Shown here: positions 1-64,000 of the stretch, piece by piece
How positions within the stretch are numbered: the stretch's first letter is position 1
How the letters are laid out: every line of letters starts with the position of its first letter
Assembly: GCA_034437215.1 (NCBI GenBank)
Contig: DAOTVC010000106.1
Location: forward strand, 30,369 to 94,368
DNA from: Anaerolineae bacterium
Lineage (GTDB): Bacteria > Chloroflexota > Anaerolineae > B4-G1 > SLSP01
Reading direction: 5' to 3'
Length of the DNA stretch: 64,000 bases
The notes under the pieces: model-generated
What the model was told of the DNA's origin: nothing
Databases searched by the model: none
What the model saw: the letters and a program-made list of their open reading frames with translations, nothing else
Translations under genes and position numbers: made by a program

Positions 1-1445
1 CGCACGTTGATGTCCCAGCGGTAGATGGAGAAGGAGACGAAGGGCGGGATCATCTGCGGCACCACAGCGTACATGATGGTCTGGAGCCGCGTCGCCCCTG
101 TTGCTTGGATGGCCTCGATGGGGCCGGGGTCGATGGACTCAATGGCCTCCGAGTAGAGCTTGCCCAGGGCGGCGATGGTGTGCACCGTCAGGGCCAGGAT
201 GCCGGCGAAGGGGCCCAGCCCCACCCACTGGGTGGCGATGACCGCCCAGATGAGGGGCTCGATGGCCCGCACGATGTTGAGGATGCTCCGGGTGACGTAG
301 TAGATCCCCAGGGTCAAGGGGCTGCCCGACATCAGGTTCTTCGCTGCGAGAAAGCTCACCGGCACGGCGAAGACGATGCCGAAGGCGGTCGCCATCATCC
401 CCAGGAAGATGGTCTCGATCATACGCTCGATACTCAGGAGCAGCGGCTCGCTGGGCTGCAGCGGGCCGATTTCCGAGCTCTGCCGGGCGATGACGTGGTG
501 GATCTGCTCACCCTGAGCGCTGGGCGGCAGCAGTCGGTAGGGCATGGTGACGTCCAGCTCGAAGTTGCCCTCTGCGTCCGTCTCCACCCTGACGTACTCC
601 CCGCGTTCGCGAATCTGAAACTCGTTGCCGATGGGATCCGCCCACCAGATCTCCGTCACGGTATTGGGTTCAAAGTTGCGTCCCTCGAGTTGGAGCGTCG
701 TTCCCGGATCCAACTCGTTGTTCTCGTCCAGAACCGACATCTCCCCGCAGGTAGGATCGGACACCAGATAGGGTTCTCCCTCCACCTCCTCGGGAGTGGA
801 GGGGGGAGAGTCATCGCAGGGCGCCTCGATGGGGGCGCGTGCCTGGAGGACCGCCTCCTCCCGGGTGATTGCGGAAGGCCACGGCCAGAGGATCTGGGAG
901 AGGCGGGGCCAGGTGTCGGAGATCTCCGTGACCGCTTTGTAGACGTCGATCCTGCTGATCTGCCAACCCAGGATGAAGAAGAGCAGCATCACGAGGACGA
1001 AGATGACTACGCCTCCACGCCGCTCGGGATGGGCCTGGCGGTAAGCGTCCCAGACGTTCCAGATCCAGAGGGCGAGGGTGCCCAGGAGCACGGCCCCGAT
1101 GAAGAAGGGGCGCCGTTCCAGGGCCCTCAGCAGGATGGGGATGGCGCCCTCCGCGCGGGGCGCCAGGTCCACAGCGCGCCATGCCAGAAGGCCGATAATG
1201 CTGGCAACGGAGCCGAAGAGCAGTAATCCGCGCTGCAGCTGGCGGGCGAGGAGCTGTCCCAAACCGGGCACAATCAGCGATAGGAGGGCCGCAACGGGCG
1301 GGGGGACGAAGCTGGGGGGCAACTTCGGCTTCCTCGTAAAGCGATCTTCGTCCTGCTCCACCGGCGGGGCCGTGCCCTTCTCACTGTCGCGGTGCAGGAC
1401 CTTCTCCTCGGGCTTCTCGCCCCACGCCCACTTCTCGTCGCTCAT
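1..1445 (-). CDS. phnE: Phosphonate ABC transporter permease PhnE-like. Partial: the 3' end runs off the window start. Appears to carry an extra hydrophilic insert of about 200 aa.
   Basis: Reverse-strand translation from the ATG at 1445..1443 (MSDEKWAWGEKPEE...) gives a TM-rich permease ending ...SIYRWDINV at the window edge. Its start overlaps the phnC stop in an ATGA. The listed + ORF 105..1226 is its antisense shadow. Confidence 0.55.
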   Translation of the reverse strand, partial: MSDEKWAWGEKPEEKVLHRDSEKGTAPPVEQDEDRFTRKPKLPPSFVPPPVAALLSLIVPGLGQLLARQLQRGLLLFGSVASIIGLLAWRAVDLAPRAEGAIPILLRALERRPFFIGAVLLGTLALWIWNVWDAYRQAHPERRGGVVIFVLVMLLFFILGWQISRIDVYKAVTEISDTWPRLSQILWPWPSAITREEAVLQARAPIEAPCDDSPPSTPEEVEGEPYLVSDPTCGEMSVLDENNELDPGTTLQLEGRNFEPNTVTEIWWADPIGNEFQIRERGEYVRVETDAEGNFELDVTMPYRLLPPSAQGEQIHHVIARQSSEIGPLQPSEPLLLSIERMIETIFLGMMATAFGIVFAVPVSFLAAKNLMSGSPLTLGIYYVTRSILNIVRAIEPLIWAVIATQWVGLGPFAGILALTVHTIAALGKLYSEAIESIDPGPIEAIQATGATRLQTIMYAVVPQMIPPFVSFSIYRWDINV

Positions 1446-2236
1446 GCCGCACCTCCCAGACTGCCCTCCAGGCCGCCCCCAACGCGTATGGCCTCCTCAC
1501 CGTAGATCTCCTGGAACTCCTTATCCGTCATCGCTCGAATCTGCTCCCGTGTGCCCCGGTAGACGATGCGACCCGCTCGCAACCCGATGACACGGGTGGC
1601 GTAGCGTTGGACCAGGTCGAGGTAGTGGAGGCTGCAGAGGATCGTGATATCGTCCTCCTTATTGAGAGCCTCCAGGTGCTCCAGGATGGAGTGGGCGAGG
1701 ACGGGATCGAGGCTGGCGACGGGCTCGTCGGCCAGAATCATCTCCGGATCCTGCATCAGAGCGCGGGCGATCCCCACCCGCTGCTGCTGTCCTCCGCTCA
1801 GCTCGTCGGCACGCTTGTAGGCTTGATCCGTGATGCCCAGTCTCTCCAGGGCCTCCAGCGCTTTGCGGCGCTCCTTCTGAGGAAAGCGGTGGAGCAGGCT
1901 GCTCCATTGGTTGACGTAGCCCAATCTTCCGGCAAGAACGTTCGTGATCACATTGGAGCGTCTCACCAGATTGAACTGCTGAAAGATCATCCCGATCTTG
2001 CGGCGAATCTTACGCAGTTCAGCGGGATCAGCAGCCGTGATATCCGCTCCATTCCAGAGGATCTGCCCTTCCGTGGGTTCGACGAGGCGATTGATGCAGC
2101 GCAGCAGGGTGGACTTGCCCGAGCCGCTCAAGCCGATGATGACGAGGAATTCACCCTCTTCGACGGTAAAACTGACCTCCCGCACGGCGACCGTCCCATC
2201 ATCGTAGACTTTGGTCAGGTTCTTGACTTCTAGCAT
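1442..2236 (-). CDS. phnC: Phosphonate ABC transporter ATP-binding protein
   Basis: Walker A GLSGSGKST, signature LSGGQQQRV, Walker B ILADEP. PhnC-like N-terminus MLEVKNLTKVYDDG. The likely start is the internal Met, because the longer ORF would read through the REP palindrome. Confidence 0.8.
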   Translation of the reverse strand: MLEVKNLTKVYDDGTVAVREVSFTVEEGEFLVIIGLSGSGKSTLLRCINRLVEPTEGQILWNGADITAADPAELRKIRRKIGMIFQQFNLVRRSNVITNVLAGRLGYVNQWSSLLHRFPQKERRKALEALERLGITDQAYKRADELSGGQQQRVGIARALMQDPEMILADEPVASLDPVLAHSILEHLEALNKEDDITILCSLHYLDLVQRYATRVIGLRAGRIVYRGTREQIRAMTDKEFQEIYGEEAIRVGGGLEGSLGGAA

Positions 2237-2280
2237 GGTCTCCTCAATTCCCTCCCTCACAGGCGCGCAGTCTACGTGCT

Positions 2281-2327
2281 CGTGAAACGTGAAACGTGAA
2301 ACGTATGCCTTCACGTTTCACGTTTCT
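2281..2327. repeat. REP-like palindromic element: three copies of GTGAAACG followed by two copies of the inverted CGTTTCAC
   Basis: Read directly: cgtgaaacgtgaaacgtgaaacg tatgcc ttcacgtttcacgtttc in the phnD-phnC intergenic gap. The same core recurs at 53.2 kb and 59.9 kb. Confidence 0.55.
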
Positions 2328-2368
2328 TAACAGCCCGGGCACGCGTTGAACGCGCTCAGGGCAGTTAC

Positions 2369-3268
2369 CTACTGCAGATCCTCGACGTCCATGCCCGAGG
2401 CCTGCAGCACCTGGCGGAAGGGGTCATAGAACTCGTCCCCTGCCTCGACCAGACCGGCCCACTGGTAGGCGGTGTTCAGCGCCTCCGCGCCCTCTTCCGT
2501 CTCGGCGACCGCGAGCAGACCGTTCACGATGCGCTCCTGAAGCTCCTCGTCCATCCCGGGGATGAACTGGACGCCGTCGTTGGGAATGTCCGTGGTCACG
2601 CCGACGACCACAACCTGCTCCATCACATCGGGGCTTTCCTCTTCCAGGCGGGTGCGAGCATCCACGTAGGTTGCACCGGCATCGCAGTCGCCGTTGTAGA
2701 CGGCGGCGACGACAGCATCGTGGCTGCCGGCATCAACGATCTCCGCCAGATCGGTATCGGTGTTGATCCCCGCCGCGCGCATGGTGAGCATGGGGATGAT
2801 CCAGCCGCTGGTGGAGAGGGGGTCGGGCCGGCAGAAGGTCGCTCCTGCCAGATCCTCGACGCTGGTGATGCCGCTATCGGCCCGGGCGATGATCTGCCCG
2901 TTGTAGGTGGGGCTGCCGAAGCGTACGGAGACCAGCTCGGCCTCGATGCCGCAGGTCTCGTTGGCCAGGACGTAGGCGAAAGTTGCCAGCGAGCCCATGT
3001 GGGCCTCGGGTGGGTCGGCGCACATCGCCTCGATAACGCCGGCGTACTCGGTGGCCACGTTGGTCTCGAAGAAGAGCCCTGTCTCCTCCTGTAGGAGAGT
3101 GGCGACATCTTCTGCACCCGTTGCCACCCGTTCCATCTCCCCTGAGGGAACGAAGGACCAGATGATGGGATTCTCCTCAGTGCCAAGTTCGGCCTCCCGC
3201 TGGCAGGCGCTCAACAGGAGCGCCGACAGCAACAGCAGCCCGACGATCACCAACAGACGCTTTTTCAT
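2369..3268 (-). CDS. phnD: Phosphonate ABC transporter substrate-binding lipoprotein
   Basis: Lipoprotein signal MKKRLLVIVGLLLLSALLLSAC with a lipobox. Periplasmic-binding-protein-like sequence. Adjacent to phnC and phnE. Confidence 0.7.
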   Translation of the reverse strand: MKKRLLVIVGLLLLSALLLSACQREAELGTEENPIIWSFVPSGEMERVATGAEDVATLLQEETGLFFETNVATEYAGVIEAMCADPPEAHMGSLATFAYVLANETCGIEAELVSVRFGSPTYNGQIIARADSGITSVEDLAGATFCRPDPLSTSGWIIPMLTMRAAGINTDTDLAEIVDAGSHDAVVAAVYNGDCDAGATYVDARTRLEEESPDVMEQVVVVGVTTDIPNDGVQFIPGMDEELQERIVNGLLAVAETEEGAEALNTAYQWAGLVEAGDEFYDPFRQVLQASGMDVEDLQ

Positions 3269-3447
3269 GAGATTTCCTCCTTATGGAAATAAACGGGTTA
3301 CGACTCATCTATGATGATAGAGGTGGGTCGCAGAAAAGTCAACCTGAAGTTTTCTTGTCTTCCGCACCTACCGTGCTATCATTGGCTTGATCGCTATACC
3401 GCCATCGATGGGGCAGAAGACCTGCCCATCTTTTGAGGAGACTGCTG

Positions 3448-6400
3448 ATGAAACGAAACACCCTTCGTTCACAAGTTTGGATGCTGGCGTTGGTGTTTCT
3501 GCTCGTATTCCAGGCGTGTACCCAGATCCGGAGCCCTCTGGAGACTGCTACTCCCGAGGGTGAAGCGCAGGACGGGCTGATGCCCGACCTCGATCTTCCG
3601 CCTGCCGTGGTGGAGTTCACCCCACGACCCGGTCAGGAGCTGGCGCCCGATGACGTGGTCGTCAAGGTACGCTTCGATCAGGACATGGATCGGGAGAGCG
3701 TTGAAGACGCTCTCAGCTTCTCCCCGCCCCTCGAGGGCGAGGTGAGCTGGCAGAACGAACGGACCCTCGCCTTCCGTCCTCAAGGGCTGGCGGCCGCGAG
3801 CCGCTATCACGTCTCCCTGAGCCCGGAGGCGCAGTCGGCGGAGGGCCGAGCGCTGGGCCAGCCGTTGGCCTTCACCTTCTCCACGGTGGGGCCTCTGCAG
3901 GTGACGCGCGTCAGCCCTGAAGCGGGAGCCGACGATGTGCGGGTCGACGCCCCCCTGTTCATCGCCTTCAATCGTCCCGTCGTGCCCGTCAACTGTACAG
4001 GGGCCGTTGCCGGCAAGATCGACGAATGTCCGGCGCTGTCCCTGTCCTTCACGCCTCCCATCAACGGTGAGGGCTTCTGGATCAACACCTCCCTCTATCG
4101 CTTCACACCGCGTCTCGGCTGGGACGCCGGACGTGTCTACCGGGTGCAGCTGGCGTCGGGGATCAGCAGTATTGTCGGCGCGACCATGGACGACTCGTAC
4201 ACCTGGTCCTTCTCCGCTGCGCTGCCCCGCATCCTGGACGTTCAGCCGTCTTTCAAGGAAGAGGATGTGCCCCTGGAGACCGGGGTCGTGGTGACCTTCA
4301 ATACTCCCATGGACCCCGAGGCGACGGGCAGTGCCTTCTCTCTCGTCTCGGAGGCCGGAGCGCCCGTGCCCGGTGGGCTCACCTGGCGTGACAACGGCGC
4401 CGTCCTCGTCTTCACCCCCACCCAGCAGCTCGACCTGGGGACGCGTTACCTGCTGCGCTTGGGAGAGCGGGCCCGGGCCCTCACGGGGGCGCCCATCGAA
4501 GCGTCCTTGGACTCCTCCTTCACCACGGTTCCCTATCCCGCTCCGGTCTCCATCGTGCCTGCCGACGATACCTCAGGCGTCCCCCTTTACGACTCGGTGC
4601 GTGTGGCCTTTGCCGGCGCTATCAGCCCGACGACGGTGCTGCCCCACGTTGTGGTGACGCCGTCGGTGGCGCAGAACGATCTCTACACTTACTGGAGTGG
4701 GAACATTCTGAACCTCTCCTGGGACAAGGAGCCCCGTACCGAATACTGCGTCCGCATCGCGCCGGGCATTCAGGACCGTTACGGTAACGAGACGACCTCA
4801 TCGCTGGCCGCCTGCTTCACCACCGGTGATCTGCCCCCCGTCTTCGCCCCCGCTACCGGGGGGAATGCGGCAACTCTGGACGCCGCGCAGCCGGCGGAGC
4901 TCTACGTCGTCTCCCGCAATCTGACCCGCGTCTCCCTGAGCCTGTTGTCGATGAGCGAGCGGGCTTTCATAGGTTCTCAAGAAATTGCAGGGGAAGAGGT
5001 GCGGGGTTGGACGGAGTCGTTGGCCGGAGAGCCCAACGAGGCGCGCATCAGTCCGTTGGTCCTCACCCGGCAGGGAGGCCCTTTGCCTACCGGCTACTAC
5101 GGCCTGCGTTGGAGCGCCCCCCAGGATGGCGGCTGGCGTCAGGATTTGAGAATCGCCGTCGTCGACCGGCACGTCACTTTGAAGGTGGCGACGGAGGAGG
5201 CGCTGGTCTGGGTGACGGATTTGCAGAGCGGTGAGCCGGTCGCCGGGGCCGAGGTCCGCCTGCTCGACGAGCAGGGCACGTTGATCGCCGGTGCGACCAC
5301 CGACAGTCAGGGGATTGCGCGTACTCCCATCGAGGCGCGGAAGAATCTCTGGGATCGCGTCGCCGCTGTGGTCGGTAGACCCGGCGAGGAGGGTTTCGGG
5401 GTCGCCCTCACGGGTTGGAACGCCAACGTGACCCCCTGGGAGTTCGGCATCGATGTGGACTACGGAGGGAAGACGCCCTACTATCTCTACCTCTACTCCG
5501 ACCGGCCCATCTACCGCCCCGGTCAGACGGTGCACGTGCGCGGTATTCTGCGGGAGGAGGCGGACGTCCGCTACTCGCTGCCCGATCTGCAGCAGTCTGT
5601 CGAGGTCCGGCTGCGGGACGTGGACTGGAACGTGGTCACGACGAATACTGTCACGCTTTCGGAGATCGGTGGTTTCGATACGGCCTTCGAGCTCTCTCAG
5701 GGAGCCGCTGTGGGGCTCTACGCCGTGGAGGCCCTGGTGCCCGGCGTGGAGCGGGTCTGGCAGCTGCCTTTCGCGGTGGCTGCCTACCGGAAGCCCGAGT
5801 TCGAGGTCAGCATCACCCCCGAGAGGGATGACGTCCTGCAGGGAGAGACCCTGCGTGCGGTCGTCGACGCTCGCTACTACTTCGGCGGACCGGTGAGCAA
5901 TGCCCGGGTGGCGTGGACGGTGCGTGCGGCGCCGTCCGTCTTTGATCCGCCCGTGGAGGGTTGGTGGAGCTGGGGGCCGAGTGGGGGCAGGGTGTTGAGC
6001 CACGAGCCTATCGCCCGTGGTGAGAAGACGACCGATGGTGAGGGACGGGTGCTGTTGGAGATCCCCGCCGAGCTGGTCGAGCCCGAGAACGGTGAGCCGC
6101 CCTCCTCGCAGGAGTGGGAGATCGAGGTCACCGTCACCGATGAGAGCGGTTTCCCGGTGAGCAACCGGGCCCCGGTGACCGTACATGCAACGCGCTTCTA
6201 TCTGGGCCTCCAGCCCCGGGAGTGGGTGGTCCGGGCCGGGGAGAAGACATCCGTCGACCTCATGGCCCTGGACTGGCAGGGGGCGCCCGTCTCCAATCAG
6301 GAGGTGGAGGTCACCCTCGCCCAGCGGGAGTGGTACCGGGAGCGCTCTGCGGAGCCCTTCAGCTCTCCTCGCTGGGCCTACACGGACACCATCGTCTCCA

Positions 6401-9396
6401 CCCTCAACGTCACCACCGGCGGTGATGGGAGCGCTGAGGCGGTGGTGACACCCCCCAGGGGGGGCTCCCACGTGCTGATCGCCCAGACGACGGACGAGGA
6501 CGGGCGCCCGGTACGCACAGAGGTTGCTCTCTGGGTGAGCGGTCCCGATGCGGCTGCCTGGCAGATGGCGCAGGGCGAAATCACGCCGGTGGCGGATGTC
6601 CAGACCTACCGTCCGGGCGATACCGCCTCCATCCTGCTGCCTACGCCCTTCGAGGCGCCCTTTGAGGTGCTCATGACGCTGGAGCGGGGCGGCATTCTCG
6701 AGGTCCGGCAGTTCGAGGCCACCGAGGCTAACCCTATCGTGGAACTTCCCATCACGGCCCGGCACGCTCCGAATATCTACGTCTCTTTTGTAGTGGTCAA
6801 GGGGGCCGTAGGGGAGGAGGGCGGGACGCCCGACGTACGCGTGGGGATGCTGGAGCTGACGGTGGAGCCCGTGGCGCAGACCCTGCAGGTGGAGCTCACT
6901 GCCGATCAGAGCCGCGCCTATCTCCCCGGGGAGGACGTGACCCTTACTGTGCGCACCGTCGACTCCGCCGGTAGAACGGTGGATGCTGAGGTGGGGCTGG
7001 CGGTGGTGGACAAGGCCGTGTTGGCCCTTCAGGAGCCCAATGCACCTGCGATCCTCGACGGCTTCTACAATGAACGTCCCCTGGGCGTGGTCATGGGCGA
7101 TTCCCTGCTCGTCTCTCTGGATCGGATTGCGGAGGAGCTCGAGCAGGATGCCGAGCGGATGGCGGCGGAGCTCTCCATGGGCGGTATCGGTGGCGGTGGC
7201 GGTGGGGACGGTATGGCGATGCTCGGAGAGATCCGGAAGGAGTTCCCCGATACGGCTCTCTGGCGTGCGCAGGTGCGCACCGGTCCCACCGGCGAGACTC
7301 AAGTGACCTTCGAGCTGCCTGACTCGCTGACGACCTGGGTGGCCGATGCCCGGGCCGTGACCGCCGACACGAAGGTGGGCAGCGAGACGCTGGAGTTCGT
7401 CGTCGCCAAGCCGCTCCTTATCCGTCCGGTGACCCCCCGGTTCTTCGTCGCAGGAGATCGACCGGAGGTGGCGGCCGTCGTCCACAACAACACCGGGGAG
7501 GAACTCGACGTGACGGTCTCCCTGGAGGCCCTGGGGGGCGCCGTGGCAGAAGAGTCCGCACAGGTGGTGACGGTGCCCGCCGGGGGCAGGACCCGGGTGA
7601 CCTGGTCCCTTGCCGTCCCGACGGCCGCGACGGGCGAGGTACTGTTGAACTTCTCCGTCGCAGGGGGTGGGTACGAGGACGCCACCCGTCCGACCCTGGG
7701 GCAGCCGCCCGAACAGGCGTTGCCCGTCTACCGTTTCGAGATCCCCGACGTCATGGGGGTGAGCGGGGTGCTGGACGAGGCCGGGAGCCGCATCGAGGCC
7801 ATCGTCGTCCCCCCCGAAGCGGGACCCGACACCGAGCTCCACGTGCGCCTCGAGCCCTCACTCGCCGCCGGTCTGCTCTCGGAACTGACCTACGTCCAGA
7901 ACGCGTCGTACAACACCACCGAGCAGATCGTCAGCCGCTTCCTGCCGAACGTGCTCACCTACGGGGCGCTGCAGAGCCTCGGTGTGGAGAACGTCGCGCT
8001 CGAGGAGAAGTTGGAGCTCGTCGTACGCGACGGGCTGGACCGCCTCTACGGACGCCAGAACGAGGATGGAGGTTGGGGGTGGTGGAGCAACAGCGAGAGC
8101 GATCCTCAGATCAGCGCCTACGTCGCATTGGGGCTGTTGCGGGCGCAGCAAGCCGGCTTCACCGTTCGAGAGGAGGCGCTGGAGCAGACGCTGGCCTATC
8201 TCGTGGAGGTGCTGCGCGCCGAGCTGCAGCGGGAGCCGCGGGCGTGGGCCCAGGAGCACGCCATGGCGCTCTACGTCTTGACCATCGCTGAGGAGACCTG
8301 GCCCAGCGGCGCGGCCGGAGCCCTCTACGCGGCTCGAAATGACCTGGAAGTCACGGGACGGGCCTATCTGGCGCTGGCTTTTGGATTGGCCGACGACACT
8401 GACCGCCGTACGGTGACGTTGCTCGAGGATCTCCGGGCGGAGGCGGAGGTCACCGCTTCGGGCGCTCATTGGGCGGATGCCGATGCGCGTCGTTGGACCA
8501 CCGACGTGCGGGCGACGGCGGTGGTGCTCGATGCGCTGGTGAACCTGGCCCCGGACGACCCTCTCGTGCCCCAGGCGGTTCGCTGGCTGATGACGGCTCG
8601 TCGAGCCGACCGCCGTACGTCGACGCAGGAGGTCGTCTGGACGCTCATCGCGCTCACCGACTTTATGGCGCAGACGGGGGAGTTGGACGCCGACTACGTC
8701 TGGGGGGTGGGGCTGAACGGCGCCGAACTGGGCGAGGGACAGATTACATCCCGGGAGGTCACGGAGGTGGCGGAGTTCGAGGTGCGCCTCGCGGACAATC
8801 CGGCCGGGGGCTTGGTGCGCAGCGTCACGAATGGCCTGGAAGTGTCGCGCGGCGAGGGCGCCGGGCGTCTCTACTACCGCGCCGACCTCTCTCTCTACCG
8901 CTCCGTGGAGGGCGTGGAGGCCGAGAGCCGGGGGATCATCGTCGAACGCAGCTACTGTGCTGTCGGCGGAGGGGCAGGAGAGAGCGAGGAGTGCCGGCCC
9001 ATCTCCATGGCGAGTGCAGGAGATCTGGTAGAGGTACGGCTGACCCTGACCCTTCCGGAGATGCGCCACTACCTGGTCCTTGAGGATCGGTACCCGGCAG
9101 GGATGGAGCCCGTGGATCCGACGCTGCTGACGGAGCAACAGGATCAGCCGGCGCCCGGCATGTTCGAGGTCGCTTCCACGCGTTGGTGGTGGGACCCCTT
9201 CGATCACCGCGAACTGCGGGATGAAAGGGCGCTCTTCTTTGCCCAGGAGCTGGCGGCGGGTACTTATCAGGTCCGCTATCGCCTGCGGGCTGCCATTCCC
9301 GGTGAATACCGTGTCCTGCCCGCCAGGGCCTCGGAGATGTACTTCCCGGAGGTCTGGGGGAGGACGGGCGGTGCTCTCTTCAGCGTGCAACCCTAG
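3448..9396 (+). CDS. Alpha-2-macroglobulin family lipoprotein (MG domains, YfaS-like). The thioester CxEQ motif is absent.
   Basis: About 1,980 aa. Lipoprotein signal with LVFQAC lipobox. Repeated MG-like beta-sandwich segments. GGWGWW and ...ASYNTTEQIV... stand where a CLEQ thioester would normally be. GAGGAG RBS 8 nt upstream of the ATG at 3448; the track start at 3433 is a TTG. Confidence 0.7.
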   Translation: MKRNTLRSQVWMLALVFLLVFQACTQIRSPLETATPEGEAQDGLMPDLDLPPAVVEFTPRPGQELAPDDVVVKVRFDQDMDRESVEDALSFSPPLEGEVSWQNERTLAFRPQGLAAASRYHVSLSPEAQSAEGRALGQPLAFTFSTVGPLQVTRVSPEAGADDVRVDAPLFIAFNRPVVPVNCTGAVAGKIDECPALSLSFTPPINGEGFWINTSLYRFTPRLGWDAGRVYRVQLASGISSIVGATMDDSYTWSFSAALPRILDVQPSFKEEDVPLETGVVVTFNTPMDPEATGSAFSLVSEAGAPVPGGLTWRDNGAVLVFTPTQQLDLGTRYLLRLGERARALTGAPIEASLDSSFTTVPYPAPVSIVPADDTSGVPLYDSVRVAFAGAISPTTVLPHVVVTPSVAQNDLYTYWSGNILNLSWDKEPRTEYCVRIAPGIQDRYGNETTSSLAACFTTGDLPPVFAPATGGNAATLDAAQPAELYVVSRNLTRVSLSLLSMSERAFIGSQEIAGEEVRGWTESLAGEPNEARISPLVLTRQGGPLPTGYYGLRWSAPQDGGWRQDLRIAVVDRHVTLKVATEEALVWVTDLQSGEPVAGAEVRLLDEQGTLIAGATTDSQGIARTPIEARKNLWDRVAAVVGRPGEEGFGVALTGWNANVTPWEFGIDVDYGGKTPYYLYLYSDRPIYRPGQTVHVRGILREEADVRYSLPDLQQSVEVRLRDVDWNVVTTNTVTLSEIGGFDTAFELSQGAAVGLYAVEALVPGVERVWQLPFAVAAYRKPEFEVSITPERDDVLQGETLRAVVDARYYFGGPVSNARVAWTVRAAPSVFDPPVEGWWSWGPSGGRVLSHEPIARGEKTTDGEGRVLLEIPAELVEPENGEPPSSQEWEIEVTVTDESGFPVSNRAPVTVHATRFYLGLQPREWVVRAGEKTSVDLMALDWQGAPVSNQEVEVTLAQREWYRERSAEPFSSPRWAYTDTIVSTLNVTTGGDGSAEAVVTPPRGGSHVLIAQTTDEDGRPVRTEVALWVSGPDAAAWQMAQGEITPVADVQTYRPGDTASILLPTPFEAPFEVLMTLERGGILEVRQFEATEANPIVELPITARHAPNIYVSFVVVKGAVGEEGGTPDVRVGMLELTVEPVAQTLQVELTADQSRAYLPGEDVTLTVRTVDSAGRTVDAEVGLAVVDKAVLALQEPNAPAILDGFYNERPLGVVMGDSLLVSLDRIAEELEQDAERMAAELSMGGIGGGGGGDGMAMLGEIRKEFPDTALWRAQVRTGPTGETQVTFELPDSLTTWVADARAVTADTKVGSETLEFVVAKPLLIRPVTPRFFVAGDRPEVAAVVHNNTGEELDVTVSLEALGGAVAEESAQVVTVPAGGRTRVTWSLAVPTAATGEVLLNFSVAGGGYEDATRPTLGQPPEQALPVYRFEIPDVMGVSGVLDEAGSRIEAIVVPPEAGPDTELHVRLEPSLAAGLLSELTYVQNASYNTTEQIVSRFLPNVLTYGALQSLGVENVALEEKLELVVRDGLDRLYGRQNEDGGWGWWSNSESDPQISAYVALGLLRAQQAGFTVREEALEQTLAYLVEVLRAELQREPRAWAQEHAMALYVLTIAEETWPSGAAGALYAARNDLEVTGRAYLALAFGLADDTDRRTVTLLEDLRAEAEVTASGAHWADADARRWTTDVRATAVVLDALVNLAPDDPLVPQAVRWLMTARRADRRTSTQEVVWTLIALTDFMAQTGELDADYVWGVGLNGAELGEGQITSREVTEVAEFEVRLADNPAGGLVRSVTNGLEVSRGEGAGRLYYRADLSLYRSVEGVEAESRGIIVERSYCAVGGGAGESEECRPISMASAGDLVEVRLTLTLPEMRHYLVLEDRYPAGMEPVDPTLLTEQQDQPAPGMFEVASTRWWWDPFDHRELRDERALFFAQELAAGTYQVRYRLRAAIPGEYRVLPARASEMYFPEVWGRTGGALFSVQP

Positions 9397-9428
9397 GTGG
9401 ATGAGGGTGATAACCTATTGAGGATTTA

Positions 9429-9457
9429 TTGACTTTTCGAAGTGGCTCTGCTATAGT
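9429..9457 (+). promoter_or_regulatory. Sigma70-like promoter: TTGACT, 17 bp spacer, TATAGT
   Basis: Read directly: ttgacttttcgaagtggctctgctatagt, about 40 nt upstream of the 9496 CDS. Confidence 0.4.
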
Positions 9458-9495
9458 GAAAAGGTCTTGTTTATTACAACGGGGGAGGAGTTCAT

Positions 9496-10044
9496 ATGTC
9501 GGATATTAAACCTGAAGTCGAGCGCTCTGTTACAGAAGAGGTACAGATCAGCCGTCGTCGTCTGTTGAAGGCTCTGGCTGCCGCCGGGGGGGCCGTCGCG
9601 GTCTCCAGCATGTTGCCCAAGAACTGGGAGCAGCCGGTGGTCGAGGGTGGGGTGCTTCCCGCTCACGCTCAGGTCTCGGAAGAGCCGGTGCAATACATTA
9701 TTCGCTGTGACTCTGTCCCCGGTGGGGGGGACATTCTACTCGATAGCGACTATATCGGTCTTCTGGCAGACGTGACGGCTACGGTGGAGGTGTACCAGGG
9801 CAGCGGCCCCGTCGCAGATATCGACGTGACGATGGAGTGCTCGACACCCGAGTGGCCGCAGTTCAATCCATCCCTGCCCCAGGTGGCGACTACGGGCAGT
9901 TCGGGCGTCGCCAGTTTCGGTGATTTCGAGATCACGGGGGAGGGGGGCGAGAGCTTCTTACTGGAGTTTGCCGCCGTCGACCCGGTCAACGGCACGCCCC
10001 TCACTTGTACCTGCGGTGTCTTCCGCCTGGTACAACCGCAGTAG
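9496..10044 (+). CDS. Tat-signal secreted hypothetical protein
   Basis: Twin-arginine motif SRRRLLKALAAAGGAVAVSS. GGGGGAGGAG RBS. No recognizable catalytic motifs. Confidence 0.5.
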   Translation: MSDIKPEVERSVTEEVQISRRRLLKALAAAGGAVAVSSMLPKNWEQPVVEGGVLPAHAQVSEEPVQYIIRCDSVPGGGDILLDSDYIGLLADVTATVEVYQGSGPVADIDVTMECSTPEWPQFNPSLPQVATTGSSGVASFGDFEITGEGGESFLLEFAAVDPVNGTPLTCTCGVFRLVQPQ

Positions 10045-10115
10045 CCAATTCCTGCATAGCCAACGACGGCGCCCTCAGGGCGCCGTCGTTCTGTTATCAA
10101 TCGGTCGCAATCGCT

Positions 10116-11237
10116 TCAGTACTCCGCTTCGGGACGGACCATGCCCTCCATGTCCACGCTCACCTGCTCCGAGAGGTTCTCGAGACTGTCGAAGAGGAGC
10201 TGGAGCACGTACCGGGCGTTGTGGGTGTAGGATCCGGGGTCTTCGTGCTCGTAGTGGTAGTTATAGGCAGCCTTGACCAGGCGCGGGGTCCAGCTCTGGT
10301 AGCGGTTGGGGAAGGCGGCCTCGCCCTCGTCGACCTCCCCGTTGCCGTTGGTGTCGGTGAAGAAGTAGGGGAAGGAGTCGGCGTAGATGATGGGGGTGCC
10401 GATCACCTCCGCGGCGTAGGTCTGGATGGCGGTGTAGAGCGCCTCGTGAAGGGTCTCGATCTCCTGGGCGATGCCCTCCTCGGCGTTGCCGTCACCGTCG
10501 TAGTCCACTCCGGGCTCTTCGCGGATCTCCGCCAGGTCACCGTAATTGACCACGTTGGAGTGACAGGCAGCGCAGGCGTCGGGATCGAGCGCCGTGCTGT
10601 GGGGATCGTGGCACTCGATGCAGGTATCGTACTGCTCGGTGTGGGGGTAGCGCCCCACGTACTCTCGACCCTCGTACTGGTAACCGACCTGCACCCGATC
10701 ACCCATCAGCGTAGCGGCGGCGATGGCGTAGTGCACGTTGATGAAGCCCAGTTCTTCGGAGACCGTGTCGAGCGGGAAGCCGGCGACGGCCTCGTTGACG
10801 CCTTGCGTCGACTGGCGCCCCTGGTGGCAGTCCATGCAGACCGCCGACTCCGTCAGCCCCTCGACCTCCACGCCGGAGGGGAAGACGACCGTGGTCTTCT
10901 CGTCGGCGGCCTCGTTGTGGCAGGTGAGGCAGGAGACGACGGAGCCCACCCGGGCGGCTTCATCCACCACACCGGCCGCCGTGCCATCGGCGCCCACGTA
11001 GTCGAGGTAACCGTAAAGACTGTGGCACTTGGCACAGTTGGTGGGAATTTCGGGCGGCTCGTCCTCGTCCCAATGGACGAAGGATTCGGAATCCCAATCT
11101 GAGTGCCCGGCCCGGTTCCACTTGGCGGTCACCGCTTCTACCGGTTCGCTGCGTAAGGTGAACCAGTAGAGGCCCCCGATGATGAGCATGCCGATCATGA
11201 TGCCGATAAGGATGAGGGGTAAAAGTTTGAGGTTCAT
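10116..11237 (-). CDS. Membrane-anchored pentaheme c-type cytochrome
   Basis: Five CxxCH motifs: CAKCH, CLTCH, CMDCH, CIECH, CAACH. N-terminal TM anchor MNLKLLPLILIGIMIGMLIIGGLYWF. Confidence 0.75.
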   Translation of the reverse strand: MNLKLLPLILIGIMIGMLIIGGLYWFTLRSEPVEAVTAKWNRAGHSDWDSESFVHWDEDEPPEIPTNCAKCHSLYGYLDYVGADGTAAGVVDEAARVGSVVSCLTCHNEAADEKTTVVFPSGVEVEGLTESAVCMDCHQGRQSTQGVNEAVAGFPLDTVSEELGFINVHYAIAAATLMGDRVQVGYQYEGREYVGRYPHTEQYDTCIECHDPHSTALDPDACAACHSNVVNYGDLAEIREEPGVDYDGDGNAEEGIAQEIETLHEALYTAIQTYAAEVIGTPIIYADSFPYFFTDTNGNGEVDEGEAAFPNRYQSWTPRLVKAAYNYHYEHEDPGSYTHNARYVLQLLFDSLENLSEQVSVDMEGMVRPEAEY

Positions 11238-11368
11238 GGTCTCTCCTTTCGTGTTGTGATCCTGTTGTAGTTGCCTGTGTGACGCTGAACGTCCCCCCTA
11301 GCACTATGGTTATTCATCTCTCATTATAGGGGAAAAGAGGATACGCGCAAATCTCTTTTCTCTCTCCG

Positions 11369-11397
11369 TTGACAGGGTCGGCACCTCTATGTATAAT
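11369..11397 (+). promoter_or_regulatory. Consensus sigma70 promoter: TTGACA, 17 bp spacer, TATAAT
   Basis: Read directly: ttgacagggtcggcacctctatgtataat, about 65 nt upstream of the 11461 start, in the divergent region shared with the cytochrome gene. Confidence 0.5.
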
Positions 11398-11460
11398 TTT
11401 TATAACGAAAACGTGTTTAATCACAGACACGTCCTCGCAATTCACGAAGGAGGGTTTTGG

Positions 11461-12795
11461 ATGAAGTCTCGACACAAGGCTGTATTCTGGATCGTTGTCT
11501 ATATGTTTTTGGTGCTCTCGCCCTTTATCATTCTCTTCCTGGCTCCTCGCCCGCCGGGTCGGGAGTTTCTCAGGGAACTGGGTGTGGCCTTCGGCTTCGT
11601 AGGTATCTCGTTGATGGGTATCCAGTTCATTCCCACAGCGCGGCTCCCCTTCCTCGCCGATCTCTTTCCCATGGATACGCTCTACGAGTTTCACCATAAA
11701 CTCTCGTTGTTGGCTTTTGGCTTCACGTTGGCGCATCCGCTGTTGCTGTTGCTCAACAACGTGTACGTCATCAATCTTTTTAATCTCTTTACCGCCCCGG
11801 CTCGGGCCCAGGCCGGCGTCCTGGCTGTGCTGGCACTCATCGTCCTGGTCTTGACCTCGGCGCGGCGTGTGAGTCTCGGACTGGACTACGATGTGTGGCA
11901 TATCTTGCACTTCCTGCTCACCTTGGTCATTATCGGTTTCGGACTCTATCACATGCTCGCCGTCAACTACTATACCTCCGTGCCGGCCCAGCGGGTCCTG
12001 TGGCTCCTGATGGGCGTGTTGTGGGTGGGCATGATCCTCTATACCCGGGTGGTGCACCCCATCATCCTGCTCCGGCGGCCCTACGAGGTCGTGGAGGTCA
12101 CCGAAGAGCGGGCGAATTCTTGGTCCATCCTGCTGGCGCCCCGCGGGCATTCCGGCTTCGAGTTCCGGGCAGGGCAGGTGGCGTGGCTCAAGTTCTGGCG
12201 ATCGCCCTTCTCCCCCCTGGATCATCCCTTCTCCATTGCCACGAGTGAGGAGCGTCAGGAGCACGTCGGATTCCTGATCAAGGAGCTGGGGGACCTCACC
12301 TCCCGGATGGGGGAGTTGGAGGTAGGGCAGACGGTCTACGTTGACGGGCCCTACGGGACCTTTGATCTCGAAGACTGGCGAGATTCCCCCAACGTCTACA
12401 TCGCGGGCGGGATTGGGCTCGCGCCTATCGCCAGCATGTTGCGCACCCTGGCCGACCGGAAAGATGAGCGACCGTTGATTCTCTTCTACGGGAACCCTAC
12501 CTGGGAATCGGTCATCCTGCGGGAGGAGATTGAGGCGCTCCAGGAGCAGCTGAATATGAAGGTCGTGCACATTCTGGAGCGACCGCCGGAGGGATGGGAG
12601 GGAGAAACCGGTTTCATCCGCGAGGAGATTCTGGAGCGCCACATTGATTTCGATTGTAGCGAGTGTAGCTTCTTTGCCTGCGGTCCCCTGCCCATGTTGG
12701 ATGCGGTGGTGGACGCGCTGGAGTCCATGGACGTGCCCGGGGAGCGCTTCAATCGCATGCGCCAGCTCCACATGGAAGAGTACGAGATGGCCTAA
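11461..12795 (+). CDS. NOX/ferric-reductase-like flavocytochrome: a six-TM bis-heme ferric reductase domain fused to an FAD/NAD(P)-binding FNR-like domain
   Basis: His pairs in TM helices (FHHKLS..AHP; WHILHF..YHMLA). HPFSI FAD motif. GGIGLAPI NAD(P) motif. AGGAGG RBS before the MKSRHK start; the track start at 11389 is probably too long. Confidence 0.7.
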   Translation: MKSRHKAVFWIVVYMFLVLSPFIILFLAPRPPGREFLRELGVAFGFVGISLMGIQFIPTARLPFLADLFPMDTLYEFHHKLSLLAFGFTLAHPLLLLLNNVYVINLFNLFTAPARAQAGVLAVLALIVLVLTSARRVSLGLDYDVWHILHFLLTLVIIGFGLYHMLAVNYYTSVPAQRVLWLLMGVLWVGMILYTRVVHPIILLRRPYEVVEVTEERANSWSILLAPRGHSGFEFRAGQVAWLKFWRSPFSPLDHPFSIATSEERQEHVGFLIKELGDLTSRMGELEVGQTVYVDGPYGTFDLEDWRDSPNVYIAGGIGLAPIASMLRTLADRKDERPLILFYGNPTWESVILREEIEALQEQLNMKVVHILERPPEGWEGETGFIREEILERHIDFDCSECSFFACGPLPMLDAVVDALESMDVPGERFNRMRQLHMEEYEMA

Positions 12796-12828
12796 TTCGG
12801 CCACCGGAGGAGGGAAAAGATGGAAAAG

Positions 12829-12921
12829 ATCGTTGCGCAACGGTTGTTGATTGCTACTGTAGTGCTGACGTTGGGACTGTCACTGCTCTTCGCGGCATTA
12901 CAGGCCTTCTAATCGGTTCGT
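12829..12921 (+). CDS. Small 30 aa hydrophobic single-TM peptide (MEKIVAQRLLIATVVLTLGLSLLFAALQAF)
   Basis: Below the track length cutoff. GGAGGAGGG RBS 6-8 nt upstream of the ATG. Lies 33 nt downstream of the flavocytochrome stop. No homology claim made. Confidence 0.3.
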
Positions 12922-13038
12922 TCGGTTGCGCTCAGTGCGAGCGTCCCGAGAGAGCCCTGCGGGTAGAGCTACCTGCGGGGCTCTTCGCTCTTGCTTTCAG
13001 GGAGGTGAGGATGGACGGGCCCGTTGTTCTGGGTGTCA

Positions 13039-13884
13039 ATGCCTGGCCCCGCCGGTGCGAGACCTGCCTCGCAGGGGCGTAGCGAGGAGCGGGCCATCGT
13101 TCACTTCGGCAGGATTGAGCGTGTCGACTACGCTGGGCCTCTCTGGGAGGTGGAGGGCATTCACCCCCGCCTCAAGGTTCACCTGGCGGCCCGCGACCGC
13201 CTCGTCGTGTTGGCTCACGGATCGCCGCCCTACGCCGTCGTCCTGGGTGTGCCCCACCACTCCGCCGTCGGGCACGGGCAGCTCTGCGAGAGGCGTCTCG
13301 ACCGCGAGGGACGGCCCAATCCCCGGGTCTCCGACGAGGCCACGGCCCCCTACGCGTTGGTCGCTTTGGAGGCCCTGCGGCGGGAGGGCGTGCCCGCCCG
13401 GCTCGTGGTCATGGCTCACGCCACCACCCACGATCCTAACAAGCACGCCCGGAGCCCCTACACCTGCGCTCTCTTCGAAGAGCCCGTCGCTCTCCTCTTC
13501 GAGTGCCACGGGTCGGGGCCCCGCCGCGCCCTCCCGCTGGAGCTGAGCGCGGGGAACAATCCCCTCGCCGACCCCCTGCGCTGCGGGCGGGCGCTGGCGG
13601 AGACGTTGGAGCGCCGCTACGCCCTGGGCGTACAGCGGGAACCGGGGACCCGGGAGGCCCTCATCTTCCACCCCGACGGCTCAGAGATGCCGGGCCGGCT
13701 ACAACTCTCGGCGCGCCGCACCCTCTCCCTCGTGGAGGCAGGACGCCTGGGTATCCAGGCCCTGCACCTCGAGGCCAAGCCGCGCTTCCGCACCCCCCGC
13801 GGCAGCGAGTTGGGCCTGACGCCGGAGGGGCGCTTTCTCGGTCAGGCCATCGCCCGTGCCCTCGTGCGGTATCTTGATGGATAA
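13039..13884 (+). CDS. Hypothetical protein, possibly a zinc-hydrolase-like fold; function unknown
   Basis: High-GC3 frame, preferred over the overlapping 12926..13546 frame. His-rich motifs HGSPPY, GVPHHS, HATTHD, ECHGSG. The start is ambiguous: ATG 13039 or TTG 13024. Confidence 0.35.
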   Translation: MPGPAGARPASQGRSEERAIVHFGRIERVDYAGPLWEVEGIHPRLKVHLAARDRLVVLAHGSPPYAVVLGVPHHSAVGHGQLCERRLDREGRPNPRVSDEATAPYALVALEALRREGVPARLVVMAHATTHDPNKHARSPYTCALFEEPVALLFECHGSGPRRALPLELSAGNNPLADPLRCGRALAETLERRYALGVQREPGTREALIFHPDGSEMPGRLQLSARRTLSLVEAGRLGIQALHLEAKPRFRTPRGSELGLTPEGRFLGQAIARALVRYLDG

Positions 13885-13896
13885 GGGAACAGAGAT

Positions 13897-13916
13897 GAGG
13901 GATTGGGGATCAGGGG
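13897..13916 (+). repeat. G-rich GGGATTGGGGATCAGGGG repeat (GGGGATT family)
   Basis: Read directly. The same motif family is at 20163..20209 and 63782..63813. Confidence 0.45.
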
Positions 13917-13937
13917 TATTATCACAAATGGGTCTGT

Positions 13938-13966
13938 TTCAACAAATTGGCTTCCCGCGTTATAAT
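13938..13966 (+). promoter_or_regulatory. Sigma70-like promoter (TTCAAC, 17 bp spacer, TATAAT) for the ccm operon
   Basis: Read directly: ttcaacaaattggcttcccgcgttataat, about 30 nt upstream of ccmE. The -10 lies in the loop of a CCCGC/GCGGG inverted repeat. Confidence 0.4.
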
Positions 13967-13994
13967 AGGCGGGTTGCGCCTGAGAAGGAGGGTT

Positions 13995-14480
13995 ATGCGA
14001 AACAAGGGCACGTTCATGGTCGCCGGTCTGCTCGTCGTCGTCGCCGTCGTCTACCTGATGGTGACGAGCACCGGCAGCACCGCCCGCTACTTCCTCACCA
14101 TCGAGGAGCTGCAGGCGTTGGGGTCGGAGGCGCAGGAGCGGCAGGTGACCGTCTCCGGCGCCGTCCTGGGGGAGAGCATCGACTATGACGCCTCCCGGCC
14201 TCACCTGACCTTCACCATCGTCCAGGTCCCCGCCGATCCCCGGGAGGTGGAGGCGGCGGGCGGCCTCGCCACCGTTTTGCGGGAGGCGGTCAACGATCCC
14301 GACGCCCCCCGGCTGCGGGTGGTCTACGAGGGCATCCGGCCCGAGGCGCTGCAGCACGAGCGCCAGGCCATCGTGCGCGGGCGGCTGACGGAGGAGGGGG
14401 CCTTCCTCGCCGAGGAGCTCCTGCTCAAGTGCCCTTCGCGCTACGAGGCGGCGCCCGCGGAGGGCGAGCCGGGCGGATGA
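13995..14480 (+). CDS. ccmE: Cytochrome c maturation heme chaperone CcmE, CxxxY variant
   Basis: N-terminal TM then an OB-fold-like domain. C-terminal LLLKCPSRYE places Cys where the heme-binding His of canonical HxxxY CcmE sits. GAAGGAGGG RBS. Stop overlaps the ccmF start in an ATGA. Confidence 0.55.
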   Translation: MRNKGTFMVAGLLVVVAVVYLMVTSTGSTARYFLTIEELQALGSEAQERQVTVSGAVLGESIDYDASRPHLTFTIVQVPADPREVEAAGGLATVLREAVNDPDAPRLRVVYEGIRPEALQHERQAIVRGRLTEEGAFLAEELLLKCPSRYEAAPAEGEPGG

Positions 14481-16945
14481 CGGGCGAGGTCGGGACGCTG
14501 CTCGTCGGGCTGGGATTGCTCTCGGCCCTCTACACCGCCGGCGCGACCCTGGTGGGGCTCCACCGGGAGGACGAGCGGTGGCTCGCCAGCGGCAGGAATG
14601 CCGTCGTGGCGACCTCCGTCCTGCTGGGCGGCGCCCTGCTTGCCCTGCTGGTTGCCTTCCTCACCGGCAACTTCTCCCTCGCCTACGTTGCCGACCACGG
14701 CTCCCGCGCCCTGCCCCTCTACCTCAAGGTCTCGGCCCTTTGGGCCGGGCAGGAGGGCTCTCTCCTGCTCTGGAGCTGGATGCAGGCCCTCTTCGCGGTG
14801 CTCACCCTCCATCTCTCGGGGCGCAAGGCCCTGCCTCTCCTGCCCTGGGTGACCGTCTTCCTCGCGCTCATCACGGCCTTCTTCACCGGCGTGACGCTGC
14901 TGACCTCCAACCCCTTCGTGCTTCGGACTCCCGTCCCGCCCGACGGGTTGGGTTTGAACCCCCTGTTGCGTCATCCGGGCATGATCCTGCACCCGCCGGC
15001 GCTCTACGTCGGCTACGTCGGCCTCGCCGTCCCCTTCGCCTTCGCCCTGGCGGCCCTCGTGCGCGGGCGGCTGGCGGCGTGGACGAGGGCCGCGCGCGGC
15101 TGGATCCTCGTCGCCTGGCTGGGGCTGAGCCTGGGCCTGCTGCTGGGGATGCGCTGGGCTTACGACGTCCTGGGGTGGGGCGGCTACTGGGGCTGGGATC
15201 CCGTGGAGAACGCGGGGCTCATGCCCTGGTTCACCGCCACGGCCCTCCTGCACGGTCTCGTCATGCAGGGGGAGCGCCGGGGCTTCCGCCTCTGGAACCT
15301 GCTCCTGGCGATCTTCTCCTTCGCCCTCGTCCTCTTCGGGACCTTCGCCACGCGGAGCGGCGTCATCCAGTCGGTGCACGCCTACGCCCGCTCCGACGTC
15401 GGAACCTACTACGCCGGGGCCATCGTCGTCACCCTCCTCCTCTCCGCCGCCCTGCTGGTCTGGCGCCGGGGTCATCTCCAGGCCGATGGCGAGGGCGAGG
15501 GGCTGCTCTCGCGCGAGGGGCTCTTCTTCCTCACCTTCTTGCTCTTCGTGACGCTCACCGTCTCCGTCTTCGTGGGGAGCACGCTGCCCACGCTCACCGA
15601 GCTCTTCGGCGGGCAGCGCTTCGAGGCAGGGCCGGCGTGGTTCGACCGGGTGACGGGTCCCCAGTTCGCCCTGCTCGTGCTCCTGCTGGGGATCTGTCCG
15701 CTGCTGGGGCGCTCCGCCGCCCTGCTGCGCGCCCGGCGCGGGTGGCGCTGGTCGATCCCGGCGGGGGCGCTTCTCGCCGTGGTGCTGGCGATCTTTGCCG
15801 GTTTCACCCGGCCCCTCTCCCTGATCGGCTTCGGGATCGTGGGGCTGGCGGGGACGACGGCCCTCGTCGAGATCGGCGCGGGCGTCGCTGCCCGTGCCCG
15901 CCGCACCGAGGACGCCCCCCTCAACGCCCTCTGGCACCTCCTGCGCACCCAGCGGCGCAGGTACGGCGGCTACCTCGTCCACCTGGGCGTCGTGCTCATG
16001 GCTCTGGGCGTCATCGGCACGCGCCTCTACGCCCTGGAGGAGGACGTGGTCCTCACCTCGGGCGTCGGTCGGCTGGTGGGCGGCTACACCTTCGTCTACC
16101 AGGAGCTGCGCCAGGAGACGGCACCGGATCGGACTACCCTCTGGGCCGAGGTGGACGTGCGGGAGGCGGGTGACTACCGGGCTACCCTGACGCCCCGCCT
16201 GATTCGCTACACGGGCTACCGGGAGTCCGTGGCCGTCCCCGCCGTGCGCACGGGGTTGCGAGAGGATCTCTACCTCGTCCTCTCCAGCTGGGACGAGGGC
16301 GGGAGGACGGTGACCCTCAGCGTGACTGTCAATCCGCTGATCAATTTTCTCTGGCTGGGAGGACTGCTCTTGATAGCCGGTGGCGCCTTCGCCCTCTGGC
16401 CCCGCACTACCCGCTGGGAGGGCCTGGTCGCCGGGGTGCTGCTCCTCCTCCTCATCGGCGCCGGCTGGGCGATGTGGGGGGCGCCCCACGGGAACCTCCG
16501 GCGGGTCAACCCGCGGCCCACCGTGGGGGAGCCCGCGCCCGACTTCCGCCTCCGGCTCCTCGACGGCACGACCTTCTCCCTCGCCGAGCAGCGGGGGGAG
16601 GTGGTCGTTGTCAATCTCTGGACCTCCTGGTGCGAGCCCTGCCGGGAGGAGCTGCCCGATCTGCAGGCGCTCTGGGAGGTCTACGGGGAGCGGGGCGTCC
16701 GCTTCGTCGGCGTGGCCCACCAGGACGAGCCGGAGGGGGTGCGGGATGCCGTCGCCGACTACGGGCTCACCTATCCCGTGGGCCTCGACGAGGGGCAGCG
16801 GATCGCTGACGCCTACGGGATCACGGGTGTGCCCGAGACCTTCGTCGTCGCCCCCGACGGGCGCGTGGCCTACGTTCACGTCGGCCCGGTGACGGCGGAG
16901 GTGCTGGCGGCAGAGCTGGATGCACTTCTGGAGGAGGCCCCATGA
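14477..16945 (+). CDS. ccmF: CcmF heme lyase fused to a C-terminal TlpA/ResA/CcmG-like thioredoxin domain
   Basis: WWD motif GWGGYWGWDPVENAG and many TM helices over about 650 aa. The C-terminal roughly 170 aa carries a WCEPC thioredoxin motif (VNLWTSWCEPCREELPDLQ). Confidence 0.75.
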   Translation: MTGEVGTLLVGLGLLSALYTAGATLVGLHREDERWLASGRNAVVATSVLLGGALLALLVAFLTGNFSLAYVADHGSRALPLYLKVSALWAGQEGSLLLWSWMQALFAVLTLHLSGRKALPLLPWVTVFLALITAFFTGVTLLTSNPFVLRTPVPPDGLGLNPLLRHPGMILHPPALYVGYVGLAVPFAFALAALVRGRLAAWTRAARGWILVAWLGLSLGLLLGMRWAYDVLGWGGYWGWDPVENAGLMPWFTATALLHGLVMQGERRGFRLWNLLLAIFSFALVLFGTFATRSGVIQSVHAYARSDVGTYYAGAIVVTLLLSAALLVWRRGHLQADGEGEGLLSREGLFFLTFLLFVTLTVSVFVGSTLPTLTELFGGQRFEAGPAWFDRVTGPQFALLVLLLGICPLLGRSAALLRARRGWRWSIPAGALLAVVLAIFAGFTRPLSLIGFGIVGLAGTTALVEIGAGVAARARRTEDAPLNALWHLLRTQRRRYGGYLVHLGVVLMALGVIGTRLYALEEDVVLTSGVGRLVGGYTFVYQELRQETAPDRTTLWAEVDVREAGDYRATLTPRLIRYTGYRESVAVPAVRTGLREDLYLVLSSWDEGGRTVTLSVTVNPLINFLWLGGLLLIAGGAFALWPRTTRWEGLVAGVLLLLLIGAGWAMWGAPHGNLRRVNPRPTVGEPAPDFRLRLLDGTTFSLAEQRGEVVVVNLWTSWCEPCREELPDLQALWEVYGERGVRFVGVAHQDEPEGVRDAVADYGLTYPVGLDEGQRIADAYGITGVPETFVVAPDGRVAYVHVGPVTAEVLAAELDALLEEAP

Positions 16946-17196
16946 GTCTGGCCGCGTTGTTGGTGGGTTTGGGGTTGGTGGTGCTCTGGGGTGTCTACGT
17001 CACCCGCCCCTTCCGCCGTCCCTCGTTGGATGAGCAGATCGAGGTCTGGGTGGCGGAGGTTGACGTGCAGGCTCGCGCCGTGCCCCAGGAGGAGGCGCCC
17101 ACGGTCAGCGCCTGCCCTGCCTGCGGTCGCCCCCTCCGCGAGGACTACAGCTTCTGCCCCGGCTGTGGTACACCTTTGAGGGAGGAGGCGTCATGA
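16942..17196 (+). CDS. Small membrane protein with a C-terminal zinc ribbon (CPACG...CPGCG)
   Basis: Translationally coupled by ATGA overlap with ccmF upstream and the 17193 gene downstream. One TM helix, then a CxxC...CxxC ribbon. Confidence 0.5.
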   Translation: MSLAALLVGLGLVVLWGVYVTRPFRRPSLDEQIEVWVAEVDVQARAVPQEEAPTVSACPACGRPLREDYSFCPGCGTPLREEAS

Positions 17197-18020
17197 GGCT
17201 GCGCGCTCTCCTTGTATGCGCCTTAATAGCCCTGTTGCTCCTGACCGGCACGGCGCGCGCACAGGCGCCGGTCACCATCGAACAGGCCCACCTCTTCATC
17301 CGCTTCGCGGAAGATCGGCTGGAGGTGCAGGAGTTTCACTTGCTGAGCAACGCCGGCGAGGAGCCCTACACGGGTGGGGTGGACCCCGACCTGGGCGTGC
17401 CCATCACGGCTCTCTTTGAGCTGCCGCCCGGCGCCGCGGACCTGAGGTTCGCCGACCCGGCGGCGGGGGAGCGTTTTGTCCTCGCACCGGAGGGCTTTGC
17501 CGATACCCTCCCCATCCCCCCCGGCGAGTCCACGGCCGAGGTGCGCTTCACCTACGCGCTCCCTTACCGTCCCGGCGAGCCCTTCTCCCGCACCTTTTCC
17601 CTGCCGGTGGGGGCCGTCGTCGTCGTGCTCCCCGCCGGGGAGCTGGAGCCGGTGGGCGAGGTACTTGCCTATCAGGGGGAGATGCCCGGTGAGGGGCTGA
17701 ACGTCGACGTCTACGTCGCCGGATCGCTGGCGGCGGGGGAGGCGCTGACCCTCTCCCTCGTCCCCCCGGAAGCGGTGACGCCTGCTCGTCCCCCCGCCGA
17801 GGTGGGGCTGGGCGCGGCGCTCCTGGGGCTCTGCCTGCTGGCGTCCCTCTGGCTCTGGCTCTGGCGTCCCTCTCCGACCGCACCCCCCGAGTCGGTCCGG
17901 CCCCTCCTGGCGGAGGTGGCGGCGCTGGATGCCCGCTTCGAGGCGGGGGCGCTGGCGGAGGAGGTCTACCGGCGGGAGCGGGCGGCGCTGAAGGCGGAGG
18001 TGCGCTCCCGGTGCCTCTGA
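17193..18020 (+). CDS. Secreted or membrane-anchored hypothetical protein embedded in the ccm operon
   Basis: Signal peptide MRLRALLVCALIALLLLTGTARAQA. C-terminal TM followed by a charged helical tail. ATGA-coupled to its neighbours. No CxxC motif. Confidence 0.5.
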   Translation: MRLRALLVCALIALLLLTGTARAQAPVTIEQAHLFIRFAEDRLEVQEFHLLSNAGEEPYTGGVDPDLGVPITALFELPPGAADLRFADPAAGERFVLAPEGFADTLPIPPGESTAEVRFTYALPYRPGEPFSRTFSLPVGAVVVVLPAGELEPVGEVLAYQGEMPGEGLNVDVYVAGSLAAGEALTLSLVPPEAVTPARPPAEVGLGAALLGLCLLASLWLWLWRPSPTAPPESVRPLLAEVAALDARFEAGALAEEVYRRERAALKAEVRSRCL

Positions 18021-19474
18021 TCCCCTCTCCTGCCCCGCCCGCCATCTGGACCGCCGCCCTCGAGAAGCGCTTCGGCCCCACCGTGGCCCTCGACGGCGTG
18101 GACCTGGTGGTGGAGCCGGGGGAGTTCGTCGTCCTCGTAGGCCCCAACGGCGCGGGCAAGACGACACTGCTGCGCACCCTGGCGACCCTGGCCCGCCCCA
18201 CCTCGGGCGAGCTGCGCATCGCCGGTCTCGACCCCGCGGCGGCGGGACGCGCCATCCGCCGGCGCATCGGCTTTCTCTCCCACCGCACCCTGCTCTACGA
18301 GGAGCTGAGCGCCGGGGAGAACCTGGCCCTCTACGCCCGCCTCTACCGCTTGGAGGAGCCCGCCGCCCGCATCGACGAGCTCCTCGACCGCGTCGACCTC
18401 GACTGGCGGCGCAACGACCTCGTCCGAACCCTCTCCCGGGGCATGCAGCAGCGCCTTGCGGTGGCCCGCGCGGTGCTCCACCGCCCCTCCCTCCTCCTCC
18501 TGGACGAGCCCTACACCGGCCTCGATCCCCTGGCGGCGGAGGCGCTGACGGCGCTGCTGGGCGAGCTCGCCGGGGGGGGGAGCACGGTGCTGCTGACTAC
18601 CCACACGCTGGAGGGGCTGGGAGCGGCAGGGCGGCGGGTGGTCGTTCTCAACCGGGGGCGGATCGTCCACGACGGGGTGGTGGCGGAGTGGGGCGCCTTC
18701 CCCGGGCTCTACCGCCGCCTGGTGCTGGAAGAGGCGGAGGTGGTAGCGTCGATCGCTCTGGGCGAGGAGCGACCGCCTGAGGGCCGGGTAGACGAGGAGC
18801 GGGGTGGAACGCTGGCCGCCGTGTTCGCCATCGTGCGCAAGGACTTGGCGGCGGAGCTCCACACGCGGGAGATGGTCAACGCCATGTTCGTCTTCGCCGT
18901 CCTGACGCTCCTCATCTTCAGCTTCGCCCTCGACCTGCGGGGTGCCACCGCCCGGGCGGCGGCGCCGGGCGTCCTCTGGACGGCCGTGGCCTTCGCCGGG
19001 ACGCTGGGGCTGAGCCGCTCGCTGGCCCGCGAGGAGCAGAGCGGCGCCATCGAGGGGCTGCTCCTGGCCCCCGTTGACCGGGTGACCCTCTTCTTCGGCA
19101 AGGCGCTGGGCAACCTGCTCCTGATGCTCTTCGTCGAGGGGGTGCTCCTGCTGCTGGGCAGCGTCCTCTTCGACGTTCCCCTCCTGCAGCCGGCGGTGCT
19201 CCTGGTGATGGTGCTGGGCACGGTGGGCTACGCCGCCGTGGGGACCCTGCTGGCGGCCATGGCGGTCAACACCCGGGCACGGGAGGTGCTGCTGCCCATC
19301 CTGCTCCTGCCCCTGGCGATCCCGCTCTTCATCGGTGCGGTGCGCGCCACGGGCGGACTGCTGGAGGGGCTGGGGCTGGCGGAGGTCAACCCGTGGCTGC
19401 GCCTCGTCGTGGTCTACGACCTGCTGATGGTCGCCGTCTCCATGGTGACCTTCGAGTACGTGATTGCCGAGTGA
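18011..19474 (+). CDS. ccmAB: CcmA-CcmB fusion: heme exporter ABC ATPase fused to the CcmB permease
   Basis: N-terminal Walker A GPNGAGKTT, signature LSRGMQQRL, Walker B LLLDEP. The C-terminal roughly 220 aa is a multi-TM CcmB-like segment (ILLLPLAIPLFIGAV). GTG start overlaps the upstream stop. Confidence 0.65.
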   Translation: MPLIPSPAPPAIWTAALEKRFGPTVALDGVDLVVEPGEFVVLVGPNGAGKTTLLRTLATLARPTSGELRIAGLDPAAAGRAIRRRIGFLSHRTLLYEELSAGENLALYARLYRLEEPAARIDELLDRVDLDWRRNDLVRTLSRGMQQRLAVARAVLHRPSLLLLDEPYTGLDPLAAEALTALLGELAGGGSTVLLTTHTLEGLGAAGRRVVVLNRGRIVHDGVVAEWGAFPGLYRRLVLEEAEVVASIALGEERPPEGRVDEERGGTLAAVFAIVRKDLAAELHTREMVNAMFVFAVLTLLIFSFALDLRGATARAAAPGVLWTAVAFAGTLGLSRSLAREEQSGAIEGLLLAPVDRVTLFFGKALGNLLLMLFVEGVLLLLGSVLFDVPLLQPAVLLVMVLGTVGYAAVGTLLAAMAVNTRAREVLLPILLLPLAIPLFIGAVRATGGLLEGLGLAEVNPWLRLVVVYDLLMVAVSMVTFEYVIAE

Positions 19475-19483
19475 GGAATTAGA

Positions 19484-20170
19484 ATGAAAAACGAGAGAGG
19501 GTTCGGGCCCGTCCTCATCGCCCTGGCGGCGGTCGCCTTTCTGGCGGCCCTGGGCATGGTCTTCTACTACGCGCCCCGCGAGGCGACGATGGGGGAGGTG
19601 CAGCGCATCTTCTACTTCCACGTGGCCTCGGCGTGGGTGGGCTTCTTCGGCTTCTTCGTCACCTTCGTGGGGAGCGCGGGCTACCTCCTGAGCGGGCGGC
19701 GCCCGTGGGACGTCCTGGCTCTCTCCTCGGCAGAGGTGGGGCTAGTCTTCATCACCATGACGCTGCTCACCGGCATGCTCTGGGCGCGCCCCGTCTGGGG
19801 CACCTACTGGACCTGGGAGCCGCGCCTGACCATCTCGGCGGTGCAGTGGCTCATCTACGTGGCCTACGTCATGGTGCGGGGTTCCGTGGAGAGCCGGGAG
19901 CGGAGCGCGCGCTTCGCCGCCGTCTACGGCATCGCCGCCTTCGTCACCGTCCCCCTCTCCTGGTTCGCCATACGCTGGTGGCGGACCATCCACCCGCAGA
20001 TCATCGGCGGCGGGGAGATGGCCCTCACCCCGCAGATGCTCCACACCCTCTTCGCCTCCATCGGCGCCTTCACCCTCCTCTACGCCGCCTTCCTCCTCTA
20101 CCGCGTGCGCCTGGAGCGCGCCCGGGACCGCTTGGCGGCGCTGCGGGGGCGGCGGGGTCGTCGGGGATGA
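19484..20170 (+). CDS. ccmC: Heme exporter protein CcmC
   Basis: Trp-rich WWD motif WGTYWTWEPRLT. Multi-TM. Confidence 0.75.
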   Translation: MKNERGFGPVLIALAAVAFLAALGMVFYYAPREATMGEVQRIFYFHVASAWVGFFGFFVTFVGSAGYLLSGRRPWDVLALSSAEVGLVFITMTLLTGMLWARPVWGTYWTWEPRLTISAVQWLIYVAYVMVRGSVESRERSARFAAVYGIAAFVTVPLSWFAIRWWRTIHPQIIGGGEMALTPQMLHTLFASIGAFTLLYAAFLLYRVRLERARDRLAALRGRRGRRG

Positions 20171-20209
20171 GGGATTGGGGACTGGGGATTGGGGATTGGG
20201 GATCAGGGG
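20101..20209 (+). repeat. Extended G-tract run ending in a (GGGGATT/GGGGACT)n array
   Basis: Read directly: gggggcggcggggtcgtcggggatgagggattggggactggggattggggattggggatcagggg. It overlaps the ccmC 3' end and stop. The complementary CCCTGATCCCT repeat occurs twice at 20294..20327, so a long-range inverted arrangement exists. Confidence 0.5.
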
Positions 20210-20353
20210 CCCTTTCTACTTCCCGATTACTATGTCCTGCCAACACTGGCGCCGAGCGGGTTTAATGACGGGGTCGGAGTGATATACCATGACGCTATTG
20301 CACTCCCTGATCCCTCTTCTCTCTTCCCTGATCCCTATCTTTTAGGAGGTTCC

Positions 20354-20494
20354 ATGCCCAGCTATCTGATCGCCGCTTACGCTATCTTCGTTGCCGTGCC
20401 GCTGCTGCTGGCCCTCTCCCTCTACCTGCGCCACCGCCAGGTGGAGCGCGCCGTCCGGGACCTGCGGCAGGCGGAGCGGGAGGGGCGCGGATAG
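20354..20494 (+). CDS. ccmD: Putative heme exporter protein CcmD (46 aa, single TM)
   Basis: MPSYLIAAYAIFVAVPLLLALSLYLRHRQ... followed by a basic tail. TAGGAGG RBS 5 nt upstream. Position after ccmC matches the usual ccm order. Below the track length cutoff. Confidence 0.4.
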   Translation: MPSYLIAAYAIFVAVPLLLALSLYLRHRQVERAVRDLRQAEREGRG

Positions 20495-20562
20495 ACGCAG
20501 CGCCTCGCTGACTGGCGCCCTTCACCTTTCACGCCGATTCACCTCACGCGACACATGCCCCA

Positions 20563-20590
20563 TTGACTTGTCGCCGTTTGGTGCTATGAT
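20563..20590 (+). promoter_or_regulatory. Sigma70-like promoter (TTGACT, 16 bp spacer, TATGAT) for tRNA-Val
   Basis: Read directly: ttgacttgtcgccgtttggtgctatgat. The -10 ends about 12 nt before tRNA position 1. Confidence 0.4.
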
Positions 20591-20602
20591 GAGCTCCGTC
20601 GT

Positions 20603-20676
20603 GGGCGGTTAGCTCAGTCGGCCAGAGCGCCTTTCTTACACGTAGGAGGTCACAGGTTCAAGTCCTGTACCGCCCA
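20603..20676 (+). tRNA. tRNA-Val (anticodon TAC)
   Basis: Manual cloverleaf fold. Acceptor GGGCGGT/ACCGCCC plus discriminator A. D-arm GCTC/GAGC. Anticodon loop CTTACAC with T33 and A37. T-arm ACAGG/CCTGT with a TTCAAGT loop. One mismatch in the anticodon stem. CCA is not encoded. Confidence 0.8.
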
Positions 20677-20893
20677 CTTGCCCTAGACTTTGCTGTGTCC
20701 CTCATTCTCAGTAGATGTTGTGAGCAGTAGTCCTTTCCCGTCACTCCACCGGTTAACCCCTCCACGTCGGAACAGAGGTCGCGTGCCGCCGCCTTGCCGT
20801 CTCTCAATTTTCAAATAAACTTAGGGAGCAAATCGCAAGGGCGGTCGAGGAAAAGCGACCATCCTCCCTGACCAAAATCTCAATCACTGCCGA

Positions 20894-22693
20894 TTGGGGG
20901 AGGGACCTCAAGACGTGAACTGGGAGTATAATCTGGCTCTGATCCTGCTCGTCGTCGCGGCGGGCATCGCTACGCTGTTGGCCCTTTTTACCCGGCGGCG
21001 ACCGGCACCGGGAGCGCGAAAGTTTGCCCTGTTGATGCTCATGTTGGACGGCTGGTACGTGGGGCTGGCGCTCCAGATAGCAGGGGGCAGTCTCCTGATC
21101 AAGTATCTGGGGCTGCGCATTGAGTACACTGTCACCTTCTTCATCGGCGTGCTCTGGCTGGCCTTTGTCTTGAGTTACACCGGCTCCTCCGATTGGCTGA
21201 CGCGTCCCCGAGCCGCCGCTCTCTGTGCCATCCCGGCCCTGAGCACACTCCTCCTCTGGACCAACGGCCAGCACCATCTCCTTCTGCAGGACGTCCATCT
21301 ACCGTCCCCTGCTCCCTTTGTGCCCCTGGAGTGGACGCCGGGTCCCTTGCTCTGGATCGGTCAGCTCTACGTCTATCTCCTGATGGCGAGCGGAGCGGTC
21401 CTTTTGGGACGCCAGATCCTGCGCCTTCCCCAGATCTACGTAGGGCAGATTGCGGCGCTGCTGGTGGGCCTGGCAGTTCTGGTGGTGACGAGCCTCCTCT
21501 ATCTGTTCGAGATTGTCCCCTCCCACGTCCCACTGGGGGCCTATGCCCTGCTCGCCGCCGCGCTCTCCACCGCTTTCGGTCTCTTCCGGTGGCAGCTGCT
21601 GGATCTGGTTCCCGTCGCCCGCGACGTGGTCGTCGACGAGCTGGCGGACGGGGTGCTCGTCTTGGATCGGCAGCGGCGTCTCGTCGACGTCAACCTGGCC
21701 GCCGAGCGCTGGCTGGGTAGCCCCGCTGACGAAGTGGTCGGCAAGGATCTGGCGCGAGTTGCGCCCCTCCTGGCGGAGGGCCTCTTCCCGCTCCTCACCG
21801 GGGAAGCGGGGGCCGATCCCTTCCTGCAGGAGGTGCAGAGGGAGGGGCGCGTCTATACGCTCCGAGTGAGCCCGCTCTACGGACGTGATGGGCAGCCGAC
21901 CGGTTGGGTGCTGGTGCTGCACGACGTGACGGACCTGCGAACCGCTCTGCTCCAGGCGGAGGCAGCAGCCGAGGCCCAGTCGCGCTTCGTCAGCAACGTG
22001 AGCCACGAGCTGCGTACGCCGTTGACCAACATCACCCTCTACCTCGCGCTTCTGGAGCGGGGCAAGCCGGAGCGCCACGCCTTCTACATGGATACCCTCC
22101 ACCGGGAGACGGAGCGCCTGAAGTTTCTCATCGAGGGGCTGCTGCGCCTCTCCCGGCTCGATCTGCAGGAGGTCACTCCGCAGCCGTGCCTCCTGGACGT
22201 CAACGTCCTGGTCGAGACCCTGGCGCAGGATCGCCGACCTCTCTTTGCCGAGCACGAACTGGAGCTCGGTACGCAGCTGGAGCCCGCGCTCCCCGCCGTG
22301 AGCGCCGATCCCCAGCTGCTCGAGCAGGTCCTCACGAATCTGCTCAGCAACGCGCTCAACTACACGCCTGCCGGGGGGCATGTGTGGGTGCAGACCGACG
22401 AGAGCGCGGAGGAGGGGACGCACTGGGTCACGATCAGCGTTCGGGATACGGGCGTGGGCATCAGCGCCGAGGAGCAGGCCCGGCTCTTCACCCGCTTCTA
22501 CCGGGGCGCAGCCAGCCGCAATCCCGAGACGGCAGCGCCGGGCACGGGGTTGGGCTTGGCCATCTCTCAGGAGATCATGGCCCTGCACGCGGGGCGCATC
22601 ACTGTGGAGAGCGAGGGGGGGGAGGGGAGCACCTTCACCCTCTGGCTGCCCGCCGATGCCAACGGTGCTCCTGATACCCTACGCAACACGTAG
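20894..22693 (+). CDS. Sensor histidine kinase: N-terminal 7TM sensor domain, PAS, HisKA, HATPase_c
   Basis: Multi-TM N-terminus paralogous to those of the HKs at 31991 and 42532. H-box SHELRTPL. HATPase motifs DTGVGI and GTGLGLAI. The start may be the GTG at 20915 rather than the TTG at 20894. Confidence 0.8.
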   Translation: MGEGPQDVNWEYNLALILLVVAAGIATLLALFTRRRPAPGARKFALLMLMLDGWYVGLALQIAGGSLLIKYLGLRIEYTVTFFIGVLWLAFVLSYTGSSDWLTRPRAAALCAIPALSTLLLWTNGQHHLLLQDVHLPSPAPFVPLEWTPGPLLWIGQLYVYLLMASGAVLLGRQILRLPQIYVGQIAALLVGLAVLVVTSLLYLFEIVPSHVPLGAYALLAAALSTAFGLFRWQLLDLVPVARDVVVDELADGVLVLDRQRRLVDVNLAAERWLGSPADEVVGKDLARVAPLLAEGLFPLLTGEAGADPFLQEVQREGRVYTLRVSPLYGRDGQPTGWVLVLHDVTDLRTALLQAEAAAEAQSRFVSNVSHELRTPLTNITLYLALLERGKPERHAFYMDTLHRETERLKFLIEGLLRLSRLDLQEVTPQPCLLDVNVLVETLAQDRRPLFAEHELELGTQLEPALPAVSADPQLLEQVLTNLLSNALNYTPAGGHVWVQTDESAEEGTHWVTISVRDTGVGISAEEQARLFTRFYRGAASRNPETAAPGTGLGLAISQEIMALHAGRITVESEGGEGSTFTLWLPADANGAPDTLRNT

Positions 22694-22758
22694 TACGCAG
22701 CACGCAATCGCTCACACGCAACAGCTACTCACAATCCTACATTTACGAGAGGAGTCTC

Positions 22759-23763
22759 ATGAAAGTCCTATTCATCGGAGGTACGGGGATCATCAGTTCG
22801 GCCTGCTCGGCGTTGGCCGTGGAGCGCGGCATTGACCTGACCCTGCTGAATCGCGGCGAGACGACGCGGCGCCCCGTCCCCGAGGGGGCGCGGGTCCTGC
22901 AGGGCGACATCCGCAAGCCCGCGACGGTCGAGGAGGCGCTGGGGCAGGAGCTCTTCGACGTCGTCGTCGACTGGGTCGCCTACACGCCGGAGCAGATCGA
23001 GACCGACCTGGAGCTCTTCCGCGGGCGGACGGGGCAGTACATCTTCATCAGCTCGGCGTCGGCCTACCGCAAGCCCATCGTGGATCTGCCCATCGTCGAG
23101 TCGACCCAGCTGGACAATCCCTACTGGGAGTACTCGCGTAACAAGATCGCCTGTGAGGAGCGGCTGGTGCGCGCCTTCCGCGAGGAGCGCTTCCCCATGA
23201 CCATCGTCCGCCCCTCCCACACCTACGACCGGACCCTGCTCCCCATGCGCGGCGGCTGGACGGTCATCGACCGCCTGCGCCGGGGCGAGCCGGTGATCGT
23301 CCACGGGGACGGCACCTCCCTCTGGGTGCTCACCCACCACCGGGACTTCGCCCGCGCCTTCGTGGGGCTTCTGAGCAATCCTCATGCCATCGGCGAGCCC
23401 TTCCACATCACCTCCGACGAGTTCCTCACCTGGAACCAGATCTACCGTTTGTTGGCGGAGGCGGCGGGCGTCGCCAGCCCCCAGCTGGTGCACGTCCCTT
23501 CCCGCCTCATCGGTGCCTTCGACCCCGAGTGGGGGGCCGGCCTGGTGGGGGACAAGATGCACAGCGTCATCTTCGACAACACCAAGATCAAGCGGCTGGT
23601 GCCCGATTTCGAGGCGACCATCCCCTACGCGCGGGGCGCCGAGGAGGTCATCGCCTGGTACGACGCCGACCCCGTCCGGCAACAGGTCGACGAGGCCTTC
23701 AACGCGCTCCTCGACCGCATCCTCGAGGCCTACCGCAGGGCGTGGCCCACCACGGGCGGGTGA
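22759..23763 (+). CDS. NAD-dependent epimerase/dehydratase family protein (SDR, Rossmann fold)
   Basis: N-terminal GGTGIISSA glycine motif. Extended-SDR length. Confidence 0.7.
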   Translation: MKVLFIGGTGIISSACSALAVERGIDLTLLNRGETTRRPVPEGARVLQGDIRKPATVEEALGQELFDVVVDWVAYTPEQIETDLELFRGRTGQYIFISSASAYRKPIVDLPIVESTQLDNPYWEYSRNKIACEERLVRAFREERFPMTIVRPSHTYDRTLLPMRGGWTVIDRLRRGEPVIVHGDGTSLWVLTHHRDFARAFVGLLSNPHAIGEPFHITSDEFLTWNQIYRLLAEAAGVASPQLVHVPSRLIGAFDPEWGAGLVGDKMHSVIFDNTKIKRLVPDFEATIPYARGAEEVIAWYDADPVRQQVDEAFNALLDRILEAYRRAWPTTGG

Positions 23764-23788
23764 GGTCGCGCGCAGGCAAAGCCCTTTC

Positions 23789-23826
23789 CTCCGGCAGGGA
23801 GCTCCTCCCTGCCGGAGTTTGTTATC
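23789..23826 (+). terminator. Rho-independent terminator: 13-bp perfect stem CTCCGGCAGGGAG/CTCCCTGCCGGAG with a CTC loop, followed by TTTGTT
   Basis: Read directly, about 25 nt after the epimerase stop. Confidence 0.5.
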
Positions 23827-23924
23827 TACCTTGGTACTCTACGAGATCTCGTGGTTCACACTATTGTGAACGTGAAAATCTTGTTGCCTAGAGCGTTTCG
23901 GGATGTCAGGGGTGTAAATCTTTT

Positions 23925-23990
23925 GCCACGAATTTCACGAATTAGACTAATTGAATGTGCTGTTTTCGTGGTATTAGTGTAATTCGTGGC
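23925..23990. promoter_or_regulatory. Nested inverted repeats: 2x CACGAATT on the left, 2x AATTCGTGG-like on the right
   Basis: Read directly: gccacgaatttcacgaattagactaattgaatgtgctgttttcgtggtattagtgtaattcgtggc. Sits 60-120 bp upstream of the tetR-operon promoter in an AT-rich gap. Confidence 0.3.
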
Positions 23991-24047
23991 TGAGCTTTTT
24001 CAGACGTTTGATAGTCCCGTGTGGGTGCAGCCTGCTTCGATCAGGGA

Positions 24048-24076
24048 TTGACAAGGAGGCGCAGAGGGTATACGAT
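24048..24076 (+). promoter_or_regulatory. Sigma70 promoter: TTGACA, 17 bp spacer, TACGAT
   Basis: Read directly: ttgacaaggaggcgcagagggtatacgat. Confidence 0.45.
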
Positions 24077-24080
24077 GTAA

Positions 24081-24096
24081 GCAAGTGGTTACTTGC
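24081..24096. promoter_or_regulatory. Putative TetR-family operator: perfect palindrome GCAAGTggttACTTGC
   Basis: Read directly, 5 nt downstream of the -10. A TetR-family gene lies in the downstream operon. Confidence 0.4.
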
Positions 24097-24227
24097 ATCT
24101 GTGCTCAGGAGCAGGAGATCATCACCGAGGCGCTGCTCGAGCGGCACGCGAGGCGGATGGAGCGGGCTGCTGAGCGTCCCTGGAAGACGGGTGAGAAGAT
24201 CAAGTTCTGCCGTTAGGAGGATGAGCG

Positions 24228-24983
24228 ATGAAGATCACGGCTGTGATGGGCAGCCCTACCAAGGATGGCAACACCTGCGTTCTGGCGCGGGAGGTGCTGC
24301 GAGGCGCCGCCGACGCCGGGGCCGAGGTCGACGAGATCTTTCTCGCCGAGCACCGGATCGAGTTCTGCCGCGGCTGCATCAGCAGGAACATGACGACGAA
24401 CTGCATGGCCTCGGGAGCGTGCGTCATTCCGGACGACGTGAACGCGCTGCGCCGGCGGCTCTACGAGAGCGACGGCATCGTTCTGGCCTCGCCATCGTAC
24501 GGCATCAAGCCTACGGCGCGCATGAAGAACTTCATCGTCGACCGCATTGGGATGTACACGGCCTACACCTCCGGCCTGGGGGGCAAGTACTTCGTGGGCG
24601 TCTCCACCTGCGGCGGCATCGGCGCCAATCGGGTGGCCCGGGAGCTGGCGGAGGACTTCGTCGCCGGCTTCCACAGACGGGGCTACTCTACGGGCTCCAT
24701 CGGCGTCAAGTTGGGCCGGGACAGGATCGAGGAGCGACCCGAGGAGCTGGCGAAGGCCTACCGCCTGGGCCGGCGCCTCGTCGAGGATATTCAGATGGAG
24801 CGGAAGTACCCTTTCCAGAAGCTCTTCGATCGGGCGATGACGGCCCTCGTCGTCAGGCGTCTCATCCTGCGCAACATCTACCAGAACCGGGAGGGGATGA
24901 TGCGGGCGGTCTACGAGAACCTGCTCGAGCGGGGGTTGATCCGTCCCGCGGGCAACGGGCATGGGGGGAGTCAGTATGTCTGA
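24228..24983 (+). CDS. Flavodoxin-like NAD(P)H-dependent FMN reductase / iron-sulfur flavoprotein family protein
   Basis: N-terminal MKITAVMGSPTKDGNT... motif of the FMN_red family. Cys cluster CRGC...C. RBS TAGGAGGA. Confidence 0.6.
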   Translation: MKITAVMGSPTKDGNTCVLAREVLRGAADAGAEVDEIFLAEHRIEFCRGCISRNMTTNCMASGACVIPDDVNALRRRLYESDGIVLASPSYGIKPTARMKNFIVDRIGMYTAYTSGLGGKYFVGVSTCGGIGANRVARELAEDFVAGFHRRGYSTGSIGVKLGRDRIEERPEELAKAYRLGRRLVEDIQMERKYPFQKLFDRAMTALVVRRLILRNIYQNREGMMRAVYENLLERGLIRPAGNGHGGSQYV

Positions 24984-25644
24984 AACAGGGGAGTACGTCA
25001 CGTCACAGAGCGCACCGACCGGAGTAGAGGAGGACGATCGGGAGTACAGCGAGACCGCCCTGCGCATCATCGAGGCGGCGGCGAAGCTCTTCTCGGAGCA
25101 CGGTTACGATGGGGCGACGACGCGGGCCATCGCCGCCGAGGCGGGCGTCAACGAGGTGACCATCTTCCGCAACTTCGGGAGCAAGGAGAACCTGCTGCTG
25201 GCCGTTGTCGAGCGCTTCTCGGCGCTGCCGCGCCTGGGGGAGGCCTTCGCAGCGCAGGTCAGCGGTGACTACCGCCAGGATCTGCTGCTCATCGGTCGCC
25301 ACTACCTGGAGATGCTGCAGCGCAATCTTCGCCCCATCCTCATGACCATCTTCGAGGCGCAGCGCCTGCCCGAGGTACGGCGGATCATCGCTCGCCCTCC
25401 CGCCCGGCAGCGGCGGATGCTGGGCGAGTACCTGCGCCGGCAGATGGAGCAGGGGGTGGTGCGCGAGCTTCCCGACCCGGAGCTCACCGCCCAGGCCTTC
25501 TTCGGCATGTTCTTCGAGTACAGCCTGGGGCGGAACCTGATCGACGAGGAGGGCACAGACCTCTCGATGGAGGAGGTGGTCGAGCACTTCGTCGACCTCT
25601 TCGTGGGGGGCACGCTTCGCCGGGAGGGCGATGCCTGCTGTTGA
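24976..25644 (+). CDS. TetR/AcrR family transcriptional regulator
   Basis: HTH region ETALRIIEAAAKLFSEHGYDGATTRAIAAEAGVNEVTIFRNFGSKENLL. Overlaps the end of the upstream gene, consistent with an operon. Confidence 0.8.
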   Translation: MSETGEYVTSQSAPTGVEEDDREYSETALRIIEAAAKLFSEHGYDGATTRAIAAEAGVNEVTIFRNFGSKENLLLAVVERFSALPRLGEAFAAQVSGDYRQDLLLIGRHYLEMLQRNLRPILMTIFEAQRLPEVRRIIARPPARQRRMLGEYLRRQMEQGVVRELPDPELTAQAFFGMFFEYSLGRNLIDEEGTDLSMEEVVEHFVDLFVGGTLRREGDACC

Positions 25645-26096
25645 CCTCTCTGCGCGCCGTTCTATACTCTTCGAGAAGGTGGGGTGGGTCAGGGGTGAGG
25701 GAGGTGGGGTGGTGTCGGAACGCCCGGAGTACGGACGTGGAGGCGTCTATCATCTCTATAATCGTGGTGCACATCGGCTCTCTGTCTTCCGTGAGCCGGA
25801 GAACTACTACTTCGTGCTTCGCAAGATGAAACGATACTGCTATCAGTTTGATCTTACTCCACTGGCTTACTGTTTATTGCCCAATCACTATCCCTGTAGT
25901 GCATGGGTTAGTTGATGATCTAGAGAAGTGGCCTTACTCTAACTATTTGGAGTGGATTGGAGAGCGTGACGGCAGTCTTGTGGATCGAGAGTTTATCAAA
26001 AGTTACTTTGAAACATCGGAAGCGTATCGACGTTACGTTAACGATTATCTAGCAAGATGTAGAACACTAGATGGATTGGATTATTTAGATACTTGA
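25631..26096 (+). pseudogene. Frameshifted IS200/IS605-like REP-associated tyrosine transposase (RAYT, Y1 HUH transposase) remnant
   Basis: Frame 1 reads ...GGVYHLYNRGAHRLSVF...LAYCLLPNHY, the HUH region broken after NHY. Frame 2 continues ...WPYSNYLEW..., the catalytic-Tyr region. The frameshift is near 25895. Local GC is far below the genome background. Confidence 0.5.
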
Positions 26097-26106
26097 TGCA
26101 ACAGGC

Positions 26107-26131
26107 GGGACGCACCTTGGAGGTGCGTCCC
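26107..26131 (+). other. Perfect 10-bp hairpin GGGACGCACC ttgga GGTGCGTCCC
   Basis: Read directly. No T-run follows. It sits between the RAYT remnant and the aldolase gene. Confidence 0.3.
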
Positions 26132-26149
26132 ACCTGACAGGAGGCAAGC

Positions 26150-26788
26150 ATGCTAGAGAACGCACGGCAGGAGATCATCCACTTCGGGAAGCAGCTGATC
26201 ACCTCCCACCTGACGACGGGGTCGGGAGGGAATCTGAGCCTCTGTGACCGCGAGCGCGGCCTGGTCGCCATCAGCGCCAGCGGCCTGGACTACTTCGCGA
26301 TGACGCCCGAGGACATCGTCGTCACCGACCTGGAGGGGCAGCCCGTGGAGGGAGAGCGCAAGCCCTCCAGCGAGCTGGGCTTCCACCTGGCCCTCTACCA
26401 CGCCCGGCCCGACGTCGCCGCCGTCGTGCACACCCACTCCGTCTACGCGACGACCATCGCCTGCCTGAACTGGGAGCTGCCCGCCGTGCACTACCTCGTC
26501 GGCTTCTCGGGCAACAAGGTCCCCCTCTGCCCCTACGCCCCTTTCGGCACCCGGGAGCTGGCGGAGAAGATCGCGCGCTCCATCGGGGGGTACAACGCCC
26601 TGCTGATGGCGAATCACGGCCTGGTGACGGTGGGGCCGACCCTCGCCCGGGCCTTCGCCGCCGCCGAGGAGATCGAGCTGGTAGCGCAGATCTACTACCA
26701 GGCCAAGGCCATCGGCGAGCCCGTCATCCTCTCCGACGAGCAGATGGAGGTCGTGCTGGAGAGGTTCAAGTCCTACGGGCAGAAGTAG
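26150..26788 (+). CDS. Class II aldolase/adducin family protein (fuculose-phosphate aldolase / ribulose-5-P 4-epimerase-like)
   Basis: Metal-binding His pattern (HTHSVYAT, ANHG). Length typical of the family. RBS GGAGG. Confidence 0.7.
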   Translation: MLENARQEIIHFGKQLITSHLTTGSGGNLSLCDRERGLVAISASGLDYFAMTPEDIVVTDLEGQPVEGERKPSSELGFHLALYHARPDVAAVVHTHSVYATTIACLNWELPAVHYLVGFSGNKVPLCPYAPFGTRELAEKIARSIGGYNALLMANHGLVTVGPTLARAFAAAEEIELVAQIYYQAKAIGEPVILSDEQMEVVLERFKSYGQK

Positions 26789-26980
26789 GGCTGTGGTCCG
26801 TGTGCCGGTTACTTAGGAACGCGAATTAAACAACTTGAGCAAAAGCAAACTGAAAGCGCTCCCGAAAGTCACCTACAATGCCCGAGTTATTTCGCTTTCA
26901 GTCCTTAACCTCTCGGGCCTTGCGATTCGCCCCTTTCGTGATAGACTTCCTTCTTGCAAGCCATGCTCGAGGAGTGGTGA

Positions 26981-27755
26981 CATGCGTTTAGACAGAATCA
27001 TTGGACTCTTAATTATCTTGATAACTCTGCTCGTCGTGGGGAGTGCTCACGGCGTGCAGGCCGTACCTCCCGGCCAGGATGCCGTGTGGAACATCACCTA
27101 TCCCACCGAGGGCTCGGTGATCAGCGGCGAGGTGGAGATCACCGGGACGGCGACCCATCCCAACTTCGCCGCCTACGGCGTTCTCTACGGGGCCGGCGCC
27201 CGTCCCGCCGCGAATACCGAATGGATCTTTGTCACCTCCGCCCGCGTGCCCAATATGGTCGTGAACGGCACATTGACCACCTGGGATACCACGACGGTTC
27301 CCAACGGGCAGTACACCCTGGCCCTCGCAGTCTACGAGGTGGGGAACGAGTCCCCTCATCTGCACTTCGTCAACAACATCACCGTGCAGAACGAGGAGGC
27401 CACGCCCACACCGACGGCGACGCCCGAGCCCACCACCGATCCCAACGGTGCCCCGGAGACCACCCCTGAGGCAGGAGCGCCGATCATCGCCCCGACCGTC
27501 GAGCAGCCCCCCACGGCGACACCCCGGGCGACGGCGACGCTGGGCGCTGCCGGAGCCGAGGCAGAGGAGCCGGTGGACGGGGAGGCGGGCGCCCTCGGTC
27601 TGGAGAACTTCTCCTTCGATGCCATCGGGGACGCCTTCTGGTCCGGGGTCTCCATCGCGGTCCTGCTCTACGTCTTCGGCGGTCTCTACGTCGCCGGGCG
27701 AGCCGCCCTCCGCTACTATCTGAAACAGCAGCGCACCCAGAAGCCCCAATCGTGA
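26981..27755 (+). CDS. Secreted hypothetical protein with a Pro/Thr-rich linker and a C-terminal TM anchor
   Basis: Signal peptide MRLDRIIGLLIILITLLVVGSAHG. PT-rich linker. C-terminal TM helix VSIAVLLYVFGGLYVAG. Confidence 0.45.
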
Positions 27756-27759
27756 TACG

Positions 27760-28341
27760 ATGACCGATTTCCTACTCCTCGTCGGTTTAGGCAATCCCGG
27801 TCCCCGCTACGCCGGCAACCGCCACAACATCGGCTTTCGCGCCGTGGAGACCCTGGCGGAGGAGTACAACCTCGACTTCTCCCGTACGGAGCACCGGGCT
27901 CTCACCGCTCACGGGACCATCGGAGGCCGGCGGGTGATCCTGGCCAAGCCGCAGACGTGGATGAACGACAGCGGGCAGGCGGTCGCGCCCCTCGCAAACT
28001 TCTACAAGATTCCCTTCGAGGATCTCCTCGTCGTCTACGATGACCTGGACATCCCCCTGGGAACCGTGCGCTTCCGTCAGGAGGGGAGCAGCGGAGGTCA
28101 TCGCGGCGTGGAGTCCGTCATCCAGCGCCTGGGAACGCGCGAGTTTCCGCGTCTGCGGTTGGGCATCGGTCGCCCTCCCGGTCAGATGGACGCCGCGGCC
28201 TACGTACTCCAGGATTTCTCCGCTGAGGAAGAGCCGGTGCTCTGGGAGGTGCTCCGTCTGGCCAAGTCGTTGATGGTAGACTGGATCAAGGGTGAGCCCC
28301 AACTGCTTCGCCAGGGGATGACGTGGCAGGTGGAGGCTTAG
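27760..28341 (+). CDS. pth: Peptidyl-tRNA hydrolase
   Basis: Motifs LLVGLGNPG, YAGNRHNIGF, GGHRGVESV. Upstream of mfd, the conserved order. Confidence 0.85.
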   Translation: MTDFLLLVGLGNPGPRYAGNRHNIGFRAVETLAEEYNLDFSRTEHRALTAHGTIGGRRVILAKPQTWMNDSGQAVAPLANFYKIPFEDLLVVYDDLDIPLGTVRFRQEGSSGGHRGVESVIQRLGTREFPRLRLGIGRPPGQMDAAAYVLQDFSAEEEPVLWEVLRLAKSLMVDWIKGEPQLLRQGMTWQVEA

Positions 28342-28374
28342 CCGCGACGCGATCATAGGGTTCTGAGTCGTGCC

Positions 28375-31300
28375 ATGGACATGATCCTATCGGGTATTCT
28401 CCCCTGGATTCGTGAGCACCCGGCTTACCGAGATCTCCTCCACAAGGTGCAGGCGGGGAGGGCCCTCCCGCCTCAGGAGGTACTGCCTGCCGCGGGTTCG
28501 GCAATTGTGGCCGCCCTGCTGGCGGATCTCGATCTTCCCCTGTTGATTGTGACGCCCACGGTCGATGAGAGCCGCCGCCTTCTGCAGGCGCTCCGCACCT
28601 GGCTCCCGGCGGCCGAGGAGGTCCTGGCCTTCCCGGCCCCACCGGTGCTGCCCTACGAGCGGGCTCCCTGGACGCCGGAGACCATCGGCGATCGTTTGCG
28701 GGTTCTCTCCACGCTCTTCCTGCACCGGGTGGGGGGAGCCGGCGGGACACCCCCTGTGGTCGTGACCTCCGCCCGCGCCCTGCTGCAGCGCCCGCTGCCC
28801 TACCGCCAATTCTACAAGGCGGCCCGCAAGATCGAGGTCGGGGCCGAGGAGTCCCTCACGGCGCTGGCGCGCCACTGCCAGGAGATCGGGTACGAGTCCG
28901 TCACCGTCGTCGAGGTGCCGGGTCAGATCAGTCGCCGGGGCGGCATCCTGGACATCTTCCCGCCCCACGCCCCGGTCCCCTACCGGCTGGACTTCTGGGG
29001 TGACGAGATCGACGCAATCCGCACCTTCGAGCCCGCGACCCAGCGCTCCGTGGCTCGGGTGAGCAGCTTCTGGATCACGCCGGTGCGCGAGGCACTGCCC
29101 CGGGACGGCGAGCGAGCGCTGGCCCCCTTGCAGGCGCTGTTGGCCACGGAGCTGCCCCCCGAGGTACGGGGACCTCTGGAGGACGACGCGCAGTCCTTGG
29201 ACGTCGGCTCTCCCTTCCGCTCGCTGGAGTTCTACCTGCCCTACCTCTACCAGGAGGTGAGTACGCTGCTCAGCTACTTCCCAACGAACGCCCAGATCAT
29301 CCTCTACAACGCCGCGGCTCTGCCGTTGCGCTGGCGCGAGCTGGAGGAGGCGGCGGAGGAGCAGAGGGAGCGCTCGGTGCGGGAGCGCCTTATCCAGCCC
29401 GAGGCCCCTGTGCCCTACGTGGCTTGGTCGCGATGGGAGGCGGCGCTGCAGGGGGAGCGGGTGCTCTCTCTGGAGTATGGGGGGGCGGGTCCCTTGGGAG
29501 AGGCCTTCGATCCGGAGGTGCACTTCGCCGGGAGGCTGGGGGAGGCGCTGGGGCGCCTGCGCCAGTGGGTGGGGCTGGGGGATCAGGTGGTCGTGGTGAG
29601 CCGGCAGGCCGGCCGGTTGGCCGAGCTCTGGCAGCAGTTCACGCCACCGCCTGTCCTCAAGGAGCTGGGCGAGCCGCCCGAGGGGCTGATCACCTTCGTG
29701 CAGGGTGTAGGACCGGCGGGCTGGCAGATCAACGAGGCCCACCGGACCCGCCACCTCATCACCGACGAGGAGCTCTTCGGCTGGCGCCCGCCGGAGCCGC
29801 GGCGCCGGCCCCGGCGCCGGGTCACGGCGCCGGAGTTCCCCTTCGCCGACCTGGAACCGGGCACCTTTGTCGTGCACGAGGACTACGGCATCGGCCTCTT
29901 CCGGGGGCTGGTGCAGCGGAGCATCGACAACATCGAGCGGGAGTACCTGCTCGTGGAGTACTCCGGCAAGGACCGCCTCTTCGTGCCCATCCATCAGGCC
30001 GACCGCCTCACCCGCTACGTCGGCGCCGAGGGGCTGGGCCCCCAGCTTAGCCGTCTGGACTCCCAGGCCTGGGAGGAGACGAAGGCGCGCGTCGAGCGGG
30101 CGACGGAGGCGCTGGCTGCCGACCTGCTCGACCTCTACGCCGAGCGGCAGGTCGTGGAGGGCCACGCCTTCGCATCGGACACTGCCTGGCAGACCGAGTT
30201 GGAGGCCGCTTTCCCCTACGTGGAGACTCAGGATCAGATCGAGGCCATCCAGGCGGTGAAGGCGGACATGGAGCGCTCCCAGCCCATGGACCGCCTTATC
30301 TGTGGGGATGCAGGCTACGGCAAGACCGAGGTCGCTCTGCGTGCGGCCTTCAAGGCCGTGATGGACAACAAGCAGGTGGCGATGCTCGTGCCCACGACGG
30401 TGCTCGCCCAGCAGCACTATCTGACCTTTCAGGAGCGCTTGGACCCCTTCCCGGTGCGGGTCGAACTCCTCTCGCGCTTTCGTACCGACGCCGAGCAGCG
30501 GAAGATCATCGCAAGTCTTACCGAGGGGCAGCTGGATATCGTCATCGGCACCCATCGCCTGCTACAGGATGACGTGCGCTTCGGAGATCTGGGGCTGGTC
30601 ATCATCGACGAGGAGCAGCGCTTCGGCGTGGCGCACAAGGAGACGCTGAAGCAGATGCGCACCGAGGTGGACGTCCTCACCCTCACGGCGACGCCTATCC
30701 CCCGCACCCTCTACATGGCCCTCACCGGTGTGCGGGACGTGAGCATTATCGAGACCCCGCCTCAGGAGCGGTTGCCCCTCTCCACCTACGTCGGTCCCTA
30801 CGACGCGGACGTGGTGCAGCGGGCCATCCGGCGGGAGATGGGCCGGAACGGGCAGACCTTCTACGTCCACAACCGTGTGGAGACTATCCAGTCGGTGGCG
30901 CGACGGCTGGAGAAGCTGGTGCCCGAGGCCCGGGTGGGCGTGGCCCACGGGCAGATGCGGGAGCGGGACCTGGCGCGGGTCATGGAGCGCTTCACGGCGG
31001 GTGAGGTGGACGTTCTGGTGGCGACGACCATCATCGAGAGCGGGCTGGACTTCCCCAACGCCAACACCCTCATCGTGGAGCACGCCGACCACTTCGGTCT
31101 GGCCCAGCTCTATCAGCTGCGGGGACGGGTGGGGCGGGGGACCCGCCGAGGGTACGCCTACCTCTTTCAGAGCCGGCGGTTGCAGGAGGAGGGGCGCTAT
31201 CGCTTGCAGGCCCTGCAGGAGAGCACGGGTCTGGGAGGCGGCTTCTCTATCGCCCTGCGGGACCTCGAGCTGCGCGGAGCCGGGGAGCTCCTGGGCGCTC

Positions 31301-31860
31301 GGCAGCACGGGCACATCGCCGCTGTGGGCTTTACCCTCTACACCCAACTCCTCTCCGGTACCGTCGCCCGCCTCAGCGCCCAACGGGCCGGCGAGCCGGT
31401 GCCCCCGGCTCCCGTAGGCTCCATCACCATCGAACTGCCGCTGGCGGTAGGGCTGCCCGCTGACTACGTCCCCGACGACCAGCTACGCCTCCGTCTCTAC
31501 CGACGTCTGGCCGAACTCACCGACGCGGAGGAGATTGCCCAGCTGGAGGAGGAGCTCCGGGATCGTTTTGGTCCCCTGCCGGCGACGGCGGAGAACCTCA
31601 TCTACCAGCTGCGCTTGAAGGTTCTGGCACGGGACGCCCACATCCCCACCATCGCCGTCGAGAGCGGACAGATTGCGCTCCGCCCGCCCTGGTTAAAGAA
31701 TGTGCCCCCGGAGCGGATCGGTCGGCTGCGACGGCTGCTGGGAGAGCAAGCACGGCTGGGGCGCCGGGAGATCTGGCTGCCCCTCTCGTGGGAGGAGGAG
31801 CACTGGCGGACCAATCTTCAGGAGGTGCTGGAGGCCCTGGCGGGTTGGTGGGCAGAGTAG
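28375..31860 (+). CDS. mfd: Transcription-repair coupling factor Mfd
   Basis: 1,161 aa. Helicase motifs GDAGYGKTEVALRAAF, DEEQRFGV, QLRGRVGRG. UvrB-homology N-terminus and a CarD-like region. Confidence 0.85.
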   Translation: MDMILSGILPWIREHPAYRDLLHKVQAGRALPPQEVLPAAGSAIVAALLADLDLPLLIVTPTVDESRRLLQALRTWLPAAEEVLAFPAPPVLPYERAPWTPETIGDRLRVLSTLFLHRVGGAGGTPPVVVTSARALLQRPLPYRQFYKAARKIEVGAEESLTALARHCQEIGYESVTVVEVPGQISRRGGILDIFPPHAPVPYRLDFWGDEIDAIRTFEPATQRSVARVSSFWITPVREALPRDGERALAPLQALLATELPPEVRGPLEDDAQSLDVGSPFRSLEFYLPYLYQEVSTLLSYFPTNAQIILYNAAALPLRWRELEEAAEEQRERSVRERLIQPEAPVPYVAWSRWEAALQGERVLSLEYGGAGPLGEAFDPEVHFAGRLGEALGRLRQWVGLGDQVVVVSRQAGRLAELWQQFTPPPVLKELGEPPEGLITFVQGVGPAGWQINEAHRTRHLITDEELFGWRPPEPRRRPRRRVTAPEFPFADLEPGTFVVHEDYGIGLFRGLVQRSIDNIEREYLLVEYSGKDRLFVPIHQADRLTRYVGAEGLGPQLSRLDSQAWEETKARVERATEALAADLLDLYAERQVVEGHAFASDTAWQTELEAAFPYVETQDQIEAIQAVKADMERSQPMDRLICGDAGYGKTEVALRAAFKAVMDNKQVAMLVPTTVLAQQHYLTFQERLDPFPVRVELLSRFRTDAEQRKIIASLTEGQLDIVIGTHRLLQDDVRFGDLGLVIIDEEQRFGVAHKETLKQMRTEVDVLTLTATPIPRTLYMALTGVRDVSIIETPPQERLPLSTYVGPYDADVVQRAIRREMGRNGQTFYVHNRVETIQSVARRLEKLVPEARVGVAHGQMRERDLARVMERFTAGEVDVLVATTIIESGLDFPNANTLIVEHADHFGLAQLYQLRGRVGRGTRRGYAYLFQSRRLQEEGRYRLQALQESTGLGGGFSIALRDLELRGAGELLGARQHGHIAAVGFTLYTQLLSGTVARLSAQRAGEPVPPAPVGSITIELPLAVGLPADYVPDDQLRLRLYRRLAELTDAEEIAQLEEELRDRFGPLPATAENLIYQLRLKVLARDAHIPTIAVESGQIALRPPWLKNVPPERIGRLRRLLGEQARLGRREIWLPLSWEEEHWRTNLQEVLEALAGWWAE

Positions 31861-31894
31861 CGGCTCTTCACGCTGCAAGCGTCTGGTTATGCGA

Positions 31895-31923
31895 TTGTCA
31901 CGCTTTCTTTTCGATAGTACAAT
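31895..31923 (+). promoter_or_regulatory. Sigma70-like promoter: TTGTCA, 17 bp spacer, TACAAT
   Basis: Read directly: ttgtcacgctttcttttcgatagtacaat, about 70 nt upstream of the HK at 31991. Confidence 0.35.
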
Positions 31924-31990
31924 GATCCTCGTGCTACTATATAACTGAACTCTAACAGGGGTTGCCGGACTTGTCTCTCGTTTAAACCTT

Positions 31991-34900
31991 ATGAGAATGG
32001 AGATCCCGGTGGATACACCGCAAATCCTGTTTATCATCGCCTCCTTTGTTATTGGTATCGCGCTCGTCGTCTTTGCCGTATTGGCCTGGCGTCGTCGCCA
32101 CGTTCATAGCAGCGCTCAGTTCATCGCCCTGTTGCTCACGGCAGGTGCCGTTTGGGCCATGGCCTACGCCTTCGAGCTGGTGAGCCCCACGCTTCCCCTG
32201 AAGACCTTCTGGACCAAAGCCACCTACCTGGGTTCGGTCCCCATCACCGTCTCCTGGTTCTTCTTCGCCCTCAACTACAGCGGACGCCGCTCGTGGTTGG
32301 AGAGCAAGTGGATCCGGCTTATCTTCATCGTGCCTGTCATCACCTTGCTCGGGGTCTGGACCTATCCTCTGCAGAAACTCTACTGGACCTACGTCACCCT
32401 CGAGCCGGGTGGGGCGTTGTACTCCGTGGATACCGGGCAGGGGCCCCTCTACTGGGTCCATCACTTCTACTCCTATCTGTTGGTCATGGGCGGGATCTTC
32501 CTGATGGCGCAGACCGCCTTTCAGGTCCGCCGCCACTACCGCATCCAGACGTTGGTCATTCTGGGCGCGGTCATCTTCTTCCTGGTACGGAACATCCTCT
32601 TCCTCCTGGGATTCGAGTCGATCCTGGCGCTGCAGCTCTTCTCCGGTGTGCTGACCTTGGGAACGGTCGTGGCAATCTGGGTGATGTACACCCGTCGCTT
32701 CCCCAACGTCGTACCCGTCGCCCGCTCCACGGTGGTGGAGAGCATGGATGACGCCGTGGTCGTCCTCGACGAGCAGGGGCAGGTCGCGGACTTCAACATC
32801 GCGGCGCGGAAGATCTTGAAGCTTACCGATGAGGATCTTGGGCTTCCGGTCGAAGAGATCTTTGCCGATCATCCGCGGTTGCTCGATGCCTGCCGGAAGG
32901 AGAACGAACAGCGTGAGATTCGGCTGGGTGAGACCGGTGAACAGAGATCTTACGAACTGCGGCTCTATCCCTTCTATGGAAGACAGGATCAACGGGCCGG
33001 GCGTCTGATGGTGCTCGACGACATCACCGCTCAGAAGAGGACGGAGATGGCGCTGCGCCGGCAGCTGGAAGAACTGCAGGTGTTACACGGCGTTGCGATA
33101 GCGGGCGCCCAGACCCGCAACGAAGGTCTGCTCATCGAGCAGGCCACAGCTCTAATCGGCGAGACCCTCTATACCGACAGCTTTGGGGTTCTGCTTGTAG
33201 ATGAAGAGGCGCAGGTTCTTCGCGCGCACCCCTCCTACCGCCAGCGCTCCGGGGCAGAGATCGACCCCGTTCCGCTGGGCGAGGGGATTGCCGGCAGCGT
33301 GGCCGTCGACGGTCGGCCCCGGCGCGTGGGCAACGTTCTGGAGGCGCCGAGCTATATCAGCAGTGACCCCGAGACCCGCTCGGAGCTCTCCGTGCCCCTG
33401 CAGACGGGAGAGCGCATCATCGGGATCGTGAACGTGGAGAGTGTGCACCCCAACGCCTTCACAGAAGCGGACGAGCGGTTGCTGATCACCTTTGCCGGCC
33501 AGCTGGCGACGGCTATCGAGAGAGCGCGCCTCTCGGAGGCCGAGCACGACACTTTGGAGCGCATTCGGGCCCTCTACGAGGTCGCCAGCTCCCTCATCGC
33601 GTCGCCCGAACCCCTGCGCGTTTTGGACACCGCGGTAGAGGATGCAGCGCGCGCCCTGGGAGCCGATCACGTAGTCCTTGCCGTCAACAAGGGGGAGTAC
33701 GACCCTCCAGAGCTACGGTTGGGCGGGCAGGGAGGGATGCTGCCTCCCGCCTCGGAGCGTCTGTGGCACGCGCTTCACCAACGGGTACTCCAGACTCTGA
33801 AGCCGGAGCGGGTGATCCGGGAGCGGGATGATCACGGTACGCCTCTGGGATCCATGATCGTCGTCCCCCTCAGCTACCACGGCGCGATGCGGGGCACTCT
33901 CTCGGCCTTGAAGTACTCCGATGAATCCAGTTTCACGCAGGCGGATCAGAATCTCTTGGAGGCGATGGCCAATCAGATCGCGGTTGCCGTGGAGAACGCG
34001 CACCTCTTCAAGACCTTGGAGTATCGCGTGGCCGAGTTACAGATTCTGCAGCAGACAAGTCTGGAGTTGACGGCTTCGCTGGAGCTCTCCGCCGTGCTCG
34101 AGCGGATTGCCGAGCACGCTCTCAGCCTGGTGAAGGCCTACACCTGCAGCCTTTACCTCTTCGATGCCCAGAGCGGGGAGTTCGATTTCGGTCTCTCCCT
34201 GCGTCAGGACGGGTGGCGGGAGCGCGTGGAGCGCGCGCCCCGCTCCGAGGGGTTGACGATGACGGTGGTCCGACAGGGGGAGCCGCTCATCATCAGTGAC
34301 GTCTTTCACCACTTCCTCTTTGCCTCTCCCGAGGCCCAGGCGCTGGGGCTCCGGGCCATCGCCGGCTTCCCGCTTACACGGGGGGAGCGCGTGCTGGGTG
34401 TGCTGACCGTCTCCTATCTGACCCCGCACACCTTCACGGAGGCCGAACTGCGCATCCTCGGTCTGCTCGCCAGTCAGGCTGCCATCGCCATCGAGAATGC
34501 CCACCTCTTTGAGGAGACGGAGCGCCTGAAGCACTTCAACGAGAACATCGTTCAGGGTGTGGCCGAGGCCATCCTGATCGAGAATGCGGAGGGCCACTTC
34601 GTCTTCGCCAATCCTGCGGGTGAGACTCTTCTCGGTTACGGCGAGGAGGATCTCGTGGGGATGCACTGGAAGGATCTCGTGCCGCCCGGGGAGTATGAGA
34701 AGATAGAGAGAGAGTGGCAGAAGCGGGAGAAGGGTGTCGGCAGTCGCTACGAGACGGTGCTGCTGGACCGCTGGGGCCAGGAGGTACCGGTCATCATCAG
34801 TGCTCGCCCGCTCTTCGAGGGCGACGCTTACGCCGGGGTGCTGGTGGCCCTGATGGATATCACGGAGCGCAAGGCCGTGGAGGAGGAGCGCGAGCGCCTG

Positions 34901-35599
34901 ATCCGGGAGCTGGATGCCTTCGCTCACACCGTCGCCCATGACCTCAAGACCCCGCTCAATGCCCTGCTGGGATCGGCGGAGATCCTGCACGACGAGCACA
35001 GATCGCTCTCTCCCAAGGAGATGAAGATCATCACCGGAGGGGTCGAGCAGAGCGTCTCGAAGATGCTCAGCATCATCGACGAGCTCCTGCTGCTAGCCAG
35101 TGTGCGCAAGCAGCAGGAGGTGCAGCTGCGCCCCCTGGAGATGGGGCACATCGTCGGCGATGCCTTGGAGCGGTTGCACTACGTGATCAAGGAGTCGGAC
35201 GCCCGTATCGAGGTGGCGGAGAGCTGGCCCCAGGTCCGCGGTTACGGCCCCTGGGTGGAGGAGGTCTGGGTCAACTACATCAGCAATGCCATCAAGTATG
35301 GGGGGGAGCCTCCCGAGGTTGAGTTGGGATTTGACGCTCTCGAGAACGACGGGGTGCGTTTCTGGGTCCGTGATAACGGGCAGGGCATTGCTGAGGAGGC
35401 GCAGCACGATCTCTTCACCCCCTTTACCCGCCTGGGACAGGTGCACGCTACAGGTTCGGGGTTGGGCCTCTCCATCGCCAGGCGCATCGTGGAGCGCTTG
35501 GGGGGCGAGGTCGGCTTGGAGAGCGCGCCCGGCGAGGGGAGCCGCTTCTGGTTCACTCTGCCCCCAGCATCTGATGACGAGCCCGGGGAGGAGTCCTAA
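31991..35599 (+). CDS. Large sensor histidine kinase: 7TM sensor, PAS, multiple GAF domains, PAS, HisKA, HATPase_c
   Basis: 1,202 aa. N-terminus paralogous to the other two HKs. H-box AHDLKTPLNAL. HATPase motifs DNGQGI and GSGLGLSI. Confidence 0.8.
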   Translation: MRMEIPVDTPQILFIIASFVIGIALVVFAVLAWRRRHVHSSAQFIALLLTAGAVWAMAYAFELVSPTLPLKTFWTKATYLGSVPITVSWFFFALNYSGRRSWLESKWIRLIFIVPVITLLGVWTYPLQKLYWTYVTLEPGGALYSVDTGQGPLYWVHHFYSYLLVMGGIFLMAQTAFQVRRHYRIQTLVILGAVIFFLVRNILFLLGFESILALQLFSGVLTLGTVVAIWVMYTRRFPNVVPVARSTVVESMDDAVVVLDEQGQVADFNIAARKILKLTDEDLGLPVEEIFADHPRLLDACRKENEQREIRLGETGEQRSYELRLYPFYGRQDQRAGRLMVLDDITAQKRTEMALRRQLEELQVLHGVAIAGAQTRNEGLLIEQATALIGETLYTDSFGVLLVDEEAQVLRAHPSYRQRSGAEIDPVPLGEGIAGSVAVDGRPRRVGNVLEAPSYISSDPETRSELSVPLQTGERIIGIVNVESVHPNAFTEADERLLITFAGQLATAIERARLSEAEHDTLERIRALYEVASSLIASPEPLRVLDTAVEDAARALGADHVVLAVNKGEYDPPELRLGGQGGMLPPASERLWHALHQRVLQTLKPERVIRERDDHGTPLGSMIVVPLSYHGAMRGTLSALKYSDESSFTQADQNLLEAMANQIAVAVENAHLFKTLEYRVAELQILQQTSLELTASLELSAVLERIAEHALSLVKAYTCSLYLFDAQSGEFDFGLSLRQDGWRERVERAPRSEGLTMTVVRQGEPLIISDVFHHFLFASPEAQALGLRAIAGFPLTRGERVLGVLTVSYLTPHTFTEAELRILGLLASQAAIAIENAHLFEETERLKHFNENIVQGVAEAILIENAEGHFVFANPAGETLLGYGEEDLVGMHWKDLVPPGEYEKIEREWQKREKGVGSRYETVLLDRWGQEVPVIISARPLFEGDAYAGVLVALMDITERKAVEEERERLIRELDAFAHTVAHDLKTPLNALLGSAEILHDEHRSLSPKEMKIITGGVEQSVSKMLSIIDELLLLASVRKQQEVQLRPLEMGHIVGDALERLHYVIKESDARIEVAESWPQVRGYGPWVEEVWVNYISNAIKYGGEPPEVELGFDALENDGVRFWVRDNGQGIAEEAQHDLFTPFTRLGQVHATGSGLGLSIARRIVERLGGEVGLESAPGEGSRFWFTLPPASDDEPGEES

Positions 35600-35766
35600 T
35601 CTCGGCTGCACTGAAAAATAGGAGTTTTAGCACACTGTTCTACTACATGTCGACTTCATATTAGCTTCGAGCGCTATATTTAGTGGCACGCTCTGAAACT
35701 CCGATGGTTTCGACCTTCTTTCAGGAGAGCCAATCTTCGGTCGCCGTGTTGCTTGATCTGGTTTAC

Positions 35767-35804
35767 AACCGCGGGGGGCCTCCGTTGGTCCTCCGCGGTT
35801 TTCC
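35767..35804 (+). terminator. Terminator-like hairpin: AACCGCGG, 18-nt loop, CCGCGGTT, then TTCCTG
   Basis: Read directly, about 170 nt after the HK stop in an AT-rich gap. Confidence 0.35.
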
Positions 35805-35875
35805 TGTATGGTAAAGTGAGTGTCTGACCAGGTGACGATTGGACCAACGACTATCAGACTAATTGAGGAGAGAAC

Positions 35876-37135
35876 GTGAGCGAGATTCGACGGTTAACCG
35901 CCCAAGGTATCGAAGAGTACGTCGACATTGTCATCGACGCTTATCCGGGCTTCAAGATCTCCTCGGAGGAGGACCGGCGGCGTCTGATCGAGCGGCTGCA
36001 GAAGGTTCAGGAGGAGGTTCCCCCGCTGCACCTCTACGGTCTCTACCGGGAGGACCGGCTCTTGGGCGGGATGCGTCTGCACGACTTTTGGTTGAACGTG
36101 CTGGGGACGGAGGTCTCGGCCGGAGGGGTGGGTATGGTCGCCGTCGATCTGCTCCACAAGAAGGAGCACGTCGCCAAGGAGCTGCTCCTCTTCTTCCTCG
36201 AGCACTACCGGCGCCGGGGAGCCCGGATGGCGCTCCTCTACCCCTTCCGCCCCGATTTCTACTACGCCATGCACTTCGGCTACGGCGCAAAGATCAGCCA
36301 GTATCGCTTCCGCCCTGCGGCCCTGCGTAGAGGGCCGTCGAAGGCGGAGGTGCGCTCTCTCAGTGCCGAGGATCGGTCCGCTCTGGCTGCCTGCTACGAT
36401 CGCTACCAGGCTCAGACCCATGGGATGATCGTGCGCCACGCCCACGAGTGGGATCCTTGGTTCAGGAACCTGGGTCTGGAGAACCGGATTGCGGGCTGCG
36501 TGCTCGACGACCGGTTGGAGGGCTATCTCATCTTCGGCTTCAAGGCGCGCCCGGTGGAGAGTCCCCTGCGCAACGACCTCGTGGTCAAGGAGCTCGTCTA
36601 TACCAGCCGGGAGGCCCTCGCTGAACTCCTCACCTTCCTGCACTCCCAGGCCGATCAGGTCGAGCGCATCATCTTGGCTACCCATGATGCGTCCTTCCAC
36701 CACCTGCTCCTCGATCCGCGCGACGAGTGTGAGACCCTCATTCCTTCCGTCTACCACGAGAGCAACGTCCAGGGGGTGGGGTTGATGTACCGGATCATCG
36801 ACGTTCCCGGTATCTTCGACGATCTGCGCGACCACGACTTCAACGGGCAGAGCTGTCGCCTGAAGTTGACGGTGAGCGACTCCTTCCTCCCTGGGAACGC
36901 CGGCAGCACGCTCCTGCACTTCGAGGCGGGGCGGGTGACGCTGCCGGGGTCCGGAGAGCACGAGGTCGAGCTGGCGTTGAACGTCGCCGAGCTCTCGTCG
37001 CTCCTCATGGGGGTCGTCGATCTGCGAAGCCTTCACACTTACGGTCTTGCCGAACTCTCGGAGGCAGCCTATCTGGAGACATTGAACCGGCTCTTTGCCG
37101 TGGAGCAGAAGCCGGTCTGCCTCACCGCCTTTTAA
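35876..37135 (+). CDS. Eis-like GNAT N-acetyltransferase: GNAT domain plus an SCP2-like C-terminal domain
   Basis: About 419 aa. GNAT core with GVGMVAV...KKEHVAKELLLFF. Length and architecture match Eis-type acetyltransferases. GTG start with a GAGGAG RBS. Confidence 0.6.
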   Translation: MSEIRRLTAQGIEEYVDIVIDAYPGFKISSEEDRRRLIERLQKVQEEVPPLHLYGLYREDRLLGGMRLHDFWLNVLGTEVSAGGVGMVAVDLLHKKEHVAKELLLFFLEHYRRRGARMALLYPFRPDFYYAMHFGYGAKISQYRFRPAALRRGPSKAEVRSLSAEDRSALAACYDRYQAQTHGMIVRHAHEWDPWFRNLGLENRIAGCVLDDRLEGYLIFGFKARPVESPLRNDLVVKELVYTSREALAELLTFLHSQADQVERIILATHDASFHHLLLDPRDECETLIPSVYHESNVQGVGLMYRIIDVPGIFDDLRDHDFNGQSCRLKLTVSDSFLPGNAGSTLLHFEAGRVTLPGSGEHEVELALNVAELSSLLMGVVDLRSLHTYGLAELSEAAYLETLNRLFAVEQKPVCLTAF

Positions 37136-37156
37136 CCTCACTCAGGAGCGTGCGCT

Positions 37157-38284
37157 ATGCAGAAACTTTCGATTGGCTTCCCTCGCATGCACAAGGAAGC
37201 GGGGGAGGTGCGGGACTTCCTCCCGCGCTTGATGCACCGCCTGGCACCGTTAGCGCGGCAGATCGTTGTCGAGGAGGGCAGCGGTGCGGGGATGGGGATC
37301 CTGCCCGAGAAGTACCTCGGCGCGGGCGACAACGTGCGCTTCGGCACCAACGCCGACTGCTACCATCAGGAGATCGTCGTCCAGGTGCGCTCTCCCGAGG
37401 ATCGCGAGCTGCCCCGGATGCAACCGGGGACGGTGCTCTTCTCCATGCTTCACTACAACACCCATCCGTGGCGGGTGCGCCTGCTCCAGGAGTTGGGGAT
37501 ACGCCCGCTCTCCATGGATAGCATCGTCGACGACGACGGTGTGCGCCTCGTCGAGAACATTCAGGGGACGAGCTGGAATGCCATCTGGGCCGGTTTTCGC
37601 GCGCTGCGCAAGACCTACCCGGACTTCGAGCGACCGGGGCGCCGGCCCATCCGCGTCCTCATCGTAGGGGCCGGCGCGGTCGGGCGCTTCGCCGCCGAGG
37701 CCGCGGCGAAGTACGGCGACGAGCAGCTCGCTCAGGGTCTTCGCGCCCAACACCTCACTCCCGTCATCGCCTCCCTCATCGAGCGGAGTGTCACCGCCAA
37801 TGAGCCGGTGCTGATCGAGGAGCTGGCCCGCGCCGACGTGTTCGTCGACGCTACCTCGCGGCGTGATCCCACCCAGTATATCTTCCGCAACGAGCTCCTC
37901 GGTTACCTCCCGGAGCACGCGGTCGTGGTGGACCTGGCCGCCGATCCCTACATCAACCTCAGCGCTACGGAGCCCCTCCAGGTGAAGGCCATCGAGGGCA
38001 TCCCCACGGGCGATCTGGACGAGTACGAGTTCCCGCGAGATCATCCCGCCTTCAACCGGCTCCCCGACGGCGTGGATACCCGGCAGCGGCGCAGGACGGT
38101 GAGCTGCTACTCCTGGCCCGGGCTCAAGCCCCTGAAGTGTATGAAGCGCTACGGTCGTCAGGTGCAGCCCTTCCTGGAGCTGCTCTTCACGAAGCCCTGG
38201 GATGACTTCTGCCCCCAGGACAGCAACTACTTCGAGCGGGCGCTCTGCCGGGGTAAGTTGCATGGCTCGGTAGAGAGGAGGTAG
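37157..38284 (+). CDS. AlaDH/PNT-like NAD(P)-binding dehydrogenase (alanine dehydrogenase / CEOS / saccharopine dehydrogenase superfamily), paralog 1
   Basis: N-terminal SIGFPRMHKEAGEVRDFLP resembles the AlaDH N-terminal signature. Rossmann motif VLIVGAGAVGRFAAEAA. A paralog sits at 41203..42381. Confidence 0.45.
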   Translation: MQKLSIGFPRMHKEAGEVRDFLPRLMHRLAPLARQIVVEEGSGAGMGILPEKYLGAGDNVRFGTNADCYHQEIVVQVRSPEDRELPRMQPGTVLFSMLHYNTHPWRVRLLQELGIRPLSMDSIVDDDGVRLVENIQGTSWNAIWAGFRALRKTYPDFERPGRRPIRVLIVGAGAVGRFAAEAAAKYGDEQLAQGLRAQHLTPVIASLIERSVTANEPVLIEELARADVFVDATSRRDPTQYIFRNELLGYLPEHAVVVDLAADPYINLSATEPLQVKAIEGIPTGDLDEYEFPRDHPAFNRLPDGVDTRQRRRTVSCYSWPGLKPLKCMKRYGRQVQPFLELLFTKPWDDFCPQDSNYFERALCRGKLHGSVERR

Positions 38285-38287
38285 GAC

Positions 38288-38851
38288 GTGAGGTCCTCAA
38301 CGGATCCTACGAACGGAACCGCTTTTCTCGTCGGCGAACGCATCTACCTCCGCCCTCTCGAGAGGGCGGATCTGGCTCACATCCGCCGGTGGTCCAACGA
38401 CCCCGAGATCCGGCGCCTGACGGGCGAGGTGCATCCCATGACGGAGGGGGACGCGGAGGCCTTCTATGAGAAGGTGCAGCAGGAGGAGAGCCGCGTCTGG
38501 TTCATCATTGCCCTTCAGGAGGACGACCGGCCCGTCGGCGAGTGCGGGCTGCTGCGCCTCTTCCCCGCCTGGCGCACCACCGATCTCAGCATCATCCTCG
38601 GGGAGAGGGACGCGTGGGGCCGGGGATACGGGACCGAGGCCATCCGGCTGCTCCTCGACTACGCTTTCGGAGCGCTCAACCTCCACCGGGTCGCCATCGG
38701 CGTGGTCGGCTTCAACGAGCGCGCCCTCCGCTTCTACGAGAAGGTGGGCTTCCGGAGGGAGGGCGTGCAGCGCGACGGCTACTTCTACGACCACGCCTAC
38801 CACGACTTCGTGATGATGAGCATCCTCGAGGCGGAGTTTCGACGACCGTAG
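38288..38851 (+). CDS. GNAT family N-acetyltransferase (RimJ/RimL-like)
   Basis: YLRPLERADLAHIRRWSNDPEI... GNAT core with RGYGTEA and a C-terminal YEKVGFRREG, the pattern of Acetyltransf_3-type GNATs. Confidence 0.7.
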   Translation: MRSSTDPTNGTAFLVGERIYLRPLERADLAHIRRWSNDPEIRRLTGEVHPMTEGDAEAFYEKVQQEESRVWFIIALQEDDRPVGECGLLRLFPAWRTTDLSIILGERDAWGRGYGTEAIRLLLDYAFGALNLHRVAIGVVGFNERALRFYEKVGFRREGVQRDGYFYDHAYHDFVMMSILEAEFRRP

Positions 38852-38864
38852 AGCTCTGCTCTTC

Positions 38865-39854
38865 CTACGCCTCCGCGCGCCTCTGCACCCGCAGCGCCAG
38901 GAAGGTGAGCCACGGCGAGGGCTGCTTCTTGTCGGCAAAGGACCAGCCTTTCCAGGCCCGGAACATGGAGCCGGCGGTGTAGCGCCCCTCTTCGTCGCCC
39001 TGCTCGGTGAGGGTGGCGAGCAGCTCCCCGAAGCGCGGGTCGTCGCGGGCGAAGGGGAAGCGACTGAGCACACCGGTCACGTGGAGGAGGTCGTACCAGA
39101 CGAAGGGGTACTTGAGCCTGCGGAAGTGGGTGCCCATGGCGAAGAGGTAGATCTTGCGCTCCTTCTGGTGCTCCCAGTGATCCAGCAGCATCTCGACCCC
39201 CGCACGTGTCGCCGGGCCGTCCACGAACTGCGGCACCAGAGCCAGTGCTTTGAGGGCGTAGACGTTGACGATGGGACAGGGATCCTCGCGCCGTCCGGGT
39301 CCGTGGAACTTGCCGAAGACCGGGGCGGCTTCACAGCGCCAGCCATTCTCCTTCACCTGGGCGGCCAGATGCTCCACCGCTCGTTGCACCCGCGCATCCT
39401 CGCCTAAACCGTAGGCCAGCAGGGCGTAGAGGAGGGTGGGGGTGTCGCAGAGCATCCAGCCCCAGGTGTCCTCACCGCTGCCCCCGAAGGCCTTGGGGAT
39501 GTTGATCAGGGACTCGAAGGGGCCCTCGGGCGCTTGGTGGGCCAGCACCGCTGCGATAGGGGCTGCCATCTCGGGATCGGAGGCGCGCAATCCGAAGTCC
39601 GCCAGCGTGCTGAGGGCGTAGATAGGGTGGGCGGCATCGTTGTGGCGCTTGAAGACGTAGCCGGGCCAGCTCGCCGCCTGCTCGATGAGTGCTTGCACCC
39701 GGGGGTGCGCGATCATCTCTCGGCGCGCGGCGGCTACCTCCGGAGCCTCCTCCGGCACATCGAGGAGATCCACCAGGGTGCGGTAGCGGGTCCAGGGTTC
39801 ATCGGAGTTCAGAAGCCAGTCGAGGGTCGTGTCGTTCTTCAGCTTATCAGTCAT
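38865..39854 (-). CDS. Trp-rich uncharacterized protein, probably operonic with the WYL regulator
   Basis: 329 aa with no clear catalytic motif. Begins 10 nt downstream of the WYL gene stop on the same strand. Confidence 0.45.
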   Translation of the reverse strand: MTDKLKNDTTLDWLLNSDEPWTRYRTLVDLLDVPEEAPEVAAARREMIAHPRVQALIEQAASWPGYVFKRHNDAAHPIYALSTLADFGLRASDPEMAAPIAAVLAHQAPEGPFESLINIPKAFGGSGEDTWGWMLCDTPTLLYALLAYGLGEDARVQRAVEHLAAQVKENGWRCEAAPVFGKFHGPGRREDPCPIVNVYALKALALVPQFVDGPATRAGVEMLLDHWEHQKERKIYLFAMGTHFRRLKYPFVWYDLLHVTGVLSRFPFARDDPRFGELLATLTEQGDEEGRYTAGSMFRAWKGWSFADKKQPSPWLTFLALRVQRRAEA

Positions 39855-39863
39855 GAGTCTCTC

Positions 39864-40829
39864 CTAGAGTGATGATTTGGTGTGCTCCTCGAGGAGCGCC
39901 TGCGCCCGCTCCCGTACGGCTCGGTACAGCTCCGGCGGCTCGAGAACTACGGCGTGCGAGGCGTAGCTCAGCGCGGTGCGTATTGCCAACTCCAGTTCCG
40001 GGACTTTGAAGGAGACGATGACGGCACCGTCTGGCTGTTCCTCCAGGCGCTCCCAGAGGCCCCGCTCATCGAGCGCCACGAGCGCCGACTCCGGGTGAAA
40101 GCGTAGTCGTACCTCGAACTGCGGTCGCGTGTGGGGCTCGTCCTCGAGGTAGGCGTGGACATCGAAGTCGGCGGGTTGATGGAAGCAGGTGTCGAGGAGG
40201 GTGAGCGCCTCCATGCGATCCACGCGGAAGGTGCGCACGTCCTGGCGCAGATGGCAGTAGGCCACGACGTACCACCAGCCCCAGCGGTGGACGAGGACGT
40301 AGGGATCGACCACGCGCTGCAGGGGATCGCGGCGTCCTCGGGAGCGGTAGGTCACCTCCACGCTGCGGTGCTCACGGGTGGCGCGGCGCAGCGTCTCCAG
40401 GCGCGGGATGAGGGGGGCGTTGGCGGCGCGGTGCATGTTCGTCGCCACGAAGGTGCGCCGGGCCCAGCTGACCTCGTGGCACTGCTCGTCAGGGAGCAGG
40501 TTCTCCAGCTTCGCCAGCGCGCCCCTTGCCGCCTCCCGGTAGAGCTCGCCCCAGAGGGCCTCCACCAGCCCCGTTCCCAGGGTCACCGCCACGGCCTCCT
40601 CCGGCGTCAAAACCAGCGGCGGCATTCGGTAGCCCCGCACGAGAGAGAAGCCGCCGTGAGGTCCGCGTTCCGAGTAGACGGGGATGCCCAACTCGTCCAG
40701 CATGCCGATGTAGCGGTGGACGGTGCGTACAGAGACGTCGAGCGCTTCGGCCAGCGCCGCCGCCTTCTGGTTGGGGCGGCGCTGCAGGAGCATGATCAGC
40801 GAGATGAGACGGACCGCCGTGTTGGTCAT
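39864..40829 (-). CDS. WYL-domain transcriptional regulator: wHTH, WYL, WCX-like C-terminus (PafBC/BrxR/CapW architecture)
   Basis: N-terminal HTH AAALAEALDVSVRTVHRYIGMLDELGIPV. WYL core YVLVHRWGWWYVVAYCHLRQDVRTFRVDRM. Confidence 0.75.
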   Translation of the reverse strand: MTNTAVRLISLIMLLQRRPNQKAAALAEALDVSVRTVHRYIGMLDELGIPVYSERGPHGGFSLVRGYRMPPLVLTPEEAVAVTLGTGLVEALWGELYREAARGALAKLENLLPDEQCHEVSWARRTFVATNMHRAANAPLIPRLETLRRATREHRSVEVTYRSRGRRDPLQRVVDPYVLVHRWGWWYVVAYCHLRQDVRTFRVDRMEALTLLDTCFHQPADFDVHAYLEDEPHTRPQFEVRLRFHPESALVALDERGLWERLEEQPDGAVIVSFKVPELELAIRTALSYASHAVVLEPPELYRAVRERAQALLEEHTKSSL

Positions 40830-41002
40830 GGTCTGTTTTCTCCTTCTCCCCGCAGGGCACTGTCCCCACTGTAGTCGAGGTTCATGTCAATGTATGTCAT
40901 AATTATACTCTGTTGTGGTGGATAAAGGGAACTGGAGAGACTTTTTTCACTCTATGATGTGTAGCGCTGAGGGGGTTGCCGCGGCTCAGGGGTTCTCTCA
41001 AG

Positions 41003-41043
41003 TGTGAAAATTGGGGGCGGCATAGCCGCCCCCAATTTTCACA
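41003..41043. promoter_or_regulatory. Perfect 18-bp-arm hairpin TGTGAAAATTGGGGGCGG catag CCGCCCCCAATTTTCACA
   Basis: Read directly, in the divergent region between the WYL regulator and dehydrogenase paralog 2. The arm contains GTGAAAA, reminiscent of the REP core. Confidence 0.4.
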
Positions 41044-41051
41044 AAAAACTT

Positions 41052-41087
41052 AGCCGTCTTCCGGTGCTGGGACACCGGAAGACGGCT
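41052..41087. promoter_or_regulatory. Perfect 15-bp-arm hairpin AGCCGTCTTCCGGTG ctggga CACCGGAAGACGGCT
   Basis: Read directly, 8 nt after the first hairpin. No T-run follows. Confidence 0.4.
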
Positions 41088-41202
41088 TCACCATTGCTCG
41101 AGGATAGAGAAAGAAGCGGGGCCTTCGCCTTTCACCTGCTCGCACTCGAAGTGTGATAGAATGGGGGAAGACAATCGCTCTCACCCTCAGGAGGTGTTTA
41201 TG

Positions 41203-42381
41203 AATTCACTCTCGGTCGGTTTTCCCCGCATGCACAAGGAGCCCGGTGAGGTACGGGACTTCCTGCCCCGCCTGATCCACCGGCTGTCGCCGCTGGCCCG
41301 CGAGGTCGTGGTGGAGGAGGGAAGCGGTGCGGGGGTGGGGATCGACCCTCAGAAGTACGTCCGCGGCTGCGACAACGTGCACTTCGGCACCCATCAGGAG
41401 TGCTACGATCAGGATATCGTCGTCCAGGTGCGCTCCCCCGAGGACGAGGAGTTGGAGCGCATGAAGCCCGGCACCATCCTCTTCGCCATGCTGCACTACC
41501 CTACCCATCCGAGCCGCGTGCGCCGGATGCACGACCTGGGGCTCCTGCCCATCTCCATGGACAGTGTGGTGGACGAGGACGGGACGCGCCTCATCGAGAA
41601 CATTCGCGGTACCAGCTGGAACGCCGTCTGGGCCGGTTTTCGCGCCCTCCGCAAGACCTATCCGGCTCTGGAATCCCCGGAGCGCGAACCCCTCAGGGCA
41701 GTCGTGATGGGCACCGGGCCCGTCGGTCGCTACGCAGCGGAGTCCGCGACCAAGTACGGCGACGTGGCCCTGCACCTCGATCTGCTGGCGCACGACGTGC
41801 CTGGCGTCGTCGTGAACCTGATCGGACGCAACGTGACCCGGCACCAGCGCCACTTGCGGGCGTTGCTGGAGAGGGCCGACGTCTTCGTGGATGCCACCTT
41901 CCGCGCCGACCCTACGCGCTTCATCGTGCCCAACGCGCTGGTGGGCGCTCTGCCGCAGCACGCCGTCGTCGTGGACGCCACTGCCGATCCCTACATCACC
42001 GATACCGACCCCATCCAGGTGAAGGCCATCGAGGGTATCCCCACCGGTGATCTCGACGACTACGAGTTCTCTCCCGACCACCCCGCCTTCGATCGGCTGC
42101 CCCCTGCCGTGAGCACGGAGAACCGGCGCCTGACCGTCAGCTGCTACTCCTGGCCCGGTCTCAAGCCCGTGGAGTGCATGCGGCGCTACGGACGGCAGCT
42201 CTACCCCTTTCTCCAGATCCTGCTGCGCCGCCCCTTTGAGACCTTGGTGGACAGCCAAAGCTACTTCGAGGCGGCCCTCTATCGCGGAACCCTCAACCAC
42301 TATCTCGAGGAGGAGCAGCGGGGCTTTTACCATCGCGCCGCCGCCACAGGGGCGATCTTCAGAGAAGGGGAGGGGTCCTGA
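41203..42381 (+). CDS. AlaDH/PNT-like NAD(P)-binding dehydrogenase, paralog 2
   Basis: About 60% amino-acid identity with 37157..38284, and long identical nucleotide runs (for example atcgtcgtccaggtgcgctc). AGGAGG RBS before the MNSLSVGFPRMHKE start. Confidence 0.45.
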   Translation, partial: NSLSVGFPRMHKEPGEVRDFLPRLIHRLSPLAREVVVEEGSGAGVGIDPQKYVRGCDNVHFGTHQECYDQDIVVQVRSPEDEELERMKPGTILFAMLHYPTHPSRVRRMHDLGLLPISMDSVVDEDGTRLIENIRGTSWNAVWAGFRALRKTYPALESPEREPLRAVVMGTGPVGRYAAESATKYGDVALHLDLLAHDVPGVVVNLIGRNVTRHQRHLRALLERADVFVDATFRADPTRFIVPNALVGALPQHAVVVDATADPYITDTDPIQVKAIEGIPTGDLDDYEFSPDHPAFDRLPPAVSTENRRLTVSCYSWPGLKPVECMRRYGRQLYPFLQILLRRPFETLVDSQSYFEAALYRGTLNHYLEEEQRGFYHRAAATGAIFREGEGS

Positions 42382-42531
42382 CGAAGAGCTCTCCCCTGCA
42401 GTTGGCATCCTCGCTCTTCTCTGCTACAATGTCGCTTGCGACGGTTTTTGCTCGACTCTCTTTACCGACAAGGGAGAAGTGGTGCGGGCCGGTAGGCGGC
42501 CCCTTGAAATCTCCGTCCGGAAGGCAATAGC

Positions 42532-45500
42532 GTGCCCTGGCAGTTCAATCCCTATAGCCTCTTCTTGATTGTGACGGCTGCCCTGGCTGCGGGCCTGGTG
42601 GTGGCCTGTTGGCGCCGCCGACCTCTGCCCGGCGCCGCGGCCTTCAGCGTGGTCATGCTGGCCCTGCTCGTCTGGTCCCTTGCCTACGGGATGGCTCTCG
42701 CTCACTCCACTCCTGAGGTGAAGGAGCGCCTCATCCGCCTACAGTACCTGGGCGTCGTTACGGCTCCGATCGCCTGGTTCCTCTTCGCGTTGGGATATAC
42801 CCGGCAGGATCTGTGGCTCTCCCCGCGTATCTACATCCTGCTGGCCGTGGAGCCCCTCCTCTTCCTCCTGTTGTTGGCGACGAACGACAGCCACGCCTTG
42901 GTCTACGAGGGGGTGATTCTCACCGACATGGGCAGCTTTTCCACGCTGCAGTGGGACGAAGTAGGCTGGGCCTTCTGGATGCACTCTGTGTACTCCTACG
43001 GTCTGTTGACCGTGACCAGCTACCTTATCATCCGGGCCTTCATTCTTTCGCCAGGGCTCTACCAGGGGCAGATCCTGCTGCTCATCGTCGCTGCCTTCGC
43101 TCCCTGGATCGGAAACGCTCTCTACCTCTTTGGCGTCAGCCCCTACGTCGATCCTACCTCCTTCGCCTTCCTCCTGACGGGTATCCTGGTGACCCTGGCT
43201 CTCTACCGCTTCCGTCTGCTGGATATCGTCCCGGTGGCCCGCCATGCGGTGATGGAAGATCTGAGCGACGGGATCATCGTGCTCGATAGTCGCAACCGCG
43301 TCGTGGACCTCAATCCGGCGGCGGAGGAGATGATCGGGGTGAGCGCCGGCGAGGCCATCGGGCAGCGGGGGATGCACGTGCTGGCTGCCTGGCCCCAGTT
43401 GGTGGACAAGTACCGGGAGCGAAAGCATGCGCACGACGAGATCCTCGTGGAGCGCCAGGGGGAGGTGCGGGCCTACGATCTGCGCATCTCTCCCCTGCGT
43501 CGTGGAGGAGGTCGGATCGAGGGGCGTCTCGTCGGGCTGCGCGACATCACCGAGCGCAAGCTGGCGGAGGAGGCCCTGCGGACCCGGGAGCACTTCCTGG
43601 CCTCCCTCAGTGAGATCACCGAAGCTGCTCTCGAGACACCTGATCTGCAGACCATGGTCCAGACCTTGGCGGACCGCCTGGGCGAGCTCTTCGGCGCCGA
43701 TGGCTGCTATTTGGTGCTCTGGGATGAGGAGAGGCGCCAACCCCGGCCCGCCGCAGCCTTGGATATCCCTCAGGAGGTCTACCGGACGAGGACGATGGAG
43801 ATCGGAGAGGTGGCGTTGATTTCTAAGACGCTGGCGGAGGAGCGTCCCCTCGTCATCGAGGACACCACCCGGATCTCTTATCTCGTGGAACGGGAGACCC
43901 CCCTTTTCCCCGGTCACTCTCTGCTGGGACTGCCCTTGATCGCTGACGGGCGTAAGCTGGGCGCCGCTATCATTGCCTTTGAGCGCCCCCGTTCTTTCAA
44001 GGCCGAGGAGGTAGCGCAGGCGGGGCAGGTCTCCCGGCACCTCGCCCTGGCCCTGGCGAAGGTCAAGATGCTGGATTCCGAGCGCTTCGCCCGGGAGCGG
44101 ACGGAGGCCCTCTACCAGTTCACGAGCTCCCTGCTCACCCACGAGGATCTGACGCAGGCCCTGCAGACGGTGGCGCGCGAGATGGCCGAGCTGCTTCTGG
44201 CGGATCGGGTCCTCATCGTCACCCTCGATCTGGAGGGGCGGCGGATTCTGAAAGCGGTGCTGGAGGGCAGGGGAGCCACGCCCCTCGTCCCCTTCTCCTT
44301 CGAGGAGTTGGAGGAGGGGTTGGTGGGCTGGGTGCTCCGGGAGCGGGAGGCGACCCTCTCGCCGAAGGGACGACCGGATGCTCGGGAGAGTGCCGCTGTG
44401 CGGCGGCGGAGGGCCGAGTTCAAGTTGGGGGCGCTGATGGTCGCGCCCCTGCGTTACCGCGGACGGAGCCTGGGGGCCGTCGTCGCCATAAATAGGCTGC
44501 AGGACCCCGACTTCACCGAGCACGATCTGGCACTGCTCGCCGCCGTCAGCAACCAGGCTGCCGTCGTTATCGACGATATACGGCTCTACGAGGAGACGGC
44601 CCGGCTCAAGGTCTTCAACGAGAACATCCTCCAGAGCGTGGGGGAGATTATCCTGCTGGAGGACGAGAACGGGCGTTTCACCTTCGTCAATCCTGCTATT
44701 GAGGAGGTGCTGGGCTACGTGCCCGAGTCCCTGCTGGGCCAGAGTTGGGAGCTCCTCCTCCCCAAGCGGGAGTGGGCGCGTGTTCGAGAGGAGTCCAGGC
44801 GGCGGGAGCAGGGGCTGGCGGGCCGTTACGAAACCCTGGCTTGCGCCAGCGACGGGCGCGAGGTGCCCCTGATCGTCAGCGCTCGTCCGCTCTTCCAGGA
44901 GGGGCGCTTTGCCGGCACCATCTCCGCCGTCACCGACATCACCGAGCGCAAGCGGGTGGAGGAGGAGCGCGAACAGTTGATCGAGGACCTGGACGCCTTC
45001 GCCCACACCGTGGCTCACGACCTCAAGACCCCTCTCACGCTCATCGTCGGCGCGGCCCGTCTTCTGCAGAAGAACATCGACCTCGAGAACCGGACCCTCC
45101 ACTATCTGACCGACTCCGTCGTCCGCGGGGGCAACAAGATGAGCAACATCATCGACGAGCTCCTCTTGCTCTCGAGCGTGCGGGAAAAGGCGGATATCAC
45201 CTTCGAGACCTTGCAGATGGACGCCATCGTCGCCGAGAGCCTGGATCGCCTGCAGGGGCTCATCGAGGAGCGCGGCGCTCAGATTCAGCTGCCGGAGAGC
45301 TGGCCTGTGGCGCGTGGATACGGCCCCTGGGTAGAGGAGATCTGGGCCAACTACATCAGCAACGCCATCAAATATGGAGGGGATCCGCCCGTGGTGGAAC
45401 TGGGGGGCTCTCTCTGCAACGGGGAGGGAGCGGCAGGCGCCCGCTCTTACGCACGCTTCTGGGTGCGGGACAATGGGAAGGGGATCAGCGAGGAGGAACG

Positions 45501-45687
45501 CCAACGGCTCTTCACCCCCTTTACTCGTCTGGGACAGGTGAACGTCAGCGGGCACGGTCTGGGCCTCTCCATCGTTCAACGCATCGTCCAGCGCCTCAAC
45601 GGACAGGTCGAAGTCCGCAGCGAGCCCGGTGTGGGGGCGGAGTTCAGTTTCATCCTTCCCGCAGACGAGGCGGTACTCTCGCGGTAG
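42532..45687 (+). CDS. Sensor histidine kinase: 7TM sensor, PAS, GAF, GAF, PAS, HisKA, HATPase_c
   Basis: 1,051 aa. GTG start. H-box AHDLKTPLTLI. HATPase motifs DNGKGI and GHGLGLSI. The C-terminal third closely parallels the HK at 31991. Confidence 0.8.
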   Translation: MPWQFNPYSLFLIVTAALAAGLVVACWRRRPLPGAAAFSVVMLALLVWSLAYGMALAHSTPEVKERLIRLQYLGVVTAPIAWFLFALGYTRQDLWLSPRIYILLAVEPLLFLLLLATNDSHALVYEGVILTDMGSFSTLQWDEVGWAFWMHSVYSYGLLTVTSYLIIRAFILSPGLYQGQILLLIVAAFAPWIGNALYLFGVSPYVDPTSFAFLLTGILVTLALYRFRLLDIVPVARHAVMEDLSDGIIVLDSRNRVVDLNPAAEEMIGVSAGEAIGQRGMHVLAAWPQLVDKYRERKHAHDEILVERQGEVRAYDLRISPLRRGGGRIEGRLVGLRDITERKLAEEALRTREHFLASLSEITEAALETPDLQTMVQTLADRLGELFGADGCYLVLWDEERRQPRPAAALDIPQEVYRTRTMEIGEVALISKTLAEERPLVIEDTTRISYLVERETPLFPGHSLLGLPLIADGRKLGAAIIAFERPRSFKAEEVAQAGQVSRHLALALAKVKMLDSERFARERTEALYQFTSSLLTHEDLTQALQTVAREMAELLLADRVLIVTLDLEGRRILKAVLEGRGATPLVPFSFEELEEGLVGWVLREREATLSPKGRPDARESAAVRRRRAEFKLGALMVAPLRYRGRSLGAVVAINRLQDPDFTEHDLALLAAVSNQAAVVIDDIRLYEETARLKVFNENILQSVGEIILLEDENGRFTFVNPAIEEVLGYVPESLLGQSWELLLPKREWARVREESRRREQGLAGRYETLACASDGREVPLIVSARPLFQEGRFAGTISAVTDITERKRVEEEREQLIEDLDAFAHTVAHDLKTPLTLIVGAARLLQKNIDLENRTLHYLTDSVVRGGNKMSNIIDELLLLSSVREKADITFETLQMDAIVAESLDRLQGLIEERGAQIQLPESWPVARGYGPWVEEIWANYISNAIKYGGDPPVVELGGSLCNGEGAAGARSYARFWVRDNGKGISEEERQRLFTPFTRLGQVNVSGHGLGLSIVQRIVQRLNGQVEVRSEPGVGAEFSFILPADEAVLSR

Positions 45688-45723
45688 TCGTAGGGTCTGC
45701 TTTCGTGAGGTGGCTGGAGTCCG

Positions 45724-46562
45724 TCACCGGATGGGGAGGCGGAGCTGCACCTCCGGATAGTGCTCGCCCCGGGTGGGTACGGTGGTGTAGCGTTCCACCG
45801 CGACCGGATAGCCAAGGGGGTGCTCCGACTTCGCCAGCCACGTGTGGTGAACGTAGGCCAAGCTCTGGGGCAGGGTGCGGTAGGGACTCCGATGGGAGAA
45901 GCAGGCCCAGGTCAGGGGTGGGAGCCACTTGACGACTAACGTGGGGGGTGTCTCTTCGGGGCGTTCAATCTCGACGCCCGCCAGGTAGAAGGGATCGCCC
46001 TTCTCGGGATAGCAGGTGAGGCCGCAGCAGGCAGGCGGGCTTCTTCGCTCCATGCCCTCTTTCAGAAGCCTCTGCCAGAGAGCCGGGATTCTCTCCCTGC
46101 TTCCGGCTTCCAAAGCGATCATGAGTCCGGCCACGTACAGTCCGTCCCTCTTTTCCAGCGCCTCGAAGCGGCAGCCCCCCTCCACGAGGTGGTACAGGTA
46201 GGCCTCGTCCAGCGGCGGCAGCAGGCGCCGGCGGTCGAGGCGGCCCTCGCGCCGTGCCTGGCTGGGTTGCAGGTCGAACATCCTTTTGAACGCACGGGAG
46301 AAGGTTTCGGGGCTGTTGAATTGGTGGTTGAAGGCGATCTCGATGAGCGGGCGGTCGCTCCCCAGCACCTCCTGCGCTGCCTCCGACAGCCGGCGGCGCA
46401 TGAGGTAGTCGTAGGGGGTGTGGTGGGTGGCGGCGTTGAAGAGGCGGCAGAAGTGGTAGACGGAGTAGCCTGCGGCTCCGGCGATCGCTTCCAGGGCCAC
46501 CTCGGTGCGCAGGTGCCGCTCGACGAAGTCGAGGGCTCGCAGGATCGGTGCGAGGTCGGGCA
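45724..46562 (-). CDS. AraC/XylS family transcriptional regulator with a GyrI-like effector-binding domain
   Basis: HTH_AraC region YSVYHFCRLFNAATHHTPYDYLMRRRL...FNSPETFSRAFKRMF. The true start is probably the MPDLAPILRALDF Met, because the longer track ORF has a low-complexity N-terminus. Confidence 0.65.
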
Positions 46563-46568
46563 TCGGCT

Positions 46569-47078
46569 CTACTCGGGGTTGACGGGCACGTAGACGTCGA
46601 GCACCGACTCGGCGATCCGGTCCATGCCCTTGAAGCGGGCGTCGTACTGCTGGAAGGTGTAGGCGTGGGTCGGAACGTAACCCGAGTCCGGTAGCCACTC
46701 TCCGTAGATCACTTGAGGCCAGTCGGAGGTGATCTCCTCTCCGTGAAGGGTGAAGACGGCGTAGAGGCTGGGAGGAAGCGCCTTGATCAACAGCTCCACG
46801 GGCAGGTCGCCCACCCGCGGAACCTCCATGCCCACGAAGACCTGGAAGTTGCCCGTCTGCCGGGTCTCCTCGTCGTAGGTGTGTACCTCGTAGGCGACCT
46901 CGTCCACCAAGAGGGGCTCCAGGAGCTCCCGGCGCGCTTCGAGGTAGCGCATAAAGCGCTTCCACAGCCTCCCGATCTCGTTCTCCTCCATCCAGTCGCC
47001 GGCCAGGGAGAAGGGGTCCCCGAAGAAGCTGAAGCCGGCGAGCAGTAGGCGGTCCCGTTCCACGATTTTGGTTTCCAT
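46569..47078 (-). CDS. GyrI-like small-molecule-binding domain protein
   Basis: About 169 aa. Adjacent to the AraC/GyrI regulator. Fold-family call made from length and sequence pattern only. Confidence 0.5.
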   Translation of the reverse strand: METKIVERDRLLLAGFSFFGDPFSLAGDWMEENEIGRLWKRFMRYLEARRELLEPLLVDEVAYEVHTYDEETRQTGNFQVFVGMEVPRVGDLPVELLIKALPPSLYAVFTLHGEEITSDWPQVIYGEWLPDSGYVPTHAYTFQQYDARFKGMDRIAESVLDVYVPVNPE

Positions 47079-47117
47079 GCTCTGGTCCTCACAGGTGTAG
47101 GCGATCTATAGAGAGAA

Positions 47118-47146
47118 GCGGATAGCTTCCAGGAGAGACTATCCGC
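47118..47146 (-). terminator. Hairpin GCGGATAG, 13-nt loop, CTATCCGC, downstream of trmO
   Basis: Read directly. On the minus strand it is followed by a pyrimidine-rich ttctctcta tract. Confidence 0.25.
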
Positions 47147-47166
47147 AACGCTCCGCTTGTCAAATG

Positions 47167-47646
47167 CTAGTCGGCTTCGTAGATCTCGGGCTCCAGCCCC
47201 TGATCGGGCATCCACTCGGGCCACCCCTCGAGCCAGTCGGGGATCGAGACCTCCCGCACCCGGTCGCAGACGGGGAAGTAGGCCTTGAGGTCGACGACCG
47301 GTGTGCCTTCGACCGCGTCGATGTTGGCGACGTGGAGCCTTCCTGCCTCCTCATCCACGCCGAGCAGGGGACAGGTAGTGAGGGCGATGGGGTTGGGTCG
47401 GTACTCGGCGCGGGTGGCGAAGACGCCGGTCACCCGCTCCCCCGCGTAGGGCGGGCGGGTCTGGAGAATCTTGCGGTACTCCTCATCGTCGAGCCGGTCG
47501 GCCCACCAGAGGACGATGACGTGGCTGAAGTGCTGCAGCTGGGCGAGGGCCGGGCGGAAGGCCTCGTCGATCTCGATGTGGACCCCGTCGTCGTCCCGTA
47601 GGACGCGACCGATGGGGTTGAGGGTGTAGGACTGTTTCTCGTTCAT
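47167..47646 (-). CDS. trmO: tRNA (adenine37-N6)-methyltransferase TrmO/TsaA family
   Basis: Motifs PIGRV, SHVIVLWW, RPNPIALT, EGTPVVDLKAY, as expected for TsaA-like methyltransferases. Confidence 0.7.
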   Translation of the reverse strand: MNEKQSYTLNPIGRVLRDDDGVHIEIDEAFRPALAQLQHFSHVIVLWWADRLDDEEYRKILQTRPPYAGERVTGVFATRAEYRPNPIALTTCPLLGVDEEAGRLHVANIDAVEGTPVVDLKAYFPVCDRVREVSIPDWLEGWPEWMPDQGLEPEIYEAD

Positions 47647-47955
47647 TCTTTGCTCCCTTTCGGCTATGATTTATCCTGCACCTCCTATCATAATGCCTGC
47701 GTCCCTCTCTGTCTTGACGCAGGTTGCTCGAAGGGGCGGCGAAATCGGGCCTCCGCCGCCCCCACTTGACGCTCCTTGCGAATGGCTACTGTCGCAGCAC
47801 CAGGGGCAGGAGAACCTCGTAGCGGGCCAGGCCGCACCAGAAGCCGGCGCAGAGATCGTAGCTGCCGCTCGGCACTTTTCGTTCGAGAATGCTATGGTAA
47901 GGTCAACGTTCATAGCGCTAGGTTCATTCACCAAGTCTCTCGGCCCAGTAGGCGG

Positions 47956-48543
47956 TCAGGCGCCGGGCCTCCCCTCCAAGAAATGCCCACGCTCGAGGAC
48001 CCTGGGGGTGAAGAAGCCCCGTTCGAGGGCCGCGACGAGCGCCAGCAGGAGCCAGAAGAGGGTCGCCGTTGCCGTGGTCTCGAAGCTGAACTGGAGGTCG
48101 AGAAGGTGTCCCGTCAGGGCCACGGTGAGGGCGATCCAGGCAGGGAGCTCCTTTCCGCGTCGCAGCCCCAGGTTGAGTAGGGTGAAGAGCAGGGGGTAGG
48201 CGAAGAGGGTCAGCAGCCCCTGCTGTCGCTCGTGGGAGCCCCAGATGCTGGCGTGCGGGTTCACTGAGGTCAGAGAGGTCAGGAAGTAGACGAGGCTGAG
48301 GATTACGGCCGGGAGGAAGAGGGGGAGCCCCTGCCGTAGGTCGCGGTCCCGCACCCCCGTCATCAGGATCGCGACGCCGAGGAGAAGCACCAGCGCCCGG
48401 AGGAGGGCGACCTTGGGGAGCTCGAAGGCGCTCGCTCCCCGGGGGTTGAAGACCCAGGGGATCAGGAAGGCCGCCGCCAGCCAGAGAGTCTCGGCAGCGG
48501 TGATGGCTCTCGTTGCTGAACCGGTGTTGGGTTTCGTGTGCAT
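47956..48543 (-). CDS. Hypothetical polytopic membrane protein
   Basis: About 196 aa from the MHTKPNTG Met, with 5-6 hydrophobic helices. The longer track ORF has an implausible N-terminus. Confidence 0.4.
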   Translation of the reverse strand: MHTKPNTGSATRAITAAETLWLAAAFLIPWVFNPRGASAFELPKVALLRALVLLLGVAILMTGVRDRDLRQGLPLFLPAVILSLVYFLTSLTSVNPHASIWGSHERQQGLLTLFAYPLLFTLLNLGLRRGKELPAWIALTVALTGHLLDLQFSFETTATATLFWLLLALVAALERGFFTPRVLERGHFLEGRPGA

Positions 48544-49117
48544 GCGACACTCCTGGAAAGAATGGTCGACTGCGAATGGAAGCAGGGAGAAGCAGCTGCC
48601 CTCATAGCCACACAGAATGGAGGGCAAAGGTAGGGATGGCTCTCGCCTGACGAACTGCCCCCTGCTGCTCGTCACGTGACCGGGCTTGCAGCCCGCTGCG
48701 GTACTTCACTCCTATTGCTCCATCTCCTGTGATCGTGCTATAATTAAACAGTTAGGAATATTCTGTCGCAGTAAGCCCATGGTTAAATAACGGTTAGTAT
48801 GCCGTGGAGAAGTCCGGCAAATTTGCGTGTTGTACCTCGGTGCGTGATTCTAGAAATCCAGCTGACCTATCGGCTACCTCGTGTGGATCTGGATTCCTCA
48901 AGCTGTGTTGCTCACCGACCCCTTTGAGCATGCGGAAACGACAGATGAGCTGTGAGGAGCGGTTGGCTTATGGGCTACAGAGCTGCTCCGTGACAGTTGT
49001 GGATATGTTTGGGCTCCCAGGAGGTGGCATATAAGCTGACCTGTTCCCTAACGAACACCTGGAGAACATTGTGTATTCCATTAGACCCATGATCGCACTA
49101 CGCATAGGAGGATTCGT

Positions 49118-52100
49118 ATGCTGAATTATCTACAAGTTGGTCTCTTCTCTCCACCAAGGGGCGATAGAAGGTTGGGCAACCTCATCCTTTCTCTGCTGTT
49201 GCTCACCGTCTTGGTGACGGGGAGGGGCCCGGTTCCGATGAGGGCGGGCACGGTTTACTCGACACCCTCCGGCCCTCAGGGGCGATCCGCGACCCCCTTT
49301 CCGGGAAGTCCCGCCGAGACCGTGACCGCCCACAGCACGCTCATGCTACCCGCCGTCCCCGGCACGCCCGGCATCTCCGGGGCCGCCGACTGGCTTCTGG
49401 CCCAGCAGGATGCATCCGGGGGCTATCCCTGGACCCCGGGGGGCTCGGTGACGACGAACACCCAGGGACCCTCGGCGCGCGGGGCGCTCTGGGCTTACCA
49501 ACACACGACTGATCCCAGCTACCTGACCTCTGCCCTCGCCACGGGCGACTATCTGGTACCCGTCTATCCCCGCACCTACGGAGATGGAGATCCGCGTTTC
49601 GCCGCTCACGACCCTCTCTTCCTAGAAGAACTCAGCGAGGTCAGCGGTGATACTGACTATGCCGCCTTCGTGCAGACCTACTTCTGGGACCTGTTGAGCG
49701 CCGGCACCTACGGGGCTGCGAATGACATGGACGCGGCTGAGTTCGGAGCCTATATCGTCGATGCTCGGGATGGTCAGGGGTACGTTGCCCTCTCCCCCTG
49801 GGATCTCTCTGCGACGGCGATTGCCGCTCACCTGGCGGGGGAGACGACGATTCGGGACGCCCTCATGGGGGCCATCCTGGAGGGCCTCAACCGGACCGGC
49901 GCGGGGGATACCTTCGACGTCCTTGGTCTGGCGGGCGCGGTATGGGCCGCGGCCGCGACCGGGACCGAGCTCGATCCCACCAGCGGCGCCTACGCCGCCG
50001 ACGATTCCACCGCCGACCTGGCGGCCCGGCTCGCCGGCTGGCAGCAGCCGGTGGGGAGCGACATCGACGGCGCCTGGCTCTGGAACGCCACGGTCGATCC
50101 CACCGATAGTACGAACGCCGACCTGCAGTCGACCGCCTTCGCGGTTCTGGCGCTGCACGCCCAGGATCCGGTGCTCTACGCTGACAACATCGCCCGCGGT
50201 GCGGGCTTCTTGCGCGCCCTGCAGCAGAGCTCGGGTCAATTCCTCGGTTATCCTGGGGGTGACCCGAATGATAATGGTGGTGTGGAAGTTCACGCCGAGG
50301 CGTTGACTGCTCTCGTCACCGTCGCTCCCGACGTCGTCTACGTCGACGACGATTGGGCCACCGGGCTGGACTGGAGCGGGGATCCGGACGGAACGGGGCC
50401 GGCGACGGCCTTCGGCTACGACGCCTTCGCCACCGTGAGCAACGGCATCGACGGCGTGGCCCCTGCGGGCACGGTCCACGTGGCGGCGGGTATCTATTCT
50501 GAAGCCGTGACAGTGGATAAGGCGTTGACCCTCCTCGGGGCCCAAGCCGGGATCGAGCCCGTTGCGGGTGGTCGACCGGGAGGGGAGAGCACGATTATGA
50601 GCGACTACGCCTTGACCCTCCGGGCCGATAACGTGGAGGTCAATGGCTTCGAGGTCGCGGACTTTAGGTACGGCATCAACGTGCAGGGACCTGCGGATGC
50701 AACTCGAGAGAGTGTAGTGGTGAGCCACAACTACCTGCATTCCACCACCGCCTGGGTCGGCATTCTCGTTGGAGAGGACAATGGCGGCGGTGTCGATGCA
50801 CCGGGCACCGGCTACTTCAGGGACGTCTTGCTGACGCGCAACCGTGTCAGCGTCAGTGCGAGTGCGGGCAGCGATCCCTACGCGTTGTCGGCTGTGGGGT
50901 TCACGAGCGGCTTCACGGACTCCGTGACCTTCGAGAATGTGGAGCTCTCCCACAACGACCTTCAGAATCTCGATGACTCCTACGGCGTCTTCTGTGGCGC
51001 TGATCCGGCTAAGTTCGAGTTCCTCAACCCTCTGATAACCGGCAACCACATCCACGACTGCAGCACCGGCATGAACCTCTACAATCTGATCAATGCCGAG
51101 GTATCGAATAACCTTTTCGAAGATTGCAGCTACCAGGGCGCTCAGATCAACGTCCGTGGGGGGAGCGTGATAAGCAACACCTTCCGCAACATCGGACCCT
51201 CACCCTACTGGCCCTACAACGGCAGCTACTATCCGTCCTATGGACTGGCCCTGTGGGGGACGCAGTACGGGCCTGTGGGCTCGCACGACGTGCAGGTCGT
51301 GAGCAACAACTTCTACTACAACGACTTCTCGCCTCAGTTGGAGAATGGCGCGCGCGTGCTCTCCGGCTCGGATGCCGGCACCATCGAGTTTCACTATAAC
51401 AATTTCCACGACGGCGGTGCGGCTGCAGGGGCCTTCGCTGTGGTCAACTACGCGACCGGTGTCGTGGACACCGAGAACAACTGGTGGGGCTGCAACGAAG
51501 GTCCCAGTAACAGTGCAGAGTGTGGGACCTACACCGGCACCGTGGATGCCGATCCCTGGCTCGTGCTGGATCTCACGGCCAATCCCCTCTCTCTCCCTCC
51601 TGGTGGCACGTCTGACCTGACCGCTTCTCTCCGGGAGAATTCCGCCGGACAGGATACCTCTGCCGGCGGCTACGTGCCCGATGACATCACGACCACCTTC
51701 GCGGCGGCTGTAGGCAGCGTGAGCCCGGTGATCACCGGCACGCTGCAGGGCTTAGCCCTCTCGACCTACACGGCTCCAGCGACGCCGGGTGCTGAGATCA
51801 TCTCCACCACCGTCCACAATGAGACTGTAACCCTGACCTTGAGCATCGCTGCGCCGACGGTCAAGGTCTACCTGCCCCTGATCCTGAACAACTACGCCAC
51901 GGCCCCCGACCTGCTGGTCGAAGCCGTGCAGACCGGCGGCGAGCTCGCTGTGGTGATCGCCAACCGGGGTACCGCGCCCGTACAGGAAGCCTTCTGGGTC
52001 GATCTCTACGTCAATCCCGATTCGCCACCCACCGGCGTCAACCAGGTCTGGCAGTCCCTGAGCGACCACGGAATCGCCTGGGGGGTGACGCAGGCACTGG

Positions 52101-52372
52101 ACGTCGACGAGGTACTCACTTTGACGGTGGGCGGACCCTACTACAGCGCCGCCTACTCGGACTTCGTGGGCCTGACCACCGGCGACACGGTCTACGCCCA
52201 GGTCGATTCGGCCTACGAGGGTCGCGTCTACGGTGGTGTGCAGGAGCTGCACGAGATTCTGGGCCAACCCTACAACAACGTCTTCGGTCCTGTGATTCTC
52301 TCTGCTCAGGTGGAGAGGACGCCCGGGCCACAGAGCCAGGGCCTCAGATGGGCAGTACTACCCCCTCGCTGA
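49118..52372 (+). CDS. Large secreted protein: N-terminal prenyltransferase/squalene-cyclase-like alpha-alpha toroid repeats, then right-handed parallel beta-helix repeats
   Basis: Signal-like N-terminus. Repeats of the Q..(D/S)GG(Y/W) type (LLAQQDASGGYPW, ALQQSSGQFLGYPGG). Beta-helix-like repeats (NHIHDCSTGMNLYN, NNLFEDCSYQGAQINVRGGSVISNTF). Preceded by a 440 bp AT-rich non-coding gap. Confidence 0.5.
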   Translation: MLNYLQVGLFSPPRGDRRLGNLILSLLLLTVLVTGRGPVPMRAGTVYSTPSGPQGRSATPFPGSPAETVTAHSTLMLPAVPGTPGISGAADWLLAQQDASGGYPWTPGGSVTTNTQGPSARGALWAYQHTTDPSYLTSALATGDYLVPVYPRTYGDGDPRFAAHDPLFLEELSEVSGDTDYAAFVQTYFWDLLSAGTYGAANDMDAAEFGAYIVDARDGQGYVALSPWDLSATAIAAHLAGETTIRDALMGAILEGLNRTGAGDTFDVLGLAGAVWAAAATGTELDPTSGAYAADDSTADLAARLAGWQQPVGSDIDGAWLWNATVDPTDSTNADLQSTAFAVLALHAQDPVLYADNIARGAGFLRALQQSSGQFLGYPGGDPNDNGGVEVHAEALTALVTVAPDVVYVDDDWATGLDWSGDPDGTGPATAFGYDAFATVSNGIDGVAPAGTVHVAAGIYSEAVTVDKALTLLGAQAGIEPVAGGRPGGESTIMSDYALTLRADNVEVNGFEVADFRYGINVQGPADATRESVVVSHNYLHSTTAWVGILVGEDNGGGVDAPGTGYFRDVLLTRNRVSVSASAGSDPYALSAVGFTSGFTDSVTFENVELSHNDLQNLDDSYGVFCGADPAKFEFLNPLITGNHIHDCSTGMNLYNLINAEVSNNLFEDCSYQGAQINVRGGSVISNTFRNIGPSPYWPYNGSYYPSYGLALWGTQYGPVGSHDVQVVSNNFYYNDFSPQLENGARVLSGSDAGTIEFHYNNFHDGGAAAGAFAVVNYATGVVDTENNWWGCNEGPSNSAECGTYTGTVDADPWLVLDLTANPLSLPPGGTSDLTASLRENSAGQDTSAGGYVPDDITTTFAAAVGSVSPVITGTLQGLALSTYTAPATPGAEIISTTVHNETVTLTLSIAAPTVKVYLPLILNNYATAPDLLVEAVQTGGELAVVIANRGTAPVQEAFWVDLYVNPDSPPTGVNQVWQSLSDHGIAWGVTQALDVDEVLTLTVGGPYYSAAYSDFVGLTTGDTVYAQVDSAYEGRVYGGVQELHEILGQPYNNVFGPVILSAQVERTPGPQSQGLRWAVLPPR

Positions 52373-52404
52373 GCGAGGATAGAGGAATGAAAAGGAGGCA
52401 TGGA

Positions 52405-52869
52405 ATGCAAGAGCGCAAGCTGAAGTTCGGAATTGGGTTGGGGGTTCTGGTGGGGTTGATGCTGCTGGCGAGCTATTCGCTCGTGGTAGCGGCGCCTACG
52501 CTGCCGCCGCGCCCCGACCCCACCGCCACAGCCATCGTTGTGCCTGGCGGTGGTGATGCGGAACCGGGGTCCATCGTCCTACAGGTCGCGGTGCCGGCTG
52601 ACGAAAGCCGCCCGCCCGCGGATCTCTGGAGTGAGGTGGAGTGGGTGGACGCCCAGGGAGACTGGCACGTCGTCGAGGGCTGGCGCGCGCCCCTGGAGAG
52701 GGGTTACCGGCGGTCGTGGGGCGTCCTGCCCCGGGACTTCGGGAAGGGCCCCTTTCGCTGGGCTCTCTACGAGGGATCTGAAGGCGAGCTCTTGGACGTG
52801 AGCGCGCCCTTCCATCTCCCCGGGTCACGGAGCGAGAGCGTCGGTTCGGTGATCGCGCTCCTTCCCTGA
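52405..52869 (+). CDS. Small secreted hypothetical protein
   Basis: AGGAGG RBS before MQERKLKF. Signal or TM segment GIGLGVLVGLMLLASYSLVVAAP. Confidence 0.45.
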   Translation: MQERKLKFGIGLGVLVGLMLLASYSLVVAAPTLPPRPDPTATAIVVPGGGDAEPGSIVLQVAVPADESRPPADLWSEVEWVDAQGDWHVVEGWRAPLERGYRRSWGVLPRDFGKGPFRWALYEGSEGELLDVSAPFHLPGSRSESVGSVIALLP

Positions 52870-53010
52870 ATAACGAGAATCCTTACTCCTCACGAGGACG
52901 GTGCGCAGGCGCCGTCCTCGTTTCGCGTCCTCAGGTGAGAGCCTTCCACGGTAACAGAGCTGACTTCGCAGGTGGGCAGGTAAGGCAGGCGGAGTATAAT
53001 GGTGATACCA

Positions 53011-53290
53011 ATATCGCTTGGGTGTGTTTCAAAAGTTGGCTCTACTGAAATAACTCTATTTCACCACGGAGGACACAGAGAACACTGAGAAAATCATGGA
53101 GATTCTTATGAAAGTTAAACCTAAAGTGCATTTCGTAGAGTTTAACATCAAAAAATCTCCGTGGTCTCCGTGGTAAGAGATCTTTTTTCAGCGGAGTCAA
53201 AGTTATGAGCTATCATGGCTGAAACGTCAGGCGTGAAACGGAGGGCTTCACGCTTTACGCTTCACGTTTCACGCTGCGGTTCACTTCTCA
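53011..53290. repeat. Decayed copy of the GTGAAACG-core element seen at 59820: left end intact, about 170 bp AT-rich internal insertion, right terminal repeat deleted
   Basis: Read directly. Left end ttgggtgtgtttcaa. Core gctgaaacgtcaggcgtgaaacg...cacgtttcacgc is collinear with 59866..59925. The junction ggtt|cac lacks the 30-nt right-end segment present at 59.9 kb. Confidence 0.45.
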
Positions 53291-53314
53291 CTGTTACTTT
53301 TTAGGAGGCCTTGC

Positions 53315-54466
53315 ATGGACTACGACTTCGACCGCGTCGTTCCCCGGCGACAGACCGAGAGCATCAAGTGGAACTGGTGCGAGGAGGACGAGCTGCCCAT
53401 GTGGGTGGCGGACATGGACTTCCGCTCCCCCAAAGCGGTGATCGAGGCGCTCCACGCCCGCGTCGAGCACGGGGTCTTCGGTTACGGGCAGTGCAGCGAC
53501 GACCTGCGCCGGGCCATCGTCGAGCGCCTTGAACGCCTCTACGCCTGGTCGGTAGCGCCCGAGGCCCTCGTCTTCCTGCCCGGCGTCGTCCCTGGCTTCA
53601 ACATGGCGGCCCAGGCCTTCTGCCAACCCGGCGACGGCCTGCTGGTGCAGACGCCCGTCTATCCGCCCATGCTGCACGCGGCGGAGAACGCCGACCTCAT
53701 CTCCCGCGAGATGGAGCTGACCCGGAGGGCGGACGGGGAGTACAAGATCGATCTCGACCGCTTCGCGACGCTCGCTCGGGAGAGCCGTATCTTCCTGCTC
53801 TGCAACCCCCATAACCCGGTGGGGCGGGTCTTCCGCCGCACGGAGCTGGAGCGCATGGCGGAGGTCTGCCTGCGCCACGACGTCGTTATCTGCTCCGACG
53901 AGATCCACTGCGATCTGATCTTCAGCGGCTACGAGCACCTGCCCATCGCCGCCCTGGCTCCCGAGATCGAGGCGCGGACCGTCACCCTCATGGCGCCCAG
54001 TAAGACCTTCAACATCGCCGGTCTCTCCTGCGCCTTCGCCGTCGTTCCCGACGCCGAACTGCGCGCCCGCTTCAAGGAGGGCCGGCTGGGGCTGGTGGGC
54101 CATCCCAACGTCCTCGGTTACACGGCGGCCCTAGCCGCCTACCAGGAGGGCGGACCCTGGCTGGAGGCGCTGCTGACCTACCTGGAGGCCAACCGTGACT
54201 TCACCCACGAGTACGTCGAGGCGGAGCTGCCGGGTATCGACATGGCCTCTCCCGAGGGGACCTACCTGGCGTGGCTGGACTGCCGGAACGCGGAGATTCC
54301 CGGCAATCCCTACGACTTCTTCCGCGAGGAGGCCCGCGTCATGCTCAACGACGGGGCCGCCTTTGGCCCCGGGGGGCAGGGCTTTGTGCGCCTGAACTTC
54401 GGCACACCCCGCGCTCTCCTGGAGGAGGGGCTGGGCCGGATGCGCCAGGCGCTCCTGGAATTGTAG
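53315..54466 (+). CDS. PLP-dependent aminotransferase class I/II, MalY/PatB-type C-S lyase
   Basis: N-terminal MDYDFDRVVPRRQTESIKWN typical of the PatB/MalY family. PLP-Lys region SKTFNIAGL. RBS TAGGAGG. Confidence 0.8.
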   Translation: MDYDFDRVVPRRQTESIKWNWCEEDELPMWVADMDFRSPKAVIEALHARVEHGVFGYGQCSDDLRRAIVERLERLYAWSVAPEALVFLPGVVPGFNMAAQAFCQPGDGLLVQTPVYPPMLHAAENADLISREMELTRRADGEYKIDLDRFATLARESRIFLLCNPHNPVGRVFRRTELERMAEVCLRHDVVICSDEIHCDLIFSGYEHLPIAALAPEIEARTVTLMAPSKTFNIAGLSCAFAVVPDAELRARFKEGRLGLVGHPNVLGYTAALAAYQEGGPWLEALLTYLEANRDFTHEYVEAELPGIDMASPEGTYLAWLDCRNAEIPGNPYDFFREEARVMLNDGAAFGPGGQGFVRLNFGTPRALLEEGLGRMRQALLEL

Positions 54467-54498
54467 GAACCGTTCTCACGATGGCTCTTTTTGGTATA

Positions 54499-54577
54499 CC
54501 GTATTGCGTATTCCGTATTGCGTACTGTGTGTCTGGTGAACAGCGCGACTACGCGACTATCTGACTGCCCGACTATC
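54499..54577. promoter_or_regulatory. Tandem repeat 2x CCGTATTGCGTAYT, followed by four CGACTA(T/C)C-like direct repeats
   Basis: Read directly: ccgtattgcgtattccgtattgcgtact ... gcgactacgcgactatctgactgcccgactatc. Lies immediately upstream of the M20 peptidase RBS. Confidence 0.35.
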
Positions 54578-54592
54578 TTTTGGAGGTGACCA

Positions 54593-55972
54593 ATGAAGGC
54601 AATTGAGTACACTCGATCGAGAAAATCGCGTTTTCTAGCCGAATTGAAGGACTTCCTGCGCATTCCCAGCGTCAGCACCCAGGTGCAGCACCGGGAGGAC
54701 GTGGTGCGAGCGGCGGAGTGGCTGCGGGACCGACTCCTCGAGGCGGGCTTCCCGCGCGCCGAGGTCATGTCCACCCAGGGCCATCCCGTCGTCTACGCCG
54801 AGTGGCTGGAGGCGGGCGAGGAGGCGCCCACGGTGCTCCTCTACGGGCACTATGACGTCCAGCCCCCTGATCCTGTCGACCTCTGGCGGACGCCGCCCTT
54901 CGAGCCGACGGAGGTGGGGGACGACCTCTATGCGCGCGGCGTCTCCGACGACAAGGGGCAGCTCTACGCTCACGTCAAGGCCGTCGAGGCCTTCAAGGAG
55001 ACGGCGGGGCACCCGCCCGTCAACCTGAAGTGCATCTTCGAGGGGGAGGAGGAGATCGGCAGCCCCAGCCTCAACCCCTTCATCGAGACCCACCAGGAGC
55101 TCCTCGCCGCCGACGTGGCCCTCATCTCCGACTCCCACATCCTGGGCAAGGAGCTCCCCTCCATCATCTACGCCCTGCGGGGGTTGGCCTATCTCGAGGT
55201 CGAGGTGACCGGTCCGGCCCACGACCTGCACTCAGGCATCTTCGGCGGGGCGGTGCTCAATCCCATCAATGCTCTCTGCAAGATGATCGCCGGCCTCCAC
55301 GACGATGCGGGCCGGATCACCGTCCCCGGCTTCTACGACAACGTCCGCGCCCTGACGCCCGAGGAGCGCGAGGCCCTCTCTGAGATCCCCTTCGAGCGGG
55401 AGGGGTGGCTGCGGGAGGCGTCCGTGACCCGGGAGTGGGGCGAGCAGGGGTACACCATCATCGAGCGGACGAGCGCCCGCCCGACCCTGGACGTCAATGG
55501 CATCTGGGGGGGCTACACGGAGCCGGGAGCCAAGACGGTGCTGCCCAGCAAGGCTCACGCCAAGATCTCCATGCGGCTGGTGCCCGATCAGAGACCCGAG
55601 CGGATCAGCGAGGTCGTCACCCGTCACCTCGAGAGCATCGCCCCGGCGGGCGTCAGCGTGGAGGTGCAGGATCTCCACGGCGGTGAGGGGGCCATCGTCG
55701 ATCGCGACAGCCCCGCCATGCGGGCCGCCGTCGAGGCCTACACCGCGACCTTCGGGCGGCAGCCCGTCTTCACCCGCGAGGGGGGCTCCATCCCCGTCGT
55801 CGCGGCCTTCCAACGCACCCTTGGAATCGAGACTATCCTCATGGGCTTCGGCCTGCCCGACGACAACCTCCACGCTCCCAACGAGAAGTTTCACCTCCCG
55901 ATGTTCTACCGGGCCATCGAGACGGCGATTCATTTCTACGAGAAGCTGGCCGAGAGGGAGGTGGTCTCATGA
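54593..55972 (+). CDS. M20 family dipeptidase
   Basis: M20 metal-binding motifs [17 protein letters not shown] and the EGEEEIGS region. About 459 aa, the dipeptidase subfamily length. Confidence 0.8.
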
Positions 55973-56949
55973 AGGTCCTGGTGACCGGTGGGGCAGGCTA
56001 TATCGGCAGTGTCGTGACAGAAGAGCTGATCGAGGCGGGGGACGAGGTCGTCGTGCTGGACAACCTCTCCCAGGGCCATCGCGCCGCCGTTCATCCCGAC
56101 GCGATCTTCGCCTACGGCGATCTGGCGGATCAGCGCTTCGTCAACCGCGTCTTCGACGAGCATCAACCCGAGGCGGTGATGCACTTTGCCTCGCACACCC
56201 TGGTGGGAGAGTCGATGGTGGAGCCCTTCAAGTACCTGGGGGACAATGTCACTCACGCCTTGAACCTCCTGCGGAGCGTGATCTACCACGACGTCCGGCG
56301 CTTCATCCTCTCCTCCACCGCCAACCTCTTCGACGAGCCCGAGGAGATCCCCATCACCGAGGACGAGCGCATCGTGCCGGGCAGCCCCTACGGGGAGTCC
56401 AAGCAGATCCTCGAGCGCTACCTCCACTGGCTGGACCGCATCTACGACCTCCGCTACGCGGCGCTGCGCTACTTCAACGCCGCGGGCGCGACGCCGACGC
56501 GGGGGGAGGACCACGATCCCGAGACCCACCTCATCCCCTTGGTGCTGCAGGTGCCGCTGGGACAGCGGGAGAAGATCCAGATCTACGGTGACGACTATCC
56601 GACGCGCGACGGGACCTGCGTCCGGGACTACGTCCACGTCCTCGACCTGGCTCAGGCCCACATCTTGGCCCTCCGCGCGCTGGACGAGGGGAGCCGTACC
56701 TACAACCTCGGAAACGGCGAGGGCTTCACCGTCAAGGAGGTCGTCGAGACGGCGCGGGAGGTGACCGGACACCCCATCCCCGCCGAGGTGACCGCCCGGC
56801 GCCCCGGTGATCCGCCCGTGCTCATCGCCGGCAGCGAGCGCATTCGGGAGGAGCTGGGCTGGGAGCCCCGCTATCCAGAGCTGCGAGAGATCATCGCGAG
56901 CGCCTGGGAGTGGCACCAGGCCCATCCCCAGGGCTACGGGGGAAGATGA
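55969..56949 (+). CDS. galE: UDP-glucose 4-epimerase
   Basis: [12 protein letters not shown] Rossmann motif. YGESK catalytic motif. GalE-like throughout. Confidence 0.85.
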
Positions 56950-56956
56950 GCATCAC

Positions 56957-56990
56957 GGCCCTGCTCGCGGAGCGGGGCCGTTTCTTGTTG
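56957..56990 (+). terminator. Rho-independent terminator: GGCCCTGCTC, gcg loop, GAGCGGGGCC, then GTTTCTTGTTGG
   Basis: Read directly, 8 nt after the galE stop. A 10-bp stem with one G-U pair, followed by a T-rich tract. Confidence 0.5.
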
Positions 56991-57189
56991 GAGGGACCCC
57001 TCCATTTCCCACAGAGCCAACTCGTTGCTATAATAAGCATAGGGTAATCGTAAGAAGGTAGGGTAACCGTCGTACTGTCACTGTTCTGTCGTGCACCGGC
57101 GTTCATAAGCTCCCTCTCAACACCTTTGTGGACTGCTCTCGAGAGCGTCGGGCGCATCCGTCGGACTATTCCCAAGAAAGGAGAGTTTC

Positions 57190-58941
57190 ATGCTCGAGAA
57201 CGAGATAACCATCATGATTGCCGGCGAGGCGGGGATGGGGGTGGAGTCGAGCGGCGTGGGCTTCTGCCGCGCCCTGACCCGGGGCGGGCGCTACGTCTTC
57301 GGCTATCCCAGCTTCTACTCCCGCATCCGCGGCGGTCACAACTACTTCACTATCCGCACGGCCCTCGAACCCGTCCACGCCCTGGGTGAGGAGGGGATCG
57401 ATCTCCTCCTGGCGCTGGACCTGCAGAGCATCCGCGAGCACGTCGACGAGATGGTTGAAGGTGGGGCCATCGTCTACGACTCCAAGGACGAGCTTCCCGA
57501 GGATCTCAAGCGGGAGGGCGTCACCTTCATCCCCATGGCGCTGACCGAGGAGGCGGGGGCGGCAGGCGCCGTCATCATGCGGAACACGATGGCCCTGGGC
57601 GCTGCCGCCGAGATTATCGGCTTCGACGTCGTCTACGACGAGGAGATCATCCGCCAGAACTTCGCCGCGAAGGGCGAGAAGATCGTACAGGCCAACCTCA
57701 AGGTGCACGCCGGCGGCGTTCGTGCTGCAGCAGCCTTCGCCGAGGACTTCCCTTACCGGATGGGCGAGTCTCCGGAGGACGTGCCCGAACGCCTGCTCGT
57801 CAATGGGAGCCAGGCCTTCGGTATGGGTGCCCTGGCGGGGGGCTGCCGTTTCGTCTCCGGCTACCCCATGACCCCCGGTTCGCCGGTTCTCCAGTGGCTC
57901 ACTCTCCACTCGGAGCGCTTCAACGTCGTTTCCAAACACGCTGAGGACGAGATTGCTGCCATCTGCATGGCGATCGGGGCCGGCGTGATGGGGGCGCGGG
58001 CCCTGGTGCCCACCTCCGGGGGCGGCTTTGCCCTCATGGTGGAGGCGATGGGGCTGGCGGGTATCACCGAGACGCCCGTCGTTATCTACAACGCCCAGCG
58101 CCCCGGCCCGGCGACGGGTCTGGCCACGCGCACAGAGCAGGCGGACCTGCTCTTCATGCTGCACGCGCCGCAGGGCGAGTTCCCGCGCATGATGTGCGCG
58201 CCGGGCACCCACGAGGAGGCCTTCAAGGTGGGGTGGCAGGTCTTCAACTGGGCCGAGCGCTACCAGACGCCCATCCTGGTGCTCGGCGACCAGTATCTCG
58301 CCGACAGCTTCAAGACCCTCGAGAAGGATGCGTTTGATTTCGACGCCGTGGAGATCGACCGGGGCGAGCTCCTGACGGCGGAGGATTTGGAGGCCTACGG
58401 GGAGGAGGAGCGCTACCTGCGCTACAAGATCACCGAGTCGGGTATCTCCCCCCGCGCGCTCCCCGGTCATCCCAATGCCATCTGGGTGACGACGGGTAAT
58501 GAGCACTGGGAGGACGGGGCCATCACCGAGGAGCCCGAGATGCGGGTGGCGCAGGTGGAGAAGCGCTTCCGCAAGCAGGAGGGCATGCGCGAGGAGATCC
58601 CCGCGCCGACGACTTATGGTCCCGAGGGGGCCGCGATTACCCTCGTCTGCTGGGGCTCCCTCTTCGGACCCGTGCGGGAGGCGGTGGACCGGCTCAACGC
58701 CGCCCAGGAGGGGCGGGCGAACCTGCTCCACTTCTGCGGGCTGGAGCCCTTCCCGCCCGGTGCGGAGGCGCTGCTGCGGGCGGCCAACCGGCTCATCGCC
58801 GTGGAACAGAACTTCACGGGGCAGCTGGAGACGCTCATCCAGGCCCGCACCGGCATTTCCATGGACGGCAGGATTCGCAAGTACGACGGTCGGCCTGTGC
58901 GTCCCCCGTACATCGTCGAGCAGCTTTCGGAGGAGGTGTAA
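57190..58941 (+). CDS. korA: 2-oxoacid:ferredoxin oxidoreductase alpha subunit
   Basis: OFOR alpha-like throughout (GEAGMGVESSG...). Followed by the TPP-binding beta subunit 2 nt downstream. Confidence 0.8.
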   Translation: MLENEITIMIAGEAGMGVESSGVGFCRALTRGGRYVFGYPSFYSRIRGGHNYFTIRTALEPVHALGEEGIDLLLALDLQSIREHVDEMVEGGAIVYDSKDELPEDLKREGVTFIPMALTEEAGAAGAVIMRNTMALGAAAEIIGFDVVYDEEIIRQNFAAKGEKIVQANLKVHAGGVRAAAAFAEDFPYRMGESPEDVPERLLVNGSQAFGMGALAGGCRFVSGYPMTPGSPVLQWLTLHSERFNVVSKHAEDEIAAICMAIGAGVMGARALVPTSGGGFALMVEAMGLAGITETPVVIYNAQRPGPATGLATRTEQADLLFMLHAPQGEFPRMMCAPGTHEEAFKVGWQVFNWAERYQTPILVLGDQYLADSFKTLEKDAFDFDAVEIDRGELLTAEDLEAYGEEERYLRYKITESGISPRALPGHPNAIWVTTGNEHWEDGAITEEPEMRVAQVEKRFRKQEGMREEIPAPTTYGPEGAAITLVCWGSLFGPVREAVDRLNAAQEGRANLLHFCGLEPFPPGAEALLRAANRLIAVEQNFTGQLETLIQARTGISMDGRIRKYDGRPVRPPYIVEQLSEEV

Positions 58942-58943
58942 CC

Positions 58944-59816
58944 ATGGCTAAGAGTTCAGACTACAAGAGCGGACACGTCATCACCTGGTGCCCCGGTTGC
59001 GGTAACTTTGCCATTCTCAACGCCGTGAAGCGGGCCCTCCAAGACCGGGGGATCGCGCCCCACGAGATCATCGTCGCCACGGGCATCGGCTGCGGGAGCA
59101 AGCTGCACCACTACATGACCATCAACGGCATCCACACCCTCCACGGGCGCCCCGTGCCTGTCGCGCAGGGGGCCAAGTTGGCCAATCATGCCATGAAGGT
59201 GGCGGTCATTCACGGTGACGGCGACGGCTACGGTGAGGGGCTGGGCCACTTCGCCCACGTCACCCGCCGCAACCCCGGCATCACGGAGATCGTGCAGAAC
59301 AACAAGATCTACGGGCTGACGAAGGGCCAGTACTCGCCGACCAGTGACCGTGGCAAGCGCACGCCTACCTCTCCCGAAGGGGTGATCGAGTATGGCGTGC
59401 AGCCGCTGGCTCTGGCCATCACCCACGGTGCGACCTTCGTCGCCCGCGGTTACTCCGGCGATCTCAAAGAGCTCCAGTGGCTCATCGGGGAGGCGATGGA
59501 GCACCACGGCTACGCCCTGGTGGACGTGCTGCAGCCCTGCGTCACCTTCAACAGCGAGCGGGCCTACGACTTCTACAACGAACGGGTCTACAAGCTGGAG
59601 GACGAGGAGGGCTATGACCCCGCCGACCGTGCCGCGGCGTGGCAGAAGGCTCAGGAGTGGGGCGAGCGCATCCCCACGGGCATCTTCTACCGTGTCGATC
59701 CCATCCCCACCTACGAAGATCAGCTTCCGGCCCTGAAGGAGCGGCCGCTCGTCGAGCAGCCGCTGGAGAAGCTCACGGCGGAGGAGATCGAGCTCCTGCT
59801 GGACGAACTGCGCTAG
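58944..59816 (+). CDS. korB: 2-oxoacid:ferredoxin oxidoreductase beta subunit (TPP-binding)
   Basis: WCPGCGNF Cys motif. TPP-binding GDGDGYGEG. Confidence 0.85.
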   Translation: MAKSSDYKSGHVITWCPGCGNFAILNAVKRALQDRGIAPHEIIVATGIGCGSKLHHYMTINGIHTLHGRPVPVAQGAKLANHAMKVAVIHGDGDGYGEGLGHFAHVTRRNPGITEIVQNNKIYGLTKGQYSPTSDRGKRTPTSPEGVIEYGVQPLALAITHGATFVARGYSGDLKELQWLIGEAMEHHGYALVDVLQPCVTFNSERAYDFYNERVYKLEDEEGYDPADRAAAWQKAQEWGERIPTGIFYRVDPIPTYEDQLPALKERPLVEQPLEKLTAEEIELLLDELR

Positions 59817-59819
59817 CCA

Positions 59820-59958
59820 AATTCAGTTGGGTGTGTTTCAATCCAGTTGTGAGCTATCCGTAGCTGAAACGTAAAGCGTGAAACGTGAGGGCCTCACGGT
59901 TTACGTTTCACGTTTCACGCCTCGGTTTAACTCAAGTGAAACACACCCAATTCAGTTC
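59820..59958. mobile_element. MITE-like / REP-doublet element: about 14-bp terminal inverted repeats TTGGGTGTGTTTCA/TGAAACACACCCAA, flanked by an ATTCAGT direct repeat, with internal GTGAAACG palindromes
   Basis: Read directly: aattcagttgggtgtgtttca...gtgaaacgtgagggcctcacggtttacgtttcacgtttcacgc...tgaaacacacccaattcagtt. No ORF. Sits 4 nt after the korB stop. Confidence 0.55.
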
Positions 59959-60042
59959 ACCCTCTCGGCGCAACGTTCTCCCTCCTTGCGGGGGGAGAGC
60001 GTTGCGCCTCTTGTTGGGTTGGGACTCGCGGTGGATGTCAGG

Positions 60043-60147
60043 CAAGATGCCTGTTCTAGATTCGCGAGCGCTCCTAACCCAGGGCGCCGGATGCTCCCGA
60101 TAGGTCTCCGGCACAGCAAGATGCCTGTTCTAGATTCGCGAGCGCTC

Positions 60148-60154
<7 letters not shown>
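60043..60154. repeat. Two exact 38-bp direct repeats (CAAGATGCCTGTTCTAGATTCGCGAGCGCTCCTAACCC) separated by a 36-bp spacer
   Basis: Read directly. Copy 1 is 60043..60080 and copy 2 is 60117..60154. Copy 2 overlaps the stop codon of the minus-strand S9 peptidase gene. Confidence 0.5.
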
Positions 60155-62304
<2,150 letters not shown>

Positions 62305-62398
62305 CCTCCTTGTGTGCGATTGCAATGTGGGTAGTCTATCGCAAGAGCGCCAGGACGCCAGCCCTTTGCGGGATCGGGCGTCCTGGCGGAAGCCGGGG

Positions 62399-63724
62399 TC
62401 AGTGGCGCAGCAGCGGGGCCTGGAACTCCTCCAGCGGTACGGGGGCGCCGTAACGCAGAATGGCGGCGACCTCGGGCAGGCGCATGCGCCCACCCTCGAC
62501 CGCTACCGGCTCCCCGCCCAGCAGCTCCTCGTAACTGCCGTCGGGCAGCTGGACACCGACTTCGCCCTGTTCGCCGGTGACGTTGAAGACCCCGTAGAGG
62601 CTCTCCGTGGGGTGCTCCCACGCTGCCTGGATGGTGCCCTCACTCTCCAGGAGCAGCCGCCGGCCCTCCAGCAGGGCCGGCTCCTTCTTGAGGTGTGCGA
62701 GTTTCGTGTAGTAAGCCTGCAGCGGGTAGTCGCCCCACTCGATCTTGTCGATCTCGAAGAGGGAGGGGGTGTGGTCGGCGCCCGCCTGCTGACCGGCGTA
62801 GATGAGGAAGGAGCCCTTGTTGAAGGCCTCGAAGGCGGCCCAGGCCAGGGCCTGCTCGCGGGTGGGGGCGTAGGCCAGGATGCGCGGCTGGTCGTGGTTC
62901 TCGACGCAGCGCATCTTGACGTAGTTCTCGGGGTAGATGCAGTCCTGGAAGCGGACCATCTCCAGGTAGCGGGAGGTGGGAACCTCGTGCCTGACGGCGG
63001 CCTGCCAGACGGGCCAGATGTCGTAGTCGTAGGTCATGTCGAAGGCGCGGTAGAGTTGTGCGTCGGCGACGCCCGTCAGCCCCGCCTCCCGCCGCTCGGC
63101 GACGAAGATGGCGTGCACCGATTCGGCGAGCCAGATGACGCCGGGGCGCACCTCGGCGACGGCCTCCCGCGCCCGCAGCCAGAAGTCGAGGGGGACGAGG
63201 GAGGCGACGTCACAGCGGAAGCCGTCGACGCCGAACTCCACCCAGCCCCGGAGGGTCTCGATGAGGTAGTCGGCGAGCTCCGAGTTGGGGTGCTGCAGGT
63301 CGATGACGTCGCTCCAGACGGGGACGGTGGTGTAGGGCCGGCCCGCTTCGTCCTGGTGGTACCAGTCGGGGTGGCGCGCTACCATCACCGAGTCGTGGGC
63401 GGTGTGATTGAAGACGACGTCGATCATCACCTGCAGGCCCAGGTCATGAGCCCTCTCCACGAGCCGCTTGAAGTCCTCCCGGGTGCCGTACTCGGGATTG
63501 ACCTCCCGGTAGTCGACGATGGAGTAGGGGGAGCCCAGGGACCCCTTGCGATGCTCCTTGCCGATGGGGTGGATGGGCATGAACCATATCACGTCGACGC
63601 CCATTTCGCGAATGCGGGCCAGGTCCGCCTCCACGTCTGCGAAGGTGCCGTTCGGCCCGTGGTTGCGAACGTAGATCTCGTAGAGAACAAGATTGCGATA
63701 GTGCCGGGGCGTATCCTCGGCCAT
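62399..63724 (-). CDS. Alpha-amylase family glycoside hydrolase (GH13)
   Basis: GH13 conserved regions [35 protein letters not shown] and FVENHDQPR-like. Confidence 0.8.
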
Positions 63725-63781
63725 GGTTATCCTCCTTTCAAAAACTGGTGAGCAGTGAGAGGTGAACGGAGAGAAAGGCTC

Positions 63782-63813
63782 AGGGATTAGGGAGCCGGGA
63801 CTGGGGATTAGGG
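63782..63813 (+). repeat. G-rich GGGATTAGGG-type repeat (same family as 13897 and 20163), followed by a CT-rich TTCTCAC tract
   Basis: Read directly: cagggattagggagccgggactggggattaggg, then ...ctctctctcctctcttctcacttctgacttctcac. Confidence 0.4.
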
Positions 63814-63904
63814 CTTAACACCGCAGCCTTGCTCCTCACACCGGGCCTCTCACGAGTGTCACCTCTCTCTCCTCTCTTCTCACTTCTGACTTCTCACTAC
63901 TCCG

Positions 63905-64000
63905 CTAGCGGCTCGATGCACTGGGGCAGGTCGTTGGCCGGGTTGTTGACCATCTGCGAGACGGGATAGGCGACCATAGCGTCGGCAGGGTAGGGGGCGA
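63905..64000 (-). CDS. 3' end of an unidentified minus-strand gene running off the window
   Basis: Open high-GC3 frame ending at a TAG (63905..63907 on the complement). Too short to name. Confidence 0.25.
   Translation of the reverse strand, partial: SPPTLPTLWSPIPSRRWSTTRPTTCPSASSR

Follow-up and report, generated by a model that had tools for sequence, protein, structure and literature searches.

The ccm operon of an Anaerolineae bacterium contained, directly downstream of ccmF, two genes encoding membrane proteins (ORF84 and ORF275), and this pair is conserved beside ccmF across many Chloroflexi-type genomes. Judging from sequence, gene position, and predicted structure, the chances are about even that the pair acts as a CcmI-like (CycH-like) accessory, made of two membrane-anchored subunits, of the holocytochrome c synthase based on CcmF. 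Of the System I components, CcmI is to our knowledge the one understood least, and it has been reported missing from many lineages. A study of archaeal Ccm published in eLife in 2022 called it unclear whether non-orthologous proteins have replaced CcmH and CcmI (PMC9084895).

All genes described here lay on the plus strand of the window, that is, the whole stretch of 64,000 nucleotides that was analyzed. The gene ccmE (13947..14480, +) encodes a Cys-variant heme chaperone (Pfam CcmE PF03100, E 1.5e-19), in which CPSRY was read in translation in place of HxxxY. It was followed by a ccmF gene with a C-terminal thioredoxin-like (ResA/DsbE/CcmG-type) fusion (14429..16945, +; 838 aa), which matched Cytochrom_C_asm, CcmF_C, and Redoxin/AhpC-TSA in Pfam (the last two names at residues 699-826), as well as nrfE/CcmF and ResA in NCBIfam. 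Downstream of the pair were a ccmA::ccmB fusion (18011..19474, +; 487 aa; Pfam ABC_tran and CcmB; TIGR01189 ccmA, 138.1 bits with a cut-off of 131.6), ccmC (19484..20170, +; TIGR01191, E 4e-36; PF01578), and ccmD (20342..20494, +; 50 aa; PF04995 at 25.6 bits, equal to the cut-off; TIGR03141). The first-pass annotation had placed two ORFs of 84 and 275 aa between ccmF and ccmAB, and both were present: ORF84 (16942..17196, +), a small bitopic protein, and ORF275 (17193..18020, +), a type-I membrane protein of an unannotated family. It had also described ATGA coupling on both sides, which held for the upstream junction (ccmF::thioredoxin TGA 16943-16945 on ATG 16942) and for that between ORF84 and ORF275 (TGA 17194-17196 on ATG 17193), but not for the downstream one, where the GTG start of ccmA::ccmB at 18011 and the ORF275 TGA stop at 18018-18020 give a 10-nt overlap. 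This GTG is the first start codon of ccmA::ccmB, with GGAGG upstream at 17996-18000, and the two genes are still tightly coupled despite the non-ATGA junction. Strong Shine-Dalgarno sequences were read 4 nt 5' of the ATG of ORF84 (GGAGGAGG, 16930..16937, +) and of ORF275 (GGGAGGAGG, 17180..17188, +). Homologues in the matching syntenic position shared 87, 77, 44, 35, and 25% identity with ORF275, and 85, 83, and 43% or lower with ORF84. ORF84 and ORF275 are genuine ccm-operon genes with translational coupling.

A small TM-protein gene (small) and an ORF275-family gene (Fam) were found directly 3' of ccmF at approximately 16 non-redundant loci with at least four gene orders. The arrangement was seen in the window and in L001, L002, L004-L007, L010-L012, L014-L017, L019, L020, L022, L024, L026-L028, and L033. 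The window shared the order ccmE-ccmF::trx-small-Fam-ccmA(B)-C-D with L001, L002, L004, L006, and L007, and Bellilinea L005 and L010-L012 had the order ccmE-F-H-trx-small-Fam-ccmA-B-C; the CcmE motif of Bellilinea was CPTRY. The order was ccmE-F-H-small-Fam-ccmC in L017 and ccmABCDEF-small-Fam in L033, where a separate diheme cytochrome c gene and cytochrome b genes lay 3' of the family gene. A marine clade had the order ccmH-ccmF-small-Fam-trx directly 3' of Alternative Complex III (ACIII) genes (L015-L028; L019 in detail); the pair accompanied ccmF/H/trx, the synthase module to which CcmI contributes, and ccmABCDE were not with it. The adjacency to ccmF persisted down to 25% identity in the ORF275 family and through these gene-order changes. 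The first-pass annotation had tied the pair to ccm genes, with the proviso that a lack of co-occurrence in related genomes would count against the idea; because the pair follows ccmF in many related loci, the tie stands. It had also suggested checking for co-occurrence with fused ccmF-trx operons; the pair was not specific to these, as unfused clusters contained it too.

In ORF84, an N-terminal TM helix (residues 3-21, a hydrophobic stretch; 16948..17004, +) was followed by the juxtamembrane motif RPFRR, by the conserved segment 'QIEVWVAEV', and at the C-terminus by a C4 zinc ribbon (CPAC...CPGC, residues 58-79; 17113..17178, +). Two zinc-ribbon models matched residues 55-79 above their Pfam cut-offs (PF24460, 31.9 bits against 28.5; PF13240, 29.3 against 25), in agreement with the earlier description of a TM plus zinc-ribbon protein. 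The ribbon is probably cytoplasmic, because RPFRR follows the TM helix and the positive-inside rule applies. In alignments, the TM helix and a (R/Y/Q)PF motif were kept in all 13 syntenic small proteins, and the four ribbon cysteines were invariant among the ribbon-bearing homologues; the ribbon was absent from the small proteins of the marine clade and of L033.

The AlphaFold model of ORF275 (mean pLDDT 79.6) and the sequence were both consistent with the signal peptide and the C-terminal TM anchor that had been described earlier. The signal peptide covers residues 1-23 (MRLR, a hydrophobic core, and putative cleavage between ARA and QA; 17193..17261, +), and the N-terminal helix of the model (residues 2-18) falls within it. 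An extracytoplasmic beta-sandwich is predicted at residues 27-190 (17271..17762, +; strands with pLDDT of about 80-92), and residues H33, E47, N53, P78, G111, Y121, and Y174 of this ectodomain were near-invariant in the family alignment. The sandwich is followed by the TM anchor (residues 203-224, then WRPSP; 17799..17864, +; model helix and alignment) and by a modeled cytoplasmic helical hairpin (residues 236-274, motif LLAEVAALDARFEAGALAEEVYRRERAALKAEV; 17898..18014, +; pLDDT 82-94), which is both SHOCT/GvpG-like and CcmI-loop-like. The only cysteines of ORF275 were C9, C213, and C274; therefore it lacks a CxxC motif, which bears out the earlier statement that the pair has none outside the zinc ribbon. 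No family in Pfam or NCBIfam matched ORF275, and neither protein matched a TPR family in these collections, the modeled ectodomain being all-beta. ORF275 belongs to a large family without a Pfam or NCBIfam model: a profile search retrieved 4504 cluster representatives at E<=1e-3 and at least 660 at E<=1e-30. The family had no conserved cysteine, and many members contained no cysteine at all.

The C-terminal module of the ORF275 family aligned with the small-protein family in hhalign (96.3% probability, E 1.5e-9), and on this profile comparison the two families share a homologous module of a TM and a juxtamembrane helix. At every locus at least one partner carried the module helix: in the window it was present in ORF275 and not in ORF84, and in L033 the reverse was the case. 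The N-terminal domain model of CcmI (TIGR03142, curated cut-off 29.3 bits) was the top or only NCBIfam match for five of the 13 small proteins (E 3e-5 to 5e-3; 17-24 bits, below the cut-off), and the matches covered model positions 4-86 of 118, leaving TM2 unmatched. The same model matched nine of the 30 C-terminal modules from the ORF275 family, with a best E of 7e-5 and all below the cut-off; ORF84 and ORF275 themselves did not match it at E<=1. GvpG (PF05120) matched 19 of 33 family members (best E 2e-5, below the gathering threshold), and SHOCT (PF09851) matched 11 of 33 at E<=1 (best 9e-5, below the 27-bit threshold; 18.2 bits in the Bellilinea member), whereas ORF275 itself gave GvpG at E 0.11 and no SHOCT match. 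The C-terminal helix motif is generic, and its SHOCT/GvpG likeness gives no assignment to cytochrome maturation.

A CcmI-like chaperone or adaptor role fits the pair because of its position with ccmF/ccmH/trx, the sub-threshold TIGR03142 matches of its relatives, and the lack of redox cysteines. The first-pass annotation had suggested an apocytochrome chaperone or a substitute for CcmH/CcmI; the CcmI-like part of this proposal agrees with the position and the TIGR03142 matches, whereas the CcmH part does not hold. In a CcmI-like accessory, the two single-pass proteins would pair via their common module and dock on CcmF in the way that the membrane portion of CcmI docks on CcmF/H. On the outside of the membrane, the ORF275 beta-sandwich would stand in for the TPR domain of canonical CcmI: at the active site of CcmF it would bind or position either holo-CcmE or apocytochrome c in its unfolded state. 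Since the zinc ribbon is missing in the marine clade and L033, the cytoplasmic ribbon of ORF84 would be a lineage-specific add-on, probably outside the core mechanism. The pair would perform no redox chemistry because it has no redox cysteines outside the ribbon, and thiol reduction would fall to the thioredoxin domain of the CcmF fusion. A broader and more tentative proposal, less probable than the CcmI-like role itself, is that the pair represents a previously unrecognized, widespread type of holocytochrome c synthase accessory, with a beta-sandwich in place of TPR and a duplicated CcmI-like anchor. It would extend over bacteria of the Chloroflexota type (monoderm, System I*) and some others, and the near-invariant H33, E47, N53, Y121, and Y174 would lie in an ectodomain that handles apocytochrome or holo-CcmE. 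In this broader proposal, forms fused to a diheme cytochrome c could also supply electrons to heme or thiol chemistry at CcmF. On the other hand, the sub-cut-off TIGR03142 matches, the generic helix motif, the lack of TPR, and the differing topology count against a CcmI-like role.

It is very improbable that the pair takes over from CcmH as the partner of CcmF in thiol redox chemistry in a System I* without CcmH. This idea was tempting: neither a CcmH homologue nor an [LIVM]RCxxC motif was found in the plausible ORFs of the 64-kb window, consistent with the CcmH-less system described in the first-pass annotation, and no ccmH was seen in the ccmF::trx-type clusters L001, L002, L004, L006, and L007. 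However, a genuine CcmH (PF03918) is encoded alongside the pair in Bellilinea caldifistulae (E 5e-21), in the marine clade (E 2e-32), and in L017; since clusters with CcmH carry the pair as well, it is not a CcmH substitute and does not make up for the absent CcmH. In addition, ORF275 and its family lack a conserved cysteine, and the only CxxC pairs are those of the zinc ribbon, which some clades lack and which would face the cytoplasm, on the wrong membrane side. It is also established that System I* functions in the absence of CcmH (PMC3601427). A CcmH/NrfF identity for the pair itself was also rejected: PF03918 matched neither ORF84 nor ORF275, LRCxxC was lacking, and a true CcmH stands beside the pair elsewhere.

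Two further explanations compete with a CcmI-like role. The family could be a client or electron-transfer component, namely a membrane-anchored scaffold holding a CcoP/QcrC-like diheme cytochrome c at the outer side of the membrane in monoderm Chloroflexi; it would then be a major Ccm substrate, adjacent to ccm genes for that reason, and the 275-aa form would have lost, or never had, the heme domains. Approximately 35 of the 150 best representatives contained a lipoprotein signal and two CxxCH domains (a diheme cytochrome c) N-terminal to the core, which could point to a function in electron transfer instead of maturation and thus also speaks against a CcmI-like role. The Bellilinea member matched Cytochrome_CBB3 twice, together with ccoP and QcrC-like models, and the diheme cytochrome c and cytochrome b genes after the family gene in L033 and the location of the L019 module 3' of the ACIII genes point in the same direction. 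This explanation is nevertheless unlikely: approximately 115 of the 150 had no heme motif yet kept the ectodomain and the ccmF synteny, and ORF275 has no CxxCH. The unchanging small partner, together with the tight overlaps with both ccmF and ccmA, suggests that the protein is a stoichiometric part of the machinery, and a plain anchor would have no need for an ectodomain conserved over 165 residues, among them near-invariant H, E, N, and Y. Less probable still is a generic envelope module (of SHOCT-type oligomerizing nature, for metal or cofactor handling or transmembrane signaling), for which ccm would be one context of several. The likeness of the C-terminal helix to the SHOCT and GvpG motifs would agree with this, TM plus zinc-ribbon proteins are common with many functions, and a high-scoring paralogous subfamily (P0159, P0160, P0161, and P0165; 420-442 aa) occurs outside ccm clusters with another partner, an unrelated 181-aa TM protein. 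In its vicinity were DUF2933, DUF2085, thioredoxin, ECF sigma/anti-sigma, and multicopper-oxidase genes but none of the ccm genes; this subfamily and L038, a zinc-ribbon and family pair without ccm neighbors on a 5.7-kb contig, likewise count against a CcmI-like role. However, the link between the ORF275 subfamily and ccmF outlasts repeated rearrangement and divergence to 25% identity, the small partner is specific to this subfamily, and TIGR03142 is the best NCBIfam match for that partner.

The pair is conserved and easily recognized, and it is found exactly at the expected place of CcmI, with a new ectodomain and a faintly CcmI-like anchor; it is therefore a concrete, testable candidate. If the broader proposal is true, the question of whether non-orthologous proteins take over the 'missing' CcmH/CcmI functions would be answered for one large lineage. 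For the thousands of 'hypothetical proteins' of this family in Chloroflexota metagenomes, the work also offers a possible function and a means of annotation; multiheme cytochromes are abundant in many of these organisms.

CcmI/CycH corresponds to the C-terminal half of E. coli CcmH, has NrfG as a paralogue, and is the apocytochrome-binding subunit of the CcmFHI synthase, with the topology TM1-loop-TM2-TPR in one chain. Like CcmI, the pair is membrane-anchored, is associated in the genome with ccmF, ccmH, and ccmG/trx, lacks redox cysteines, and contains a TM, an 'RP...' juxtamembrane segment, and an amphipathic cytoplasmic helix (L..L..LD....G.L....Y...R..L); TIGR03142 is the best NCBIfam match, below the cut-off, for relatives of both proteins. 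In contrast to CcmI, the pair consists of two single-pass chains rather than one two-TM chain, and its extracytoplasmic part is a beta-sandwich without a Pfam family instead of TPR. This ectodomain lies N-terminal to the TM of ORF275 (cleaved signal, type-I), whereas that of CcmI is C-terminal to TM2, and the Anaerolineae-type forms carry an additional zinc ribbon.

System I* (Allen et al., 2006; Goddard et al., 2010; both as summarized in PMC3601427) is defined by a CcmE with CxxxY replacing HxxxY (consensus CPSKY), and Chloroflexi are among its hosts. The CPSRY motif of the predicted CcmE marks the window cluster as System I*, and the cluster resembles that system in lacking ccmH, but differs from it in the fusions of ccmF to a thioredoxin domain and of ccmA to ccmB. 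CcmI enhances the activity of System I* without being absolutely required, and the System I* components described in PMC3601427 include no counterpart of the gene pair. In a Foldseek search of the PDB, the model of ORF275 best matched ribophorin I/Ost1 (E 1e-6 to 3e-5), and M1 aminopeptidase N-terminal domains were also retrieved. Ribophorin I/Ost1, a subunit of eukaryotic oligosaccharyltransferase, is built alike, with a beta-sandwich outside the cytoplasm, a single TM, and a helical tail in the cytosol, and it is an accessory of a polytopic enzyme whose substrates are unfolded polypeptides across the membrane. However, kingdom and pathway are unrelated, and with 240-300 aligned columns, a TM-score of ~0.4, an rmsd of 14-24 A, and 13-15% identity, this model-based match is to be read as a fold resemblance and not as homology. 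Among dedicated systems, NrfG is a TPR protein, unlike the pair, yet the marine ccmH-ccmF-small-Fam-trx arrangement resembles NrfEFG, a dedicated heme lyase of CcmF/H/I paralogues, as a synthase module beside its client operon, and gene order suggests that it may be dedicated to ACIII.

The ccm operon of the window encoded, all on the forward strand, CcmE (13947-14480), a CcmF fused to a thioredoxin-like (ResA/CcmG-like) domain (14429-16945), ORF84 (16942-17196), ORF275 (17193-18020), a CcmA::CcmB fusion (18011-19474), CcmC (19484-20170), and CcmD (20342-20494). The operon was of the System I* type, and its CcmE was the Cys variant with a CPSRY motif. A GGAGG-type Shine-Dalgarno sequence preceded the start of both ORF84 and ORF275. 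The first-pass annotation had described ATGA coupling of the pair to ccm genes on both sides; this was confirmed for ccmF/ORF84 (and for ORF84/ORF275), whereas ORF275 and ccmAB are joined by a 10-nt overlap (GTG at 18011, TGA at 18018-18020). The possibility that the two genes are spurious high-GC ORFs was rejected on the basis of conservation, synteny, and the Shine-Dalgarno sites. The operon contained two gene fusions, ccmF::trx and ccmA::ccmB. The former was common to the window and five of the compared loci (L001, L002, L004, L006, and L007). Outside the window, L001 alone showed the latter (ABC_tran and CcmB in one 495-aa gene), in a comparison where the contigs of L002 and L006 ended before the region; for L004 and L007, the spacing of the hits and the listed ORFs point to separate ccmA and ccmB genes. 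In Bellilinea caldifistulae, both ccmF/trx and ccmA/ccmB were unfused.

Several other genes surrounded the operon. Directly upstream of ccmE was a 286-aa putative ORF in high-GC sequence with no Pfam match (13024-13884, +), and directly downstream of ccmD was a histidine kinase (20894-22693, +) in which an N-terminal 7TM sensor region (HisKA_7TM) is combined with PAS, HisKA, and HATPase_c domains. The ccm cluster was flanked directly upstream by two divergent genes: one encodes a pentaheme cytochrome c that is membrane-anchored and has five CxxCH motifs and cytochrome c7/c3/MtrC-like matches (10116-11237, -), and the other a NOX/ferric-reductase-type protein (Ferric_reduct TM, FAD_binding_8, NAD_binding_1; 11389-12795, +). 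The two could form a transmembrane electron-export pair. The window also harbored a 1987-aa bacterial alpha-2-macroglobulin (MG2, bMG3, A2M bait region, TED, bMG10) with four N-terminal Big_5 Ig-like domains (3433-9396, +).

The topologies assigned at first pass, a TM helix plus zinc ribbon for ORF84 and a signal peptide plus C-terminal TM anchor for ORF275, were both borne out. In ORF84, RPFRR followed a hydrophobic N-terminal helix, and the C4 ribbon exceeded the Pfam thresholds. The AlphaFold model of ORF275 (mean pLDDT 79.6) comprised a signal-peptide helix, a beta-sandwich (residues 27-190, pLDDT ~80-92), a TM helix (203-224), and a C-terminal helical hairpin. As had also been noted, CxxC was absent outside the ribbon, with the three cysteines of ORF275 being scattered. 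Lipoprotein anchoring of the window protein was rejected because a lipobox is absent; its diheme-fused relatives contained LAGC-type lipoboxes. A diverse family alignment (A3) revealed near-invariant polar residues in the ectodomain (H33, E47, N53, Y121, and Y174) and a motif at residues 101-111 (G-[FI]-A-D-T-x-P-I-P-P-G), which fit a putative ligand- or peptide-binding site. Foldseek against PDB placed ribophorin I/Ost1 best (E ~1e-6, TM-score ~0.4) and the N-terminal beta domain of M1 aminopeptidase second, and these matches were treated as fold resemblance only. When PDB sequences were searched with the profile of the family (A1) and with the C-terminal TM + helix module (A7), only chance-level matches were obtained.

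The two genes derive from an Anaerolineales MAG and are named "hypothetical protein" and "zinc-ribbon domain-containing protein" by NCBI. Word-indexed protein searches gave 6, 3, and 22 matches, all of which were named hypothetical and none of which had a family-specific Pfam domain. The six relatives retrieved with ORF275 were aligned to seed an exhaustive HMM search, which recovered 4504 cluster representatives (clustered at 50% identity) with E<=1e-3, of which 2812 reached E<=1e-10 and 660 reached E<=1e-30. No Pfam or NCBIfam model matched the ectodomain of the window protein or of 33 diverse members. The best 150 representatives fell into three architectures: some were short like the window protein, others measured ~400 aa and bore an additional CarboxypepD_reg-like Ig domain at the N-terminus, and ~35 of the 150 were lipoproteins of ~600-660 aa in which two CxxCH cytochrome c domains lie ahead of the core. 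Diheme lipoproteins in which CcoP/QcrC-like domains and an Ig-like domain precede the ORF275-type core included P0066, P0068, P0071, P0077, P0087, P0127, P0141, others, and L005:8927-10792; the Bellilinea family member was matched twice by Cytochrome_CBB3, as well as by ccoP/QcrC-like models. In locus L033, a diheme cytochrome is encoded by a separate gene directly downstream of the family gene, and this arrangement resembles a split form of the fusion. High-scoring paralogues of 420-442 aa (P0159, P0160, P0161, and P0165) had no ccm genes nearby (L032:201-2829, L034:6270-8170, L035:1583-3901, and L039:1286-4128). In every case the gene ahead of them encoded an unrelated 181-aa TM protein without a Pfam match, and their neighbours included DUF2933, DUF2085, thioredoxin, ECF sigma/anti-sigma, SHOCT, and multicopper-oxidase genes.

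Loci were retrieved with a five-sequence alignment biased to the window's subfamily, which gave 2 genome and 26 metagenome loci; ccm genes were located by tblastn on 31 loci, and precomputed Pfam calls were used for others. In several gene orders, ccmF was directly followed downstream by a gene for a small single-TM protein and then by the family gene. The order ccmE-ccmF::trx-small-family-ccmA(B)-ccmC-ccmD was shared by the window, L001, L002, L004, L006, and L007, whereas Bellilinea (L005) and the near-identical L010-L012 contained ccmE-ccmF-ccmH-trx-small-family-ccmA-ccmB-ccmC. A marine metagenome clade (L013-L028) carried ccmH-ccmF-small-family-trx, L017 carried ccmE-ccmF-ccmH-small-family-ccmC, and in L033 ccmABCDE-ccmF-small-family was followed by diheme cytochrome c and cytochrome b genes. 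The association with ccm proposed from a single genome extends to many others, and the recurrence of the ccmF link indicates that it is under selection and not an accident of this genome. In the marine clade, the pair is accompanied by the genes for synthase and thiol chemistry (ccmF/H/trx) but not by the heme-delivery genes ccmABCDE; the former make up the module in which CcmI, the TPR-bearing accessory of the CcmF/H synthase, acts. A zinc-ribbon and family gene pair without ccm neighbours was found on the short contig of L038.

At L019:1579-11409, the marine module came after Alternative Complex III genes (Fer4, two NrfD-family genes, ActD, and cytochrome c), with start and stop coordinates shared at every internal junction. 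The same arrangement, with overlapping junctions and with ccmABCDE absent nearby, was also observed in L015, L016, L020, L022, L024, and L026-L028, and by analogy with NrfEFG it resembles a synthase module dedicated to ACIII cytochromes. L017 harbored a second, larger protein (309 aa, L017:3876-4805) with the same type of terminal zinc ribbon just upstream of ccmE, which suggests that zinc-ribbon membrane proteins recur around such ccm clusters.

The proposal that the pair replaces CcmH did not hold, because genuine CcmH (PF03918, E 5e-21 and 2e-32) coexists with the pair. Furthermore, Bellilinea contained a Cys-type CcmE (CPTRY) alongside genuine CcmH (L005:4504-5043 and L005:7202-7735), and therefore a lack of CcmH is not tied to the CcmE variant in Chloroflexi. 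This agrees with the retention of CcmH by about one third of bacteria carrying the System I* variant, in which CcmH is not strictly required (PMC3601427, a 2011 review).

An alignment of thirteen syntenic small proteins (A6) contained, in order, a TM helix, (R/Y/Q)PF, an amphipathic helix (L..R..I...I.DLE.DF.SGDL.E.DY..QR..L), an "IE..V" segment, and the zinc ribbon. The amphipathic helix was lost in the window clade, and the ribbon was absent from the marine clade and L033. Profile-profile comparison of the C-terminal module of the ORF275 family with the small-protein family gave 96.3% probability (E 1.5e-9, 68 columns); a single anchor module is therefore common to both neighbouring genes. 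Every locus kept at least one copy of the helix, the arrangement in L033 being the reverse of that in the window. TIGR03142, the N-terminal domain of CcmI, was the top and often sole NCBIfam match for five of the thirteen small proteins (E 3e-5 to 5e-3, 17-24 bits against a cut-off of 29.3, model positions 4-86 of 118) and also matched 9 of 30 C-terminal TM + helix parts of the ORF275 family (best E 7e-5); it did not match ORF84 or ORF275 of the window. Against specific kinship with CcmI, all of these matches were sub-threshold, and the helix also matched the generic GvpG (19/33) and SHOCT (11/33) models. E. coli CcmH was dropped as a CcmI reference because it has only a short cytoplasmic loop, from which the helix motif is missing.

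The pair very probably belongs to the cytochrome c maturation machinery and is not a CcmH substitute; synteny and weak similarity suggest, with about an even chance of being correct, that it is a CcmI-like accessory. The two single-pass proteins would associate via their homologous TM and juxtamembrane helices and attach to CcmF, and the beta-sandwich ectodomain may handle substrate on the outer face of the membrane by binding apocytochrome or holo-CcmE, a role ascribed in CcmI to the TPR domain. Redox chemistry would fall to the CcmF-fused thioredoxin domain because cysteines are absent from the extracytoplasmic part of the pair. The zinc ribbon is predicted to be cytoplasmic by the positive-inside rule and seems dispensable in some clades.

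The main alternative is that the family anchors a diheme cytochrome c or acts as its scaffold, which would make it a client of the Ccm system, as the diheme fusions and the contexts of L033 and L019 would favor; this appears unlikely, since most members lack a heme motif yet have retained both the ectodomain and the ccmF synteny. A generic role in the envelope, to which the paralogues outside ccm clusters point, is slightly less likely still.

The System I* variant is known from Chloroflexi, and CcmI enhances maturation but is not essential (PMC3601427). No description of the pair was found in the open-access literature, Pfam families, or NCBIfam models; it is real, conserved, and previously unannotated. 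Compared with the CcmI family, the pair lacks one defining feature, the TPR domain, and the matches to the N-terminal model are sub-threshold and confined to relatives; therefore, the pair probably works like CcmI, which is distinct from being a CcmI. According to a 2022 archaeal study, it is unclear whether missing CcmH and CcmI are replaced by non-orthologous proteins (PMC9084895), and the pair provides a directly testable candidate that bears on this question.

Follow-up and report, generated by a model that had tools for sequence, protein, structure and literature searches.

Between ccmC and ccmD, the stretch of DNA analysed here (64 kb, hereafter the window) carries an element made up of three parts: a GGGGA(T/C)T heptamer array, a spacer of ~90 nt and, in inverted orientation, a C/T-rich arm that stops 4 nt short of the Shine-Dalgarno sequence (SD) of ccmD. 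Comparison with related junctions shows it, at the level of sequence, to be an insertion of 169 nt, specific to this lineage, at a place where ccmC and ccmD otherwise lie close together. Taken as a whole, the element is probably a tolerated, structured inverted pair of simple sequence repeats (SSRs) from a known class of heptamers capable of forming G-quadruplexes (G4), and not a dedicated attenuator. The host DNA has a GC content of 65% and was placed in Chloroflexota, class Anaerolineae, from the relatives of its CcmC, which is 65–80% identical to CcmC of Anaerolineae (best match among GTDB representatives, 79%). The coordinates of the features are given in Table 1.

Table 1. Features of the ccmC-ccmD junction and related arrays in the window
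Feature	Coordinates	Strand	Basis or remark
Short copy, GATGAGGGATTGGGGATCAGGGG	13894–13916	+	Begins 10 nt past the upstream stop, upstream of ccmE; without inverted partner
ccmC, 228 aa	19484–20170	+	ORF list; Pfam PF01578 Cytochrom_C_asm, E = 1e-28
Run of nine G-tracts	20145–20209	+	First three coding, last six in the intergenic array
G-rich heptamer array (5′ arm), hypervariable	20163–20209	+	TRF, lag-7 autocorrelation
Whole inserted element, 169 nt	20171–20339	+	Excision restores the usual junction
Central spacer, ~90 nt, without repeat, fast-evolving	20210–20299	+	Comparison with relatives
C/T-rich 3′ arm (C-arm)	20300–20339	+	Inverted matches; TRF, weaker period 7 at 20304–20336; constant length in relatives
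SD of ccmD, AGGAGG	20344–20349	+	4 nt 3′ of the C-arm; kept in 6/6 junctions
ccmD, 46 aa	20354–20494	+	Pfam PF04995 CcmD, E = 1e-5, 26.0 bits, barely above the cut-off of 25.6
Third array, GGGATTA GGGAGCC GGGACTG GGGATTA GGG	63783–63813	+	Non-coding strand, between two minus-strand genes

The original prediction, made from the letters of the sequence, placed at least eight consecutive G-tracts at the end and stop of ccmC. Nine are present and span the stop codon, starting at 20145 (GGGGG), 20154 and 20163 (GGGG), 20171 (GGG), and 20177, 20184, 20191, 20198 and 20206 (all GGGG). In a regular-expression scan of the window, this was the sole run with more than five G-tracts, and it also gave the highest G4Hunter score (2.52). 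Tracts 1–3 specify the RGRRGRRG tail of CcmC, a correction to what had been noted earlier. The array itself reads, in order, GGGGATG AGGGATT GGGGACT GGGGATT GGGGATT GGGGATC AGGGG, with the TGA stop of ccmC (20168–20170) embedded in it. TRF described it as (GGGGATT)x5.9 (period 7, 20163–20203, 85% matches), only two of the units being perfect GGGGATT and the rest GGGGATG, AGGGATT, GGGGACT and GGGGATC. Inverted repeats had been noted twice, about 100 nt downstream, and were recovered there: CCCTGATCCC lies at 20305–20314 and 20326–20335, just 5′ of the ccmD ribosome-binding site, and at both positions it is the reverse complement of GGGATCAGGG, which occupies 20199–20208 of the plus strand. Across the window GGGATCAGGG has four matches against 0.37 expected, a count reached by none of 100 shuffles, and GGGGATTGGGGA, with at most one mismatch allowed, has five against 0.56 expected (0/100 shuffles).

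We measured the distance from the ccmC stop to the ccmD start in 65 related Anaerolineae, all of them relatives with a recognisable ccmD directly downstream of ccmC; its median is 11 nt, and the 183 nt of the window is the third longest. Excision of 20171–20339 leaves TGA + ttttAGGAGGttcc + ATG, an ordinary junction, and we therefore take the element to be a 169-nt insertion. In other lineages, the junction has been filled independently by unrelated heptamer or octamer arrays, built from GGGTGAT in L020, CCAGTGA/CCAATGA in L021 and L026, CAAAATGA in L022, and CAGACCA together with its complement in L045. In some relatives, heptamer arrays are read through in frame and fuse CcmA to CcmB. We also considered the idea, raised for the TGA-containing heptamers of L026, L077 and L020, that such arrays supply a stop codon in every frame; it is inapplicable to GGGGATT, which has no stop triplet.

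Using proteins 98% and 95% identical to the window CcmC, we reached five metagenome contigs that span the junction. The element sits at the same junction in all five (CcmC 95–98% identical), where the two genes are 190, 204, 204, 232 and 232 nt apart. The G-array after the stop measures 39, 47, 61, 61, 86 and 89 nt in the six junctions, and the length differences are confined to it; the stretch from the C-arm to the ATG is constant at 55–56 nt, and both the locus and the inverted-pair type are kept in 6/6 junctions despite the changes in array length. G-tracts number 8–12 in the relatives, and G-units up to 13. Four of the contigs have ccmC DNA that is 100% identical, with arrays of 47, 61, 61 and 89 nt, so units are gained and lost much faster than point substitutions accumulate. 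The steps between these alleles are of 14 and 28 nt, one of them a duplicated four-unit block. Changes in steps of 7 nt are the signature of slipped-strand mispairing, and by this signature the G-array is a slippage-prone microsatellite.

The central spacer is 66–71% identical between the window and its relatives, compared with 90–93% at four-fold degenerate sites and 81–91% in the arms. Given that its identity falls below that of four-fold sites, the spacer does not behave as a conserved RNA or promoter. The sole Rfam 15 match was a tRNA-Val, both in the search of 20000–20900 (E ≤ 1) and in that of the whole window (gathering score). A scan of the spacer found no promoter for ccmD; the candidate TTTAAT-N16-TATACC was rejected as too weak.

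The proposal of a dispersed motif family held within the window, where tandem GGGANTN units occur at three loci (13894, 20163 and 63783), all of them intergenic and all between aligned ORFs. The short copy at 13894 has three G-tracts and shares both of its flanks, GATGA... and ...TCAGGGG, with the copy at 20165. The 63783 array lies 60–90 nt upstream of the ATG at 63724; an amylase ORF occupies 62399–63724. Between the C-arm, whose G-rich strand is the non-coding one, and the ccmD ATG there are 14 nt. Single GGGGAYT or GGGGATC heptamers fall mostly in coding DNA, as composition predicts. Tandem GGGANTNGGG (GGGANTN units) is distributed differently, with 8/10 occurrences in non-coding DNA, which makes up 9.7% of the window; the uniform spread, coding DNA included, that would have spoken against a family was not what we observed. 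Arrays of any sequence with a lag of 7 showed the same placement, 6/6 lying in the non-coding 9.7% (units GTGAAAC, GGGGATT, CGTATTG and TCACTTC), compared with 10/10 coding for lag-6 arrays. Period-7 arrays are also common in 80 related loci. A further 8.5 kb of the same genome beyond the window contained no G-array. As far as the ~72 kb seen of this genome can show, the element belongs to a family of heptamer arrays that is exclusively intergenic.

Heptamer arrays of like architecture and without G-tracts are present at 2276, 53215, 54492 and 59860. They include a (CGTGAAA)n/(TTCACGT)n hairpin at 2276–2330 (z = -3.3), GTGAAAC hairpins at 53215 (z = -3.0) and 59860 (z = -5.5), and a (CGTATTG)n array at 54492. 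A small element with true terminal inverted repeats is located at 59817–59950. We also found the same organism in the short-read metagenome-assembled genome (MAG) GCA_046541445.1 (CcmC 100% identical), in which one contig ends inside the 20163 array and another, JBKHDH010000009.1, ends inside the 63783 array. Contig ends within two G-arrays fit repeated or hard-to-sequence DNA, and coverage drop-out at G-rich DNA could also explain them.

Rehm et al. (2015, PLoS One 10:e0144275; PMC4692102) described G4-forming heptameric SSRs, with the units GGGAATC in Xanthomonas and GGGGA(C/T)T in Nostoc PCC 7120. These are dispersed, mostly intergenic and preferentially located between aligned ORFs, and they follow a 'four units preferred' rule; among close relatives, the locus and type are kept and the number of units differs (PMC4692102). 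Xanthomonas genomes each contain 70–75 convergent inverted pairs, possible stem-loops that would compete with G4; G4 formation was shown by circular dichroism (CD), and a function was not found (PMC4692102). The window element has identical units (GGGGATT/GGGGACT) in a tandem of at least two (5.9 copies by TRF), shares the intergenic bias and the position between same-direction ORFs, and overlaps a stop codon, that of ccmC, with its 20163 array. As in the Rehm class, a second array, at most 50 bp ahead of the next ORF, is G-rich on the non-coding strand, a stem-loop competing with G4 can form from the convergent inverted pair, the number of units at the same locus varies between close relatives, and there is no link to surface or virulence genes. 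It differs from the class in its host, a 65% GC member of the Chloroflexota (Anaerolineae) and not a cyanobacterium or gammaproteobacterium, and in its arms, which are unequal and ~90 nt apart. Since the C-arm is degenerate (CCCTGAT / CCCTCTT / CTCTCTT), pairing of the arms in the window would rely on G·U. Because the agreement covers every sequence-level property that could be tested, and G4 formation is predicted in silico, the element appears to belong to this class.

Two further groups of bacterial repeats, the STRRs and the REP/BIME palindromes, invite comparison. STRRs (short tandemly repeated repetitive sequences) are dispersed intergenic arrays of tandem heptanucleotides in heterocystous cyanobacteria and have served mainly as typing markers; the cyanobacterial heptamers, for example STRR1 (CCCCAGT), were reportedly described by Mazel et al. 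in 1990. To our knowledge, the definition of STRRs includes neither a paired inverted architecture nor overlap with a stop codon. The enterobacterial REP/BIME palindromes are dispersed, transcribed and hairpin-forming, lie between same-direction genes and can stabilise the upstream mRNA. On its opposite strand, and after rotation, the STRR1 unit becomes GGGGACT, which is also a unit of the window array. REPs are fixed palindromes of ~35 nt and not tandem heptamers, and, unlike the window element, they are not known to show unit-number polymorphism or G4 potential. MacGregor (2015, PMC4679880) reported intergenic TAACTGA direct repeats in Beggiatoaceae, Cyanobacteria and Bacteroidetes, located near translation starts and proposed to act post-transcriptionally. 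The arrays of the window that lack G-tracts (54492–54575 and 53276–53296) resemble these repeats, as do the arrays of L021, L022 and L026, which run from the stop codon to the SD. The 20163 array does not, because the TAACTGA unit is A/T-rich and without G-tracts or an inverted partner; genomes with TAACTGA often lack a canonical ribosome-binding site after the repeat, whereas the window element is followed by a strong AGGAGG. For heptamer repeats of Thermoflexus or the Chloroflexi, the literature searched yielded a single survey, which lists (GATAGRA)n satellites in Chloroflexus (PMC6749651). We found in it no account of GGGGA(C/T)T repeats from Chloroflexota, an absence of matches in that literature that is not proof of novelty.

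Both of the structures proposed for the mRNA, a G4 and a long hairpin, are supported in silico by G4Hunter and ViennaRNA folding. The sense RNA of 20165–20340 folds at -74.6 kcal/mol (z = -3.0) into a long, imperfect and G·U-rich hairpin of the G-arm with the C-arm; the antisense fold reaches -53.8 kcal/mol (z = -1.0), so that the sense RNA is the more stable by 21 kcal/mol. When the G4 term of ViennaRNA was included at 37 °C, a four-layer G4 (20184–20209) entered the minimum-energy structure (-81.7 vs -74.6 kcal/mol), and at 55–70 °C the hairpin ties or wins. The pairing of each UCCCUGAUCCCU copy with (A/G)GGGAUUGGGGA in the hairpin includes two wobble pairs. A consensus stem of 23 pairs is found in 6/6 aligned junctions, with 96.6% of cells paired. 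In five of its pairs, one partner alone changes and the pair remains a standard one (G-C to G-U or A-U to G-U); a further pair goes from U-A to C-G, with GGGAUUAGGG/CCCUAAUCCC in the relatives and GGGAUCAGGG/CCCUGAUCCC in the window. The covariation score, based on four distinct sequences, lacks statistical significance (41/500 shuffles reached it), and L206 does not keep the one compensatory pair in this register; repeat-built arms can remain complementary in the absence of selection. Given that the extra G-units of the relatives cannot all pair with a C-arm of fixed length, the hairpin would cover only part of their array.

Folds of the element by itself leave the SD unpaired; in longer folds it is partly and weakly paired. 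Without the G-arm, the C-arm is predicted to be essentially unstructured and to mask the SD weakly (-7.7 kcal/mol, z = +1.2); sequestration of the SD by a freed C-arm was rejected as a strong switch on account of this weak pairing. We also rejected the idea that the ccmC stop always sits at the base of a stem bridging to the SD; it does in the window, but extra outer units in the relatives shift the stop up to 50 nt away.

The preferred explanation, a tolerated and structured SSR pair, would work as follows. A G-rich GGGGA(T/C)T microsatellite, beginning in the last codons of ccmC and gaining or losing 7-nt units by replication slippage, would be co-transcribed with the ccm operon, together with its C/T-rich partner that ends 4 nt before the ccmD SD. 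In the mRNA, numerous G-C and G·U pairs would join the two arms in a long imperfect hairpin, which would compete with an intramolecular G4 and leave the ribosome-binding site of ccmD open. As the SD would stay open, ccmD could initiate on its own strong AGGAGG without being tightly coupled to ccmC. With the G-rich arm behind the stop and the C-rich arm ahead of the start, the element may have the orientation that interferes least with initiation. In this model, the net effect on expression is probably small, and the hairpin may stabilise the upstream message.

It is rather unlikely that the element is a pure mutational by-product, with slippage making the arrays, selection doing no more than purging them from coding DNA and ribosome-binding sites, and the RNA structure being of no consequence. 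Several observations are in keeping with such an origin, namely a spacer that evolves faster than four-fold sites, the unconstrained length of the G-array and the independent origin of unrelated arrays at the same junction in L020, L021, L022, L026 and L045; heptamers are also the commonest long SSR class in bacteria, according to Mrazek 2007 as cited in PMC4679880. However, the element persists across lineages that differ by ~10% at four-fold sites, the C-arm is constant in length and still complementary to the inner G-units, and the strand asymmetry of 21 kcal/mol favours the sense RNA. The by-product view overlaps with the preferred one and differs from it solely in whether the hairpin matters. 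A G4 switch is unlikely as well. Here, the DNA or RNA G4 of the array would regulate ccmD or the operon, with array length setting the level, for example by stalling RNA polymerase or the ribosome or through a G4-hairpin equilibrium dependent on K+ or temperature. Nine G-tracts with 3-nt loops and the highest G4Hunter score of the window speak for it, as do the quadruplex favoured by the ViennaRNA G4 model at 37 °C, the 8–12 G-tracts retained in relatives and the G4 formed by the GGGGA(C/T)T unit in vitro (Rehm et al. 2015, PMC4692102). The predicted G4, though, would occlude neither the ccmC stop, which precedes it, nor the SD, 140 nt further on, and the hairpin equals or beats it at 55–70 °C. 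Neither tract number nor array length is conserved, the 13894 copy has only three tracts, and no in vivo role was found in the species in which the class has been studied (PMC4692102). Since arrays built alike at 2276, 53215, 54492 and 59860 are without G-tracts, G4 formation cannot be a property shared by the heptamer arrays of the window. A more elaborate variant, very unlikely in our estimate, would make the array a heritable 'rheostat' on an RNA switch, with slippage steps tuning CcmD per CcmC across a natural population. The C-arm can pair with only about five G-units, and changes in unit number would then shift the balance among the hairpin, the RNA G4 and free SD-like GGGGA that holds post-termination ribosomes. 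If this were true, one could regard the heptamer arrays, which are common at gene junctions of Anaerolineae, as intercistronic linkers able to evolve.

The discrete 169-nt insert, with inverted arms and a position exactly between the stop and the ancestral SD, might also suggest a MITE-like element transposed into the junction with heptamer arrays as its terminal inverted repeats, and the window does hold another small element, at 59817–59950, whose terminal inverted repeats are true ones. We regard this as highly improbable, given that there is no target-site duplication at 20170/20340, that the 72 kb examined contain no second copy of the spacer sequence, that the 13894 copy consists of a G-arm alone, and that the arms are tandem repeats of variable number and not fixed termini; Rehm et al. 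(2015) found no link of their SSRs to mobile elements (PMC4692102). The original prediction had favoured a plausible attenuator or processing site, and this part of it found no support. A long intercistronic stem could conceivably block 3′ exonucleases or be cut by RNase III, but the stem is imperfect and G·U-rich, no terminator-like site was found in 19900–21000, neither arm is followed by a U-run, and the spacer holds no promoter. If transcription terminated here, ccmD, conserved beside ccmC in 65 relatives, would fall silent, as the spacer offers it no promoter. Intrinsic termination, attenuation or RNase processing at this junction thus has hardly any probability in our assessment.

If the assignment of the element holds, the GGGGA(C/T)T class extends beyond cyanobacteria and xanthomonads to an uncultured, high-GC lineage of Chloroflexota, with like placement rules at stop and start codons across phyla. 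Such shared placement would point to a common constraint, or to a function tied to transcription and translation. On sequence grounds, what the junction adds to the known class is a set of natural alleles that differ in 7-nt steps, together with a partner arm that is conserved. The alleles of 47, 61 and 89 nt with identical ccmC DNA would be a ready test set for array length against downstream expression, a question left by the original description of the class.

In practical terms, the arrays break short-read assemblies, and metagenome searches for (GGGGATT)n are swamped by rumen-ciliate telomeres with the same repeat. In our metagenome scan for RGGGATTGGGGAYYRGGG, nearly all of the matches listed were contigs of 16–35% GC with the repeat at both ends in inverted orientation, which are macronuclear telomeres of rumen ciliates, (CCCCAAT)n. 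Because these dominate, the scan is of little use for counting the family; the bacterial-looking contigs among the matches listed were four (L082, L113, L157 and L158).

Heptamer arrays occupy the ccmA–ccmB junction in several related ccm loci (see the table), and there the ccmA frame stays open through the array directly into ccmB. On translation, such arrays would be a low-complexity linker in a CcmA–CcmB fusion, for example ...YRELVQESRIKNYES...QNPKSKIQNPSFFRQVWAIVAKD; for comparison, the array of the related locus L070 (3217–3271) contains stops. The CcmAB protein of the window (18011–19474) is a CcmA–CcmB fusion of this kind, and the two genes may have become fused by way of heptamer arrays in their intercistronic spacer.

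The long TGA-containing arrays found in other relatives put a stop in all three frames, because seven is not a multiple of three. The first unit of each holds the stop codon of the upstream gene, and examples include (GAATGGC)x18.7 between ccmB and ccmC and AATGACC x9.4 located 3' of ccmC. One of these loci, L026, carries the segment made up of the ccmC 3' end, the array and the ccmD 5' end twice, with identical flanks.

Within the window, several other spacers contain paired or non-G arrays. In the spacer between two minus-strand genes, a purine-rich (GTGAGAA)n lies directly after the upstream stop and pairs with (TCTCACN)n just before the Shine-Dalgarno sequence, while the loop between them holds a C-rich copy of the GGGATTA array; the layout is that of the ccmC–ccmD spacer, with a weak fold (z-score of predicted RNA fold energy, z = -1.7). 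The (CGTGAAA)n and (TTCACGT)n arrays form a perfect 18-bp hairpin on the sense strand (z = -3.3), with no U-run 3' of it. The non-G arrays fill the spacer until the following gene's ribosome-binding region, TCTTTT(A)GGAGG, begins, and the predicted fold of 54462–54598 was not significant (z = +0.8). Inside the termini of the small element, a hairpin is built of GTGAAAC heptamers (z = -5.5), and a Logan short-read contig stops shortly before it. This hairpin has a homologue at 53215–53275, and the TGGGTNTGTTTCAA motif of the element is found again at 13927–13941 and 53019–53036.

Features carrying heptamer arrays, other repeats or related elements (window coordinates unless a locus is named)
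Feature	Position	Setting or description
ccmA–ccmB junction arrays, relatives	L030 3131–3270; L016 ~1850–2050; L069 3130–3215; L048 2120–2203	
Long TGA-containing arrays, relatives	L077 842–972; L026 1068–1134 and 2365–2431; L022; L020	
Paired arrays	63737–63904	spacer between minus-strand genes
(CGTGAAA)x3.4 then (TTCACGT)x2.4	2276–2330	between two same-direction genes; sense strand minus
Non-G heptamer/octamer arrays	54492–54575; 53276–53296	units CGTATTG, CGCGACTA, TTCACTT/CTCACTG
Small element, ~125 nt	59817–59950	terminal inverted repeats TTGGGTGTGTTTCA / TGAAACACACCCAA
G-heptamer arrays like that at ccmC–ccmD	L113 4667–4684; L082 1674–1691; L157 63–80	high-GC bacterial contigs, other metagenomes
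tRNA-Val(TAC)	20603–20677	directly 3' of ccmD
Second intergenic G-rich run	25681–25709	five tracts, GGGGTGGGTCAGGGGTGAGGGAGGTGGGG
32-nt direct repeat GCAAGATGCCTGTTCTAGATTCGCGAGCGCTC	60042–60073; 60116–60147	two copies 74 nt apart, between convergent genes
~16-nt tandem repeat (GGGGATCTTGCCYYC)n	L202 12406–12560	intergenic, after ABC permease gene

Outside this genome, rumen ciliates have (GGGGATT)n, there read as (CCCCAAT)n, at their telomeres. Among the metagenome matches listed (L083–L161), most are gene-sized contigs of 16–35% GC with the repeat capping both ends, and some of the ciliate-type contigs listed are joined head to head (GGGGATTGGGCCCAATCCCC). G-heptamer arrays like the one between ccmC and ccmD were also detected in high-GC bacterial contigs: that of L113 fills precisely the interval between a TGA stop and the following ATG, the (GGGATTA)n array of L082 encloses the stop TAG, and that of L157 is followed by its inverted complement.

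The tRNA-Val gene has its own consensus promoter, TTGACT-16-TATGAT (20563–20590, within the region 20520–20590), with heptamer-like TTCACCT/TTCACGC units upstream. By coordinate arithmetic, contig 9 of the short-read assembly of the same organism (GCA_046541445.1) appears to start inside this gene, at ~20635. The second G-rich run lacks heptamer periodicity. In L202, which belongs to this genome and lies to the left of the window, the palindrome CCCCGGGGGTTTAAACCCCCGGGG precedes the tandem repeat.

Follow-up and report, generated by a model that had tools for sequence, protein, structure and literature searches.

An internally deleted RAYT pseudogene and a single REP palindrome upstream of an aldolase-like gene in an uncultured Anaerolineales bacterium

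Our analysis of a 64,000-nt stretch of DNA from an uncultured Anaerolineales bacterium (hereafter the window) identifies positions 25712 to 26096 of the forward strand, with a probability of roughly 90%, as a RAYT pseudogene, the remnant of a Y1 HUH nuclease gene of a clade frequent in Anaerolineae and Chloroflexota, whose catalytic core was lost through an internal 188-nt deletion. The locus represents a familiar type in decayed form and is an ordinary pseudogene. An initial annotation had described it as an inactive RAYT-type transposase of the Y1 (HUH) family. The type is borne out by full-length homologues, with E values down to 5e-46, and the inactivity by the deletion of the second HUH histidine and the catalytic tyrosine.

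The two motif strings on which that annotation was built are indeed encoded on the forward strand in two different frames, AYCLLPNHY at 25865-25891 and WPYSNYLEW at 25929-25955. The start that had been placed at 25631 belongs to a spurious ORF whose first codons still lie in the TetR-family gene upstream (24961-25644, stop codon at 25642-25644), at its 3' end, and homology sets in at a GTG at 25712. Downstream of the relic lies a fuculose-phosphate-aldolase-like gene, whose ATG at 26150 is preceded by GGAGG. A promoter-like site, TTGACC-16 nt-TATACT (25641-25668, forward strand, 10/12 matches), overlaps the TetR stop codon and is located upstream of both the relic and the aldolase gene; it is the sole such site within 25400-26400 and can be considered a candidate promoter. 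It is followed by a G-rich leader, GGGTGGGTCAGGGGTGAGGGAGGTGGGGTG (25682-25711, forward strand), in which a GGAGG can be read before the GTG start, and leader and relic together form a haplotype-specific cassette of 405 nt (25682-26086, forward strand).

Regarding the family assignment, both halves of the relic match Y1_Tnp/RayT proteins of about 190 aa from Anaerolineae and Chloroflexota. In tblastn searches with the intact homologue P0001, residues 1-60 mapped to 25712-25891 (E 1e-25) and residues 124-186 to 25893-26081 (E 1e-23, 65% identity). Segment A (25712-25891, forward strand) comprises codons 1-60, from VVSERPEY to AYCLLPNHY, with 68% identity to P0001, and segment B (25893-26096, forward strand) comprises the C-terminal third, from PVVHGLV via WPYSNYLEW to DYLDT and the stop codon, corresponding to P0001 from residue 124 up to its C-terminus. 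A search of the protein collection returned 277 proteins at E<=0.01. Among the matches listed, the best are about 160-205 aa long and mostly carry PF01797 (a single entry, of 94 aa, is the ORF of the relic itself), the IMG name is often 'REP element-mobilizing transposase RayT', and the homologues that bear an organism name come from Anaerolineae or Chloroflexota. The genome loci of the best 80 intact homologues cover Anaerolineae, Caldilineae, Cyanobacteria, Ignavibacteria, Bacteroidota and Planctomycetota.

Profile searches have to be read with the size of the remnant in mind. Neither relic ORF nor the joined ORF of 128 aa matches Pfam PF01797 at E<=10. The initial annotation held that the absence of a Y1_Tnp match after frameshift repair would count against it, and the joined ORF gives precisely this result; however, the match is missing because so little of the domain remains and, since the full-length homologues are unambiguous, we do not count the Pfam result against the family assignment. 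In this regard, the four intact homologues scanned score 28-36 bits with PF01797 (gathering score 23), and the relic derives from a member of this family yet fails the model itself. With the NCBIfam model NF047646 (REP_Tyr_transpos) the relic reaches 21.7 bits (E 1.5e-4), below the equivalog cut-off of 80 bits, and the four intact relatives reach 59-79 bits, slightly under the same cut-off; these four matched no other NCBIfam model, and no IS200-type model at E<=0.001. Within the 64 kb of the window there is no further RAYT-like sequence besides the relic. Ten NCBI-sourced homologues were considered as possible intact paralogues of the same MAG, and none bears an accession of the window's assembly; the window's own genome is also absent from the genome contigs that provided the best 80 intact-homologue loci. 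As these findings cover 64 kb of the genome, an intact paralogue and more REP copies may exist outside it.

The lesion is not the simple frameshift that had been proposed. Residues 1-60 and 124-186 of P0001 map to neighbouring DNA only 1 nt apart, with the gap visible in the alignment (A1), so that 63 codons are gone and a single base (c) is left at 25892 on the forward strand, where the frame shifts by +1. The missing 188 nt correspond to 63 codons less 1 nt, and one internal deletion of this length has joined codon 60 to the codon matching P0001 residue 124, with a +1 shift of frame.

To place the catalytic residues, the family profile of intact homologues was aligned to E. coli TnpAREP (PDB 4er8, E 4e-7), whose active site comprises Y115, H59-M60-H61, N119 and H123 (PMC3479197). 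In this alignment the family's P-N-H-Y-H corresponds to P-E-H59-M60-H61, and C-R-Y-I-H-A-N-P to V-D-Y115-I-Y-I-N119-P. Taken with the published active site, the deletion spans the equivalents of TnpAREP H61 through N119, which means that the second metal-binding histidine, the nucleophilic tyrosine (Y115) and a further metal ligand (N119) are gone from the relic, and the equivalents of P120-H123 fall within segment B. The HUH motif, reported earlier as present, is therefore incomplete: LLPNH-Y retains the first histidine and the hydrophobic residue, but the second histidine, equivalent to H61, is the first residue deleted. Likewise, WPYSNYLEW had been taken for the catalytic-tyrosine region, but its counterpart in TnpAREP is WPFSTF, which follows the catalytic helix. 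The tyrosine itself, on helix alpha-D, resides in CRYIHANP, where it aligns with Y115, and lies inside the 63-codon gap. No active HUH nuclease can be made from the locus, and neither reading frame nor the conceptually repaired product is able to cleave DNA.

An assembly artefact can be discarded as the origin of the gap. The junction sequence is the same in the window, in GCA_046541445.1, with its 99.8% identity to the window across 12 kb, and in a contig from Logan (SRR19844289); since three independent assemblies share this junction, the deletion is real. Two strains differ by 25 SNPs across 12 kb, 3 of them inside the 385 nt of the relic, which may be taken as a weak sign of relaxed constraint. 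Both segments lack internal stop codons, and their 60-70% amino acid identity to homologues equals the similarity of intact members to each other. The deletion may therefore be recent, or one segment may still be under selection, and, on the same grounds, long neutral decay is not behind the low GC content of the relic.

Six nucleotides past the relic's stop codon lies an unstranded palindrome, CAGG-C-GGGACGCACCT-tgg-AGGTGCGTCCC-A-CCTG (26102-26136), which ends 3 nt ahead of the GGAGG and 13 nt ahead of the ATG of the aldolase gene (26150). As DNA it folds with -18.8 kcal/mol (z = -5.1). It occurs once in the 64-kb window, even with up to 3 mismatches allowed, and does not qualify as a dispersed repeat within that stretch. 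Its sequence, ACAGGCGGGACGCACCTtggAGGTGCGTCCCACCTGA, can be compared with those found at two of the closest intact relatives of the relic, whose RAYTs are about 60-70% identical to it: at locus L003 near-identical palindromes, TCAGGTGGGACGCACCTcggAGGTGCGTCCCACCTGA, stand on both sides of the intact gene, and at locus L167 (protein P0005) AGGCGGGACGCACTTccaAAGTGCGTCCCACC lies directly 3' of it. Since near-identical palindromes accompany these two RAYTs, the GGGACGCACC palindrome at 26102-26136 would be the cognate REP of this RAYT lineage. On the 5' side of the relic there is no REP hairpin, and the G-rich stretch at 25682-25711 is found instead; it may be a decayed 5' REP arm (AGGTGGG...), to which it bears a weak resemblance.

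The same arrangement is found throughout the relic's intact relatives. At most of the 80 genome loci taken for flank comparison, which are those of the best 80 intact homologues, a near-perfect palindrome of about 33 nt (3-nt loop, stem of about 15 bp) stands in one copy on either side of the gene, its sequence varying by lineage; extra palindrome copies or arrays are also present near intact RAYT loci. Where flanks were adequate (69 loci), the two 250-nt flanks had a 14-mer or longer in common at 50 of the 69 intact loci, as against 0 of 59 pairs of control segments located 1.25 kb farther out. This clade has the defining RAYT layout.

The repeats that the initial annotation had attributed to the relic are of another kind. 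The octamer GTGAAACG has 10 matches in the window (0.9 expected), 9 of which lie in three intergenic, heptamer-periodic palindromes that fold well (about 2282-2326, 53216-53290 and 59866-59935); the tenth is a lone match within an ORF-dense stretch (44674-44681). None of these palindromes in the window adjoins a Y1 gene, and no flanking hairpin of the best 80 intact homologues contains GTGAAACG. The octamer occurs in 9 of 84 homologue loci, singly in 8 of them, and is not enriched. We therefore reject GTGAAACG as the REP of the relic RAYT and find the proposed link between enzyme and repeat unsupported, the cognate REP being GGGACGCACC. Another RAYT elsewhere in the genome could possibly serve the GTGAAACG family.

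The composition of the relic is distinctive, although it says little about its origin. Its GC content is 0.449, compared with 0.652 for the window, which places it 20 GC points under its surroundings, and GC3 is 0.53 in segment A and 0.32 in segment B compared with 0.81-0.96 in four neighbouring genes. The earlier description of an AT-rich patch holds, but its background of about 68% GC does not, the window having 65%. The patch had been regarded as consistent with horizontal acquisition; however, intact genes of the family are AT-richer than their own locus in 74 of 78 loci, by 7 points on average and by up to 20 points (Ca. Amarolinea). A low GC content, being a trait of the family, therefore says little in favour of recent transfer.

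The spacer between the TetR and aldolase genes provides a further view of the locus. Three JGI contigs (L083, L084 and L165) represent a close relative, with 95% nucleotide identity in the aldolase gene and 93% in TetR; this sister haplotype is listed under JGI 3300037830, 3300037848 and 3300037318. Contigs L084 and L165 have the same TetR-aldolase order and the same TTGACC-16-TATACT; in L083 the sequence ahead of the aldolase gene is 225 nt long and stops short of TetR and of the promoter-like site. The same REP precedes the aldolase RBS in all three, with the loop triplet reverse-complemented (TGG in one haplotype versus CCA in the other), and in place of the stretch between 25681 and 26087 of the window these contigs have about 215 nt of unrelated, hairpin-rich DNA. 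No significant similarity was detected between the interiors of the two haplotypes. The shared right flank starts at AGATACTTGAT (11 nt), whose last 10 nt are the end of the relic ORF (GAT ACT TGA). A more decayed RAYT copy in the sister haplotype was considered and discarded: tblastn detected no RAYT sequence in the three contigs, and the roughly 70 nt that MAFFT aligned ahead of AGATACTTGAT did no better than shuffles, so that replacement is preferred. Searching with the aldolase protein led to no orthologous locus that still has an intact RAYT: the best relatives are 71-72% identical and lack synteny; these distant loci (71-72% amino acid identity or less, on metagenome contigs) have no TetR neighbour, RAYT or REP. 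Rfam reported nothing relevant, either for the whole window at the gathering threshold or for the spacer of both haplotypes at E<=1.

We propose the following sequence of events. The common ancestor with the sister haplotype would have carried the RAYT and its REPs at the TetR-aldolase site. The sister lineage would later have swapped the gene body, keeping the last 10 nt of the ORF and the REP, and in the window's lineage the RAYT/REP system would be extinct or nearly so. The relic would now be passive 5'-leader DNA between the promoter-like site at 25641-25668 and the aldolase gene, and the REP may incidentally affect the aldolase mRNA.

Other readings of the locus deserve consideration. The one first put forward, a near-complete RAYT/IS200-type gene with a simple frameshift that keeps both the HUH motif and the catalytic tyrosine and acts as the enzyme of the GTGAAACG REPs, could draw on the two motif strings in two frames and on the over-representation of the octamer and its concentration in three intergenic palindromes. 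Its probability is close to negligible, given the loss of 63 codons with the second HUH histidine and the catalytic tyrosine, the joined ORF devoid of a PF01797 match, a flanking REP of the GGGACGCACC type that is common to intact relatives, and GTGAAACG palindromes that have no Y1 neighbour in the window and no counterpart in the hairpins of the best 80 intact homologues. It is likewise highly improbable that the relic stems from a mobile IS200/IS605 insertion sequence (TnpA) recently inserted by horizontal transfer rather than from a domesticated RAYT. The low GC3 would suit such an insertion, as would the sharply bounded presence/absence polymorphism among close relatives and the fact that the sister haplotype and the closest homologue, P0001, stem from one metagenome series. 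Intact relatives share PF01797 with IS200/IS605 TnpA, and the same catalytic chemistry is expected of them. However, the four intact homologues scanned match REP_Tyr_transpos alone, the proteins, about 190 aa long, carry at the C-terminus the WPxSNY extension that typifies TnpAREP (4er8 has WPFSTF), and relatives are flanked by two identical copies of one palindrome instead of distinct left and right ends. Neither at L167 nor in the window is there an adjacent tnpB, the sister haplotype is no empty site, having retained the REP along with the ORF's last 10 nt (AGATACTTGAT), and low GC is general in the family, even among intact genes in high-GC hosts.

A third reading holds that the relic has been kept for a function, either as a 67-aa N-terminal fragment that binds DNA or is dominant-negative, or as a REP hairpin and leader acting in cis on the stability or attenuation of the aldolase mRNA. 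A 67-aa ORF does exist at 25712-25915 (stop codon included), behind the RBS-like GGAGG and GTG start that precede segment A. The promoter-like site upstream is conserved, both segments are free of stops, the REP is present in both haplotypes directly before the aldolase RBS, and a passage of PMC3479197 states that REPs influence mRNA turnover. Still, the first 60 residues amount to a partial HUH fold with one histidine as the sole catalytic ligand, the sister haplotype is entirely without the relic, and the relic shows, if anything, a raised density of SNPs. The REP as an intrinsic terminator was considered and rejected, as no T-run and no terminator-like site follow the hairpin. We found no support for translation of the fragment at 25712-25915 and judge functional retention very unlikely. 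Finally, the spacer could be an exchange site that received a foreign, low-GC RAYT and REP cassette, later swapped in the sister lineage with the REP as a recombination anchor, in which case RAYT/REP units would move horizontally. The REP of the window matches, in 34 of 37 nt, the REP of an Anaerolineae MAG with a RAYT of only about 60-65% identity. We consider this unlikely; if true, RAYT/REP units of the Chloroflexota clade would be mobile as units, against the prevailing view of RAYTs as strictly vertical and domesticated, and retention of the REP might serve the mRNA of the downstream aldolase. The reading we favour remains that of a RAYT pseudogene disabled by an internal deletion.

Read as such a pseudogene, the relic belongs with the RAYT/TnpAREP proteins (E. 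coli YafM, PDB 4er8), reportedly described by Nunvar in 2010, Bertels and Rainey in 2011 and Messing in 2012. It shares with them the Y1 HUH fold family, as indicated by the profile match to 4er8, and the setting, in that its intact relatives stand between copies of a short GC-rich palindrome also found elsewhere nearby and the relic itself retains one palindrome directly 3' of its stop codon. It differs in that the copy in the window lacks the equivalents of H61, Y115 and N119, is frame-shifted and has one REP copy in 64 kb. Differences also concern the clade as a whole, whose REPs, with 3-nt loops and near-perfect stems of about 15 bp, differ from the imperfect ones of E. coli, and whose intact members, at 59-79 bits, stay under the NCBIfam equivalog cut-off of 80 for the RAYT model. 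Bertels et al. 2017 (PMC5581495) report RAYT Group 4 as frequent in Cyanobacteria, Chlorobia and Caldilineae, a taxonomic spread similar to that of the homologues found here; this likeness is one of taxonomy alone and a lead only. Disabled or lost RAYTs accompanied by shrinking REPIN populations have been described, with a frameshifted RAYT in Neisseria gonorrhoeae and loss of the RAYT in Pseudomonas chlororaphis and E. coli (bioRxiv 10.1101/2021.07.10.451892). The locus resembles this end state of the RAYT/REPIN life cycle, with a disabled RAYT and few or no cognate REPs (one within 64 kb), but its lesion is a large internal deletion, not a frameshift or premature stop, and its host, unlike these three species, is an uncultured Anaerolineales bacterium.

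For annotation purposes, the appropriate entry is an internally deleted RAYT pseudogene plus one orphan REP; the locus should be listed neither as a repairable frameshifted transposase nor as the enzyme behind the GTGAAACG palindromes. Beyond this locus, our findings indicate that the Y1 proteins of Anaerolineae and Chloroflexota labelled 'RayT' or 'transposase' have the layout of a gene between two REPs, that these REP sequences are lineage-specific, and that the genes are systematically AT-richer than their hosts, so that low GC alone should not be taken for a sign of recent horizontal transfer in this family. Together, a dead RAYT and a single surviving REP are consistent with the published decay of REPINs after RAYT loss, and extend it to an uncultured Chloroflexota lineage.

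Low GC content is a common property of RAYT genes in the clade to which the relic, the RAYT pseudogene at 25712-26096, belongs. In 74 of 78 loci from the set carrying intact homologues (L003-L082), the RAYT gene has a lower GC content than the rest of its own locus, with a mean difference of -7 GC points. These AT-richer genes include intact ones in hosts of about 69% GC, as is the case of locus L065 (Ca. Amarolinea).

Regarding the genomic context of intact homologues, locus L167 (4366-13754) bears an intact RAYT, P0005, within a type I restriction-modification operon, flanked by an HsdS-like gene on one side and an HsdR-like gene on the other. One REP copy lies directly 3' of P0005 and another about 1.5 kb upstream. 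Additionally, tandem REP-hairpin arrays are found upstream of the RAYT gene in some relatives (L024 2406-2962; L017 2151-2301), the best example being L024, in which paired hairpins recur about every 180 nt.

The sister haplotype contig L084 carries, at 870-1085, a spacer of DNA unrelated to that of the window and containing long perfect hairpins (GATTGATTGTGCGGCGCtacaGCGCCGCGCAATCAATC; and CCCCCTCCCC...GGGGAGGGGG), likewise in L165 and L083. An Rfam search with this spacer gave nothing above threshold, and no counterpart of it was found within the window. In addition, the central loop triplets of the REP in the window (26118-26120) and in L084 (around 1112-1118) are reverse complements of each other (CTTGGAG vs CTCCAAG in context), with conserved stems. 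The reversed triplet suggests either a flipped palindrome or an oppositely oriented REP copy. A well-matching sigma-70-like promoter (TTGACC-16-TATACT) is predicted at 25641-25668, overlapping the TetR stop codon and also kept in the sister haplotype; it is probably the promoter of the downstream aldolase gene.

Other repeats are present in the window. A G-rich family of heptamer-like units (GGGGATT, GGGGATC or GGGGACT) occurs in four places within three regions (13875-13916, 20168-20209 and 63752-63814). Two pairs of diverged direct repeats, with 74-80% identity, are spaced by about 10.08 kb (34847-35424 and 44926-45521) and 4.04 kb (37156-38184 and 41199-42221), and are probably paralogous genes, those of the first pair being sensor-kinase-like.

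Finally, the octamer GTGAAACG, proposed in the initial annotation as the REP family served by the enzyme lineage of the relic, occurs 10 times in the window against 0.9 expected. All copies but one fall within three intergenic imperfect palindromes of tandem heptamers (2282-2326, 53216-53290 and 59866-59935), built from GTGAAAC, GTAAAGC and CTGAAAC units and the mirror form GTTTCAC, with DNA folding z-scores of -3.7 to -6.8; related GTTCAC/GTGAAC motifs appear around 23845-23880. These palindromes have no sequence kinship with the REP of the relic, and no Y1 transposase gene adjoins them in the window. They may be a second REP family, an array of sites bound by a protein, or elements of some other kind.

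Follow-up and report, generated by a model that had tools for sequence, protein, structure and literature searches.

A predicted WYL-toroid operon lies between the two genes of an old dehydrogenase pair in an Anaerolineae bacterium: a likely mosaic of two modules

Gene content of the interval

The window of our study was a stretch of 64,000 nucleotides from the genome of an Anaerolineae bacterium. The interval of interest contained two dehydrogenase genes (DH-A and DH-B) of the AlaDH/PNT superfamily, two GNAT acetyltransferase genes, and a minus-strand operon encoding a WYL regulator and a 329-aa protein, here called the toroid protein. A histidine kinase gene was present on either side (Table 1). 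All open reading frames of the initial annotation were found at the same coordinates, and its domain calls for the GNATs, both dehydrogenases and the WYL regulator were upheld by Pfam and NCBIfam. The start codon of DH-B is most likely the ATG at 41200 rather than 41161, because GGAGG is present 6 nt 5' of it and it aligns with the DH-A start.

Table 1. Coordinates of the genes and non-coding features, as positions in the window.
Feature	Position	Strand	Basis or remark
HK1, 7TM-GAF-PAS histidine kinase 5' of the dehydrogenase module	31991..35599	+	Pfam HisKA_7TM, GAF, PAS, HisKA, HATPase_c
Eis-like three-domain GNAT acetyltransferase	35876..37135	+	Pfam Acetyltransf_9, Acetyltransf_17, SCP2_2
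DH-A, first gene of the AlaDH/PNT-superfamily pair	37157..38284	+	Pfam AlaDh_PNT_N, AlaDh_PNT_C
RimL/SpeG-type GNAT	38288..38851	+	Acetyltransf_3 (Pfam and NCBIfam matches)
Toroid protein, 329 aa, second gene of the WYL operon	38865..39854	-	AF2 model, Foldseek
HTH-WYL-WCX transcription factor, first gene of the operon	39864..40829	-	Pfam HTH_11, WYL, WCX
Composite promoter of the WYL operon	40868..40900	-	Palindrome and -10-like hexamer
-10-like hexamer TACAGT	40868-40873	-	10-nt spacer from the palindrome
Palindrome ATGACATACATTGACAT	40884-40900	-	WYL operon promoter
Hairpin 1, perfect stem	41003..41043	.	Putative terminator or insulator
Hairpin 2, perfect stem	41052..41087	-	Terminator scan
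DH-B, second gene of the dehydrogenase pair	41200..42381	+	64% identical to DH-A; AlaDh_PNT_N, AlaDh_PNT_C
HK2, 7TM-GAF-PAS histidine kinase 3' of DH-B	42532..45687	+	Pfam

HK1 and HK2 were found to be paralogues, with 51% identity across the C-terminal 400 aa. A σ70-like promoter match was present at 42402-42430, between DH-B and HK2. The Eis-like GNAT was separated from DH-A by 21 nt, and its score against the NCBIfam Eis equivalog was far under the cut-off. The gene order kinase, Eis-like GNAT and dehydrogenase was shared with two close Anaerolineae relatives (loci L084 and L086), and only in these relatives was the Eis-like GNAT found 5' of the dehydrogenase pair. The RimL-type GNAT started 3 nt after the DH-A stop codon. 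In L084 it was reduced to a 3' stub of the last ~97 nt, and it was not found in the L086 locus or in a further dehydrogenase locus, L087; the comparison suggests a lineage-specific, dispensable gene. A joint duplication of GNAT and dehydrogenase had been proposed, but no GNAT was duplicated with the dehydrogenase; the two GNATs belong to separate families.

The dehydrogenase pair and the segment between its genes

DH-A and DH-B were 64% identical in protein. Their DNA was ~71% identical overall and 75-77% identical in the best blocks, and the longest identical run was 22 nt. These values, together with the protein identity, do not agree with the recent segmental duplication and long identical nucleotide runs described earlier. 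Among the 52 decidable metagenome loci, the genes were present as a same-strand tandem in 45, in divergent or convergent orientation in 3 and as a single gene in 4. The first and second genes formed reciprocally monophyletic clades (42 of 42 loci), with a fixed A-then-B order. The closest relative of DH-A was the first gene of the L086 pair (74%), and those of DH-B were the second genes of the L086 (75%) and L087 (70%) pairs; each window gene was nearer to its positional counterpart in L086 than to the other. The identity between A and B was 57-64% in the clade of the window against a median of 47% in the other pairs, and given these values gene conversion or a separate duplication may have taken place within the clade. 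A search of the neighbourhoods of the pair gave no other recurrent neighbour. DH-A and DH-B are an old A/B tandem pair of divergent AlaDH/PNT-fold proteins. The conserved adjacency and the A/B phylogeny suggest that they probably form one heteromeric enzyme, which would most likely be an NAD(P)-dependent dehydrogenase with a substrate of the amino-acid or 2-oxo-acid type. In this Anaerolineae clade the pair lies 3' of a 7TM-GAF-PAS sensor kinase and the Eis-like GNAT.

The dehydrogenase genes were directly adjacent in L086 (HK-Eis-DH-DH, without insertion) and L087 (sensor-DH-DH), whereas in the window a segment of ~2.9 kb (38285-41199), apparently inserted, was present between them. The L084 locus was collinear with the window at a DNA identity of 82-89% and contained the same DH-A/toroid/WYL junction. 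The insertion would have taken place in an ancestor shared by this genome and the sequenced relative nearest to it. The segment carries the dispensable RimL-type GNAT and the two-gene WYL-toroid operon. Beyond the window, the dehydrogenases were found together with the WYL and toroid genes only in L084. None of the 80 toroid-gene loci had a dehydrogenase or Eis-like GNAT nearby, and none of the ~80 independent dehydrogenase loci had a WYL or toroid gene.

The WYL-toroid operon, its promoter and its relatives

A gap of 9 nt separated the WYL stop codon from the toroid start codon, and the ribosome-binding site, AGGAGAG, overlapped the stop codon. The earlier view that the two genes form one operon is supported. 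The composite promoter followed the consensus ATGNCR-N5-TGNCAT-N10-TAnnnT, with a palindrome of 17 bp, and was present as a single copy in 64 kb, at the WYL promoter itself. The same architecture was found 5' of 15 WYL orthologues, with the ATG-C, TG-C and TA-A-T columns invariant in the alignment. Of 18 palindromes, 15 had the TAnnnT hexamer exactly at +10; the background rate was 0.6%. Across 79 genomes, the composite promoter was found same-strand 5' of a toroid gene 16 times versus once in three control compartments; in one locus (L054) it was directly 5' of a UvrA-like gene. The TGNC bases just 3' of the -10 hexamer were nearly invariant in the alignment and could serve in autorepression. 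With its palindrome over the -35 region, the promoter would fit a repressor equally as well as an activator.

Both hairpins were perfect, as stated in the initial annotation, and neither had a second copy within the window. Hairpin 1 contained a 19-bp stem, a 3-nt loop and a GC-rich core followed by AATTTT on both strands. Hairpin 2 contained a stem of 15-16 bp followed by AAGTTTTTTG on the minus strand and fits the intrinsic-terminator consensus. It is located ~150 nt 5' of the WYL promoter and therefore would block minus-strand read-in.

The WYL regulator had more than 2500 orthologues, and its closest solved relative was PafBC (3.5e-21), followed by PafC (1.9e-12), CapW (5e-7) and BrxR (2.5e-4). 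It is of the PafBC/DriD/SiwR type, a putative homodimer-type HTH-WYL-WCX protein. In Caulobacter crescentus, the homodimeric WYL activator DriD drives a DNA damage response that is independent of SOS. Its sites are located over the -35 position, with a constant spacing to the -10, in promoters without a -35 (PMC13004042). The window regulator resembles DriD in its HTH-WYL-WCX architecture, in a palindromic operator as expected for a homodimer, in a candidate operator that lies over the place of the missing -35 and has a fixed spacing to the -10, and in the DNA-damage functions of the regulon, here read from orthologous loci. Unlike in DriD, the phylum is Chloroflexota, the operator sequence is different, and the regulon consists mostly of variable co-directional arrays beside the regulator instead of dispersed promoters. 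The regulator gene also lies behind its own box, and therefore would be autoregulated. The actinobacterial WYL activators PafBC and SiwR, which work by sigma adaptation, act at the -26 region (PMC10693628), and the site in the window is likewise immediately 5' of a -10 without a -35. PafBC acts as a heterodimer on a site that is not palindromic (PMC6789036), whereas a single regulator gene and a palindrome were found here. SiwR likewise controls adjacent genes, of the DinB/YfiT superfamily, under genotoxic stress (PMC10693628). DUF1706/DinB-like genes were also present in the arrays of our study, but their cargo was dominated by the α/α-toroid family, which is unreported for the PafBC and SiwR regulons.

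A WYL orthologue (57-67% identical) was found same-strand 5' of the toroid gene in 9 of the 36 toroid loci with at least 8 kb of flank. A toroid orthologue (66-70% identical) was present 3' of the regulator in 4 of 5 WYL-centred loci, a small sample picked by contig extent alone. The link between the two genes is real: they were associated in many other genomes, with a conserved operator/promoter 5' of the pair. The repair cargo of the arrays included UvrA, AlkZ-like, DNA_alkylation/AlkD-like and UDG proteins; the UvrA was full-length, with the UvrB-interaction domain, and some of the repair genes were directly behind the operator. The other cargo included DUF1706 (ClbS/DinB-like), GyrI-like, Glyoxalase/Ble-like, radical SAM, GNAT and DUF3795 proteins. 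The operon of the window contained the toroid gene only and no recognisable DNA-repair gene, and therefore the genotoxin theme rests on the orthologous loci. Some arrays had defence-like neighbours, namely DarT/Macro, TIR, SLFN and HEPN in L001, DUF499 and DUF1156 in L169, and nSTAND and CHAT-SIR2 in L171.

The toroid protein contained 11 Trp in 329 residues (3.3%), in agreement with its description as Trp-rich. It had also been considered to have no recognisable family; no match was found in Pfam, NCBIfam or PADLOC, but the fold was recognisable as an α/α toroid in the AF2 model (pTM 0.85, with some low-confidence segments) and by Foldseek. The structural matches were squalene-hopene cyclase, MstE, AprG and prenyltransferase β subunits, and they were weak (TM 0.44-0.49, best E 5.6e-4). 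More than 2000 homologues at ~70% identity were found in Chloroflexota. A paralogue with 35% identity matched Pfam SQHop_cyclase_C at 1.7e-8. Three Cys were invariant, of which C136 and C193 were kept across the paralogues. The model points to a predicted α/α toroid of the terpene-cyclase/prenyltransferase-like superfamily. Known α/α toroids with QW motifs are the class II terpene cyclases and the β subunits of protein prenyltransferases, and Q-x3-G-x-W-type motifs were present in toroid paralogues, including one that matches SQHop_cyclase_C. Unlike these enzymes, the window protein has a single toroid domain of ~330 aa, two superfamily-conserved Cys and no Pfam match, and a DxDD motif was not seen when the sequence was read by eye. 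Its context was also different, being stress arrays rather than isoprenoid biosynthesis.

Interpretation of the interval

In our study, the interval is probably best read as a mosaic of two independent modules, the old dehydrogenase pair and an inserted WYL-toroid genotoxic-stress operon. The palindrome stands in the place of the -35, exactly 10 nt 5' of TAnnnT. On the model of DriD, PafBC and SiwR, ssDNA or a related ligand would arise under genotoxic stress and bind the WYL domain; the regulator would then bind the palindrome and recruit RNA polymerase to the -35-less promoter, and more regulator and more toroid protein would be made. Elsewhere among the Anaerolineae, this regulator and promoter head variable co-directional arrays for DNA repair and genotoxin resistance. 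The toroid is the commonest cargo of these arrays and therefore would most likely be induced by stress and act on a small molecule, by binding or modifying it.

The defence-island WYL repressors BrxR and CapW have the same domain architecture as the window regulator, with an inverted-repeat operator at the regulator's own promoter and the regulator directly 5' of the controlled gene. BrxR and CapW also use a palindromic operator over the promoter. The regulator could accordingly be a repressor of this type, and the toroid an anti-phage or abortive-infection effector released on infection. PADLOC WYL models match the regulator, and the arrays are located in variable regions, some beside the defence-like genes of L001, L169 and L171. 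We consider this role improbable and do not favour it, since the regulator is by sequence much more similar to PafBC and PafC than to CapW and BrxR, the co-directional cargo consists of DNA repair and detoxification genes rather than known defence effectors, and the toroid family gave a single distant match in 2.9 million viral contigs. The family is also ~70% identical across hundreds of species, unlike fast-evolving defence genes, and in the window no known defence system is adjacent and neither the toroid nor the other genes besides the regulator had a PADLOC match. It is less far-fetched, but still rather unlikely, that the regulon is a general response to xenobiotics or antibiotics, with a small-molecule ligand as the trigger instead of ssDNA or DNA damage. 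The role of the toroid, GyrI-like, GNAT, DUF3795 and glyoxalase-like proteins would then be to sequester or modify toxic compounds. The small-molecule cargo (GyrI-like, GNAT, Ble-like glyoxalase, α/β hydrolase, AAT and the terpene-cyclase-like toroid) agrees with it, and one regulator orthologue (P0308) was found fused to a GyrI-like/Cass2 effector-binding domain, which hints that the signal could be a small molecule and not ssDNA. Against it, the arrays repeatedly contain genes for full-length UvrA, AlkZ-like, AlkD-like and UDG proteins, in some cases right behind the operator, and the characterised PafBC-like WYL activators all sense ssDNA (PMC11804915, PMC10853764, PMC10693628).

Compared with the two-module mosaic, the original description of a dehydrogenase/GNAT module wrapped around the WYL operon joins all these genes in one system, serving either defence or a WYL-controlled small-molecule pathway such as the synthesis of N-acyl or opine-like amino acids. 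In its favour, the window and its nearest relative L084 have these genes side by side, and the RimL-like GNAT begins just after DH-A. The lack of co-occurrence (0 of 80 toroid-centred and 0 of ~80 independent dehydrogenase loci) already largely refutes this reading, whose chance of being correct we regard as very slim. The dehydrogenases are normally adjacent, the RimL-type GNAT is lost in L084, the sole WYL operator in the window is that of the WYL promoter, and two strong hairpins separate this promoter from DH-B; the comparisons indicate that the interval is not one dehydrogenase/GNAT/WYL system. There is likewise little probability that DH-A and DH-B are two ordinary, independent alanine dehydrogenase isozymes which became neighbours by chance. 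Their relatives are publicly annotated as "alanine dehydrogenase", and they share the two-domain Rossmann fold of L-alanine dehydrogenase and PntA domain I (TM ~0.7 for the DH-A AF2 model, pTM 0.85), the GxGxxG NAD motif and invariant equivalents of the AlaDH residues R15, H96 and D270. However, the identity to the solved proteins was only 19-20%, the catalytic Lys75 was replaced by an invariant Arg, and the alaDH equivalog scores were 46.6 and 49.0 against a cut-off of 391.85, with scores also far under the pntA equivalog cut-off. The C-terminal third contained its own invariant motif, CYSWPG, and the A-then-B tandem with its reciprocally monophyletic clades was fixed across 42 distant loci.

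Gene content and origin of the interval

The gene calls and the gene order of the initial annotation were found to hold, and its domain assignments were confirmed by Pfam and NCBIfam. The interval contained two AlaDH/PNT-like dehydrogenase genes (DH-A and DH-B) between two outer histidine kinase genes (HK1 and HK2). The gene of a WYL regulator, which is a transcription factor of HTH-WYL-WCX order, and the gene of a protein named here the toroid protein were present between the dehydrogenase genes.

Features of the interval, in window positions
Feature	Position	Strand	Description
HK1	31991–35599	+	7TM-GAF-PAS histidine kinase
Eis-like GNAT	35876–37135	+	Pfam
DH-A	37157–38284	+	Pfam/NCBIfam domain assignment
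RimL/SpeG-type GNAT	38288–38851	+	Pfam/NCBIfam
Toroid protein	38865–39854	-	329 aa; no hit in Pfam, NCBIfam, PADLOC
WYL regulator	39864–40829	-	Pfam
Composite promoter	40868–40900	-	39 nt before the WYL start codon
Hairpin 1	41003–41043		perfect, 19 bp; AATTTT on both sides
Hairpin 2	41052–41087		perfect, 15–16 bp; intrinsic-terminator consensus, T-run on minus strand
DH-B	probable start ATG 41200	+	GGAGG 6 nt upstream; start aligns with DH-A start
HK2	42532–45687	+	7TM-GAF-PAS histidine kinase

The initial annotation had proposed one system, built from a duplicated dehydrogenase/GNAT module around a WYL operon. In our study, no dehydrogenase or Eis-like GNAT gene was found within 10 kb of the toroid gene in 80 species-level genome loci, and no WYL or toroid gene was found at ~80 independent dehydrogenase loci. 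Since the two modules did not co-occur elsewhere, the basis for a single system is gone, and the interval is very probably a mosaic of two modules. The false lead of a dehydrogenase/GNAT/WYL system with a recent duplication is removed. Taken as a whole, the set of explanations given here is somewhat likely to be the right one.

The nearest relative, locus L084, was collinear with positions 27060–40908 at 82–89% DNA identity and contained the same junctions, i.e., HK, Eis, and DH-A genes followed, in opposite orientation, by the toroid and WYL genes. In this locus, 370 bp of unrelated, GC-rich sequence took the place of the RimL-type GNAT gene, of which only the last ~97 nt were kept. This 3′ remnant shows that the GNAT gene was present in the common ancestor of the window and L084, and that it is dispensable. 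The replacing sequence (L084:11107–11476) was rich in short palindromes, e.g., CCCCTTCCCCC...GGGGGAAGGGG, and may be a small repeat element. The uninterrupted state of the dehydrogenase pair was found in another Anaerolineae genome (L086), which contained HK, Eis-like GNAT, DH, and DH genes, with 120 bp separating the dehydrogenase genes. The simplest reading is that the lineage of the window acquired an insertion of ~2.9 kb (38285–41199) between DH-A and DH-B.

Both of the perfect hairpins noted earlier were recovered. They are located in the space that separates DH-B from the WYL promoter, ~100–190 nt upstream of the latter, and neither was repeated elsewhere in the 64-kb window. Rfam returned no credible family for the intergenic region 40700–41300, the best being AniS with an E value of 0.13, far under the gathering score. 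No hairpin was found between the adjacent dehydrogenase genes of L086, so those of the window either came with the inserted segment or formed once it was in place. Their predicted role would be to keep transcription of the inserted operon from running into DH-B and vice versa, which would fit two separate transcription units.

The Eis-like protein contained the three-domain GNAT-GNAT-SCP2 architecture (Acetyltransf_9, Acetyltransf_17, and SCP2_2 in Pfam) and scored 43.9 bits against the NCBIfam Eis equivalog NF002368, below the cut-off of 576; it is Eis-like in architecture only. HK1 and HK2 were found to be paralogues, and their identity was 51% in the C-terminal 400 aa and ~29% in the sensor part. 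In L084 and L086, too, the Eis-DH genes were preceded by the gene of a homologous kinase, and the dehydrogenase pair may sit in a sensor-kinase neighbourhood in the clade of the window. Between DH-B and HK2 (42402–42443), a good σ70-like promoter match, TTGGCA-17 nt-TACAAT with TG before the -10 element, was directly followed by a short terminator-like hairpin. The G+C content was ~71% at 14001–20000 and 59% at 10001–12000, compared with ~64% elsewhere in the window.

The dehydrogenase pair

A recent segmental duplication had been claimed for the two dehydrogenase genes. However, DH-A and DH-B shared ~71% DNA identity and 64% protein identity, and the longest identical run was 22 nt. The claim that a GNAT gene was duplicated along with them also fell, because the families of the two GNATs differ. 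Tandem copies on the same strand were found by tblastn in 45 of the 52 metagenome loci where adjacency could be judged, followed by a single gene in four and a divergent or convergent pair in three. A large sensor kinase gene followed by DH-DH was found in L087. In a neighbour-joining tree of 42 distant pairs, the first genes and the second genes formed two clean clades (42/42 each). DH-A was nearest to the first gene of L086 (74%), and DH-B to the second genes of L086 (75%) and L087 (70%); the identities of both to their positional counterparts in L086 exceeded that between DH-A and DH-B. The tandem loci, the two-clade tree, and the closer positional counterparts therefore show that the pair is old and that its A-then-B order is fixed. 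A fixed order of this type is usually seen when two genes encode subunits of one heteromeric enzyme, and on this ground DH-A and DH-B have a little better than an even chance of being such subunits. A conserved partner gene was rejected, since no recurrent neighbour that might reveal the substrate of the pair was found in ~80 dehydrogenase loci.

The AF2 model of DH-A (pTM 0.85) matched AlaDH and domain I of PntA at 19–20% identity, the top Foldseek matches being 2VHX and 1X13 (E ~1e-17, TM 0.63–0.71), and thus shares the AlaDH/PNT two-domain fold with L-alanine dehydrogenase. The active site of AlaDH, which is formed by Arg15, Lys75, His96, and Asp270 (M. tuberculosis numbering), was compared by profile alignment to 2VOE and 2EEZ. 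The positions of Arg15, His96, and Asp270 were occupied by invariant R19, H99, and D263, whereas an invariant Arg (R78) was present at that of Lys75. The GxG of the NAD motif was invariant, and the family contained its own invariant CYSWPG motif in the C-terminal third. Against the alaDH equivalog TIGR00518, DH-A and DH-B scored 46.6 and 49.0 bits, both below the cut-off of 391.85. L-alanine dehydrogenase (EC 1.4.1.1) was therefore rejected on the equivalog scores and the Lys-to-Arg change in spite of the matching fold, and the earlier thought that the paralogs might be ordinary alanine dehydrogenases was set aside; both are members of the AlaDH/PNT superfamily. The pair is widespread and is currently mis-annotated as alanine dehydrogenase.

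The WYL operon and the toroid protein

The WYL and toroid genes were separated by 9 nt, with an AGGAGAG ribosome-binding site across the WYL stop codon; the co-transcription proposed earlier for the two genes is in agreement with this single operon. Their association was also found to be conserved elsewhere. Among 36 toroid loci whose upstream flank reached 8 kb or more, nine contained a WYL orthologue (57–67% identity) upstream on the same strand, and a directly adjacent orthologue was found in only 3/69 loci. From the regulator side, a co-directional toroid orthologue (66–70% identity) was present 1–8 kb downstream in four of five WYL-centred loci, for which long contigs were the sole selection criterion.

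The region upstream of the WYL orthologues contained a composite element, in which a 17-bp palindrome, ATGNCR-N5-TGNCAT (the WYL box), was followed after exactly 10 nt by TAnnnT. TAnnnT was present at exactly +10 in 15 of the 18 palindrome matches, against a background of 0.6% per position, and invariant columns were present in the alignment of 15 upstream regions. In 79 toroid-centred loci, the composite pattern was found 16 times upstream of the toroid gene on the same strand vs. once in three control compartments together (same strand downstream, opposite strand upstream, and opposite strand downstream). No further WYL box was found in the 64-kb window, including the region upstream of the GyrI-like ORF at 46569–47078. 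The WYL regulator is likely to control the toroid gene through the palindrome. The operator/promoter consensus could be used for regulon mapping across hundreds of uncultured Anaerolineae genomes.

The long-leader WYL orthologues (window ~40849–40867, minus strand; L009, L027, L169–L173) contained nearly invariant TGNC bases 2–3 nt past the -10 element. Their 5′UTR contained a small hairpin of the CTGTCC-N3-GGACGG type, found as TCCCC-tgc-GGGGA in L084 and with only ~3 bp in the window; its changes across the orthologues look compensatory. The TGNC bases or the hairpin may represent an additional operator or a leader structure.

The toroid family was nearly confined to Chloroflexota/Anaerolineae. 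A protein search gave at least 2053 homologues at E ≤ 0.001, typically with ~70% identity, and a relative was encoded in 477 among the first 600 pattern matches listed for species-representative genomes. The initial annotation had placed the protein in no recognisable family, and Pfam, NCBIfam, and PADLOC gave no match; when the family was searched by sequence and by profile against PDB sequences, only spurious matches to designed helical repeats were returned. The fold was nevertheless recognised. The AF2 model was all-helical (pTM 0.85, mean pLDDT 81), and its best Foldseek matches in the PDB were α/α toroids, i.e., squalene-hopene cyclase, MstE, drimenyl diphosphate synthase, AprG, and the FTase/GGTase β subunits, although these matches were weak (TM 0.35–0.49, best E 5.6e-4). 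Many loci contained one to three distant paralogues (24–36% identity) in tandem with the toroid gene, and a tandem paralogue with 35% identity hit Pfam SQHop_cyclase_C (1.7e-8, above the cut-off), which gives a transitive link for the window protein. The paralogues contained QW-like motifs and shared C136 and C193, whereas among the orthologues themselves D191-P-C193 and H226 were invariant. No DxDD motif was seen when the sequence of the window protein was read by eye. The predicted model and the transitive similarity thus support the protein as an α/α toroid of the class II terpene cyclase/prenyltransferase superfamily, and a family of over 2000 proteins of ~330 aa, for which Pfam has no model, is now given a fold and a regulatory context. 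Phage association of the family was rejected, as IMG/VR contained a single distant hit.

Up to three toroid paralogues were found in tandem behind a single WYL box (L065:71–4079; L170, L172, and L173), and several distinct toroid subfamilies (24–49% mutual identity) coexisted in one array.

Regulator class and predicted regulon

The WYL regulator contained HTH_11 (3.8e-12), WYL (2.6e-24), and WCX (8.5e-16) domains in Pfam, and an identical protein (P0241, 100%) was annotated in an Anaerolineales metagenome-assembled genome. Its closest solved relatives were PafBC (3.5e-21), PafC (1.9e-12, residues 4–317, nearly full length), and PafB (4e-11), whereas CapW (5e-7) and BrxR (2.5e-4) were much more distant. 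Of the regulator types named in the initial annotation (PafBC, BrxR, and CapW), the resemblance to PafBC is therefore borne out, and a defence-type regulator at a known anti-phage module is not. Control of an adjacent anti-phage system in the manner of BrxR/CapW was rejected, since PADLOC on the six genes recognised nothing but the WYL protein itself and the neighbours were dehydrogenases, GNATs, and histidine kinases.

Responses to DNA damage that are under WYL activators are known from Actinobacteria, Caulobacter, and Moraxellaceae. Promoters regulated by DriD are devoid of a -35 element; the DriD site, at a fixed spacing from the -10 element, overlaps the place of the missing one (PMC13004042). 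The same geometry is predicted here. The -26 region is where PafBC and SiwR act, and SiwR binds ssDNA and, under genotoxic stress, controls the genes next to it (PMC10693628). The PafBC heterodimer recognises a site that is not palindromic (PMC6789036), whereas a single gene and a palindrome were found in our study, which points to a DriD-like homodimer. By sequence comparison, the WYL regulator is of the PafBC/DriD/SiwR kind, with its own predicted operator consensus and a predicted regulon of neighbouring variable arrays.

By analogy with these proteins, the regulator is somewhat likely to be an activator; ssDNA would trigger it, and it would upregulate both itself and the toroid protein. 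A repressor would fit the position of the site equally well, and the nearly invariant TGNC bases just past the -10 element may form an additional, repressive half-site. Small-molecule sensing is hinted at by P0308, a regulator orthologue with 67% identity, which contained a C-terminal fusion to a GyrI-like/Cass2 small-molecule-binding domain. A GyrI-like/Cass2 effector-binding protein was also encoded in the window at 46569–47078 (minus strand), 4 kb past DH-B, and this family is frequent cargo of WYL arrays elsewhere.

The cargo of the window operon was the toroid protein only. In orthologous loci, variable co-directional arrays were present behind the same promoter or regulator, and these contained DNA-damage genes. 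Full-length UvrA, with UvrB-interaction and DNA-binding domains, was found in L033, L052, L054, and L170; in L054 (5095–8455) the UvrA-like gene, which contained a low-complexity insert of ~110 aa, lay directly behind the composite WYL promoter. AlkZ-like genes were found in L172 and L173, DNA_alkylation/AlkD-like HEAT genes in L170 and L173, a UDG-family glycosylase gene in L173, and DUF1706 (ClbS/DinB-like) genes in L064 and L173. Glyoxalase/bleomycin-resistance-like genes were found in L169 and L170. The other cargo comprised GyrI-like proteins, a radical-SAM protein, GNATs including the GNAT-YoaP type, DUF3795, AAT, α/β hydrolases, and toroid paralogues. AlkZ, AlkD-like glycosylases, GyrI-like hydrolases, and ClbS are genotoxin self-resistance determinants. 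They are discussed in reviews on antibiotic self-resistance (PMC9854587, PMC8626424). On this cargo, a genotoxic-stress regulon is slightly more likely than not.

A wider proposal, which is tentative and rather unlikely to hold in full, is that Anaerolineae, and perhaps Chloroflexota more widely, possess an ssDNA-sensing WYL response to DNA damage or genotoxins with an ATGNCR-N5-TGNCAT-N10-TAnnnT promoter. Its commonest effector would be an unrecognised single-domain, Cys-containing α/α-toroid family neutralising genotoxic small molecules or lesions, and the A/B AlaDH-like tandem would be a new heteromeric dehydrogenase. No description of such a WYL regulator for Chloroflexota was found in the literature searched. 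WYL damage regulators are already known in several phyla, so the result is useful and testable and not very surprising; a context is now available for two uncharacterised families, those of the toroid protein and of the A/B dehydrogenase pair.

Some toroid/WYL arrays adjoined defence-like genes (L001:2141–5851 and 14624–19474; L169:1–5416; L171:3020–9149), and the arrays are therefore located in variable genomic regions. These neighbours included DarT/Macro, HEPN/NTase, TIR-FGE-sulfatase, SLFN/AlbA, DUF499/DUF1156, and nSTAND-WD40 with CHAT-SIR2.
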